From Octopus vulgaris (taxonomy: Eukaryota): a stretch of 64,000 nt of DNA. Of the stretch, positions 1 through 64,000 are shown piece by piece. The notes under the pieces are model-generated. The model had not been told where the DNA came from. It saw nothing but the letters and a program-made list of their open reading frames with translations, and searched no databases. Made by a program: the position numbers and the translations under genes. Every line of letters begins with the position of its first letter. Position 1 is the stretch's first letter. The stretch covers positions 75,950,001 through 76,014,000 of the forward strand of contig OX597826.1 in assembly GCA_951406725.2 (NCBI GenBank), given 5' to 3'.

Positions 1-983
1 CCTTCCAATAAAGGTGAGCCCTATACAACTGAGGCACTGTTTTACAACTGGATACTCTTCCTGTCACTAATCCTTAACTGTTTTTTTTTTTTAAATAAAG
101 GATCTCTTATTCCATGTGACTTTGAAGGTATAGAGCAATGAAAAATTGGTTGACAGGGGAATCGACAACATCACGGCTTGTAGCTCAGCAATTTTTGAAG
201 ATGTGCAAATGTAAACACACATACATATTTACAAACACAATATCCTTCCTCCTACTAACATGGAATTAAAATTTCTTATGATAACATAAAATTGTAAATT
301 TAACAATAACTTCTTAGTTACGATTTGCACAAACGAAACTGGTCGACACTGTATCTTATTAAAAGAAAAGAAATTTCTGTGCATTTTCCTTATTTTATAT
401 TTTTCACTACAATTTATTATGTGGAGAAAAAAAAACTTTTCATTGAAGCTTTTCACTATATATATATATATATATTACATATACACAACAGGCCTCTTTC
501 AGTTTCAGTCTACCAAATCCACTAACAAGGCTTTGGTTGGCTCGGGGCTATAGGAGAAGACCCCTGCCCAAAGTGGCACATACTGAGACTGAACCTGAAA
601 CCATATGGTTGGAAAGCAAAAAACCCTCCTAACCACAACACTTGCTTTTAGTACTGCTCTCTTCTGTATGCCTGGCACTCCGTCGGTTATGACGAGGATT
701 CCAGCTGATCCGATCAACAGAACTGCCTGCTCGTGAAATTAACATGCAAGGGGCTGAGCATCCACAGACACAAGTACCCTTAACATATTTCTCAGGGAGA
801 TTCAGCATGACACAGAATGTGACAAGGCTGGCCCCTTTGAAATACAGGTACAACTTGTTTTTGCCAGCTGAGTGGACCAGAGCAATGTGAAATAAAATGT
901 TTTGCTCAAGGACACGCATTGCCAGGATTTGAACTCACAACCTTACAATTGTGAGCCGAATGCCCCTAATCACCAAAACTTAC

Positions 984-1079
984 TTTTACTCTTCAACGTC
1001 TGTTTCTCAGTTGGTGGTGTCTGAGTTCTTTTGTTTCGGGAAGGTGAAGATTTGTCTCCTGTGACACCTGAGGGTACAC
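984..1079 (-). CDS. Repeat exon R8 (VPSGVTGDKSSPSRNKRTQTPPTEKQTLKSK)
   Basis: TCCCCTCAG| ... AAAA|GTAAGT, 96 nt; alternative acceptor at 1067; inside ORF 970..1173. Confidence 0.8.
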
Positions 1080-1528
1080 CTGAGGGGAGAACAAAAAAAA
1101 AAACACACAACAATTTCATATTTGACAGACATTTCTGAAAACAATGAACAACAATGAAAGACAAAAAAAACATGCAAAAGAATAAACAGAATATGAAGAA
1201 AAGGAAAGAAAATTGAAGAACAGGAAAAATGGAAGAGAATTAAAGAAATAAGAATAGAATGGTAACTGCCATGAATGTATGTTTGTGCATTTGTGTATTT
1301 ATATACAGACACATATACATTTATTTACTTGTTTCAGTCATTTGACTGCAGCCATGCTGGAGCACTGCCTTTAGTTGAACAAATCGACCCCAGGACTTGC
1401 TCTTTGTAAGCCTAGTACTTATTCTATCGGTCTCTTTTGCCAAACCGCTAAGTTACGGGGACGTAAACACACCAGCATCAGTTTTCAAGCAATGGTGTGG
1501 AGACATCACACACACACACATGCATACA

Positions 1529-1586
<58 letters not shown>

Positions 1587-2206
1587 CACAACAGGTTTCT
1601 TTCGGTTTCTGCCTACCAAATCCACTCACAAGGCTATAGCTGAAGACGCTTGCCCAAGGTGGGATTGAACCCGAAACCATGTGGTTGGGAAGCAAGCTTC
1701 TTACCACACACCCATGCTGTGCCTAGAAACAATAACACAAATGGGCTGAGGTTCACTACAGCTGTTTCAGGTGAGTTTTTTTATTGGCCCATATCATCAC
1801 CATCGTTTAACGTCCGTTTTCCATGCTAGCATGGGTTGGACAGCTCGACCGGGGATCTGGGAAGCCAGGAGGCTGCACCAGGCTCCAGTCTGATCTGGCA
1901 ATGTTTCTACAGCTGGATGCCCTTCCTAATGCCAACCACTTCAATTAAATATACAATTCTTTTTATCCTGGGTGATGACCAAGCCAGTATGATTTCTTTC
2001 TCTTTTGTGATTCATAGATTTGCTTAGCAATTTGGAATAAGGAATCAAAGCTCTTACTGACCGTTTTCCTGTCAGTAAAATCTGTTGCCAAGTTCCAGTT
2101 ACAAAGGAAGGACAAGGCAAGTGAAGGATACAGTCACTGCAGAGAAGTGTCCCCTTAAACCGCCCTCAGGTTCAATCGCAGTGCAGCATTTGATCCCCTA
2201 TGTATC

Positions 2207-2247
<41 letters not shown>

Positions 2248-2416
2248 TTATTCATGGCTGGAGGGATACATGTATATACCTACATATATAAATATATGGA
2301 TGGAGGAATGCATGTGTGTGTTTATGTGTATAGGTAGATATATATATGGCTGGAGGGATGCATGTATATATGCATATACATACATATATAATATATGAAT
2401 GGAGGAATACATGTGT

Positions 2417-2467
<51 letters not shown>

Positions 2468-5400
2468 TATATGGCTGAAGGGATGCATGTATATATGTAT
2501 ATACATACATAATATATGGATGGAGGAATGCACGTGTGTGTGTATGTATATATATATATGTCTGGAGGGATGCATGTATATATGTATATACATACATATA
2601 TAATATATGAATGGAGGAATACATGTGTGTATGTGTGTATGTATATATATATATATATATATACATACATAATATATGGATGGAGGAATGCATGTGTGTA
2701 TGTATGTATATATATATATATATCTGGAGGGATGCATGTATATATGTATATACATACATATATAATATATGGATGGAGGAATGCATGTGTGTGTGTGTGT
2801 ATATATATATATAATGTTTGTTTTTATGTTTAATCATAATAAAAACAATTGTACGTTAATCCAAGGGGGTTCCTCTCTACTCCTGTGGGGTACAAATTTA
2901 TTTTTTCTTAAACAAGAATATTACCGACAGTGACTTCGAAGTTTTGGCCAATTAAGACATCAATGGACAATGATGGCTTAACTGACTGAAACTTCAAAGT
3001 CACTGTCGGATAATATTCTCGCTTAAGAATAAGTGTGTGTGTGTGTGTGTGTGTGTGTCAAACTTACTTTTACTTCTCACTGTATGTTTCTCAGTCGATG
3101 ACGGCTGAGTTTTTTTGTGTCGTTGCGGTGAGGATTTATCTTCAGGCACATCTGAAGGGACACCTGATGGAAAAACGTTCATGCTTTATAGAGATTTCTA
3201 AAAAATAATAAACAACTACAAAGAAATATAAGAAAAAAAACAGAAGAAACAAGGAACAATAGACGGAAGAAAAAATCAAAAATCAAAAAGAAAAATGAGA
3301 AGTGGAGGGGAGGGGAGAAACAGCAGAATGAGGATAAGATAAGGGCAGAGGAACCACCATGGACAGAGCAAGGCCACCCAACCCACCTCTGTTGTGGACA
3401 ATGAAGAGATGACATCTGCAGACTGCACCACTGCATGTGAGAAAGTGCAGTGTTAATCCTCAGTTAGGTGAAGGTGCAGGATATTTTAGGAAATATAGAT
3501 ATATGGGCTACATTTATGGGTTTGTCTGGCTAAGATCATGTCTGTCCAATCAGGACTGACTGTGGGATATACAAAAACTTGAATGACCCCCTAATACAAT
3601 ATTACATCCATCCAGTTTTGCCACCCACTATTCCTGGGAGGACTGTGGGGGGTAGAGTCCTCCTCAGCCACTTCCTCCAAGGGGTCCTATCAAAAGCAAC
3701 TGTCGTTACATTTTCCAGCTGGATCCCCAACTGCATCCGTCTGAGACTATAGCCCTTATCCAACCATTTTGCTGTTGGTCCTACCTTAGGGTCTCCTGCC
3801 AGTTGGCCTGGCGTGAAGAATCTGTCTTGTGATTCTTTCCAGTGGCATTCTAATCACATGTCCAAAGGGCCAGAGCTGTAGCAGCTTGACCGGGAGAGAC
3901 TTAATGATCTCTGACCCAACACCCTGTCAAGTAATGTTACTCCAGAGATCCTTCAGAGAAACCCATATCGGCCCCTTATATTTTCAATTATATTCTTCTG
4001 GTCATTATCCAAAATCCATGGTCATAGGAGAGGACAGGCACAATACTGATTATTGAAATTAAAATCCATTTTCTTAAAATATCCTAAAACTGAACAGGGA
4101 TCAGATCTGTGCCTTTACAAATGCAGTCAATAATTGCAAAAGGTCCCCTAAAATATTTGTGCATAAACTTATCGCATTTATAAGAATAAAATGTCCTCCT
4201 TAATTAAGGATAAAGAATAATGCCCCTTCCTGAGTCATTGAGGCCTATAGGTCCTGTTTTGGGGTTGCTGGACAGGATGTCAGTCTGTCACAAGATTACT
4301 CAGTTTTGCCCACCAAGTGGACCGGAGCAATGTGGAATGAAGTGCTTTGCTCAAGAACACAACACATCGGCAGGACCCAGGAAATGAAACCACAAATTTA
4401 CCATCATGAGTCCAGCACCCTAACCCCCAAGCCATGTATCTCCACCTTCCTTTATTTGTACATAATTTAAAACCATGATTAAATAATCAAAAACAATTAT
4501 GTATACTTGTCATTAAGCAAAGAGAAGCTATTATATACATGTGTATGCCTGTGCGTGTGTGTGTGTGTGTGTGATCATCATTTAATGCCCATCCCCCAGG
4601 TTGACATGGGTTACACAGTTTGACAGCATCCAGCAAGTCACAGGGCTGTGCCAAGTCCCAGTGTTGGCTTTGGCATTGTTTCTATGGCTGGATGCCCTTT
4701 CTAATGCCAACCACATTAAAGTGTGTACTGGATGCTTTTTTTAAATGATATATATAATAATGAATAATAATAATGAAATTATTGTATACAGTGCTCAGGT
4801 GCACCACAACTTGTCAGAAAGTGCATATAAAGTACATGCAGTAATGTACAAATGTCTGGAAAGCGAACAGTGTATGAGTCAGATAGATGCTTGTGTGTGT
4901 ATGGAGGGAGAAAATCAGGTGTAGTGTTGGCGAATCTCAGAAAGCATGGAAGTTTTGAAGGATGCAGTGCTCCGACAACTAACAACTGATGCCGGCAGTT
5001 TGTTCCATGCTTCAGCAACTCTCAGTGTGAAAAAATGTTTCCTGAAGTCATGGAAGGAGCTGTGCTGTTTTCTGACTCTGTAAATATATAACTTACTTTT
5101 GCTTTTCGATGTCTGTTTAGCAGTTGGTGATGGCTGAGACATTTTGTGTTTTGAAGGTGAAGATTTATTTTCGGGCAAACCTGAAGGTACACCTGAGATA
5201 CACTTCATAGCTATTTCAGAAAATGCTGAACAACAAAAGAGAAACAAGGAAAAGAAAGAAAATCACAGGTAATACAATAAAAATAAGGTGAGGAAAGGAA
5301 TGAAAAAATAATAGTGAGAAAGAGTAGAATAAGAGGATGACTATAGATGCATGGTTTAGATAGATCAAAAGATTTGCTGGTTGCACTCATTCAGTTGGCT

Positions 5401-5600
5401 ACTTCAGGTATCATACACATCATCCCAATGAGACCTGGCCCAAAGCTGTATATCAAACCTTAATATAATTTACATTTGACAGATACTTGTCCTCATCTTG
5501 TTTGTTGTTAACACAGCATTTTGGCCGATATACCCTCCAGCCTTCATCAGGTGTCTTGAGGAAATTTCAAACCTGGCTTTTCATTCCTAAGGTATTTTTC

Positions 5601-5638
<38 letters not shown>

Positions 5639-8600
5639 TAATAATCGAACTCGGAATCTTGGGGTTAGTGACCTGAATATAATAATAACATTGAAAAAAT
5701 ACCTTAGGAATGAGAACCCAGGTTTAAAATTTCCCCAAGACACCTGATAAAGGCTGGAGGGTGTATCAGCCAATACGTTGTGTTAACAACAAACAAGATG
5801 AGGACAAATATCCGTCAAATGTAAATAATGTGAATAATGTAAATAATGTATCAATCTTCTTCTTTGCGACAAGGGAGTGTATGCAATAGAATATAGAAAT
5901 AAAATATCACAGAATTTGTTTCAGCAACTCTAGTTTTACTGTTTTCTCAATGATGTTAACACTTTTTACATCATTGATGGACACAGATACATACACAGAC
6001 ACAAATATATGTATATTTACACAAACACACAAACGCTACAGGCATCTGCCCATTATCTGTTTACCAAATTCTAACCTCAAGGTATCAATCAACCCAATCT
6101 TCATCATCATCATCAATCATTAACCTCCATTTTTCATGCTGGCATGGATCACATGGTTTAAGAGGAGGAGCTGCACCAGGTTCCATTGTCTGTTGCGACA
6201 TGGTTTCTACGGCTGGATGCCCTTCCTAACGCCAACCACTTTAAAAAGTGTACTGGGTGCATTTTATGTGGTACCAGCACAGATGCTTTTTACCAAAGGT
6301 ATCATAAAAGGCATTCAAGGTAACATGCAATGGGATTCGACTCAGAACCATGTGGTAGTGAAAAGAATTTAACAACACATTCATTCCTGCCAGAATTCCT
6401 CAACCACTTTCATGCTTCGGCCCACATCCCTGTGATTACACACCAAGTGCTTCAACCTTTAAGCTAAACTGCTCAGTAATGAATTTTTTCTGCAATTTTA
6501 GGATTTATAAATCTAGCTTCATAAGATGTTAAGGTTAAATTCAAATTACGATGAAAGTAAACGAAGAAAGTTTGCCTTAGAAGCGTTGAGATGTTTTGAA
6601 AGATTCAGAAATGATTTATCCTCAGACGCATGATGATGCTGATAGAATAGCATGAACAGGATAAACTAGCCATATATTGCAGGAACTTACTTTTAGTTTT
6701 CAATGTGGATTTAGCAATTGGTGATGGACGAAGTTTTTTGTGTCGTAAAGGTGAAGATTTGTCTTTGAGTACACCTGAGGGTACTGCTGGGGAAAAAATT
6801 TTGAATTTTATGGATATTTACAAAAATAATGAACAAAAGAAGAAAAAAAAGGAAAATAAAGTACAAAATAAAAGAAACAAACAAAAGAAAAATGTAACAA
6901 AACAAACGTAAAGAAAGACTAGAAAGAAAGAAAGAAATAAGGAGAGAATGAGAAGACTATACTGTGGGGCAACAACTGACATGCTCTGGCTAAGTCCACC
7001 TCGCTCAGGCTAAGTCCACCTCACTCATTGCCACTGCCGCTCCCACATAATCAACTTTAGGTTAAAGAATTGTAAATCTCAACTCAGTCTTTGTCCCTCC
7101 AGCACTGACAACAGCCCCGTGATTTAATCACAAGATCCCGTTCAAAGTGAGGCTGAAAGTTCCTTTATTAAACATACCTGCATAATATGCATCAAAAAAG
7201 ACTGGGAATTATTTCTGCCACCTTTCAGTAAATCTTGGTGTTTTTCGTCAAGTCTGGCTCCATTTTCTTTCGGTATTTCGTCTTATCTTCTTTCAGTTAT
7301 TCTTTACTCTCTTCATTCACTCTTCTTATTCTCACAGACTAACATTCATTATTCTTTTGTCTTCTCCATAAATTTCACCCATTTTTTTTTTAACTAAAGA
7401 TAAAAATTCTTTAATACTGAATGCTACTCTGTAACTGGTTTAAGTCATTGGATTACAACCATGTTGGGGCACTGCCTTCAAAAGGCTTCAGTTGATCATA
7501 TCAACCCACAATTGCTTTCAGTTTGGCATTTATTTTATCAATATCTATTTGTCAAATTGTTAAGTCACACTTTTTGACAAAATATCAGTGTTTTTTCTTA
7601 AGCACTGGTAAACACAGACACAAAAATACTCACACACACACAGACATATGCACAACAGGCTTCTGTACAGTTTTCACCAACCAAATTGCAATCTTAAGAT
7701 ATCGGTCATCCTGAAGCTACAGTAGAAGACACTTACCCAAGGTGCCATGCAGTGAGATTGAACTCAGAACCACATGGTTCCATAGCAATCTTGTTAACAA
7801 CAAAGTTATATACATAAAAACTTACTTTTACTTTTCAATGTATGTTTAGCAGCCAATGGTGGCTGAGGTCTTTTGTGTCGTGACGGTGGGGTTTTGTCTT
7901 TGGCTTCACCTGAGAGTACAAAAAAAAAAGAAACATGGGTGTTTTATAGATAAAGCTGAAAATATTAACAACAAAGAAGTAAAAAGAAGCAATGGAAATA
8001 AAGCAAGAAGAAAAATGAAAAATAGAGGGAAAACGAAGAAAGAAAAGAACAAAGGAACAGCAACTGCTACACAGTGTCCAAGTCCACCTCAACTGAGGCC
8101 ATCATATGACTCAATAGATTTTCAGAAACATTGGATAGCAGAGAGATTGCAATACTTGCTATGGTAAAAGAGCAATGCCATGGAATTGTTTCAGTCATTA
8201 GACTGTGGCCATGCTGGGGCACCACCACTGCATGTCAGGATGTGCAGCATTGGACCACAGCCAGCTGGAGGAATGCTATATGTAGGTCATAGCTGCATGC
8301 TTGGGCACCATATAGGCCCTGCTAAACCAGGACTGACAAAAGGTTAACCTCCACCAGTATTTGTATATTTTAATGATTTTATTCAAATTAAAATACATGC
8401 TGGTACAACCAAAGAAAAAAGTACCCAGTCCACTCTGTAAAGTGGTTGGCATTAGGAAGGGCATCCTACTGTAAAAACCATGCCAAAACAGACAGTGGAG
8501 CATGGCCCTGTCCTCTGGCTTACCAGTTCCTGTCAAACACTGTCCAATCCATGCCATCACGGAAGACAAATGCTAAATGATGATGGAATAGGAAACATAA

Positions 8601-8874
8601 TTGAAGTTCAAATACTACAATAACAGTTATACAATTTCGGAGATGTACTCACATAGCAAGTGACTTGATCTGAGATCGTGTGCTGAAACGAAAACAATTG
8701 CAGCGTGGAAGGTGTTTATAAGCCATTTAAGAAACACACAAAAGCCGTTCGATTCACGTCAACATTTAAGTTTAATTTGTCAAAATATTTTCCTCGCTTT
8801 AAGACCGTGACCTGTTCACTGACAAAAATCCGAGATGCATCTACAATTGTTTAGGTTATAAGCCCCCACTACAT

Positions 8875-8942
<68 letters not shown>

Positions 8943-11900
8943 CTTAAATATAGCCATGAAACACGTGTCGTTATTCTACCAAATATATACGTTTTTATTA
9001 TTATTTTGCAATTTACTTAATCATCGGTATATCATTGTTATTTTATTTTTAATATTTCTATTATATGTAATTTTTTAGATGGTGTAATTTAATTGTTCAT
9101 TTTGAATTGATAAAAGGTGGGTTTTTTTCTAATTTTTATATATATATTATATTTTGTGAAATTTGATTTAGTATTTCTAAATTGAATTTTTCCCTGTAAG
9201 TTAGAAATAATATTCCTCTAAAATAATTATTATATATATATATATATTACGGAGATGTACTCGCATAGCAAGTGATTTGATCTGAGATTGTGTGCTGAAA
9301 CAAAAACAATTGCAGCATGGAAGGTGTTTGTAAGCCATTTAAGGAACACACAAAAGCCGTTCGATTCACTTCAACAATTAAGTTTAATTTGTCAAAATAT
9401 TTTCGTCGCTAAAATCCGCAACCTGTTCACTGACAAAAATCCGTGCTGCATCTGATATATATATATATATTACAGAGATATTTAAAACTATTCACCATGG
9501 AATTCATTACAATATTTGTTGTAAATGCTTAAAGCTGACAGTAAAACAGTCACGGGCACTATTAACAATAAGTGAGTAGGGAAGAGCACAAGGCCATCAG
9601 GGATAGTCACTAAGATACTTAAAATATCTCTCAAAGTAGGTCATGTGCTAGTTGGTCTCTCAGTTAATCAGGCAGCACAGACAGCTGTCACACCCAATGA
9701 TTTGCACACCTGTATCATTAGGTACAACAACAATATGACAATAGCAAAGGAGAAGAACTAAAGAGAGGTCACCACTGAAGCACCAAAATGATTGGTGAGA
9801 TTGTGAAAGTCAGTGTGTTTATAGCACAAGGGGTTAGGAACAGAATTAACTGGGAAGGGATGCTGAGGCCAGTGTCAAAGGGAGACAACTGCGGATAGGA
9901 TCTTTTACTTGTTTCAGTCATTTGACTGTGGCCATGCTGGAGCACCGCCTTTAGTCGAGCAAATACACCCCCAGGACATTCTTTGTAAGCCGAGTACTTA
10001 TTCTATTGGTTTCTTCTGTTGAAAGCTAAGTTACAGGGATGTAAACATACCAGCATCGGTTGTCAAGCGATGTTGGTGGGGGGTAAAAACACAGACACAC
10101 ATATATATATACAATGTCTTCTTTCAGTTTCCGTTTACCAAATCCACTCACAAGGCTTTGGTCAGCCTGAGGCTATAGTAGAAGACACTTGCCCAAGGTG
10201 CCACGCAGTGGGACTGAACCCGGAACCATGTGGTCAGTAAGCAAGCTACTTACCACACAGCCACTCCTATATTTAGTATAAAGCCTTTGTGTCAAGTATG
10301 TGACAACCTAGAGAAGGCATTTGCTAAGATCCCACGTTCTGCAGTCTGACAGTGAATTAGGAAACAAAAGGTAGATGAATGACTCATTAGAGCCACTCAA
10401 GCCATGCACAAAAGTACAATCAGCTACGTGAAGAGTTAGCAGTGAATTCAGCAGAAAATTTAGCATGCAGTTAATGATCTGTTCTTAGTCATCTACAGGG
10501 GGTTTTTTTTTTTTCTTTTTTGGTTTCCCATACCAGAAGAGTCCAAGACTAGCATTTAATGAAAAATGCCATGTTCTGAGGATTGGTTCTTACAGCTGAA
10601 AATGTAAGAGAGTTAGGCAATTCCAGGCATGAGAGCAAAACCTACAATTCAGGAGACCTCAAAACAAACTTAACAAAAACTAAAGTTTTAGTAAAAATAA
10701 GAAAGAACGCAGCACCCTGCTTGTATCAGGAAAATTACATTGATTGATCTATAGGAAGAAAAGAAAGACAAGTAGAAATTCCAGTGTACCCAGAATAAAC
10801 TATGGGTGAACAAGTGACGTTATAGAAAGCTCACCAGCAGACTGGCAGAGAAGGTAGGCCTTAAAACTGTGGCAGATGGAGATTATTGTAAGAATTAACC
10901 CTTTCGTTACTGCATTTCTGTTGAGATCCTCTCTGTTTCTTTCAATTACTTTAAATATAACAAAGAATTTAGTAAAATAACTTAGTTATCATTCAGCTAG
11001 TGTTAGGAACATAAATTGTGACTAAAGTTTGGTGGAAGATTTTAATTCAAAACTTATGAAAATAAGACATTTATATACAGAGCCGGTTTCAGCCGGGTTG
11101 GTAACGAAAGGGTTAATGTAAAACCAATTCTGTTAAATACTTGGAAGACTCCCTTGAAGTAGTTGAAAGCCTTCGCTACTTAGATTACCGAATTAACAGT
11201 GAAGATGGAGGCTTCAAGAGCACTGTAACTGAAGCAAGAAATTGCAGGAAAAGTTCCAGGAGTTACCATTTCTGTTGGTAACAAACTGCTTTTCTCTTCC
11301 ATGGTAAATGACAGATAACAATGTTTGTGTGAAAAGAGCAACGCTGCATAATAAGAAGGGTATGGACTTGCTTCAGTCATTAGACTGTGGCCATGCTGGG
11401 GCACCATCTTGAAGAATTTTAATCAAATGAATCAATGCCAGGACTTTTGGCTTTTTGCATTGAAGCCTGGTACTTATTCTATCAGTCTCTTATACTGAAC
11501 CACTAAGTTATAAAGATGTAAACACACCAACACCAGCTGTCAAGCAGTGGTAGGAAACACTCAAAGAAAAACACACACATTAAATATAACCCATGGAAAG
11601 CGGACGCTAAACGATGATGATGATATAGTTACGTATATATATGTATATATATATTTATTTACCTATGTATATATGTGTGAATGTATATATATATATATAA
11701 ACAGTTTTCTTTCAGCTTCTGTCTACCAAATCCACTTACAAGGTTTTGGTCAGCCCAAGGTTATAGTAGAAGACATTTGCTCGAAGTACCATGCAGTGGG
11801 ACTGAACCTGGAACTTCTAACCACACAGCCACGCTTATGCTTTAATCATTTTACCTCACTAATCCTCTCCCCAATTCACTGTACCACATGGGTCATGGCA

Positions 11901-14900
11901 GATGGTATTCCATTCCACCACCACCCTGTAGCACTGCATCTCTATTCCATCACAACCATCTGTGTAATGAGAGAAGACATGAGAAGCATTTCAATTCAAC
12001 AACGCCCTACCAATACCACTCTTTGCTCCTGGGTATCACCCTCCTCACCATCACCCTTAGTGGTGGCATCCGTCCCTTTCTTTCATAATTATCTGTCATT
12101 ATTGTTATCCTGCAATCCTCCTCCCTCCTTCTCTCCCCCTCACACACACACACACACACACACGCATACATGTCACTTACTTTTATTCCTCAAGGTCTGT
12201 TTCTCAGGTGATGTTGTCGGAGGTTTTTTGTACCGAGAAGGTGAGGATTTGTCTTGCGGTACACCTGAGAGAACAAAAGAATTTCATAATTTACAGGTAA
12301 TTCTGAACAACAACAACTTCAAAGGAAACCGGAAGAAAAACAGAAGGAAGAAACAAAAGAATGGAAAGTAAAAAAATAGAAAAAGAGTTAAATCTCTTTA
12401 CAAACACCAACCAATGGTATGGTCACTCAGAAAAAAAAAAAATCTATGTAGTGCTTTTAACATTCCAGTGAAACGATAAGGAAAATGGTCATCTGTGGAT
12501 GGTACCCAGTTATTGGAGCAGTACCTAGGTACCACACATAACCACACATCCGTTGACCAGGGTCTAAAGGGTTGTTTTAAGATTCTCATAATGCATCAAC
12601 ATCATCGTCACTTTCCCATGTTTGCATGCGTTGGATGGAGTTTATTGAGAGATATTTTCTACAGCTTTATGCCCTTTTGTCAGTGACAAGGGTGGGAAGT
12701 AAAGTAAAGGGACCTTCTCAAGTTATGCTGAGTCATAAGGACCAGTTTCCTGGTTCCCATGGTGTATAAATTCCCCTCTTGGATAGGACGCCAGTCCATC
12801 GCAGAGTTACTCATTTTTGCCATTTGAGTGGACTGGAGCAGTGTGAAATGAAGTGTTTTGATCAAGGACACAGTGCGTTACCTGGTCCAGGAATTGAAAC
12901 CACAATCTTACAATCATGAGCCCAACACCCCAACCACTAAACCATGTACCTTCACGAGGAGTGGGAGGAGTAAGGGAATAGATAAAGCCGGAATGATGAT
13001 AGAGTAAAACTTTAAATGTGGTGAGCTGGCAGAGATGTTAGCATGCCAGGCGAAATGCTTAGTGGTATATCATCTGCCGCTACATTCTGAGTTCAAATTC
13101 TGCCGAGGTCAACCTGGCCTTTCGTCCTTTCGGGGTCCATAAATTAAGTACCAGTTATGCACTGGAGTCGATATAATCAACTTAATCCGTTCATCTGTCC
13201 TTGTTTGTCCTCTCTGTGTTTAGCCCCTTGTGGGTAGTAAAGAAATAGGTATTTCGTCTATCTTTACGTTATGAGTTCAAATTTCATTGAGGTCATCTTT
13301 GCCTTTCATCCTTTCTGGGTCGATAAATTAAGTACCAGTTACGCACTGGGTCAATCTAATTGACTGGGACCCCTGTCCAAAAATTTCAGGCCTTGTGCCT
13401 GAAGTAGAAAAGAATAAATGCCATTACCGAGGCGGTGAGCTGGCAGAAACGTTAGCACGCTGAGCAAAATGCTTATTGGTATTTCGTCTGTCTTTACTTT
13501 CTGAGTTCAAATTCCACCAAAGTCGACTTTGCCTTTCATCCTTTTGGGGTTTATAAATTATCAGTTGTGTACTGGGGTCAATCTAATCGACTTCTCCCCC
13601 ACCTCCCCCAAAATTTTGGGCCTTGGAGTAAAACTTGATGACTATATGTGTATTTGTTAACCTACTTTCTCTTTTGTAGTTCAATGTATGTTTAGCAGTT
13701 GGTGATGGTTGAGGTTTCTTCCGTTTTAAAGGTGAGGACTTTTCTTGGGGTACACCTGAAGGAAAAGAATAATAAATCTAAAGATATTTCGGGAGATAAG
13801 GAACAACAACCAAAGATAAAGGGGAAAAGGATGGAAAAGAGAGAAAAAAGAAAGGAAAATAGAAGAAAAGAGGAAGAATAGAAAGGAAAGAAAAATAATT
13901 TAAATGAATTTTCTTTTTTTCAACATGCAGAGAATAAAAGAAGAATGGCAAAATAAAATAAGAAGAAAAAAGAAGATAAAATGGTAAAACTGGTTGTTTG
14001 ACAAATTTTTTCCTGTTTTTGAAAATTTATCAGAAACATCAAAAGTTGCAGGATTATTTAGATATGATGAGATCCACACTTGCATCATCATCATGAAAGG
14101 GAGGAGGAAGATGGGAGGGAGAAGAGGAAGGTGGAGGGGTACAGTAGAAGGCTAAGGAAGGAAAAGTGAAGAGAAGGGAGAAAGGTAGAGGTAGAATGAA
14201 GAGAAGACGAATGAGAAGAGGAAGGGGATATGCAGAGGAGAAAGAGGAAGAAGATGTGTGGGGAGGAGGAACTCACTTTTACTTTTCAATGTCTGTTTAG
14301 CAGTTGGTGATGGCTGAGGTTTTTTGTGTCGTAAAGGTGATGACTTGTCTTTGGGTACATCTGAAGGTACATCTGAAGAAAAGAAAAAAAATTTCAGATT
14401 TTACAGGTATTTCCGAAAAAAAAATGAACAACGCTTATAGGCGCAGGAGTGGTTGTGTGGTAAGTAGCCAGTCGAGGCGGCGATGGCAGTGTTTGATTTA
14501 TTTAAACAGGTAAGATGACAAACCTTTATTTTTTTCTGCAGATCTGCCACCACTTTCTGGTTTCTTTACAATCTTCGTAGACTTTTTGAAAGTCTTTTCA
14601 TTCTCTTCAATAAGAGACAAGTTGGTATCAAATACATCAAAGTAGCGTGTCTGGACTGTTGGTTTATGAACCCCAAATGCAGAAATCATTTTTCTGGGCG
14701 ACTCTTTAATTTTCTCTGGACTAGCGCTGAAGCTGTCAGGAAAAAAAAAAAAAAAAGGGAAAATTCCAAATACAAATTAATAAGATCTGATAGCTTCACA
14801 ACAGACAAAGTATATCACTAACCAAGTTGTGATCTCTGTGCATCCATGTGTGTGTATTACAGAATGGACTAAACAGAACAAGATACACATGGGATGGAGA

Positions 14901-15811
14901 GTCACCAAAGAGGTCACAGGACGTGATGAAAGCTTTCAGAAAAGACACTAAAATAGGAACAATAATAAAACTGAAGTGAACACTAAGTATATACTGCAGG
15001 TGGTTAACAGACAAAAACAATATGACCATTCCCAAATATCATCATCATCATCATCGCTTAACGTCCGTTTTCCATGCTAGCATGGGTTGGATGGTTCGAC
15101 CAAGGTCTGGGAAGCCAGGTGGCTACACCAGGCTCCAGTCTGATCTGGCAATGCTTCTACAGCTGAATGCCCTTCTTAACGCCAACCATTCCGTGAGTGT
15201 AGTGGGTGCTTTTTATGTGCCACCGGCACAGGGGCCAGGCCAGGCTGGCAATGGCCACGATCGGTTAGTGCAACCATATATATATACACACACACACATA
15301 TGTAAAGTACAGTGACACATTATGGTTAACCTAGAGATACAAAAGAGATAAGAGACAACAAAAAGATAATAGAAGGAAAGAACAAAAGAAGAAATTGCGG
15401 AAGTTACCTTTCTGACACTGTCATCTTCCTCTTTTTTCTGGTTGATACAGCTTCTGGCAAAACCTGTGGAGAATATATAAGATGACATCGTAGAATATGG
15501 AATATAATTATTCACTTTTATATATATGTATATATATATATATATGCATACAGGGTGGCCCCAAATGTGGGTTTGCAGTTATCATGTAGGCACTTTAAAT
15601 TTCTTTTAAAACATTTTATTACATTTAAATTTCTATCTTTCAATTAACTAAATTAGCATAGAATAATGGTTTCATATTTTTTTTATAATTGAGATCTAAA
15701 CTGTTGATATATGAATGCGAAAGAGAGAGTTGAAGAATTGGAAATCTACTTTTGGGCCATACATGGCCTTGCTTTTTGCTTTTTGAGCCCCAAAATTAAC
15801 TAACTAACATA

Positions 15812-15842
<31 letters not shown>

Positions 15843-18800
15843 ATATATATGAGTTGATGCCAGTAGTGCCTGACTGGCTCCCATCCCAGTGCCATGTAAA
15901 AGGCATCATTCAATCTTGACCAATGCCAGTGGCACATAAAAAGCACCACCCAAGCATGGTCGACGTTAGTGCCGTCTGACTGGCTCCTGTGCCAGTGACA
16001 CGTAAAAAGCACCCACTACACTCTCGGAGTGGTTGGTGTTAGGAAGGGAAAAGCTGTAGAAACCTTGCCAGATCAGATTAGAGCATGGTGTAGCCTACTG
16101 GCTCACCAGTCCTCAGTCAAACCGTCCAACCCATGCCAGCAGGGAAAACGGATGTTAAACGATGATGATGATGATGATAAGTTTTCATCTTTAAAACCTT
16201 AAATACAAAACCTAAAGAAATATTGACCATCAGGGCACGTAAAAAGCACCATCCGATCGTGGCCGTTTGCCAGCCTCGTCTGGCACGTAAAAAGCACCCA
16301 CAACACTCATGGAGAGGTTGGCGTTAGGAAGGGCATCCAGCTGTAGAAGCCTTGCCAGATCAGACTGGAGCCTGGTGCAGCCTCCTGGCTTCCCAGACCC
16401 CAGTTGAACCGTCCAACCCATGCTAGCATGGAAAGCGGATGCTAAACGAAGATGATGATGAATTCAACGATTCTGTCAGGAAAAGATGCAGCACCAGTAA
16501 CATTCAGTAGCACTCCTAAAAAATTCACACACACACACAGTACATACATACATGCTTAAGTGAGCACGCATACATCCATCAATGCAGACTAGTTCTTTTT
16601 TGATCGAATGTGTTTGTTGTTTAAAAAATGAGATTGGATCTGTCCAAGGTTGATCTTCATTACTCACACACACAGAAATATGTGTGTGTGTGTGTGTATC
16701 ATCATCGTCATTTAACGTCCACCTTCCATGCTGGCATGGGTGGGAGATATATATATATATATATATATATATTCTTTAATTCTTTTATTTGTTTCAGTCA
16801 TTTGACTGTGGCCATGCTGAAGCATCACCTTTAGTCGAACAAACTGACCCCAGGACTTATTCTTTGTAAGCCTAGTACTTATTCTATCAGTGTCTTTTAC
16901 CGAACCACTAAGTCACAAAGATATAAACACATTATCAGTTGCCAAGTGATGTTGGGGGGGACAAACAGAGACACACACACACATATACAACGGGCTTCTT
17001 TCAGTTTCCGTCTGCTAAATCCACTCACAAGGCTTTTGTTGGCTCAAGGCTATAGTAGAAGACAGTTGCCCAAGGTGCCTTGAAGTGGGACTGAACTGGA
17101 ATCATGATTGGTAAGCAAGCTACTTACCGTACAGCCACTCTTGCACCTATATATATATATATATATACCTTTGAAATGTTTTGAGGAAGGTTTACATAAT
17201 GGATGCATTTCCTAATATGACATAATGAAATTACAGTGTATAGTGCTCAGGTGCACTACAACTCATCAAAGGTGTATGTATAGTACATAGAATTATGCAC
17301 AAAAGTCAGGAAAGTGAACAGTGTATGAGTCATGACATACGTGTGTGCATGCATATGGAGCAGGGGGATATCAGGTGTAGCATTGGCGAATTTCAGGAAA
17401 CAGGGAGGTTTTAAAGGATTACTTTTTTTTACAGACTCCGATGACTCTGAAGTAGAAATTGTGAACCACACTGACAATGTTGTAAGTATCTTTTCAATTA
17501 TTTCATTCAAATTCTTCCCATGAGACCTTTGGTGATTTGCCACACTTGAGAAGACCTCTCAAGTTGAGCGAAATCTTAGTCATGGCCAATGCCAGTGTTG
17601 CATAACTGGAACGTTGGGCAATATGCTATGCTTGAGAAGACCCCGCCAAGCCAAGTGAAATGCATTCTGCCTGGTGTGCTAACGGTTCTGCTAGTTCACC
17701 ACTGCCTTAATCCCAAATTATGTTAATAAAATTTACTTACATCTTCATTTTTTATATTGTCATTTTCTAGATCATCCTCATTTTCTTCATCATCTTCATT
17801 TTCTGGAAAACAAGATCAAAAGTAGAAATAATACATTTCTAAATCTCTCAGAGAGATTTATACAGTAGTAACATGATAAAGTGGTTGTATGTTATCAACT
17901 TAATGTGAGTCCCATGAAAGGGAATAATACTACTGCTATTTAGCCCTAGGAAGCAGCACTGCTTCCTGTCGACATTGACACATTTCCTGTGTCCTATTTT
18001 CGAAATCAGTGAATGTATTACACTTGAATTATTATATGTTTAAGGGGGCAGACAGGCATCAACAGCTAGTAAGCAATGCTACTCCAGACTGATGACAAGC
18101 AATGACTCAGAAACTAGTCTCTGGACGCTGGCTTTGCTGGGTGGAGGTGCTTATCTCCACCTTTGTAAACATAAGGACATGCCTACCTCGGTTACTATGG
18201 CATTGAGGTAGATTGGGCCACCCCCTTTGGCAGGGACAAAACCCGATTTAAAACACTTGATGATGATGATGATATATATACTGGTTAGGGATATGAAATC
18301 TGGCAGAATCTGTGAGACTGAACCCAAGACAACATAGTTGGGAAGCAAGCTTCTTAACCACCTACAGATCCATGACTTGGGGGGGGGTGATGTTGGCTAA
18401 GGAGGAGGAAGTCACCAACAGAACAGAAGTTGCTGAATTCATTCATGTAGTCACTGAGAAAGAAAGAAAAAATGAAAGAAACAATTTGGGAGAAAGAAAG
18501 AAAGTGAATGAGGGAGAGAGAAATGAGTGAAAGTGAACGAGTGAGTGAGAGAATGAGCAGGAAATACAATACCTTGACATTCCTTTGAACTTGAAAGACT
18601 CGTGTTGCCTCCATTCTTGACGGTTGTCTCTGGTTCTTCAGCTGATGGATCACAGACATTTGTGGAGAGAGATTCCTTTGCGGGGGACGAAGCAGCCTTT
18701 TGGACAAAAGATTCCTCATCTTCAGGAAAAGATTTCATACCTCGCTTACTGATGATTCTGACATTGCTGTTAGAATTAGAGGCTGCCGAAGACACTTCAG

Positions 18801-21800
18801 GTGTCTTTGCAGTGGTCACCTCCTTCTCTGAGACTATCACTTCTTGATGGTCACCGTCTTCAGAGTCAGCAGCACTAGTGTCGGCTAATGACTTCATTCC
18901 ACGTTTACTGATGACTCTTTGCACATATGAAACCCTTCAATACAAAACGAAAGCATTATTAATGAACTGTTTTCTGTATTTATTTTATTTATAGAACCGA
19001 GCGTGGCCGTTTGCCAGCCTCGTCTGGCACCTGTGTCGGTGGCACATAAAATGCACCCACTACACTCTCGGAGTGGTTGGCGTTAGGAAGGGCATTCCAG
19101 CCGTAGAAACACTGCCAGATCTGACTGGACTGGTGCAGCTTTCGGGCTCCCAGACCCCGGTTGAACCGTCCAACCCATGCTAGCATGGAAAGCGGACGTT
19201 AAATGATGATGATGATGACAGGCATTGTGTAATTGAGAAGGTTTATTAAAACAAAAAAGAAAAAAAACTCATCCCACTTTATAATGTGTCAGAATGTTCT
19301 GTGTTTTGAATAGGATGGGGGATGTGATTTGTGTATTTTTCTATTTGGTTATTAAACGAGAGCCTTTATTTGCAGATTATCCCTGTTGAAAGGCTTCTGA
19401 TAGTAAGTGTTTCATCATCATCACACACACACTACACATACAGTATGCACATTTAACACACTAATTTGGTCCGTGCAACATCTATATTCCTCCTGCCCCT
19501 GCTGCAAGGCTTTATTTCCAGTCTTTGAAAATTGGGTTTTCTGGGCTAGCATGGAGGGTTCGACAGGGATCTGGGAAGCCAGGAGACTGCACCAGGCTCC
19601 AGTCTGATCTGGTAGTGTTTCTACAGCTGGATGCCCTTCCTAACGCCAACCATTCCCTGAGTGCAGTGGGTGCTTTTTACGTGCCACCAGCACAGATGCC
19701 AGGGGAGGCTGGCAGCAGCCACGATCGGTTGGTGCTTTTTATGTGCCACCAGCATATGTATCACAACTACAATTTCCAATGATATTTATTTTGATGTACT
19801 TGACTCAATAGGTCTCCTCAAGCACAGCAGGTCATTCGGAGTTTTCTTTCCTCAGTCGAGTTCCAGATTATCTTTGCAATTTCTGCTGGTTATACTTGAG
19901 ATTGCTCTAATCTGGCCAGCCCCAAGGAAAAACTAAGCTAAGAACACTAGATTCCTTGGAAGCAACGAATGTCTATGGAAACAAGGACAGAATAAAACAG
20001 AGAAATGGTACACAAATACAAATAACAGGACATTAACAATGAGTGTCTTTCAACTAAGGACAAATTAAATTAAGCTGGCGTGCGTGTGTGGAAGTAAAGC
20101 CTTACGGCAGGGACAGGGAGGAATATAGATGTTGCACGGATGGTAGTCGAACCAAATTAGTGTGTGCTTTATGTGCATATGTATGTGTGTGTGTGTGTAT
20201 GCATACACATACAATATATTCTCTTTTATCCAAGAACTTAAAAATAAGAAGAAACACTTACTCTTCAGAAGCGTTTGAACAAGAATCTGTCATTGACTCA
20301 ACAGGAAATGATAATCTGCAAATAAAAGGCTCTCGTTTAATAACCAAATAGAAAAATACACCTCAAAATACACCCCACATCCCCCAGTCCTATAGAAATA
20401 TATCCCTCAAAACACAGAACATTCTGACACATTATAAAGTGGGATGAGTTTTTTTCTTTTTTGTTTTAATAAACCTTCTCAATTACACAATGCCTGTACG
20501 ACATTTTACAACTCTCCCTCTCCATCCCCCACTCCATATCAACATCCTCTCCTTCATTTTAAGGCTTTGTCTTTCATCCTCACCATCATCGTTTAACGTC
20601 CGCTTTCCATGCTAGCATGGGTTGGACGGTTTTGACTGAGGGCTGGCGAACCAGATGGCTGCACCAGGCTCCAATCTTGATCTGGCAGAGTTTCTACAGC
20701 TGGATGCCCTTCCTGACGCCAACCACTCCGAGAGTGTAGTGTGTGGTTTTTACGTGCCACCAGCACGAGGGCCAGTCAGGCGGTACTGGCAACGACCTCG
20801 CTCGAATCTTTTTACACATGCCACTGGCACAGGTGCCAGTAAGGCGACGCTGGTAACGATCACGCTCGAATGGTGCTTTTTATGTGCCACTGACACGGAA
20901 GCCAGTTAGCCGCTCTGGCAACGATCATGCTCAGATGGTGCTCTTGGCACCCTACTGGCATGGGCACATGTGCCAGTAAGGTGACGCTGGTAACGATCAC
21001 ACTCGAATGGTGCCTTTTATGTGCCAATTTTCTATAACATAATATATATCTTATAATTCTTGAATAGCTTGACCCCCAATTCTACCCCTAAAATACTCTT
21101 CTTGCTACAGTCTTTAATAAACAACCCAGAAATTAGGACAAAACATCGAAGTAAATCACCAACATCATCAGCATTTAACATCCTTTTTCCCCATGCTGAC
21201 CTGGTTTGGATGGTTTAACAGGAACCAACAAGCCAGATGACTGTGCCTAGCTCCTACTTTGTCCTGGTCTCTATGGCTGGGTGCCCTTCATAAGACTAAT
21301 CACTTTACAAAGTGTACTGAGTGCTTTTTTCATGACACAAGCACAAGTGATGTTTCGCAAATACCTAAAAGACAAGATCCCTTCAACCAAAAGGGAAATG
21401 GTATCGAAAGAAATGAAATTATGATAGAGGGACAGAAACAGGCCTTACTCAATATCATTTGTTTCTAACATAAGCACATGCCCTGAAATTTCATGGAGGG
21501 ATTTTATGATAATAGAATTTATTTTTAAGCTTACCTTTTCCTGGAAGGGAAATTTGAGAGAGAAAGAGGGGACACACTACTCTTGGCATCATCATCTGCT
21601 GCAGGTTTTACAGCCACTATTTTCTGAAATAAACAAAAATATTAATATCTAAATAAATAATTCACATAATAGATATTCTTTTCTACTGTAGGCACAAGGC
21701 CTAAAATTTTAGGGGAGGGGGCCAATCGATTAGATCGACCCCAATAGGCAACTGGTACTTAATTTATTGACCCTAAAAGGATGAAAGGTAACATCAACCT

Positions 21801-24800
21801 TGGCAGAATTTGAACACAGAACATATAGATAGATGAAATACCTATTTCTTTACTACCCACAAGGGGCTAGACACAAAGACAAACAAGGACAGACAAACGG
21901 ATTAAGTCGATTATATCGACTCCAGTGCGTAACTAGTACTTATTTAATCAACTCCGAAAGGATAAAAGGCAAAGTCGACCTTGGCGGAATTTGAACTCAG
22001 AACATAACGGCAGACGAAATACGGCTACGCATTTCGCCCACGTGCTAACGTTTCTGCCAGCTCGCCACCTTATCAACATAATAGATATTAATATAATAAT
22101 CCTGTTGCAATTTTTTGTTTTTTTATGACTTGACCATAGGAAGAAAAGAGAACATCTGTGACCCCTTCTAACCTGATGAGAGAAGAAGAAGAAATTATGC
22201 TCAGAGGAAATTCTGTTAAAAGTACTCAAGGATCAGGTGGTGATGGGCAACAGATTAAGTTAATCACAAAAGAGCAGGTCCTGCCTGTACCATGGACTTC
22301 CACAGTTTGCCTGCCACTCACATGAGGCAATCATGTAGCAAGGGTTCTAAGTGATTGCGGTGGAAGGTTGGCAAAGAAAATTCTGGTACCTCCACCATAA
22401 CTACTAAAAGCCATGATGAACCGTTTTCTCTCACAAGCCTTTAGTACGTCTGGAGCCATAGTAGAGGGTATTTACCTGAGGTTCCACATAGTGGGGACTG
22501 AACCCAAAACCATATGGTTGGGAAGCAAGCTTCACCACACAGCAACATGGGAAAATATCATCATCCTCATTTAATGTCCATTTTCAATGCTGGCATGGTT
22601 TGAATATTATCATCATCATCGTTTAACGTCCGTTTTCCGCGCTAGCATGGGTTGGACGGTTCGACCGGGGTCTGGGAAGCCAGGGGCTGCACCAGGCTCC
22701 AGTCTTATCTGGCAGTGTTTCTACAGCTTGATGCCCTTCCTAATGCCAACCACTCCGCGAGTGTAGTGGGTGCTTTTTACGTGCCACCTGCACAGGTGCC
22801 AGGGGGGGTCCAGCATCGGCCACGATCGGTTGGAGCTTTTAACGTGCCACCGGCACAGAAGCCAGCCAAGGCGGTGCTGGCAACGGCCACTGAAAACTAG
22901 TAAGCTGGGAGCTGCACCAGGTTCCAATCTGATTTGGCCTGGTTTCTACGGCTGGATGCCCTTCCTAATGCCAACCACTCCAAGAGTGTAGTAAGTGCTT
23001 CTACGTGTCACTGGCACGGGTGCCAGTTATGTGACACTGGCATTGGCCATGGCTATGATTTCCCTCAGCTTGAGAGGTCTTCCCAAGCGTGGCACATCAC
23101 CAAAGGTCTCATGGGAAGAATTTGAATGGAAAAATTGAAAAGATACTTACAACATTGTCAGCGTGGTTCACAATTTCTACATCAGAGTCATCGGAGTCTG
23201 TAAAAAAGTAACAAAATAACTTATAAATCAATTAACCTTTACATGGTTATGTTCTTAATGAAGCAGACTACCTGTGTTAGGAAAAGCTGTGGTAAGAAAC
23301 TCGCTTCACAGCCACATGGTTCCAGGTTCAGTCCTACTGCAGGGCACTTTGGCCAAGTGTCTTCTACTATAACCCTGGGTCGACCAAAGCCTTCTGAGTG
23401 GATTTGGTGGAAAAAAAAAACTGAAAGAAACCCGTCATGTGTGTGTGTGTTTGTCCTTCACTACTGCTTGACAGCCAGTGTTGGTGTGTTTACATCCCTG
23501 TAACTAAGTGGTTCAGCAAAAGAGATGGATACAATAAGTATCAAAAATAAATAACTAGTGGGGTCGATTCACTCGACTAAAGATTCTTCAAGGCAGTACT
23601 CCAGCATGGCCACATTCTAATGACTGAAACAAGTTAAAGATACTATAATCAAAACCTCGCAGGTTTTCGTAAAATATCTGAAACTGAATAGATTAGGTTT
23701 TGTTGTTGTTAAGCATTAAGGTCTGATAGAGCAGACCTATGGCCGAAAGCAGTCCAATCATGACCATCAAGAGGTATGCAGGATTATCTGCTTTGTCTTT
23801 TCTTTTACAAAAACAGCAGTTATTGGTGAGGGAAGGGGAGTGTCAGCTAAGGTATTGTTTAGCCCCCATATATACGACAGGCTTCTTTCAGTTTTCGTCT
23901 ACCAAATCCACTCACAAGGCATTGGTCGGCCCGGGGCTATAGTAGAAGACACTTGCCCAAGATGCCACGCAGTGGGACTGAACCCGGAACCATGTGGTTG
24001 GTAAGCAAGCTACTTACCACACAGCCACTCCTGCGCCTATGAGTTTTTGCTTGCTGAGTTTTTTTTTTTCTCTTTTAAAACAATTAGATGTGGTTTGAAA
24101 GAGATTTGGCTGCTATTTCTAGCAGATTGCATGATCATTTAGAAGATGTTTCTGTGTCTCATGTAGACATACAAGAGGAGGAAATAATTAAAAGAATATA
24201 ATTGGATGTGTTTCTCGTTACCAGTTTCTGTAAAATAGTCATCGAAATTTTCAAATCCGTCTTCATCAATTCGAATACGTTTCCCTTCCAAAATACCCTT
24301 TCCTAGGTTTCTGAAAACAACAAAAATAATTCATTTTAACAACACTCAATTAGCAATAATTACAAATATAGTTAATTGTTAATTAATTTTTATGATATAA
24401 ACATTTTAGTTCCATTTTCCTTTTTCCTCTCTGATATCCATTCCACCTGCGCAAGCATGAAGAAATCATCATCATCATCATTTAACGTCCGCTTTCCATG
24501 CTAGCATGGGTTGGACGGTTCAACTGGGGTCTGGCAGGCCCGAAGGCTGCACCAGGCCAGTCAGATCTGGCAGTGTTTCTACAGCTGGATGCCCTTCCTA
24601 ACGCCAACCACTCCGAGAGTGTAGTGGGTGATTTTATGTGCCATCGACACAGGTGCCAGACGAGGCTGGCAGACGGCCACGCTCGGATGGTGTTTTCTTA
24701 TGTATCACCGACACAGGTGCCAGACGAGGCTGGCGAACGGCCACGCTCGGATGGTGTTTGTTACGTGCCCTCAGCACGGAGGCCAGTCGATGCGGTACTG

Positions 24801-26735
24801 GCTACGGTCCCCTTTCTACTATAGGCCCAAGGCCTGACATTTTGGGGGAGAGGACTAGTTAATTACATCACCCCCCTCCCCCCAGTGTTTCACTGGTACT
24901 TAATTTATTGACTCCAAAAGGATGAGAGGCAAAGTTGACCACAGCTGTATTTGAACTTAGAACATAGCAACAGGCAAAGTACTGCTAAGCATTTCATCCG
25001 GCATGCTAACAATTCTGCCAGCTTGCCGCCATAATAATAATAATAATAAAGTGGAAAAATGAAGAAGATAAAGATAGTGCCAATTATTGTTGGGTCCTTG
25101 GGGAGAATATCAGAAGGCATCAAGGGGAATATAAAGGAAATTTTGAAGGAATGCTTTAATTTCGATCACTTTAAACCTTAAAGTGATCGAAATTAAATTA
25201 GCATTTAAACCAGTTATATTAGGTGAAAATATTCTGCTTTATCTTCTAACCAACCAGCTCCGGCTTCTCACACCTATCCTACAATGCCATCATAAAAATA
25301 ATCACATCATCGAAATCTCAAAGACACAAGATAATGCATGATTAATTCAAAACAAAAGTACCATCCAAAAATGGCCGATGCCAGTGCTGCCTGACTGGCT
25401 CTCATGCCAGTGGAACGTAAAAGGCACCCACTACATTCTCAGAGTGGTTGACATTAGAAAGGGCATCCAGCTGTAGAAACTCTGCTGGATCAGATTGGAG
25501 CCAGGTGCTGCCTCCTGGCTTGCCAGTCCTCAGTCAAACCATCCAACCCATGCCAGCATGGAAAGCGGACGTTAAATGATGATGATGAGAGTTCCAGTTG
25601 ATCTGATCAACAGAATAGCCTACTTGTGAAATTACATGCTAGTGGCATGTAAAAAGCACCCATTACACTCTCAGAGTGGTCAGCATTAGGAAGGGCATCC
25701 AGCTGTAGAAAACCATGTCAAATCAGACTGGAGTCAGGTTCTGCCTTCCAGCATGCCAGCCCAGTCAAATTGTCTAATCCATGCCAGCATGGGCAATGGA
25801 CATTAAATGATGATGATGATAAAGCAGTGGTTCAAAACCAGGATCCAATAAGGCCCATGGATGGCCATATAGGATTTTTTGTTTCTTAAAATTTATCTCT
25901 AATAAATTGCTTAAACTTCCACAATGCACAAAATATTTTCACAATTTTTTTTTAATACTGTTCCCAATAATATTTAATTATAAAAATTATGATTTTCTAA
26001 AATACCAAATGGCTGAGAGAGTCCATCTAGGTAAAATAGAAATCAAAGAGGTCCATAGGTAAAAAAAAAAAAAAATGGGTGGGGGGGTGGGGTGAGAATC
26101 ACTGCCATGAAGCATTCTAGATGTGAATGGAAAGAAGATATTTTTCTTGGATTCATGGTTTTAATCTTTTTATTAAGAAGATTTGCAGGTACACGTTTAA
26201 TTTCATGAAGAGAATCATTTGAGAGGAATTTGATGGAATAGAAAACCCACAACTTCTCCAACAGTTTGCAGGTACCATTGTTCTACATATGGAGAACAAA
26301 TATGATGCTACAGGAAATAGTACTGAAGCCCGTCATCCAACCACAAAAGACATGAGATATACAATGAAAATTGGTGCTTTTCTCTGTCATTGCATGTTCT
26401 CAGATGATAAAGATGAGATGCTGTGAGAACCATCCAACTAAAGCAAGCATCAGTAAAAAAAAACAGATGTAAAATATGAACTTTGAGGGTAAATCTCATT
26501 ATATTAAAAGGTGACATTTAGCCATTCGATGAGTGCTGGGATCAATATGGTTGAGCCTAGTTCCAGTAAAAGAATCTTTGAAGGCAGTGCTACAGTATGG
26601 TCACAGCCCAGTGACTGGAACCAGAAAAAAGAATACAGAAATATGAAAACCATTATCAAATTATGGTGAAACCCAAGAAGCATAATTTAATCAGACAAAT
26701 ACTTACGTTCTAATTTGAGCAGTGGAAAGTGCCAT
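984..26735 (-). CDS. Spliced CENP-C/Mif2-like centromere protein gene, 5' part (17 coding exons in window, about 578 aa, continues past the left edge)
   Basis: Exons joined by hand with GT/AG and matching phases: 26735-26707, 24310-24222, 23197-23151, 21623-21535, 20315-20262, 18934-18573, 17802-17741, 15463-15408, 14732-14524, then repeat exons 14372-14277, 13755-13666, 12264-12181, 7909-7826, 6786-6691, 5192-5097, 3163-3068, 1079-984. The frame is open throughout. The N-terminus MALSTAQIRTNLGKGILEGKRIRIDEDGFENFDDYF resembles the Mif2/CENP-C N-terminal D-x-x-G-x-E-N-x-D-D-[FY]-F motif and is followed by a long S/E/K-rich disordered region. The CENP-C motif and cupin domain are not in the window, so the family call is inference. 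Confidence 0.6.
2247..2812. repeat. Compound minisatellite with alternating GGAGGGATGCATGT / GGAGGAATGCATGT cores separated by variable (TA)/(TG) tracts
   Basis: About 5 dimeric units of roughly 115-125 bp seen directly. Confidence 0.85.
3068..3163 (-). CDS. Repeat exon R7 (VPSDVPEDKSSPQRHKKTQPSSTEKHTVRSK)
   Basis: TTTCCATCAG| ... AAAA|GTAAGT, 96 nt; alternative acceptor at 3151; inside ORF 3000..3182. Confidence 0.8.
4750..5085 (-). mobile_element. CR1-type LINE 3' fragment (same family as 54035-54785)
   Basis: HFFTLRVAEAWNKLPASVV on the minus strand plus the shared 3' UTR. Confidence 0.85.
5097..5192 (-). CDS. Repeat exon R6 (VPSGLPENKSSPSKHKMSQPSPTAKQTSKSK)
   Basis: TCTCAG| ... AAAA|GTAAGT, 96 nt; alternative acceptor at 5180; inside ORF 4915..5247. 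Confidence 0.8.
5466..5829. mobile_element. Foldback of Penelope-like element termini, each arm with a mutated hammerhead core
   Basis: Arms about 5466-5610 and 5678-5829 are inverted; consensus ACAC-CTGATGA-AGGCTG..C[AG]GCC-(G)AAA-CG-TT-GTGT. Confidence 0.65.
6691..6786 (-). CDS. Repeat exon R5 (VPSGVLKDKSSPLRHKKLRPSPIAKSTLKTK)
   Basis: TTCCCCAG|CAG... AAAA|GTAAGT, 96 nt; alternative acceptors at 6783 (NAGNAG) and 6774. Confidence 0.8.
7826..7909 (-). CDS. Repeat exon R4 (EAKDKTPPSRHKRPQPPLAAKHTLKSK)
   Basis: CTCTCAG| ... AAAA|GTAAGT, 84 nt. Confidence 0.8.
8638..9452. repeat. Two direct copies of a ~200-bp interspersed element (8638-8840, 9249-9452)
   Basis: CGGAGATGTACTC...CACTGACAAAAATCCG present twice. 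Confidence 0.85.
10899..11112. mobile_element. piggyBac-type MITE
   Basis: TTAA|CCCTTTCGTTAC ... GTAACGAAAGGG|TTAA: perfect 12-bp TIR with TTAA target duplication. Confidence 0.9.
12181..12264 (-). CDS. Repeat exon R3 (VPQDKSSPSRYKKPPTTSPEKQTLRNK)
   Basis: TCTCTCAG| ... AAAA|GTAAGT, 84 nt. Confidence 0.8.
13666..13755 (-). CDS. Repeat exon R2 (VPQEKSSPLKRKKPQPSPTAKHTLNYKRE)
   Basis: CTTCAG| ... GAAA|GTAGGT, 90 nt, phase 1-1. Confidence 0.75.
14277..14372 (-). CDS. Repeat exon R1 (DVPSDVPKDKSSPLRHKKPQPSPTAKQTLKSK)
   Basis: CTTCAG| ... AAAA|GTGAGT, 96 nt, phase 1-1; alternative acceptor at 14360. Confidence 0.8.
14524..14732 (-). CDS. CENP-C-like exon 9 (FSASPEKIKESPRKMISAFG...SAEKNK)
   Basis: Poly-T tract then CCTGACAG|; donor AAAG|GTTTGT; 209 nt, phase 2 to 1; overlaps ORF 14498..14689. 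Confidence 0.8.
15408..15463 (-). CDS. CENP-C-like exon 8 (VLPEAVSTRKKRKMTVSE-S), NLS-like RKKRK
   Basis: CTCCACAG|...GAAAG|GTAAC, 56 nt, phase 0 to 2. Confidence 0.8.
15551..15764. mobile_element. Degenerate Tc1/mariner-type MITE
   Basis: TA|CAGGGTGGCCCCAAATGTGG ... CTACTTTTGGGCCATACATG, imperfect TIR. Confidence 0.5.
17225..17418 (-). mobile_element. Diverged CR1-type 3' UTR fragment
   Basis: AATGAAATT...GTGCTCAGGTGCAC...GGCGAATTTCAGGAA matches the family. Confidence 0.75.
17419..17612 (+). pseudogene. Inverted copy of CENP-C-like exon 3 with both splice sites and downstream intron (source 23017-23211)
   Basis: TTTTACAGACTCCGATGACTCTGAAGTAGAAATTGTGAACCACACTGACAATGTTGTAAGTATC... is the reverse complement of 23017-23211 with scattered substitutions. 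Confidence 0.9.
17741..17802 (-). CDS. CENP-C-like exon 7, acidic (ENEDDEENEDDLENDNIKNED)
   Basis: GTTTTCCAG|...GAT|GTAAGT, 62 nt, phase 1 to 0. Confidence 0.8.
18573..18934 (-). CDS. CENP-C-like exon 6 (VSYVQRVISKRGMKS...SSSKECQ)
   Basis: Overlaps ORF 18451..18924; TTGTATTGAAG| ... CAAG|GTATT, 362 nt, phase 2 to 1. Confidence 0.85.
19218..19413 (+). pseudogene. Inverted, internally deleted copy of CENP-C-like exon 5 plus its upstream intron (source 20251-20497)
   Basis: ACAGGCATTGTGTAATTGAGAAGG...AGCCTTTATTTGCAG ATTATCCCTGTTGAAAGGCTTCTGATA GTAAGTGTTTC is the reverse complement of 20251-20497. Confidence 0.9.
20262..20315 (-). CDS. CENP-C-like exon 5 (LSFPVESMTDSCSNASE-E)
   Basis: TTTGCAG|...GAAGA|GTAAGT, 54 nt, symmetric phase 2. 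Confidence 0.8.
21535..21623 (-). CDS. CENP-C-like exon 4 (KIVAVKPAADDDAKSSVSPLSLSNFPSRK-R)
   Basis: ATTTCAG|...AAAAG|GTAAG, 89 nt, phase 0 to 2. Confidence 0.8.
22611..23090 (-). mobile_element. SINE family C with (GAT)n tail (representative copy)
   Basis: CATCATCGTTTAACGTCCG...CATGGGTTGGACGG...CTGGATGCCCTTCCTAA.GCCAACCAC. More than 20 copies in both orientations, e.g. 1793-1940, 15040-15265, 16230-16460, 18990-19217, 20580-21030, 24466-24810, 39897-40070, 40980-41290, 55690-55885 and 59862-60110. Confidence 0.85.
23151..23197 (-). CDS. CENP-C-like exon 3 (DSDDSDVEIVNHADNV)
   Basis: TTTTTACAG|...GTT|GTAAGT, 47 nt, phase 1 to 0. Confidence 0.8.
23868..24040 (-). mobile_element. tRNA-derived CORE-type SINE, family A (representative copy)
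   Basis: Head GGCGCAGGAGTGGCTGTGTGGTAAG...GGTTCAGTCCC (A/B boxes) plus CTTGGGCAAGTGTC (CORE-like). Other copies at about 485-640, 1320-1725, 7420-7800, 9900-10270, 11370-11835, 16780-17150, 23275-23640, 28090-28250, 31838-32095, 39475-39835 and 58830-58990. Confidence 0.85.
24222..24310 (-). CDS. CENP-C-like exon 2 (NLGKGILEGKRIRIDEDGFENFDDYFTET), Mif2_N-like motif
   Basis: GTTTTCAG|...ACTG|GTAA, 89 nt, phase 2 to 1. Confidence 0.85.
26707..26735 (-). CDS. CENP-C-like coding exon 1 (MALSTAQIR-T); the exon acceptor is at 26744
   Basis: TTTTTCAG|AAATGGATCATGGCACTT...AGAAC|GTAAGT; phase 2 matches the next exon. Confidence 0.75.
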
Positions 26736-27299
26736 GATCCATTTCTGAAAAAGATTAACAGGAGATTAAGTTAATTTTTTTTTTCTAATTTTATTTTATA
26801 GATCAATTAGAAAGAGGTGAAGCACCTATGACCCTTATTTTCCAAGGCCTCCAAGATTAACCCTTTAACATTCAGATTACTCTGTCAAACATAATACTAC
26901 CAGTTTATTCATTCGTATTGCTTTGAATCAATCACGCATTAACTTGTAGCTTCGAGATTTCAATGTGATTGTTTATTTTTAGAATGACATTATAGGGTAG
27001 GCGTGAGAGGCATGACCTGACCAGTTTGATCATATAATGAGTAGAATATTTTGGCCAGATGTGCAGAAAAAAAAACAGTAACAACAAATCAACCTTTTAT
27101 TAAAGGTGGTCAGCTATGACTCTCTGGCTCCTGCAACGGCCCTTCATACTGGACAGGTTAAAGGATAGAGGCCAACTAATATGAACTGCCTGTTCCCAGA
27201 GGTAAAAATGAATGTGCTTAGGGACAGCAGCCCTACCTAGAAAAACGAAAGTTATGAAGCTTCAATGACATTTCAAAGCCAACAAGACATGAGAGAGGA

Positions 27300-27625
27300 A
27301 AGAACTTCTTTCAGAGAAACATGATGTGGTGCAGCAAAATCTGGGAGGAAGGCCAGTCCCTGAAGGACATGTGGAGATGGATAGGCCAGACACCCACACC
27401 TTAAGAAAAACAGCATCCTAAATAAGACATCAGGCTTTGGTCTGAAACTGATAAGGGAGGCAGAAGAGAGGCCACTCTAAAAATTGCTGGAGGTAGGATA
27501 CTGATACAAAGCTGAAGAACCAGAGATCTAACCAGAATGAAGACAGACAGACAAGAGTGAAGAACAGTGGAGAAAAGTTATCAATCATCTATTCTCGAAA
27601 GGGAGCAAAAGGCTTCAGTATACAA
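27300..27625 (+). mobile_element. Decayed RTE-like LINE 3' coding remnant
   Basis: Degenerate 'WRWIG...ALxW...GRxKRG' pattern; frameshifted. Confidence 0.45.
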
Positions 27626-28475
27626 GCTATGACCATCCAACAGTTAGTTATGGAGGTTACAGTTGTTGTTTAGCTGTTGATCGAGCTTTTAATGAGAGGA
27701 ATTATAATTAAAGGCATTCCTGCTATAACCACTGTTAAGATTATAAATGTTGTTTGGCTGCCATGCTTCTATTGATTAAAAATCTTCCGGCAATGACCAT
27801 CCATCCAGTTTAGGAACATTCGTTTGTTCTTTTATGTGTTTCACTCACTGGAGTACAGCCACGCTGAGGGAACGCTTTGAGGAAGTTAGTTAATCAAATC
27901 AACACCAGTAAGTCTAATGTTTAATCATTCTGTTTTGTCAAACCACTAAGTGAAAGAGGGGCAAACAATCTGGCGAAAGTAAAGAGAATGCACACCCGGA
28001 GCTCAGGGTTACGGTTAGGGTTTTTGTTACACTGAAAACGGATGGTGTGCATGTTCTTTACCTCTGGCAACAATCCAACACCAAGGGTTAAGCATTGAAA
28101 CACACACACACATACGTTTTATATAACGGACTTTCACACAGTTTCTGTCCACCAAATCCTTTCACAAAGCATTGGTAGGTCCAGAGCTATAGCAGAAAAC
28201 ACTTGCCCAAGGTGACTTGTAGTGGAACCGAACTCGAAAGCATGCGGTTACAGGATCTTCCCTTGCTAAAACCGTATAGTTGTCAGCTTCGACCAAGCAA
28301 ACTTATGATCCAAGCAGTCCAGCTACGACCAAGCCCGATCTTTAGGGTTGCTTTAGAATCCGTCATCTAATCAAGAGGTAACGCAATGGAGCAAGTAACG
28401 CGGCATATATGAGACCCCTTTCTGCTGACTGGTACTGCCATCTCAGGAGAAATCAAAGCTTCATTGTTTGATTTA

Positions 28476-29030
28476 GTACTGAGATTGCACCAGACTAGAA
28501 CTTGAACGAGGAAGGCCTATTACGAAGGCCAAGGCGAATTTAGGACAGTTTTCAATATTAACTAAAAACCAAGTCCTCAACAGCGATCTTCTTGACGCTC
28601 TCAGCTACGCGGACGAGTACTTTGTCAGCAAGTACTAAAACAAGAAGGCCTGTTACGAAGATCGCGGTGGATATAGGAGGGCAATCCTCAGTATTAACTT
28701 ACACCAAGTCCACAACAGCCATCTTCGTTAAACTGTCAGCTTGGTGGACGAGTACCTTGTCGAACGAGTACTAAAACAGGAAGGCCTGTTACGAGGATCG
28801 CGGTGGATATAGGAGGGCAGTCCTCAGTATTAACTTACACCAAGTCCACAACAGCCATCTTCGTTAAACTGTCAGCTTGGTGGACGAGTACTTTGTCGAA
28901 CGAGTACTAAAACTGCACCAGACTAGATCTTGCACGCGAAAGGCAATTACGAGGACCATGGTGGATTTAGGAGGACAGTCATCAACAGCCATCTTCGTAA
29001 CAACAATCAGCCTGGTGGACGAGTACTTTG
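28476..29030. repeat. Degenerate tandem repeat, about 136-bp period, 4 units
   Basis: GTACTAAAA at 28632, 28768 and 28904 (136 apart), with a diverged first unit from about 28477; GGACGAGTACTTTG(T) recurs. Confidence 0.85.
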
Positions 29031-29429
29031 GGGGTGAAACGGATACCAAACAGACTGCGTACTTGTCAGTTATCCAGTACCATCTTCCCTACTTGCAACA
29101 CAATTGTGCTGTCTGACTGACCAAGATGCCAGAAGTGTGAATCTGATCAACGAAATTCATTATGGTCATTTACATTTCGAATTGGAGCACCACCGAGGTC
29201 AGCTTTAAAAGAATGGCAAAATACCAATTACCTACTGACGTGCATTTAAATTCCTATAATGCATTTTCCGATGTGAACGGAATTACAAGAGAACGTTGGG
29301 GAAAGGTGTGATTTGACATCTATTTCTAACAGGTTGACTGGCCACGTCCAGGCTCCGTTGTCGGTTTTGTCTGTAAACATTGGTCTCGATTTACGCCTTA
29401 GAAATAGCGAAGAGAGTCTGTAAGCTATA

Positions 29430-29990
29430 TACACACGCGCGCGCGCTACATCTGTGTGTGTGTGTGTGAAGGTATGTGTGTAGGTATGTGCGTATAAGTA
29501 TGTCAACAGCGTTACACACTCGCCAAGGCATGTATGTATAACGTGTATACTAGAGTGCATATATAAGAATATATGCGTGCGTGCGTGTGTGTGTGTGTAC
29601 ACATACACACGTATATATATATTATACACACACACACACTTATATACATGTTACTGTGTGTACACAATGTATTATATGTGTATGTGCACACGCATATATA
29701 TATATATATATACACACACACTCATACATGTGTGTGTGTGTACACATAACGTATTATATGAATGTGTATGTGCACACGTATATATGTGTGTATATATATA
29801 TAGAGTCGATCTTTCGTCTCTAGTAGACCTTTCGCCAGATATATATATATACACATATACATGTGACAGTGTGTGTATATACACATAACGTATTATATGA
29901 ATGTGTTTGTACACACGTATATATATATATACACACATACATGTGTGTGTACACATGTATTATATGAATGTGTATGTGTACACGTATATA

Positions 29991-30026
<36 letters not shown>

Positions 30027-30095
30027 CACACACATACATGTGACAGTGTGTGTATGTGTATAGATGTATGAGTGTGTATATTCACACATACATTA
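29430..30095. repeat. Low-complexity (TA/CA/TG) minisatellite with recurring TACACATAACGTATTATATGAATGTG
   Basis: Direct inspection. Confidence 0.75.
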
Positions 30096-30154
30096 TACAA
30101 ATAAAGTGCGTTTAAAATTTAAAAACGTCATTACAATGTTATCCAAACGATTAT

Positions 30155-30405
30155 ACTCACACTTCCAACCGTGGCCAACCAGTCTACGCCTCCGCTTGTA
30201 CTGAAACTCTCTTCTCTACAACTTTACCATAAAATATAAACAAATGAGACTCACAAACATTTACAATACCGCCATAATGCGAGGTGGGACAACACTGAAT
30301 AATATCGACCTTCTGATTGGTCAGAAATGGGGAATCGGGCGGTGGGGGAAGAGATTTCCTTGTGTTTTGATTGGTTAAAAAGTAAACGTCAACGCGTGTT
30401 GATGC
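30155..30405 (-). promoter_or_regulatory. Probable promoter and first exon(s) of the CENP-C-like gene
   Basis: Non-repetitive, relatively CpG-rich stretch. It has two CCAAT boxes (ATTGG at 30316-30320 and 30370-30374), a GC box GGGCGG near 30337, ACGCGT inside a TCAAC-GCGT-GTTGA palindrome, a YY1-like ATGGCGG, and minus-strand donors GTGAGT at 30254-30249 and 30160-30155. Confidence 0.55.
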
Positions 30406-32199
30406 ATTTTTTTTATTTCTTTTCTTCTTTTAGGCACCAGGCCAAAAAGTGGTTGTTTATACCTATTTCTTTACTACCCACAAGGGGCTAAACATAGAGG
30501 GGACAAACAAGGACAGACAAGCGGATTAAGTCGATTATATCGACCCAGTACGCAACTGGTACTTATTTAATCGCCCCCGAAAGGATGAAAGGCAAAGTGG
30601 ACCTCGGCGGAATTTGAACTCAGAACGTAAAGACAGACGAAATACCTATTTCTTTACTACCCACAAGGGCCTAAGCACAGACAGGACAAACAAGCGTATT
30701 AAGTCGATTATATCGACCTCAGTGCGTAACTGGTACTTATGTGGTTGTTTATATCGACTCGGCCGTCACTAAGTAAATGTTTCTACACCTCATTGCAGAC
30801 CCCGACCGAACAGAACCCTGTTCAAAAGCGTTCGGTCGTGACCATTCCGTCACTTTGCATATTAGGGACCATTTTATTAAACGTGTCTTTTTTTTTTCTT
30901 TTGTTTGTTCATGACGTTAGGCAAAGTTTCACTACATATTTTTAGCAAATCGAGCAAGGATTCAGAGGCCTTCTTAACTTGTTTTATTTTATTCGGATTT
31001 GAGGCGTAACTTCGATATAGGTACCGGAAGTACCAGATACATTTCAAGAAAGTGCTTTTTATATATATATATATATATGGGGGGGGAGTGGGAGAAAAGG
31101 ATTTCTGTTATCTTCAGAAATGTAAACAAAGCCACTTACAGTACCTATACCGAAGGATCGCCAACCCCAACCTTTTTACGCCACGGACCTATTCCCTACA
31201 AGGTAATTTTCCCACGGACATAAGAAAACAATATGCAATAATATGTAATTTAATTATTACATATATAAAGTAAAAACACCCAGCAGACTGTCTTTGTGAG
31301 ATCTGGTACCAAATGATAGACGGTCAGGTGGTTGGAGACCCCTAATTTAAAGGATATACTAAGGATGAATGTCTATCATTGTTCCTGTTTACAGGTCTAC
31401 TAACTATTTTTGAACGAGCTAAAAGACCTACCACATTCTTAAACTATGTAGTCCTAACATTTTATGATTTATGCACAAAGCCAGCAATTTTGAGGGAAGG
31501 AGTTTAGTCTACACCACCGCCCCACTACCTGACTACATTTTATCGCTCCTGGAAGGATAAAAGGCAAAACTGACTTCGGTAGGATTTGAACTCAGAACAT
31601 AATGGCCAGACACTGAAAAGTATTTTGTCCAGTAATAATAATCTCTTTGATTTAACCTCAGAGGACAATTTCTTACAATTCCTTCATGCATACCAAATAT
31701 GAAATGTTAAGACCAGAAACTTTCAAAATTAGGTGGGTTGGATAAAACCCATCTCGTTTTATAATATATATAAAAACCAAGGGCAAAAACGTTACACAAA
31801 TCTGATAGTTTAAAGAGTTGTGTAAAAGTAAAGACATAGGCGTGTGGCTGTATGCTAAGTAGCTTGCTTCCCAACCACATGATTCCAGGTTCAGTCCCAC
31901 TGTGTGGAATCTTGGGCAAGTGTCTTCTACTATAACCATGGGTTTGTGAGTGAATTTAGTTGACAGAAACTGAAAGAAGCCAGTCGTGTGTATGTGTGTG
32001 TGTTCACCACTGCTTGACAACAGGTGTTGATGTGTTTACATCCACCATAACTTAGCGGTTCGACAAAAAGAAACCGATAAAATAAGTATTAAACTTGATA
32101 GAGAATAAAATAAAAACAACTTTGATTTTGTATCTGGTTTACAACAAAATAAAACAAGATATTATTTAATTGAGTTGTCAAACTGCATAATGGCTGAGA

Positions 32200-32872
32200 C
32201 AGTGGTGGCTCGTGTATAGGAACTGTAGCAACCCCAATTTCCACCTGATATTATCAATAACATTCAACATAATGAGTCCTTTTTTTTCCTTTAATTCTTT
32301 ATACTTGTACATTATATAATCCGTAAGCTTAAAGCCAGTAGCCATTCCCTAGTTTATGAAAAAAGTACAAAATCCTTGTATCGAACTGTGTGTTTCACAG
32401 TTCCAGCAATGCAGTGTTTGGCTGTTGTACACATGATCACGTCTGAGATAGGACGCTTCACATTAGGGAGAGAGAGCACTGAGTGAACGACAGTGCCGGG
32501 TGAAAGGTAATGCTTCTTTTTGACTCCACATGTGTGTGCTTAAAAATATTCTTGAATGTGATAAAGTGAAGAATTAGCTTGTTATCCTGCTTCCAGCTTC
32601 AGTGTTGCTGTCAGGATTTGAAAAACAGGGCACATTTCCCCCACCTTATTTTGTGATTTATGGGGTATTTATGAAAAACAGCAGAGAATTTGCGTTGGTG
32701 TTCAGTGAACACATTAAACACACTACCCAGCAGTGGCTAAAATGCGAACCGAATAAGTTTATGAATAAATTTTCTATTTATACGTTTGTTTCCTTTTACA
32801 CAATATTAAAACAATGGCTAAAAATTTTCTGAAGCAGCAACCCCGACTAATTTTATCTACGGGCTGCTACTG
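32200..32872. mobile_element. hAT-type non-autonomous DNA transposon
   Basis: Imperfect TIR CAGTGGTGGCTCGT / ACGGGCTGCTACTG; 8-bp flanks GGCTGAGA and GGCTGAGG (7 of 8 identical). Confidence 0.75.
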
Positions 32873-34379
32873 GGCTGAGGACCTTTCATTGTGGCACTTG
32901 CTGCAGATAAAAGTGACCGTTGACGTCTGTATGGAATGAGACCAGAAACAACCACATCCTCTGCATACTCCTGCTCCAGCATTTGTTGTTATTGTGTTCT
33001 TGTTTTGGGCAAAAGCTTATCATTTTAGGCTCAGAATTCCAGCCCTGTTTGGTTTTTAAAGTATCTGACACTCTTGGTCACAATGACAAATATTCCAGAC
33101 GATTCGATCAACAGAACAGCCTACTTGTGAAAATAATGTACAAGTGGCTGCACTAGCACAGCTAGAGTGTGTGCCACCCAAGGTGGCCCGTTTGCTGCCC
33201 CCAGAGCCCACAAGAAACATATATTGCCTACAGCAGATCCAAAAGTGCTGCCCTTACAGCCTCGCCCCCAACTACACTGAGTACTCTTACAGACATGCAG
33301 ACCCTTCTCAGGAAGATTCAGAATGAGACAAGTCCACATGTTGTGAAATACAGATGCAACCCATTTTGGCCAGGTGAGTGGACTGGAGCAATGCAAAATA
33401 AAGTGTCTTGCTCAATGACACAATACACCACCAGGAGTCGAACTCGTGACTTTATGATCATGAGCTGAATGTCCTTAACCACAAAGCCATGCCCCTTCAC
33501 CTTATTCGGTTGAACATGATTAACACACTTCTGTAAAATCTGCCAAACCAAACAACATCTATTCTGTTACCGAGACATTCTTTCATCTTTTGGAAGGATC
33601 CGGAATTTCATGTCCTTGTATTCTCTGTCATCATCATAGGGGGTGGGGGGAGCTCCACTTATGAAAACAAGACATTTGTACTACAGGGCCAGAGGCAGTT
33701 TCAGCCAGGTTCGTATCAAAAGGGTTAAACATCTAAAAAAAAAAAGGACTGAATATTGTACCACGGCATCATTTATTTCTTCGCTGGAGGCAACTCCAAG
33801 TGCTTTCCATTGCCGTTATGTTCTGAGTTCAAATTCCGCCGAGGTTGACTTTGCCTTTCATCCTTTCGGGGTCGATTAAATAAGTACCAGTTACACACTT
33901 GGGTCGATATAATCGACTTAATCCGTTTGTCTGTCCTTATTTGTCCCCTCTGTGTTTAGCCCCTTGTGGGCAATAAAAAAATATATATTTATCTCTGTAA
34001 ATGTTTTAACTTCGGTATTTGCTTCTGCATCATCAACCGCAGCATCCTTAGGCTACCAATTTTTTTGGCAGTTGGTGTTGGCATCAGATGAACCACCTGA
34101 CAAGTGGAACTTCTCCTTTCTCTCTTCCGAAAACATATTTGGTCAGATGTTTCCTTGGATCAGCTTAATGGTCAAGCACAGCACTGAAGTAATAATCCCT
34201 TCTACTAAAGACATGAAATTCTGTGGTGGTAGGTGGGGGGTGGGAATGAGAACAGTCGATTACATCGACCCCAATGATCAACTGGTACTTATTTTATTAA
34301 CCCAAAAGAGTGAAGGGCAAAGTCGATCTCTGCAGAATCTGAAATTGGAACATATAGACAAAATAAATGGTGCCAAACA

Positions 34380-34765
34380 TAATAATAATAATAATAATGA
34401 AATTATTGTATACAGTGCTCAGGTGCACCACAACTTCTCAAAAGTGCGTATAAAGCATATGCAGTAATGTACAAATGTCTGGGAAATGAACAGTGTATGA
34501 GTCAGATACATGCTTGCGTGTGTATGGAGGGGAGAAAATCAGGTGTAGTGTTGGCGAATCTCAGGAAGCATGGAAGTTTTGAAGGATGCAGTGCTCCGAC
34601 AACTAACAACTGATGCCGGCAGTTTGTTCCATGCTTCAGCAACTCTCAGCGTAAAAAATTGTTTCCAAAAGTCATGGCAGGAGCTGTGCTGTTTTTTGAC
34701 TTTGTAAACATGTCCACAGGTGTTAGACAGGTGGAGTTTGAAAAGGTGCTCAGAGTTATTGTTTG
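34380..34765 (-). mobile_element. CR1-type LINE 3' fragment
   Basis: Reverse complement of 54420-54785. Confidence 0.85.
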
Positions 34766-35518
34766 TTCTGGTTTAACGATTCCGCAAGCTTGTCGTCTTT
34801 CAACAATCAACTAATAATAAGGGTAATTTCTAAATTAAACCCGTCACATTATCTGGAGGGAGGAAGCATTTGATAAAATAAACCACAGTGGTTGCAGAAT
34901 TTAATTATCAGAAAAAAAAGGGATTATATTGAGGAATTCCTTCCATCCAAGAGCCCACCTGAACTCTAAAAGCAAAAGTTCCCCCCCACATTGTCCTTCG
35001 AACTCCCAGTAAGGGTTCGATCTTCTATAAGCAGTCGTCTTGCCATAAATAAGGAACTTTCACCCCATACTCACACACACCCACATACACGACCAAATAT
35101 GTCCGTCAATAGATTCCTCCATTTCTTTCCCCATCTCTATCTCTCTTTCTCTCTTCTCCCCTCTCACTCTCTCTCTCTCTCTCCACCTCACCCTTACCCT
35201 CTCTTCATTCCACAATGAACAAATATGAATATTGGCCATACGTTTGTTGCCTAAAAGCTGATCTGTAGGATAACGACGAGGGGAAAAAAAAGTGATTAAT
35301 CTAAGGGACTTAACTCTGATAGGCTTACGAGACAGTTTTCTTTTTACTGCCATCCATGAGTGACATGGCAGTTTTTCCAAATTTCTGAGACCCATAAACC
35401 AGATATGGTGGCTGAGAGCTCTTTCAATATTGATGTACCCTTCCTCAGTTTGGAGGTTCTTCAATATGAAACCGTTCAGTAACACGATATATTTATATAC
35501 ATTATACACACACACATT

Positions 35519-35574
<56 letters not shown>

Positions 35575-35585
35575 TATATATATGA

Positions 35586-35815
35586 AGGCGGCGAGCTGGC
35601 AGAAACGTTAGCACGCCGGGCGAAATGCGTAGCCGTATTTCGTCTGCCGTTACGTTCTGAGTTCAAATTCCGCCAAGGTCGACTTTGCCTTTCATCTTTT
35701 CGGGGTCGATAAATTAAGTACCAGTTACGCACTGGGGTCGATATAATCGACTTAATCCGTTTGTCTGTCCTTGTTTATCCCCTCTGTGATTAGCTCCTTG
35801 TGGGTAGTAAAGAAA
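35586..35815 (+). mobile_element. tRNA-derived SINE, family B (representative copy)
   Basis: GGCGGCGAGCTGGCAGAA...GAGTTCAAATTCC (B box)...GTCGACTTTGCCTTTCATCC. Other copies at about 13015-13630, 21675-22070, 24812-25030, 30460-30740, 33805-33980, 36890-37100, 40490-40810, 49257-49470 and 57260-57655. Confidence 0.85.
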
Positions 35816-35844
35816 TATATATATATATGTATGTATATATATGG

Positions 35845-36195
35845 GTTTTCTCACTGCCTGAGTTAGAGAAGAAGTTCCAGGTATGGAAGCAAGGTCTAGA
35901 ATCAAAGGGCCTTAGGGTTAACCTTACAAAAACCAGTCATAGTAAATAGGAAGGCAGACAAATCACAAATCCTTTCAGGTAGATGGCCCTGCTCAATCTC
36001 TAGAAAAGGTGTAGGTATAAACTCCGTAAGATGCGCCCAATGTAAGCTTTGGACACATAAAAGGTGCAGCAACATCAGAGGAAAGTTAACAGGGATACAA
36101 ACTTTTGGTATGAGGAAGGTGTACAGGTACAATAAATGCTGAAAATGCACAGAAAATAGACTCCATCATCTGCCAGTGGGGCAAGCTAGAGGCCC
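35845..36195 (+). mobile_element. RTE-type LINE RT fragment (decayed)
   Basis: Translates to ELEKKFQVWKQGLESKGLRVNL.. and ..SGRWPC..RKGVGINSVRCAQCKLWTHKRCSNIRGKL, with frameshifts. Confidence 0.7.
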
Positions 36196-37348
36196 CCTCC
36201 ACAAAAATTTCAGGCCTTGTACCTAGAGTAGAAAAGAATATATATATATATCAAAAGGATGTGTTATAATTCTATTCCAGAGCCATACCAACAATCCAAT
36301 GATACTATTCCACAAATACAAAACAGCCAAGTCGATGAGTTGAGAGATTTGACTCATTGAGAAGATCCCTGTTGTAATTTTGCAACGAGCCAGCTTTGAT
36401 TGAGCTAGCCATGACTTACTGATCCCTTTGTAATTCAGCCCCAGGTTTTATGATCATAGACATTCCAAAAAAGACCATTGCAACATTTTTTTATTCAGCC
36501 TTTCACATTACATGTATTTTTTTTATTGTAGGTAATGCATTTGTATTTGCATATACATGCATGTATGTGTATGTGTGTATATGCATGTATATACACATTC
36601 TGTTCTGAAACTTGTAAACGCATAATTTACCTGTGATTTCTAGCAGATAAAGAGTCCACAGAGCTCCTTTCTATTTAAAAGAAGCAAAAATGATTTAAAA
36701 TGAAAAAAGCCAAACAAACCAACTTGTGACAAGATTTCATTTCAGAAAACATTCTTTATTAAGAAAAAAGCAGTAATTATACAAAAGATATATATTTAAA
36801 TATGTATAACAAACCGTGGATTTATCTTTGAATATCCATGAACAAAATAATGATCATAGTAGGCATAGTAGTAGTACTAGTAATAATGTGCTCAAATTTT
36901 GCCACAAGGGCAGCAATTTGGGAGGAGGGGGTAAGTCACTTACATTGACCACAGTACACAACTGGTACTTATTTTATCAACCCTGAAAGGATGAAAGGTA
37001 AAGTCGACCTTGGCGGAATTTGAACTCAGAACGTAGCGATGGGCAAAATACCGCTAAGTATTTCATCCAGCACGTTAACGAGTCTGCCAGCTTGCCACCT
37101 TAATAATAATAATAATAGTAATAATAACAATAATAATAATAACAACAACAACATTTTTAAAAATACTAAATTTTCTACATTATTTCTGATTTTAATATAA
37201 AGTAGTTGATATATAAACTTTGCCTAGTTATAACCATTTCAGTATTTTGTAAAAAATATAAAACAAAATATTCCCTGTATATTTGACACTCGGTTTCACA
37301 AAATTACCATATATATTTCTATGTATAGTAATCTGCATACTACATATA

Positions 37349-37392
<44 letters not shown>

Positions 37393-38018
37393 ACATATAA
37401 ATATAAAACTATATGTAAATAGTATATAATATAAAAGCAATATATTATATATATTAATTGTATGATAATATATAAATAACAGAATGCATTTATAATATAA
37501 ACATACATATATAGAGATATAGATGTATACATATATATTTATATATGCAAATATATATATACTTTATATATACACATATATATTCATACATATATACACA
37601 CACACATATATATATATAAAAACACACAAATATACCTATATATATGTGTGTGTGTGTGTGTAGAGAGAGAGAGAATTCACAAAAGAACAAAAGACGAAGA
37701 CAGGTGGTGTAGACAACAAACAGATGTATTATTATGTGTGCATATGAGTATGTATATATATATATTAGTATAATGTGTGCATATACGTATATATATATAT
37801 AAACATGTATATGTGTGTGTGTGTGTGTATGCACATATACTTATATATATATATACATATATATATGTGTGTATATATATATGTGTATGTGTGTGTGTGT
37901 ATGCATATAAATGTATACACCGTCAACATGGCCTGAGCCAATACTACCCGGAACTGGATTACATATGTATGTGCACAACTACAGACATACATACATACAT
38001 ATATATACACACACACGC

Positions 38019-38053
<35 letters not shown>

Positions 38054-38649
38054 CACACACACACATACGTTTTTATATCCACATGAAAGATTAAAATGAG
38101 AAGCTATCCAGCAGGTGATGAGAACACCTGCTGTGCTGTTTCAAACCCTAGCCCTGTCTTCTTGGATCTCTTTACACTATCACATATGCAATATTCCCTG
38201 GCTTGTGTACTGCTTCTTCAAAGTGTGACACCCTTTGCATCACTCAGCCACCCTGGTATCACAAGATAAGGTTAACACATTTTGTTTGGCTTTTGAAGCC
38301 TTTCGCATTCAGTTTATGACATTACATATATTTTTTTTTATTGTAGTACTACATTTGCATATATACATGCATGTATGTGTATGTGTGCATATGCATGTAT
38401 ACATACATATAAGTGTATATGTGCAATACGTATAATTTAATGTGCACTGTATTAAAATAAGAGTTGCTAATAGTTTCTTGTGGGTCGTTATACTGTGCCG
38501 TGTGTCTCCAAGCAATCTATAGGCTCTGAACACATGGTTTGTTCTATTTGAAAAACAAGATGCTGGTACATGAGACACCATGAGAAAATACCTTCTTTCC
38601 TGATCCTGCCTTAACAGAACAGTAAACTACATATAAATGTGTGTATGTG

Positions 38650-38687
<38 letters not shown>

Positions 38688-38800
38688 TATCATCACTTAA
38701 TAATGTTCGTTGTCCATGCTGGTCAAACCATCCAACCCATGCCAGTATGGACAACAGACATTAAATGATGACAATGATGATATATATAATGTATATATAT

Positions 38801-39277
38801 AACACTACAAAATTAGAAAATGGAGAAACATACTTAAATCAATCCAATATCAACCATCAGATGATACCCAATCAATACTTTATTACACCATTACATAACA
38901 GTAAAGGCATTATACAAAATATATAGTAAATATAATTAGACAATGAAATAGACATATAAAATATAAAATATAATATATAATTATATCATAGTGGGGCATC
39001 CTTGTTAATGTCTCATTTATACCTGCCTTATATGGCTTATAGGTTAAATGAGGCATGCTTGCCCTTACGGCCGAAACAGCTGTCAGATATGATATAATTA
39101 TATATTATATTTTATATTTTATATGTCTATTTCATTGTCTAATTATATTTACTATATATTTTGTATAATGCCTTTACTGTTATGTAATGGTGTAATAAAG
39201 TATTGATTGGGTATCATCTGATGGTTGATATTGGGTTGATTTAAGTATGTTTCTCCATTTTCTAATTTTGTAGTATT
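38801..39277. repeat. Near-perfect 190-bp inverted repeat with 97-bp spacer
   Basis: 38801-38990 versus 39088-39277; only two mismatches seen by eye. Confidence 0.92.
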
Positions 39278-39844
39278 AATTTACGGTAATAATTTTACCT
39301 TTGCCCACATAATACAGTAGATGAACTAATTGCATGGCAATTTTTAACATTTATGTATTAGTCTTGTTGGGTACCTCTTTAGCAGTATATTGGATATATG
39401 TTATCCCATGGCGGGTTGAATTTTCAACCCCTATCTCATTTTATAATGTATATATATATATATACATACACATATAGGCTCAGGAGTGGCTGTGTGGTAA
39501 GTAGCTTGCTTACCAACCACATGATTCTGGGTTCAGTTCCACTGTGTGACACCTTGGACAAGTGTCTTCTACTATAGCCTCGGGCCAACCAAGGCCTTAT
39601 GAGTGGATTTGGTAGATGGAAACTGAAAGAAGCCCAGCGTATATATGTATATGGATATGTGTGTCTGTGTTTGTCCCCACCAACATCGCTTGACAACCAA
39701 TGCTGGTGTGTTTATGTCCCCGTAACTTAGCAGTTCGGCAAAAGAGACCGATAGAATAAGTACTAGGCTTACAAAGAATAAGTCCCGGGGTCAATTTCTT
39801 CTGGCCGCAGTCAAATGACTGAAACAAGTAAAAGAGAATATACA

Positions 39845-39899
<55 letters not shown>

Positions 39900-40315
39900 T
39901 CATCGTCGCTGTCCACTCTCTATGCTGGCACAGGTTGGACAGTTTAACTGAGGACTGGCAAGCCAGAAGGCTTCACCCGGCTCCAGTCTTATCTGGCAAA
40001 GTTTCTACAGCTGGATGCCCTTCCTAACGCCAACCACTCTGAGAAAGTAGTGGGTGCTTTTTACATGCCAGTGAGAATTATACTCCGTATATAGCACAAC
40101 TGCTTAGCACTCAAAGTTAATTTTCAGGAAACCTATATTTTGAATTTCACTCCTACCATGTATTTTCAATTCATCTTAATCATTTTATTTCAGTTCAGCT
40201 CATCTTTTATCTAATTCATTCAAGCGATCTTATATAAAATGCAAACTGGTACAGTGTAACTGAACTTTGATGGCTATGAACCAACGCACCAAATGTGATC
40301 CTTACCGAATATTAG

Positions 40316-40403
40316 TATCCCTGATGAAGAAAATAGTCATAATGGAATGGATTTTAAATTGATACCTACCCTTACCACTATGTTCCTGAAACAAGCGTAG
40401 GAC
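40316..40403 (+). ncRNA. Type I hammerhead ribozyme-like motif (Penelope-type)
   Basis: TCC-CTGATGA-AGAAAATAGT...ACTATGTTCCT-GAAA-C-AAGC-GTA-GGA: intact core boxes, short stem I, long stem II, minimal stem III. Confidence 0.55.
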
Positions 40404-41403
40404 GTATACATTAATTTGAACTTCTCCCTTCGAACTTTCCATATACTCTTGTGAGCTTTAATAGTCTTTTCTACTCTAGGCATAATACTGATAAGCATTT
40501 CGCCCAGCATGCTAACGTTTCTGCCAGCTCACCACCTTAATAAAAACGATGATGGTGGTGGTAGTGGTGGTGGTGGCTGTGATGATGATGATGATCTTTT
40601 CTACTCTAGGCACAAGGCCTGAAATTTTGGGGGAGTGGGCCAGTCGATTAGATTGACCCCAGTACGCAACCCGTACTTAATTTATCAACACCAGAAGGAT
40701 GAAAGGCAAAGTCAACCTTGGTGGAATTTGAACTCAGAATGTAAAGAGAGATGAAATACCACTAAGCATTTCGCCCAGCATGCTAACGTTTCTGCCAGCC
40801 AGCTGGCTTTATGTGAGCTTTAATATTAGCACCTCTAATGAGATGAACCGATCCTGTATGTACAAATTTATATGAGGTGATATATATTTTTCTGAAGCAT
40901 TTAATGGATTGAAGTTTTACTTTTCATATACAGACTGATAACCCAGAATTTTGTCTCAAATCCAGAATCTTCCATAATATCATCATCATCATTTTTCCAT
41001 ACTGGCATGGGTTGGACGGTTTCACTGAGTTCTGGAGAGCCAGTGGCTGTACCAGGCTCCAATCTGATCTGGCAAGGTTTCTAAAGCTGGATGCCCTTCC
41101 TAATGCCAACCACTCTGAGAGTGTAGTAGATGCTTTTTACGTGTGACCAGCACAGGAGCCAGTCATGTAGGCCTGGCATCGATCACGTTTGAATAGTGCT
41201 TTTTATGTGCCATCGGCATGGGGTTCAGTCAGAGAGTGCTGGCATCAACCACCTTCCGATGGTACTTTTTACTTGCCACTGGCACAGGAGCCATATATTG
41301 TGAACTTGGATCTTAGTAGTTTATCACTTGGAGCACTCAGGCAGTGTACCTATTAATTTAGATCACCAGTGGCCTAAACCCTTCCTATTTTGTATGTGTA
41401 TGT

Positions 41404-41434
<31 letters not shown>

Positions 41435-41442
41435 GATATATG

Positions 41443-41780
41443 CAACACCCGTGGACATATTTACAAAGTCAGAAAACAGCAGAGCTCCCATGACTTCAGG
41501 AAACATTTTTTCACGCTCAGAGTTGCTGAAGCATGGAACAAACTGCCAGCATCAGTTGTTAGTTGTCGGAGCACTGCATCCTTCAAAACTTCCATGCTTT
41601 CTGAGATTCACCAACACTACACCTGATTTTCTCCCCTCAATACACACGCAAGCATGTATCTGACTCATACATTGTTCGCTTTCCAGACATTTCTACATTA
41701 CTGCATATACTTTATATGCACTTTCTGACAAGTTGTGGTGCACCTGAGCACTGTATACAATAATTTCATTATTGTTATTA
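41443..41780 (+). mobile_element. CR1-type LINE 3' fragment
   Basis: NTRGHIYKVRKQQSSHDFRKHFFTLRVAEAWNKL plus the 3' UTR. Confidence 0.85.
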
Positions 41781-42212
41781 TGTATGATACACACATAGTG
41801 ACATTCACAGAATGACCAAATAAAGAAGAGAACAGGTGAAGAGAATAAAACAGAAAGCATCTTTATTTCATTCAGTTACATACACTGGGTTGTATAAATC
41901 TGTAGGTATTTAATAAGTTTAAGTTCATTTAATTATTCACTAATAACAATTTCATATATTTTTCTTAGATAAGTATATATATATAGTTATATAACTGGTT
42001 TCAAAATTTTGGCACAAGGCCAGCAATTTTAGGAGTGGGAAATAAATGATTACATCAACCCCAGTATTCAACTGGTATTTATTTTATTGACTCCCGAAGG
42101 GATGAAAGGTAACATCAATTTCGGCAAAATATGAACTGAGAATGTAAAGAGCATTTTGTCTGATGTGCAAATGGTTCGGCCAACTTACAGAGCTATATAT
42201 ATACATACATAT

Positions 42213-42244
<32 letters not shown>

Positions 42245-42330
42245 TATATATACATACATATATATACACACATATACATACATATATATATACATACATA
42301 AACATACATACACATATATACATACATATT

Positions 42331-42371
<41 letters not shown>

Positions 42372-42485
42372 ATATTTCGGAATGGTCATATTGCCAGTTT
42401 AGCCAATAAAAACACACGCACTATATATTTGGTGTTATTTTGCTTCAGTGATATTTATTATTTACATTAATCTTAATCTTATTTC

Positions 42486-42530
42486 GGCCAAAGTTCTTTC
42501 GTCACACTCCTGTGACCGCATCAGTGGTCC
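42486..42530 (-). ncRNA. Hammerhead ribozyme-like motif (core variant)
   Basis: Minus strand GGACCA-CTGATGCG-GTCACA-GGAG-TGTGAC-GAAA-GAAC-TT-TGGCC; perfect 6-bp stem II, with C at the A9 position. Confidence 0.45.
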
Positions 42531-42621
42531 TTTGTTTTCTTCTCACTTACTTGTGTCTCTCCTTACTAACCGTCAGCCATTTTGTCAGCCATAAAAAATC
42601 TTGCACAACAAATATTTAAAC

Positions 42622-42721
<100 letters not shown>

Positions 42722-43058
42722 AGGCACATGGCTCAGTGGTTAGAGCATTGAGCTTAAGATTGTGAGTTCGATTCCCGGATGAGGCTGTGTGTTGTGTTCT
42801 TGAGCAAAACACTTTATTTCACGTTGCTCCCTTTTGCTCAGCTGTAGAAATGAGTTGTGACATCACTGGCGCCAAGCTGTATCGGCCCCTTTGCCTTTCC
42901 CTTGGATAACATCAGTGGTGTGGAGAGGGGAGGCTGGTATGCATGGGTGACTGCTGGCCTTCCACAAACAACCTTGCCTGGACTTGTACCTCGGAGAGTA
43001 ACTTTCTAGGTGCAATCCCATGGTCATTCATGACCGAAGGGGATCTCAGTATATATAC

Positions 43059-43089
<31 letters not shown>

Positions 43090-43587
43090 TGTACATATAT
43101 ACGCATGCATGCACATACACACATGCATGCACACACACACACACACACACAAAAGCACTTTATTGGAATTTAAGATGATATTCTAGAATCCAAGTTTCCC
43201 GTTGACCAATAACCAGCATTTATTCCACAAGGACCTATATCACAAAGGACACTCTGACATATCAGCTGACAGAATGAGGTATGAGATCACAGATAGAACA
43301 AGATGTTGACTCTTCCAACATGAATTTCTGCACACAAATTCAGGAAAAAGTAATCATTCATTGATGATAGCGTCGATTATCTCCCTTGTTACTGTGTAGT
43401 GCAAATAATTTAATTTTATTTAATCCCAAATGGTAATGTATCCTTTTGTGATTTTAAATTCTCGCTGAATAATTGTTGACATCCACCAACATGAAACCTT
43501 AGGTTCTAGAATATTGGCATAAATTCCATTAAAGAATTTGTAATCCACCTTCGTGGTGTTGAATACTTTTTACTAGCCTATTAAGAT

Positions 43588-43627
<40 letters not shown>

Positions 43628-43700
43628 ATGTGCAACACTTTAACAATAACTTTGTCACTGCTCAAGAGCTGGAGCACTGCCGTTATGTATGTGTGTGTGT

Positions 43701-43761
<61 letters not shown>

Positions 43762-43974
43762 TAGACATACATACATGCATTCATACATACATACATTAGT
43801 TAATTATTCTTTTGCTACATGTAGGTTTATACATGTAAATTACACATGCAATCAGTCAAGTAATAATTGGTAAGTGGTTGTGCTGCAATGGTGTGAAGCA
43901 TCAATTCCCAGTAAATATAAGATCTATGCCATGTATTGAGTACTCACTTTAGCTTTCATTTGTATATACATACA

Positions 43975-44017
<43 letters not shown>

Positions 44018-44024
44018 TATAATA

Positions 44025-44055
<31 letters not shown>

Positions 44056-46059
44056 GCAACAAAACCTTTTATATGCTATAAAAACCCCAAATAAACTTTT
44101 ACCCTTATTACTTGGTACTAATTGTTTTATTATAAGTTGTTCCTTATGTAACTAAGGATCAAAATCACACGATTGCCTTAAGATTAGAATGTTAGTTCAT
44201 TAAATCATTTAAATTTAAACCCATACATGCACGACCATGCTGGAGCAATTCCATAATTATATTTGTACTGTAGTTGCTGTCCTAACCTTGTTTCTGTATC
44301 AAATGAAATTGTGTCCTGTTATAGTTCGGTATTTTTTTCTGATAGAGCGTGTTATATTTGTTGTTTTGCTTCACATCAACCCACGTTTAGCAGACATAGG
44401 ACCGAAGGTATTCCAGTTTGGCTCATCCTGCCTCTTCCCAATGCACATGGAACTCAAATTACATATCCAGCGTGTGCCTTGTTATGGTGGAAGTATTAGA
44501 TTTGAGGGAGATCTGGCTGTTTTTGCAAGCAGGTTGAACAGATTCATAGAGGTTTCCTTGTTGGATTGTGTTTTTGCTGTGTTGCCCTCATCATCTGATC
44601 ATAAACTTATCTATACCATTGACTAACAATTACAATTAAACAAAAGACTCAGCTTATCTCTGAGTTCTTAAACTTTCATATGGATGCCAACTTTCAGACT
44701 GATATGGTTTTCACTTTAATACTTCTATATTCTTATTTAGTGTTTCAATTAATATTGGTTTCAAATTTTGGCACAATTCTGGGATAGGAAGTAATGTTAG
44801 GCTGGTTTACCAATGTTAAGCTAATATGTATTTTATCAACCTCGAAAGTATGAAAACCAAAGTCAACCGAGGTGGAATTTGAACTCAGAACATGAAGACA
44901 GACAAAATGCCACAAAGCATTTTGCCTGGCATGCTGACAGTTCTACCAGCTTGCTTCCTTACCGTTTCAGTTAATAATGAAAATTACCAAAAAAGATTTG
45001 TAAGGGTTTAGTAGAATATTAAGCTTAGTCAATATTGATCTCATGTTTGGCTCTTACCATAAAAGGTTCTTACCATAAAATTATGATGGAAGGCCTTAAT
45101 TCAAACAGGAATCCTTTAACATTGATAAATTTCTATCAGATATCTAGAGACAGTGTTAAGTGGATTAGTATAAAAAGGGTTAAGAGATTATAAGTATTTT
45201 TCAAAGTAGATTTGGCTTCCAAACTGAGGCAGCTATGTAACGGTAGACAGAATCGTTAGAGACATGAAACAATTAAGGATATAAAATACACATCTTGGTA
45301 GGATGTCTGTACAGTTTGTTTGAGCAGCTCAAATTGAACTGGTCAAACTTCTTTCTAAAAACTACCCTGCAGATTTATATAATCTCTATAGGTTTGTTCC
45401 ACCAGGTCAGTCCCAGCATAACAAACCTGTAATCAAAAGCCTTCCACACATAACCACCTTGACTTATAATCAGGAATATCATACCAAGGATAATGACATT
45501 TCAGGTTCTCTTCCTGGTTTAAAGACAGATTTGGCATCTACACAGATATTGCGCAGAGACTGCATATAAGTCCATTCCTGGTCTTGTGGTCCCTCATTTT
45601 AAGTGCAAAAAGGAACTAATTAAGGAAAATTTAACTGTGAAGCAGAGAACCTCAAATGGCTGGGTGTATAAGATTCCTGATTCTCTTATTCTTAATTTCT
45701 ATGTTACAACTCACCAGGGATTGTAGAAGATGCAGTGAGTGAAATCTTAGATAATAGCATGTCTAAGCTCTTTTATACTCTTCAGTGGAATGTTCCTTAT
45801 ATTCCTGATGACCAACGAATGGCAAATAAAGCACCAATGGCCTCCAAAAGTCAAGCTATCGAAATATTAAAACAATAAAATATATATAAAAAAACAAAAA
45901 CAAGGCACGTCAGTTTTCACAGAGCAGAAGGAGGTTCAATACAAAATGCAATAATGGCCATTTCTAGCCTGCTTCTGTAGCCTCAAAGAGTCACTTTTCC
46001 TCTCTGTCTTTCTCAGAAACCTATATCTATCAGAAATTGGGTTTTTTTGTGCGCTTATA

Positions 46060-47390
<1,331 letters not shown>

Positions 47391-47566
47391 GTGATAATAT
47401 ATGACAACAAAACATAAACGTATGGAATGGGTGTATACTAAGTGCTCTATATTTCTGTTTTTTTTTTATTTTTCCTGAAATTTGAATCTTTTTTCTTTTT
47501 TAACAAAAAAAAACCGTTTTCATTTGTTTCTATTGTTTAAAATATGTTTTCTTTTCCTTTCACGTA

Positions 47567-47748
47567 TTAGAAATTTTCTGAAAACCCTTGTTTATTAAGC
47601 CTTCCAGTTTTAGCATCGTTAATTGCTCCCCAGAGATCAAAGATGAAATCATCAGCAAATCCAAAAGCTTCGAGGTCCGATGCATCTACGGCCATGGCGA
47701 AGTCATGCGGATTCTCTTGTTTGTTTCCAATCTCCCAGATGTTTTGAG
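47567..47748 (-). CDS. GIPC1: GIPC family last coding exon, GH2 domain (AQNIWEIGNKQENPHDFAMAVDASDLEAFGFADDFIFDLWGAINDAKTGRLNKQGFSENF*)
   Basis: TCTTTTTCAG| phase 1 matches the upstream exon; matches the GIPC C-terminus F-x-F-x-D-x-F-x-FD-x-WGAI-x-DAK-x-GR; TAA at 47567-47569. Upstream exons (GH1, PDZ) were not found up to 64000. Confidence 0.92.
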
Positions 47749-47799
47749 CTGAAAAAGACAGATTGCAATTTAATATATATATGATATAAATATATAATC

Positions 47800-48855
47800 T
47801 TTTATACTCTAGGCACAAGGCCCGAAATTTTGAGGGAGGGGTGGGGGGCAGTCAATTAGATCAACCCAAGTACGCAACTGGTGCTTAATTTATCGACCCC
47901 GAAAGAATGAAAGGCAAAGTTGACCTCGGCGGAATTTGAACTTAGAATGTAAAGACAGATGAAATACCTATTTCTTTACTACCCACAAGGGGTTACACAC
48001 AGAGAGGACAAACAAAGACAGACAAACGGATTAAGTCGATTACATCGACCCAGTGCATAACTGGTACTTAATTTATCAACTCAAAAAGGATGAAAGGCAA
48101 AGTTGACCTCGGTGGAATTTGAACTCAGAACGTAACGGCAGATGAAATATCTATTTCTTTACTACCCACAAAGGGCTAAACACAGAGAGGACAAACAAGG
48201 ACAGACAAACGGATTAAGTCGATTACAACGACCCCAGTGCGTAACTGGTACTTAATTTATCGACCCCAAAAGGATGAAAGGCAAAGTTGACCTCGGTGGA
48301 ATTTGAACTCAGAATGTAAAGACAGACGAAATACCGATTTCTTTACTACCCACAAGGAGTTAAACACAGAGAAGACAAACAAGGACAGACAAACGGATTA
48401 AGTCGATTATATCGACCCCAGTGCGTAACTGGTACTTATTTAATTGACCCCGAAAGGATGAAAGGCAAAGTTGACCTCAGTGGAATTTGAACTCAGAATG
48501 TAAAGACACGAAATACCACTAATCATTTCGCCCAGCATACTAACTTTTCTGTCACATATGATGTACATAATGTATTCTTTTCTCCTCTAGGCACAAGGCC
48601 CAAAATTTTGGGAGTGGGGGCCAGTCAATTTGATCAACCCTAGTATGCAACTGGTACTTAATTTATCGACCCCGAAAGGATGAAAGGCAAAGTTGACCTC
48701 AGTGGAATTTGAACTCAGAATGTAAAGACAGACGAAATACCACTAAGCATTTCGCCCAGCATGCTAACTTTTCTGCCATCTCTCTGCCTTTCGGTAGCTA
48801 TAAATTTTTTTCTACTCTAGGCAACAGGCCCGAAATTTTGGGGCTGGGGCCAGTA
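47800..48855 (-). mobile_element. Tandem multimer of family B SINE units in the last GIPC intron
   Basis: Unit of about 180 bp (GGATGAAAGGCAAAGTTGACCTC..GGAATTTGAACTCAGAA..CTTTACTACCCACAAG) repeated head to tail about 4 times, plus a further partial copy. Confidence 0.88.
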
Positions 48856-50388
48856 AAATGCACCTGTGATGGCATCACATAAAAAGCACCATGCCAAAAC
48901 AGACAACTGGGGCCTGGTGCAGCTCTCACACACACACAATTTTTGCCTGTCAAATTCACTCACAGGGCACTGGTTGGCCCGAGGCAATAAAGGCAGTTAC
49001 TCAGAGTGCTGTTGTCCAGTAGGACTGAGCCCAAAGTCACATGATTGCAAAGCAAGCTTCTTAACCATTTAGTCATGCCTGCACCAGGCAATTCTTACAA
49101 ATCCTCAAGTTGTATGATTGGTGTTGGTCATCTCTTCACCTTTCCACATTACTCGACCTTGCTGCATTGTAACCTCTGATACAACAACCAAAACTTTTAC
49201 CAGTTGAAAAACTAACCTTAACACAATGTCTAATTAATTAATTATCTTAGTATACTACGGCAAGCTGGCAGAATCGTTAGCATGCCAGGCGAAATGCTTA
49301 ACAGTATTTCATCTGCCTTTACATTCTGAGTTCAAATTCTTCCAAGGTTGACTTTGCCTTTTATCCTTCCGGGGTCAATTAAATAAGTACTGGTTATGCA
49401 CTGGGGTCAATGTAATCGACTTAATCCCTTTGTCTGTCCCTGTTTGTCCCCCTGTGGGCAATAAAGAAATGAATATCTTACTATACTTATGTCTAGGTGG
49501 AAAATGATATGTCAAATTAAGAAACTCCCGAGTTGCCTTAGTTCTTCAATCAGAGGGTTGTATCTTGAATTTTTGGTTTTCTTATTGTTATTCTTTTGCT
49601 GTATACTCTCAGTGCTTTTTACCTGTCATATACAGATATTGGCAGATCAAGAAGAGCGTATATTGATCAACTTGTGGAGGACAATGGATCTCGGTGTGAG
49701 GATATAAAGACTGTTATGGGAGATTGGAGACATCTGGTGTCAAAGAGATGCATTGGTCCAGGCAGGTCAACCAGCTGGATAGATAGCTTTTTTTTTTTAC
49801 ATATCCAGTTCAATCAGAGAATCCACTATTTCTGAGCATTTCATTTTAGTACTGGTCACCCACAAGGCATTGGCTGACCAGAGGTAATAGAAGAAGACAC
49901 TTGCACAAAGCACCACAAAAAGAAATCCTTTTCCTTCTCCTCCACCCTCTGCAGCAGCAGTTAGCAACTGTTTTCCATGCAGGCATGGGTTGGACAGTTT
50001 CACAGGAGCTGGCCAGCCAGAGAGCTTCCCAGGCTCCAATCGTCTGTTCTGGTTTGGTTTCTACAGCTGGATGCCCTTCTGAACACCAACCACTTTACAT
50101 TACAGAGTGTACTGGGTGCTCTTTTGTGGTAGTTGATTACATTGACCCCCCAGTATGTAACTGGTACTTATTTTATCAAGCCTGAAGGGATGAAAGGCAA
50201 AATCAACCTCAGTAGAATTTGAGCTCAGAACATCAATGATGCCTAATATTTAAATAAAATTTTTACTGGTACTTTGTTTTTCACAACACAGAATGGATGA
50301 AAGGCAAAGTTTGAACTCAGAATGTAAAGAGCTGTGACTAAATTCTGTGAGATATTCTGTCCAAAACTGCTGCACCTCCCAACTTATA

Positions 50389-50634
50389 TAGGGTGTTCAA
50401 AAAGTCCTTTCACAGTGAATTTTTTTCATCCTGACTCTCCAAGATTTATTTCAAAACATGTGTAGAAGAGTCAACTTAAGTATTGAAAATGAAGGGCAGC
50501 ACCTTCAGCACCTCTTATAAAGTTTTATAAATTCTTGTAAAGTCTAATATATTCTTTTGTAGTCTTTTACCATCTTATAAATATTTTATTTTGCAATAAA
50601 ATACTAACTGCAGAGAGACTTTTTGAACACCCTG
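50389..50634. mobile_element. Tc1/mariner-type MITE
   Basis: TA|TAGGGTGTTCAAAAAGTC ... GACTTTTTGAACACCCTG|TA. Confidence 0.85.
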
Positions 50635-50961
50635 TATAATTCTTCTTAATTTTAAAACAGGGCCAGCAATTTTTGGAGAGCAGAGGGAAGTTGACTACAT
50701 TGACCCCAGTTGGAATTTGAACTCAGAACCTAAAGAGTTGGGACAAATGCAACTAAGTTACTTGTCTGGTATTCTAGCAATCCTACCTACCAACCCACAA
50801 CCCTTAAGAAAATATGGAATGGTTTCTGCCCAAATTTGCATGTGTTCCTTGTGCAGAGATCATGCCAGTGTTTTCTTTATCTTTCTAATTTTAGCGTATG
50901 CGCGGTCAAGCTGCAGCAACGATAACAACAAAGCGAAAACATTAACAACAACAATATTTAC

Positions 50962-51043
50962 CAAGTTCTGTGTCGTTGATACCCATGAAGGATTCAAGCA
51001 GGCCGTTAATTTTGTCTACTGCCACACTGGATACGTCATCAGG
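50962..51043 (-). CDS. GIPC1: GIPC family PDZ adaptor, penultimate exon (PDDVSSVAVDKINGLLESFMGINDTEL-A)
   Basis: CTTCCAG| ... CTTG|GTAA, 82 nt; aligns with human GIPC1 [28 protein letters not shown] as recalled. Confidence 0.9.
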
Positions 51044-51480
51044 CTGGAAGAGAGGAAAATAGGTTTTACAAATTAAACAATGACAGAAACTACATCAAAG
51101 AAATATATATAAAACAAAATTTTTTAAAACTACAACTATAAAATAACAACAATAACAACAACAACAATAACAACAACAATGATAATTATGATGATGATGA
51201 TTACAATGATGATTATAACAATGGAAATGATGAAAATGGTACTGAAGATATATATCGTCATTCTCATCACTTTCACTATATCATCATCATCATCATCATT
51301 TAACGTCTGTTATCCATGCTGGCATGGGTTGGACAGTTTGACCAGGGCTGGCATGCTGGGATGCTGCACCAGACTCCAATCTGACTTGGCATGGTTTCTA
51401 CGGCTGGGTGCCCTTCCTAACGTCAACCACTGCATATATATATATACATACATACACATGTATATAATTGGGAATATTTA

Positions 51481-52274
51481 GAGTCAACAAGGAGTGCAGT
51501 TGGACATTTATTTTCAATCACTGCAATTGTTTCTGCACAATGTAGTTCTCCAGGCATGCAGGTACTTGATTATGCAACTGTTTCCCTGCATTATGAGATC
51601 TAGTAAAGATTGTTTGCCAACATAACATGGCAGTCCTGGTTTAGGACGAATGTTGCTGTAATTTAGCCCCAGGAGACATCGTCTCCAGCTGGCTATATGA
51701 CACGATCTGCGTCCTTATCTTTTCGAATAATGGAATCTAGCACCTCCCACCCAGCTCAAAACAATATCTGTGTATCACGATTTCCCGGTTATTTCCCTTC
51801 ATCAGCACAGAATAATTGTTCGGCTAGAGGTGGCGCTGCTAAATTCCCATTCGAAATATATAGTTTTCAAAGTAACAACTAGTCACTGATTTATAAATTG
51901 GAAAATTACTATTTTTAAATCTTACAATGTGAGATATTCAGAAACAGCTGCTGAATATCTCATGTGAGATTTAAAAATAGTAATTTTTTAAGTTATGAGA
52001 TCTAGTTGTGTTTCCTCAGGCGATATGTAAATATTGTATCCGTAAGTTCAGGATCTCCGCTCCAAGAGCATCCTCTCAGTCTGTCGTGGCCTGAAGTCAG
52101 TTGTAGCCAGTGGGTGTATTGTTGCAGAAGGGCCATAGACAAACACAACTAGATCTCATAATGCAGAGAAATGGTTGCATAATCAAGTACCTGCATGCCT
52201 GGTGAACTATTTTGTGCAGAAAGAATTGTAGAGATTGAAAATAAATGTCCGACTGTACTCTTCCTTGTTGACTC
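51481..52274. repeat. About 125-bp inverted repeat (51481-51604 / 52148-52274) enclosing a 40-bp-arm palindrome (51902-51988)
   Basis: GAGTCAACAAGG...ATTATGAGATCTAGT versus ACTAGATCTCATAAT...CCTTGTTGACTC. Confidence 0.85.
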
Positions 52275-52444
52275 CAAATTTTTTCAATCATCTCTTCACA
52301 CACAACAGATGCCCAAATGCAAACCTGGAGGTATGTATAATACTACTACTGGATAGCACAGGGTGAAATCTGAAGGTAGACGAGCTTTATACTGTACTCT
52401 ACTATGTTTTTAACTGAATAAACCATAACTATATAAAAAAAAAG

Positions 52445-52765
52445 ACTCCGCCGGTTACAACGACGAGGGTCCCAGCTGATACGATCAACGGAACAGCTTG
52501 CTCATGATATTAACGTGCAAATGGCTGAGCATTCCACAGACACGTGTACCCTTAACGTAGTTCTCGGGGATAATCAGCGTGACACAGAGAGTGACAAGGC
52601 TGACCCTTTGAAATACAAGTACAACTCATTTTTGCCAGCTGAGTGGACTGGAGCAACGTGAAATAAAGTGTCTTGCTCAAGGACACAACGCGTCGCCGGG
52701 AATCGAACTCACAACCTTACGATCATGATCCGAATGCCCTAACCACTAAGCCACGCACCCTCACA
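52445..52765 (-). mobile_element. tRNA-derived CORE-type SINE, family D (representative copy)
   Basis: Minus strand GCGTGGCTTAGTGGTTAGG...GAGTTCGATTCCC...GTGTCCTTGAGCAAGACACTT. Related copies at about 672-972, 4230-4440, 12720-12955, 33340-33495, 42718-43045, 57848-58190 and 58267-58600. Confidence 0.82.
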
Positions 52766-54034
52766 CCATAACTATATATATATATATAGTAAGATGAGGA
52801 TTCAGATAAAATCAAGGTATGCACCTTGAAAAGGTATGCACCAGGTAGGGGTGGGTAATCTCTGTGGTTCCATTCCAAGATTGGTGAGGATTGAAATATC
52901 AGATCAAATACTATGTGTATTTAGTTCCTAAGGGGCTGGTCCAAATTATACATTACTTTGAGTAGTACATTGTTGGTATAACAACAACAATGACAATTAT
53001 AATGATGATGACAACGATGATGATGATGATGACGACGATGATGACAATTACAATGATGATTATAATAATGGAATGATGAAAATGGTACTGAAGATATATA
53101 TATATATATCAACGCCTTGGTGTATTATAGTCAAATGAATAACAACATACAATGCATAATTGTCTGATCATTACAGCTATTTCTTACGTAACATTTTAGT
53201 TGAAGAATGAGAACATTACATCATTATAAAAGACGGTAATCATCAGATGAGAAGTGATTTTACAAAACAAAAGAATATCTGAAGAATACAGCAGGGAGGT
53301 GGCTAGAGTCTGTTGAGACAAAACTATGAAATGGGAGAATGACCAACTATGTTGGCCATTAAGAATATAGTTCTTGAGATGTGTGTAATTTGATATCTAA
53401 GGCCAGGGTTCCAGGCGAGGTAGAGTTAATTAGACTAGATCAAGGGTAGACTTGAGTGCGTTGTAGGAGATAATTTATAAAGTAGGCTATGAGTTGTGGT
53501 AGCTAAAAAGAGGTCATAAAGCAATTAAGGACAAGAGAAAAGAGAAGATGGCTAAATTGAAGGTGAGGATGGAGGGGAAAATAAAAATACAATCAATAAA
53601 ATAAAATAAAATCATACGAGCTGATCAAGTATAGGTTTGTGGTATAGGATTCTCTAGCTAATTGTGAATGACCAGAGGATAGATAAACAGCAAAATTTAG
53701 GGGTATTCAGCAGATATTGGTTGAAAGTAGGGGAGGTGGGGATGTATGAAGGCCATCAGATAATAGGATTAAACTTTACGGAATTAAAGTTATAGTAAAG
53801 TAGAGTGCTAATTATCAATAACGAGTTACAAAATTTAATGCAGGATAGGGTTATATAATGAACTACACCCAGTACGTGGTTAGAGGAAATTGCAGATCAG
53901 CATCACGGAAGGCCGGCAGTAGGGAGTAGTCTAATGATTAATTAAGGAATGTTAAACGGGTGGCAATGATATCAAAATTGGATGGTATAATCTTTTTGGG
54001 TGAATCAGGTGAAGCAACTCAATAGGTTTGGATA

Positions 54035-54785
54035 GAGTGTTCATGTGAACGTGACCTGGGTGTTATTGTCGACAGTGATTTGCGTTGGACAAAACACATC
54101 GCTAAAATTGTCAAGAAGGCTGAGAGTGTCTTGGCATCACTCACCAAATCCTTTGTGAGCCGCTCTCCGACTATCTATCTGCGGCTTTATATAGCTATGG
54201 TAAGACCTCACCTGGAATTTGCATCACCGGTCTGGAACCCCTATCTTGCCCAGGATATCAATCATCTGGAAGCCGTTCAGCGACGTGCAGCCAAAAGAAT
54301 ACCCTCCATCAGGCATTTGCCATATTCTGAACGCTTTACTTCCCTGGGCATGGACACATTGAAACTCCGACGTCTGGCAGCTGACTAGGCAGACACCCAT
54401 AAAATTATCAACCATCGTACAAACAATAACTCTGAGCACCTTTTCAAACTCCACCCATCTAACACCCGCGGACATGTTTACAAAGTAAGAAAACAGCACA
54501 GCTCCCATGACTTTTGGAAACATTTTTTCACGCTGAGAGTTGCTGAAGCATGGAACAAACTGCTGGCATCAGTTGTTAGTTGTCGGAGCACAGCATCCTT
54601 CTAAACTTCCATGCTTTCTGAGATTCGCCAACACTACACCTGATTTTCTCCCCTCCATACACACACAAGCATGTATCTGACTCATGCATTGTTCACTTTC
54701 CAGACATTTGTACATTACTGCATATACTCTGACAAGTTGTGGTGCACCTGAGCACTGTATACAATAATTTCATTATTATTATTAT
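54035..54785 (+). mobile_element. CR1-clade LINE 3' fragment (RT C-terminus, 3' UTR and (ATT)n tail)
   Basis: DLGVIVDSDLRWTKHI...LYIAMVRPHLEFASPVWNPY...LEAVQRRAAK...YSERF...LKLRRL..D*...TRGH..K...FFTLRVAEAWNKL; in-frame stop; ends in ATT repeats. Confidence 0.9.
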
Positions 54786-55937
54786 TTATTATATTATCTA
54801 CTCTATAACAAGTGCTGCTCAAAAACTGTATGTTGGTGTAAGGAGTTCTTAAGTAGAAGAAATTGAAAGGAACTGTTGAGGGTGTGCAGGTTGTGTACTA
54901 GAAGTTGGGTATCACTGTCATCGCTATTGTGTAATACCGGGTACACCGCGGATAGAATGGTTGGTTCCTTCAATATAGCATATCAAACAAGTACATTAAA
55001 AGCAGTTAAAGGTATTGGTAAAGGGAACATGAGACTAGAAGGGCTCAGAAATGAATAGATAGATCGATAGGTTAAGGGTCAGCGAAAAGGGGAATAAATT
55101 GGATTGGATTATGGAGGTCGTTTAATGTCCTTAAAGTATTTAAACATGTGAGTAGCCTTGTGGATACAGGAAAGACGAAGGTTTAGATTATTATTTACTA
55201 GATTTTCCCCTATTAGATCTCCTTAAAAGTTGAAATAGCTCCATGCAGCAAAGTCTGCATCCGTATCTGCTGTTTAAGTACAGTTTGGCAACCCTAAAGA
55301 TGTCCCAACTTAAATCAAATTTAATAGAATGGAGCAGCATAAAGTAAAGTGTTTTGTTCAAGAACACAATGAACGAAATTCCAGTCCAGGAATCGAAACC
55401 ACAATCTTACGATCATGAGTACAACACCCTAACTACTAGGCTACTATGTATGTATGGATGAGGACAGCTGCGTAAAGAAGTGTTGATCTCTAACTGTGGA
55501 AAGGAACTGCGAAAGAGGTAGACCTAGGAAGACATGGGATGAGGTGGTGATGCATTATCTCCAAATGTGGGGCCTCATGGAGGTGATGACAAGTGATCTT
55601 GACTTTTGGCGATTTGTAGTGCTTGAGAAGACTCGTCTGGTCAAGTGAAATCGTAGCAGTGTCTGGTGCTGGTGACACAGTACAGCATCCACACACCAGT
55701 GACATGTGGAAGGCACCCACTACACTCTTGGAGTGGTTGGCACTAGGAAGGGCATCCAGCTGTGGAAACCAATCCAAATTTAGACTGGAACCTGGTATAG
55801 CTCTCCGGCTTACCAGTTCCAGTCTTGCAGTCTAACCCATGCCGGCATGCAAAGCAAACAGTAAATGATGATGATGATGATGATGTGTGTGTGTGTGTGT
55901 GTGCACGCACATGTGTATGTATGTATGTATGTATGTA

Positions 55938-55970
<33 letters not shown>

Positions 55971-56669
55971 ATGCATGTGTGTCTGCATGCGCATATGTAT
56001 GTAAGTATGTATGTATGTGTGTGTGTGAGTGCATGTGCATGTGTATGTATGTATGTATTAATTTTATGAGCAAACTTGTAGAATGTTGTGTTCTCCTAAC
56101 TTGGTCTATTATTTCCATTTGTTATCATTGGTCAGTACAACATGTCACGGTGACATTGATTTATCAATACCCGACATAAATAACACCATTGTAAAAGGTT
56201 ATCCACCAGTTTTGTCTATAATCCACTGAATTTTAATCCTTTACACCTTTTTTCTTTTTTTTATATATTTAGTAGGGTATTTAGAACTATCTGCTATGCC
56301 CTACCCCTGCTTCCTCTTTTTTTGTCTTTGTTTTTGAGATGGTAGAATGTGATTTATAGGATTTGAGAGAAATTTAGCTGTTATTTCCAGCAGGTTGAGT
56401 GACTGGCAAAGGGGCACCTTTGCATATTCAAAAACTGATATTAAAATGTCAGTGGCCATCAGTGTCCCCTTTTCCATGCTAGCATGGGTCAGATGGAATT
56501 TGTTGAGGGAGATTTTCTGTGGCCCAATGCCCTTCCCCTTGTCAATCCTCACAGGTGTTCCAATGCAAGGTAATATTTCCCCATGGAAATGTATGAGATG
56601 GGAAATGAACAACACTGCTTGTACGACAGGGTGGTTCATTTACATTCATCACATGATCCCTAGACAGAG

Positions 56670-56942
56670 GTGCACACATATACAAACACCCCCATACACA
56701 AATACACACACACACATGCACACACAAACACAAACACACTACACACAAACACACACACTACACACACACACACACCACACACACAAACACGCACATCACT
56801 CACACACAAACACACACACCACTCACACACATCACGCACAAACACACACACACACACACACACACACATCACAAACACACAAACACCACACACAAATACA
56901 CACATGCTACACAAACACACACACCATAGACATCATACAAAC

Positions 56943-56973
<31 letters not shown>

Positions 56974-56982
56974 AACACACAT
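56670..56982. repeat. Degenerate (CA)n tract
   Basis: Direct inspection. Confidence 0.9.
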
Positions 56983-59900
56983 TTTCAGTCATAAATGGTC
57001 ACCTGATCCTCTCAGGTAAGAATTTTCACCTGTATGTATTTTGGTTGTATACAGTTCATTGTGGAATGAAACTTTCCCAATAGTTCGGTTTTAAACAAGT
57101 ATAACCTGCACACATGTTGGAATGCCAAACTCCCTGCTTCTCAAACAGAACACCAAGAATATTTGAAAATATAATCTAAGGCTTTAGAACATCTACATTA
57201 ATGTTTGGTCTTCATGAAAACATGTCTTTCATAATTTTGTTAAATACAAACATGACTTAAGGCAGTGAGCTGGCAGAATCGTTAACATGCTGGGAAAAAT
57301 GCTTGGTGGTAATTTGTCTGTCTTTACATTCTGAGTTCAAATTCTGCTGAGGTCGACTTTGCCTTTCATCCGTTCAGGGTCGATTAAATAAGTACCAGTT
57401 ATGCACTGGGGTCGATATAGTCGACTTAATCTGTTTGTCTGTCCTTGTTTGTCCTCTCTGTGTTTAGCCCCTTGTGGGTAGTAAAGAAATAGGTAATTCA
57501 TCTGTCTTTACATTCTAAGTTCAAATTACGCCAAGGTCAACTTTGCCTTTCATCCTTTCGGGGTTGATAAATTAAGTACCAGTTGTATACTGGGGTTGAT
57601 CTAGTTAATAGACACCCCACCCCAAAAATGTCAGGTCTTGTGCCCGAAGTAAAAAAAAAAAGAGTAAAATAAAAACTACAAATATGACTCAAGAAATGAG
57701 GTAAGCAATGATTTGCTTCTTCTATTTTTTGATAATTTTTTAATCTTTACAAATAGTTTTTTTGTTTAAATTTCGAAGGAAATGCACCTGTAATTGATTT
57801 TTTAAAATTTAATCTCTTCTATGTCATTAAGTTTCCAGTGTATCATCGTGGCACTCCGTCAGTTACGACGACGAGGGTTCCGGTTGATCCGATCAACGGA
57901 ACAGCCTGCTCAGGAAATTAACGTGCAAGTGGCTGAGCACTCCACAGACACGTGTACCCTTAATGTAGTTCTCGGGGAGATTCAGCATCACACAGAGTAT
58001 GACAAGGCTGGCCCTTTGAAGTACAGGTATAACAGAAACAGGAAGAAAGAATGAGAGGAAGTTGTGGAGAAAGAGTACAGCAGGAATCATCACCACCCAC
58101 TGCCAGAGCCTCATGGAGCTTCAGGTGTTTTCACTCAATAAATACTCACAATGCCTGATCTGGGAATCGAAACCGTGATCCCACAACCGCAATGTGTCAA
58201 GAAGTCAGAAAGACAGAAGACCACTCATCTAACTAAAAAAGTTACTTAACCATTGTCATTATTAAGGGAAGGCACATGGCTCAGTGGTTAGAGTGTCGAG
58301 CTTACAATCATGAAGTTGTGAGTTCAATTCCCGGACCGGGCTGCGTGTTGTGTTCTTGAGCAACATACTTTATTTCACATTGCTTCAGTTCACTTAGCTG
58401 TAAAAATGAGTAGCGACATTGCTGGTTCCAAGCTGTATCAGCCCCTTTGCCTTTCCCTTGGGTAGCATCAGTGGTGTGGAGAGGGGAGGCTGGTATGCAT
58501 GGACGACTGCTGGCCTTCCACATCAACCTTGCCCGGACTTGTGCCTTGGAGGGTAACTTTCTAGGTGCAATCCCATGGTCATTCATGACCGAAGGGAGTC
58601 TCCATTGTCATTATCATCATCTTTTTAATAGCCCCTTTTTAATATTTGCAAGGGTCAGATGTAGTTTACTGGGGAAGATTTTCTACGGCAGGATGCACTT
58701 TCTGTCACCAACCCTTACCTGTTTCCAAGCAACGTAATATTTGCCAATGACCAGGCATGATTTTGCAGAAAACTGGCAATGAATGATACTGTTTGTATGA
58801 CATTATGCGATGTTAAGACACACACACAATAGGCTACTTTCAGCTTCTATCTACCAGATCTACTCACATGGCTTTGGTCAGCTAATGGCTATACAAGGCG
58901 ACCCTTGCCCAAGATGCCACACAGTAGGATTGATCCTATTACAATGCAGTTGGTAGTAAATTTCTTACCAGACAATCGGGCCTTGTGCCTATACAACACC
59001 CACCAAAATATAACAAACTCCTCTGCTTAAAGGAGTTACTCTATAACCACAACAAAACCCCTCAAAGTAAAGCATCATCACCATCATCATCATCATCATG
59101 TGGTCAGGCAAATTGCCCAGATCAATAAATCATGCTGGTCTTTCAATAGCTAAATATTTCATCAGTGCACACTACGGCCTCAGATGATAACAGTAATTTG
59201 CTACACTTCTATATCTAAGAGATGAGGAATTATTCACATTATTTACATTTGATGGATATTTGTCCTCATCTTGTTTGTTGTTAACACAACGTCAAATGTA
59301 AATAATGTAAGTAATTTGCTAACTGAATTGGCTGATTCTGGCCATTTACAGTTTGTTGTTGATTCATCCACTCAACATTTAATGATATTCGCCATTGACT
59401 CAATATGCTTGTCTGTTCAATTAGTTCACATCCACCATGCGACATTCCCATGATTTCAGTGGAACCCTAACTCAGTGGGGGCTAAGCTTTGTCAAGGAAT
59501 CACCTAAGATTTGTTCTGGGGCTGTTTATTCTCATATTAAAAGCTGACCTTTGTTTACATGCTAATTAAACCATAGCTGGTCAGAACTTTGGAACCTGGA
59601 ATTTATATTGGCTAAGAGGTGTTTCCACAAAACCTCAAAACCGAAGGTCCGACTACCAGATGCAGTAAAAACTCATACCCAGAACTAAAGAAATGCAGTT
59701 ATTCTATAATCACAACAATCTCCCCTAAATAAAGGAATTCTCCTATAAACTAGCAGTTTTCAAACGCAGCTCTCATGGTTGCATGTGGCCCTCAAGCATC
59801 CTTTCGATGGCCCCTGATGAGTTTCTCTCCATAAATATAAATTCTTCTTTAAATGACTGCTACATCATCATCATCATCAACATTTAACATCCATTTTCCA

Positions 59901-60325
59901 TGCTGGCATGGGTTGGACAGCTTGACAGGAACTGGCAAGGACAGGGGCCACACCATGTCCCAAAGCCTGTTTCGGCTTAGTTTTTATGGTTGGATGCCCT
60001 TCCTAAGGCCAAGCACTCCACAGAGTTTACTGGGTGCTTTATATGTGGCACCATCACCAGTGCTTTTCATCTGGCACCAGCACCCACACCAATGCTTTTT
60101 ACATGCAACCTTCATTTTAGAATCTCAATTTTGTTGAGGTGGGCAGATCTTCTCGAGCACAGCAGTGCGCTTCATATCTCGGTCTTCTGCTATCCCCTTT
60201 ATATGGCTCAGCATTTTGAGATCAGCCTCCTGTACTTCATCACACGTCTTTCTGGGTTTCCCTCATCTGCAACTACCCTCCACTTTGAGTGATCAGCACT
60301 TATTGGCATCAAAGTTATTTGTCTT

Positions 60326-62659
60326 ATTCTCTATTTCCTTCCATCATAAATCTATGACCTGGTCAACTGTTACCCTACTTCCCATGGCATATATCTATGA
60401 TATAACCAATAATACTCTCTACTTCCTTCCATCATAAATCTATGACCTGGTCAACTGTTACCCTACTCCCCATGGCATATATCTATGATATAACCAGTAA
60501 TACTCTCTACTTCCTTACATCATAAATCTATGACCTGGTCGACTATTACCCTACTTCCCATGGCATATATCTATGATATAACCAATAATACTCTCTACTT
60601 CCTTGCATCATAAATCTATGACCTGGTCAACTATTACCCTACTTCCTATGGCATATATCTATGATATAACCAATAATACTCTCTACTTCCTTACATCATA
60701 AATCTATGACCTGGTCAACTATTACCCTACTTCCCATGGCATATATCTATGATATAACCAATAATACTCTCTACTTCCTTGCATCATAAATCTATGACCT
60801 GGTCAACTATTACCCTACTTCCTATGGCATATATCTATGATATAACCAATAATACTCTCTACTTCCTTACATCATAAATCTATGACCTGGTCAACTATTA
60901 CCCTACTTCCCATGGCATATATCTATGATATAACCAATAATACTCTCTCACTTCCTTGCATCATAAATCTATGACCTGGTCAACTATTACCCTACTTCCC
61001 ATGGCATATATCTATGATATAACCAATAATACTCTCTACTTCCTTACATCATAAATCTATGACCTGGTCAACTATTACCCTACTTCCCATGGCATATATC
61101 TATGATATAACCAATAATACTCTCTACTTCCTTGCATCATAAATCTATGACCTGGTCAACTATTACCCTACTTCCCATGGCATATATCTATGATATAACC
61201 AATAATACTCTCTACTTCCTTGCATCATAAATCTATGACCTGGTCAACTGTTACCCTACTTCCCATGGCATATATCTATGATATAACCAATAATACTCTC
61301 TACTTCCTTGCATCATAAATCTATGACCTGGTCAACTGTTACCCTACTTCCTATGGCATATATCTATGATATAACCAATAATACTCTCTACTTCCTTACA
61401 TCATAAATCTATGACCTGGTCAACTATTACCCTACTTCCCATGGCATATATCTATGATATAACCAATAATACTCTCTACTTCCTTGCATCATAAATCTAT
61501 GACCTGGTCAACTATTACCCTACTTCCCATGGCATATATCTATGATATAACCAATAATACTCTCTACTTCCTTACATCATAAATCTATGACCTGGTCAAC
61601 TATTACCCTACTTCCTATGGCATATATCTATGATATAACCAATAATACTCTCTACTTCCTTGCATCATAAATCTATGACCTGGTCAACTATTACCCTACT
61701 TCCCATGGCATATATCTATGATATAACCAATAATACTCTCTACTTCCTTGCATCATAAATCTATGACCTGGTCAACTGTTACCCTACTTCCTATGGCATA
61801 TATCTATGATATAACCAATAATACTCTCTACTTCCTTGCATCATAAATCTATGACCTGGTCAACTATTACCCTACTTCCCATGGCATATATCTATGATAT
61901 AACCAATAATACTCTCTACTTCCTTACATCATAAATCTATGACCTGGTCAACTATTACCCTACTTCCCATGGCATATATCTATGATATAACCAATAATAC
62001 TCTCTACTTCCTTGCATCATAAATCTATGACCTGGTCAACTATTACCCTACTTCCCATGGCATATATCTATGATATAACCAATAATACTCTCTACTTCCT
62101 TGCATCATAAATCTATGACCTGGTCAACTGTTACCCTACTTCCTATGGCATATATCTATGATATAACCAATAATACTCTCTACTTCCTTGCATCATAAAT
62201 CTATGACCTGGTCAACTGTTACCCTACTTCCTATGGCATATATCTATGATATAACCAATAATACTCTCTACTTCCTTGCATCATAAATCTATGACCTGGT
62301 CAACTATTACCCTACTTCCCATGGCATATATCTATGATATAACCAGTAATACTCTCTACTTCCTTACATCATAAATCTATGACCTGGTCAACTATTACCC
62401 TACTTCCCATGGCATATATCTATGATATAACCAGTAATACTCTCTACTTCCTTACATCATAAATCTATGACCTGGTCAACTGTTACCCTACTCCCCATGG
62501 CATATATCTATGATATAACCAGTAATACTCTCTACTTCCTTACATCATAAATCTATGACCTGGTCAACTATTACCCTACTTCCCATGGCATATATCTATG
62601 ATATAACCAATAATACTCTCTACTTCCTTGCATCATAAATCTATGACCTGGTCAACTGT
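60326..62659. repeat. 88-bp tandem satellite, about 26.5 copies, highly homogeneous
   Basis: Unit CATCATAAATCTATGACCTGGTCAACTATTACCCTACTTCCCATGGCATATATCTATGATATAACCAATAATACTCTCTACTTCCTTG recurs at 60342, 60430, 60518 ... 62631. Confidence 0.97.
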
Positions 62660-62750
62660 AAATATAATTTTTTTCTTTGATTGACTTGTGTTTTACCTTT
62701 TTTTTTGGTGCTGCTGGCTCCCAAGAAATATCTTGGTTTTAGATCTGACC

Positions 62751-62944
62751 CACTGCATCCTTCAAAACTTCCATGCTTCCTGAGATTCGCCAACACTACA
62801 CCTGATTTTCTCCCCTCCATACACACGCAAGCAAGTATCTGACTCATACACTGTTCACTTCCCAGACATTTGTACATTACTGCATATGCTTTATACAAAC
62901 TTTCTGACAAGTTGTGGTGCACCTGAGCACTGTATACAATAATT

Positions 62945-62980
<36 letters not shown>
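62751..62980 (+). mobile_element. CR1-type LINE 3' end with (ATT)n tail
   Basis: Same 3' UTR as 54590-54785. Confidence 0.85.
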
Positions 62981-63586
62981 TAAAAAAGGTTCAGAACCAC
63001 TACAATAAACACCACAAGCTATTCTAAATAAAGCAGTTCCTCTATAAATACAACAAATGCCTGTAAAAACAAAAGAGTTGCTCTCTAAAACACAACAAAC
63101 TCCTCACTCCTCATAAAATATCAAGATGCAACAAGCTTCACTCTTAAAAATCATTGAGTGACAAAGTCAATTCGATAAAGACTTCATTAAAATTTACTTT
63201 TCTGCTTTTGTTTAATTCTAATGGAAATAAAATTACCCTGGTTAATCCTTCAACTTCACCCCAGCAGCTGCCATCGCAAACAAAGTAAATACCAAATTAG
63301 TTTATTTGCTTCTTATCATCGCTGAGTCTTTTGTGCTTTTGTTTTGTTTTTGTATTTTGTATTTTTTTGTTTTTTTTTTTTGTTTTTACACTTCTTACCT
63401 TACTTAATACCTATCTGATAAAAGTAGTTCTTGACTAATCCCAGGACTGCTTCAGTTAGTAGCCTGATTAATTATACTGATTAGAACAGACAAACTAACA
63501 TACAAAAAAAAAAAAAAAAAAAGCATTAATTATGCAGCTTTAGTGAAAGGAGGCTATTTACTTGAATTAGGTCACACAACAACAAT

Positions 63587-63617
<31 letters not shown>

Positions 63618-64000
63618 GCAGTGGTTACAACCAGCCAGACATCTTTGTAACATGGAAGCTACTACTAAACTGACATCTCTGAAATCAACAAAAGGTCAGA
63701 GTTCACAGAACTGATAGGGTTCTTTCTGACTCCAGAATGAAGAGGGATCCCCTGTAGATTTTGTGTATCTTTGCCCTCATCAAGAACCCTTCAAATTAAA
63801 CAAATAATGAAAAATCAAGTGATCCCCTTTCTTTTAGTAAAAGATGGTTGATAATGGGAGGGAAAGAAAATAAAAAAAGCCAGCTGAATGGTGTGTGAGG
63901 ATCATTTATGTAGATAATACCTTTCAAATAGGCACAGAATACCATAAGGTCAGGTTGATCAATACTTTGTGATGAGAGGAATTTAACTGATGGAAACAGT

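Follow-up and report, generated by a model that had tools for sequence, protein, structure and literature searches.

The CENP-C locus and its repeat exons

The window, a stretch of 64,000 nucleotides of Octopus vulgaris DNA, carries on its minus strand a gene that, judged by its predicted protein, is the CENP-C of this species. An earlier note on this DNA had proposed that family, and the call was upheld by a cupin domain (PF11699) scoring 41.3 bits (E 2e-10) against a Pfam cut-off of 29. A coleoid profile run against the PDB gave three matches, the cupins of Cnp3, CENP-C and Mif2 (best E 0.0014), hhalign to three other CENP-Cs gave 95%, and one upstream exon matches, at 100% identity, O. vulgaris proteins named "Mif2/CENP-C cupin domain-containing" in UniRef. 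A genome search with PF11699 returned three weak matches, none above the cut-off, the best of which (E 5.2) was the CENP-C locus. Whole-protein structure prediction from a 7-row alignment had a mean pLDDT of 31.7, with the cupin also below 50. Public models of the gene go under misleading or empty names (unc-89, dao-5, GIPC, hypothetical).

Model P0023 comprises 21 coding exons: nine are followed by eight repeats (residues 334–589) and then by four beyond the window edge. The features outside the array are as follows, in window coordinates except for the last.

47663..51043, minus strand: GIPC, two exons; upstream neighbour on the same strand
26707..26735, minus strand: first coding exon, ATG at 26735; used by 16 of 17 O. 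vulgaris models
24222..24310, minus strand: N-terminal exon with the D-G-F-E-N-F-D-D-Y-F block, which the cuttlefish has too
23197-23151, 21623-21535 and 20315-20262, minus strand: three small exons; the K-R-L-S-F motif across the last junction is kept in the cuttlefish
18573..18934, minus strand: 362-nt exon with I-S-K-R-G-M-K-S-[LF] twice; the cuttlefish keeps both
17802-17741 (acidic), 15463-15408 and 14732-14524, minus strand: exons preceding the array; the last carries G-V-H and T-N-L-x-x-I-[DE]-E, kept in the cuttlefish
G000:C13, about 75949231 down to 75940795, outside the window: four coding exons after the array, one of 87 nt and three building the cupin

The D-G-F-E-N-F-D-D-Y-F block, which we take to resemble the N-termini of Mif2 and Cnp3, is by its sequence likely the Mis12-complex-binding end; no N-terminal Pfam model matched the octopus protein at E up to 1. 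Orthologues came from O. sinensis, O. bimaculoides and one cuttlefish. Overall, the homologue searches reached two limpets, a starfish fragment and one further protein besides the three Octopus species and the single cuttlefish lineage, and yielded none from squid, Nautilus or other octopod genera. Octopus and cuttlefish have in common the N-terminal block, K-R-L-S-F, two copies of I-S-K-R-G-M-[KQ]-S, G-V-H, T-N-L-x-x-I-[DE]-E and the cupin. They also share the CENP-C/GIPC neighbourhood, since a cuttlefish model fuses GIPC to the orthologous CENP-C gene.

The array consists of eight minus-strand exons of 96, 90, 84, 84, 96, 96, 96 and 96 nt in gene order, each with AG/GT borders, phase 1-1 and an open frame, which confirms the description in the earlier note.

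14277..14372, minus strand: repeat exon 1, 96 nt, or 84 nt from an internal acceptor at 14360; in 17/17 O. vulgaris models
13666..13755, minus strand: repeat exon 2, 90 nt; absent from 5/17 O. vulgaris models
12181..12264, minus strand: repeat exon 3, 84 nt, containing two complete CDK consensus sites; in 17/17 O. vulgaris models
7826..7909, minus strand: repeat exon 4, 84 nt, K-T-P-P without S-S-P; in 17/17 O. vulgaris models
6691..6786, minus strand: repeat exon 5, 96 nt, or 93 nt through a tandem acceptor; absent from 4/17 O. vulgaris and 2/8 O. sinensis models
5097..5225, minus strand: repeat exon 6, starting at 5192 (96 nt) or at 5225 (129 nt); absent from 8/17 models in O. vulgaris, 3/8 in O. 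sinensis and, in O. bimaculoides, one entry
3068..3163, minus strand: repeat exon 7, 96 nt; absent from 6/17 O. vulgaris models
984..1079, minus strand: repeat exon 8, 96 nt, the final copy; in 17/17 O. vulgaris models

The sizes stand as first given but are not fixed, since models also use an 84-nt exon 1, a 93-nt exon 5 and a 129-nt exon 6. K-S-S-P-x-[RK] was likewise confirmed in seven of the eight O. vulgaris copies, the exception being the fourth with its K-T-P-P; the seven S-S-P copies are one ancestral motif that was copied, not seven independent events. The suggestion that the array might continue past the window edge did not hold, as the last copy ends at 984. A search with nhmmer recovered the eight copies at E 4e-35 or better and, besides these, just two fragments at E about 5, and neither the window nor 100 kb downstream nor 20 unrelated loci yielded a ninth; a genome search returned eight candidates, the same eight copies.

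Duplication, constraint and skipping of the copies

By comparison of the intron flanks, the array arose via genomic duplication of a unit made of acceptor plus exon, as the earlier note had supposed in outline. The 120 nt of upstream intron are alike in 17 of 28 repeat-exon pairs (z>3), as against 1 of 28 pairs among eight non-repeat exons of the CENP-C gene used as a control, and the repeat exons are therefore true duplicates; the downstream flanks are alike in 1 of 28 pairs only. A tree of the eight exons resolved no groups except 3+8 (84%). Synonymous divergence among the paralogues is ~0.55, and their dN/dS of 0.52 (bootstrap 0.29–0.93; 28 pairs, which are not independent) indicates moderate coding constraint. 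Five columns are invariant among the copies: Lys-2, Pro+1, Lys+5, Lys+14 and Thr+16.

The full O. bimaculoides model also has eight copies, but the set differs: it includes an extra copy between exons 5 and 6 that has no O. vulgaris counterpart, and exon 1 is missing. Between orthologous copies of the two species, ~16% of residues differ. The cuttlefish has no eight-exon array. In its protein the repeat profile scores best, though weakly (E 0.053), on one K-S-S-P-G-K segment that closely follows the upstream block common to octopus and cuttlefish, a weak sign of a single ancestral exon; cuttlefish models carry 0, 1 or 2 optional Cys4 zinc-finger-like units in the same linker.

Variable copy number, which had been predicted from the symmetry of the exons, was found at the level of annotation in public models of three Octopus species. 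Among the O. vulgaris models examined, 17 in all, there are 10 inclusion patterns with 5–8 repeats each; exons 1, 3, 4 and 8 are present throughout, exons 2, 5, 6 and 7 are optional, and exon 6, wherever included, takes its 129-nt form. Eight O. sinensis models, out of at least 10, show four patterns with exons 5 and 6 optional, all eight terminating by frameshift in exon 7. Two O. bimaculoides entries differ in the presence of exon 6, which is thus the exon skipped in three species. Array length is likely adjustable by skipping exons 2, 5, 6 and 7, on the agreement of annotations rather than reads, and gene models can record splicing noise.

The CENP-C motif and a candidate CENP-A

By the tests applied to their sequences, the octopus and cuttlefish CENP-Cs are without a recognisable CENP-C motif. 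The earlier note had placed the search for one downstream of the array, and neither protein, PDB nor three-frame gene tests found it there. Tryptophan is absent from 16 of the 17 O. vulgaris models, and the two Trp residues of the seventeenth lie in an N-terminal extension. Motif peptides in the PDB gave no match with the octopus or cuttlefish protein at E up to 10; the control, P0032, matched three of them (E 1e-4 to 3e-3). The canonical motif scored nothing above shuffles in three proteins and nothing near the control score in the three sense frames of the gene, and as a query of the genome (no positive control) it returned no match. The missing motif lowers the case for a canonical CENP-C, not for orthology.

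The exon that follows the array contains, in another frame, a Y-W-R string, which was set aside: that frame needs a phase-2 entry, and the repeats end in phase 1. At its Tyr, moreover, the O. bimaculoides protein would imply Cys. The I-S-K-R-G-M pair may be a candidate for a motif too divergent for the tests used; complex prediction of residues 100–178, which contain both motifs, with octopus H2A/H2B gave a score of 0.01, which speaks neither for nor against such a role. Simple patterns scanned over the 80 kb surrounding the SANTA-domain gene (likely KNL2) found no CENP-C-like motif. In a limpet protein the Arg-rich half of the motif is kept and Tyr-Trp is absent, which may place the onset of decay earlier in molluscs or point to more than one decay.

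A single-copy H3 variant on G000:C17 is, from its sequence, quite probably CENP-A. It is encoded in two exons (141 aa), has a divergent N-tail and carries Met, Trp and Ser at H3 positions Gln68, Phe84 and Thr107; in the genome one of 38 matches is at 100% and the next at 62%. Hallmarks of CenH3 are a single copy, a divergent N-tail, 50–60% identity to H3 and changes at Gln68, Phe84 and Thr107, all of which the variant shows, together with a loop 1 longer than that of H3. The variant aligns with H3 without gaps across the fold, and the gene is only likely CENP-A because its loop 1 is not longer. Its first match in the PDB was ordinary H3, and atlas searches led to generic histone clusters; an atlas search with the CENP-C N-terminus gave no usable match. 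In the parts of a mollusc histone survey drawn on here, which included O. vulgaris and O. sinensis, none of 16 CENP-A entries has a prefix read as octopus, squid or cuttlefish (PMC12210499). This is weak evidence against CENP-A, since most other species there also lack such an entry (PMC12210499). Genome searches for CENP-N and CENP-U (no positive control) gave no match, and that for CENP-I a weak one of 28.5 bits with one stop.

Possible functions of the array and known systems

We rank first, at about even chances of being right, the reading of the array as a length-adjustable, disordered, basic DNA/RNA-binding segment dampened by CDK phosphorylation, which the earlier note had offered as its phospho-regulated DNA/RNA-binding alternative. 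We infer this function from composition, position and analogy, and prefer it because its closest precedent is found in grass CENP-C, whose duplicated exon block binds DNA/RNA. The O. vulgaris array of 256 residues holds 61 Lys/Arg against 17 Asp/Glu and eight full CDK consensus sites, which bears out the expectation of a basic linker rich in CDK sites. Each of the 16 copies, eight per species, has 5–8 Lys/Arg per 26 residues, and complete CDK sites occur in 7/8 copies from O. vulgaris and 5/8 from O. bimaculoides. The cuttlefish linker contains a comparable 251-residue block with 67 Lys/Arg, 17 Asp/Glu, four CDK sites and one S-S-P.

In the proposed mechanism, the eight basic copies, which tandem duplication of one symmetric CENP-C exon produced and which are flanked by the conserved N-terminal half and the cupin, would together form a predicted DNA/RNA-binding segment. 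Exon skipping would set the length of this segment at 5–8 repeats, with a net charge of about +25 to +44. The cupin of the CENP-C family dimerises, and a dimer would present 10–16 repeats. Phosphorylation weakens nucleic-acid binding by SPKK-type basic motifs, and CDK phosphorylation would weaken the predicted grip of the array in the same manner. With the canonical nucleosome-binding motif missing, the array may take a larger share in centromere anchoring. The central region of human CENP-C binds DNA (PMC549713), and SPKK-type minor-groove motifs are found in kinetochore proteins (PMC5095916). Against this reading, dN/dS approaches neutrality at its upper bound of 0.93. Basic, Ser/Thr-Pro-rich disorder is, moreover, common in octopus centromere proteins: of two exons in the likely octopus KNL2 gene, one has 4 CDK sites and 77 Lys/Arg in 357 residues, the other 6 CDK sites and 70 Lys/Arg in 329.

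The lead of the earlier note, in which CDK-primed repeats would dock the Plk1 Polo-box domain multivalently, is weak at the level of sequence and, in our view, unlikely. The part that stands is the S-[ST]-P core in CDK consensus, present as S-S-P-x-[RK] in 7/8 O. vulgaris copies; the Ser preceding the acceptor is kept despite synonymous change among the paralogues (third-position identity 0.32), the weak cuttlefish K-S-S-P-G-K segment lies at the matching position, and C. elegans CENP-C binds PLK-1 via a CDK1-primed S-T163-P (PMC10156168). However, the Polo-box prefers pThr, and strong docking sites add hydrophobic contacts (PMC13161223), whereas the acceptor is Thr in none of the seven octopus sites, every one being Ser, and positions -4 to -2 hold Lys, Gln, Glu, Gly, Asp or Asn and no hydrophobic residue. 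Nor is S-S-P conserved above its neighbours, an outcome that the earlier note had itself counted against its proposal: it occurs in only 3/8 O. bimaculoides copies, and orthologues differ at 3/18 S-S-P columns against 24/157 other columns (Fisher p = 1.0, small sample). Among paralogues K-S-S-P is the best-conserved four-column window (0.875 vs. 0.49), yet column shuffling equals this in 12% of cases (p = 0.12). Of six orthologous pairs, all six have the phospho-acceptor Ser unchanged and five the full CDK site, so that conservation favours the CDK site over the Polo core. The human CENP-C PEST-region S-S-P is reported as dispensable for PLK1 binding (PMC12301651), and the worm site lies within the N-terminal 214 residues (PMC10156168), the octopus sites in the central linker.

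About equally improbable is tolerated, near-neutral spacer growth, with selection keeping length, charge and disorder and with isoforms that are largely splicing noise. Symmetric exons can be duplicated and skipped without frameshift, and such growth would fit the turnover of copies within the genus (the O. bimaculoides copy between exons 5 and 6), the divergence of orthologous copies with no motif spared and the optional Cys4 units of the cuttlefish linker. It is harder to square with eight copies that all keep an open frame and GT/AG despite their synonymous divergence, with a dN/dS below 1 and five invariant columns, and with a skipping pattern in which four exons occur in all 17 models and the same exon 6 is skipped in three species. 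Least probable, and very unlikely, is descent of the repeats from an amplified CENP-C-motif exon that lost its aromatic residues and still docks Arg on nucleosomes. That exon is likewise phase 1-1, of 105–108 bp, in mouse and chicken as well as Arabidopsis and rice (PMC549713); in mouse and chicken it begins x-L-P-S-N-[ST]-P (PMC549713), and the octopus exons begin x-V-P-S. Exon 8, the top-scoring site for the canonical motif within the octopus protein, reads R-N-K-R-x-x-x-x-P-x-E where chicken has R-T-K-R-x-x-x-x-P-x-E. But its score of 17 was equalled by 27 of 100 shuffles, the repeat profile aligned with three motif-bearing proteins at E 0.61 over one column, a PDB search up to E 10 matched neither exon 8 nor the profile to any CENP-C chain, and the best cuttlefish match of the profile lies far from the cupin. 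Decayed CENP-C-motif exons are thus not supported by the shuffle, profile and PDB comparisons.

Returning to the nucleic-acid-binding linker, we propose tentatively, and as a doubtful extension, that coleoid centromeres are CENP-A-based but use a CENP-C stripped of its nucleosome-reading motif, and that the octopus array is a splice-tunable, CDK-switched replacement anchoring the kinetochore to DNA or RNA. The elements are already known singly: CENP-C exon duplication from grasses, CDK/Polo sites from worms and motif decay from dragonflies. In the literature searched, with subscription journals largely outside it, we found no paper on cephalopod CENP-C, none naming both "CENP-C" and "octopus", and no case combining eight cassette exons, no motif and a likely CENP-A; one case of CENP-C motif decay was found, in dragonflies.

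The cuttlefish (Sepia/Acanthosepion pharaonis CAE1231122-32; Logan P0030, P0034-P0040) resembles the octopus in its N-terminal blocks, cupin and GIPC neighbour, in a basic Ser-Pro-rich linker with modules optional in models, and in having no canonical motif. It differs in holding one weak K-S-S-P segment and 0–2 Cys4 zinc-finger-like units in place of the eight-exon array. C. elegans HCP-4/CENP-C shares with the octopus protein a CDK-consensus S-[ST]-P, but as one N-terminal Thr site with binding shown (PMC10156168), whereas the octopus has in its central linker seven Ser sites, which differ considerably from one Octopus species to another.

The dragonfly CenpC-like protein, as described in PMC4359364, likewise has a cupin and a decayed CENP-C motif, although dragonflies are holocentric and have lost CenH3, whereas the octopus retains a single-copy likely CENP-A. 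The same source calls the motif universal in insects and takes its decay in dragonflies as independent confirmation of CenH3 loss (PMC4359364). An animal with CENP-A but a motif-less CENP-C, if true, would break the inference from motif decay to CenH3 loss and would be a natural test of DNA/RNA binding standing in for nucleosome reading.

In grasses, exons 9–12 of CENP-C were duplicated and lost repeatedly, the basic exons encoding 30–38 residues (PMC549713), and deletion of exons 9–12 in maize abolishes DNA binding and reduces centromere targeting (PMC2816676). As in the octopus, small basic exons of ~30 residues stand in tandem in a poorly conserved middle and vary in copy number between close species (PMC549713), a likeness of analogy for which we claim no homology. 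As far as these accounts describe them, the grass units are acidic-plus-basic exon pairs in two or three duplications beside a retained CENP-C motif, while the octopus has eight single CDK-site exons and no recognisable motif; binding, shown in maize (PMC2816676), is inferred in the octopus, and exon skipping in gene models is an octopus feature. The octopus array thus repeats the grass pattern of exon duplication in an animal, in the form of eight frame-neutral, singly removable units.

Short motifs in the N-terminal half of CENP-C

Two short motifs in the N-terminal half of CENP-C were retained in both octopus and cuttlefish:

Window 18934-18573: I-S-K-R-G-M-[KQ]-S-[LF], two copies
Window 21535/20315 junction: K-R-L-S-F

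The sequence surrounding both copies of I-S-K-R-G-M-[KQ]-S-[LF] is divergent between the two animals, and the pattern itself represents a candidate binding motif. K-R-L-S-F resembles cyclin- or PP1-docking motifs.

Elsewhere in the window, an open frame was noted, which by eye resembles a retroelement reverse-transcriptase fragment:

Window 54026-54385, plus strand: open frame of 120 residues

An H3 variant and a KNL2/M18BP1-like gene

Two further loci were located on other octopus genome sequences:

G000:C17:45445604-45442888 (loci L040, L011), minus strand: single-copy H3 variant, two exons
G000:C7:17988395-18032900 (loci L032-L037): likely KNL2/M18BP1 gene, SANTA match

The H3 variant is likely CENP-A; its loop 1 has the H3 length, its C-terminal tail is short, and its N-tail opens with K-S-S-P-R, the motif also seen in the CENP-C repeats. 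One exon of the likely KNL2/M18BP1 gene carries a tandem duplicate of ~55 basic residues with S-P-K-K, and a pattern scan of this gene did not find a CENP-C-like motif.

CENP-C models in other molluscs

A frameshift in repeat exon 7 shortens all eight O. sinensis models examined (P0010, P0012, P0014, P0017, P0018, P0020, P0021 and P0025), while the newer O. bimaculoides model (P0011) ends directly upstream of the array. These two truncations may stem from errors in assembly or annotation that conceal the cupin. Limpet (Patella) CENP-C (P0031, P0041) retains the Arg-rich half of the CENP-C motif and lacks Tyr-Trp.

The cuttlefish CENP-C models (P0030, P0042-P0045) are labeled GIPC in GenBank because they are fused with the neighboring gene. 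They revealed W-x-C-x2-C-x10-C-x2-C units, numbering 0, 1 or 2 depending on the model, which we take to be RanBP2-like.
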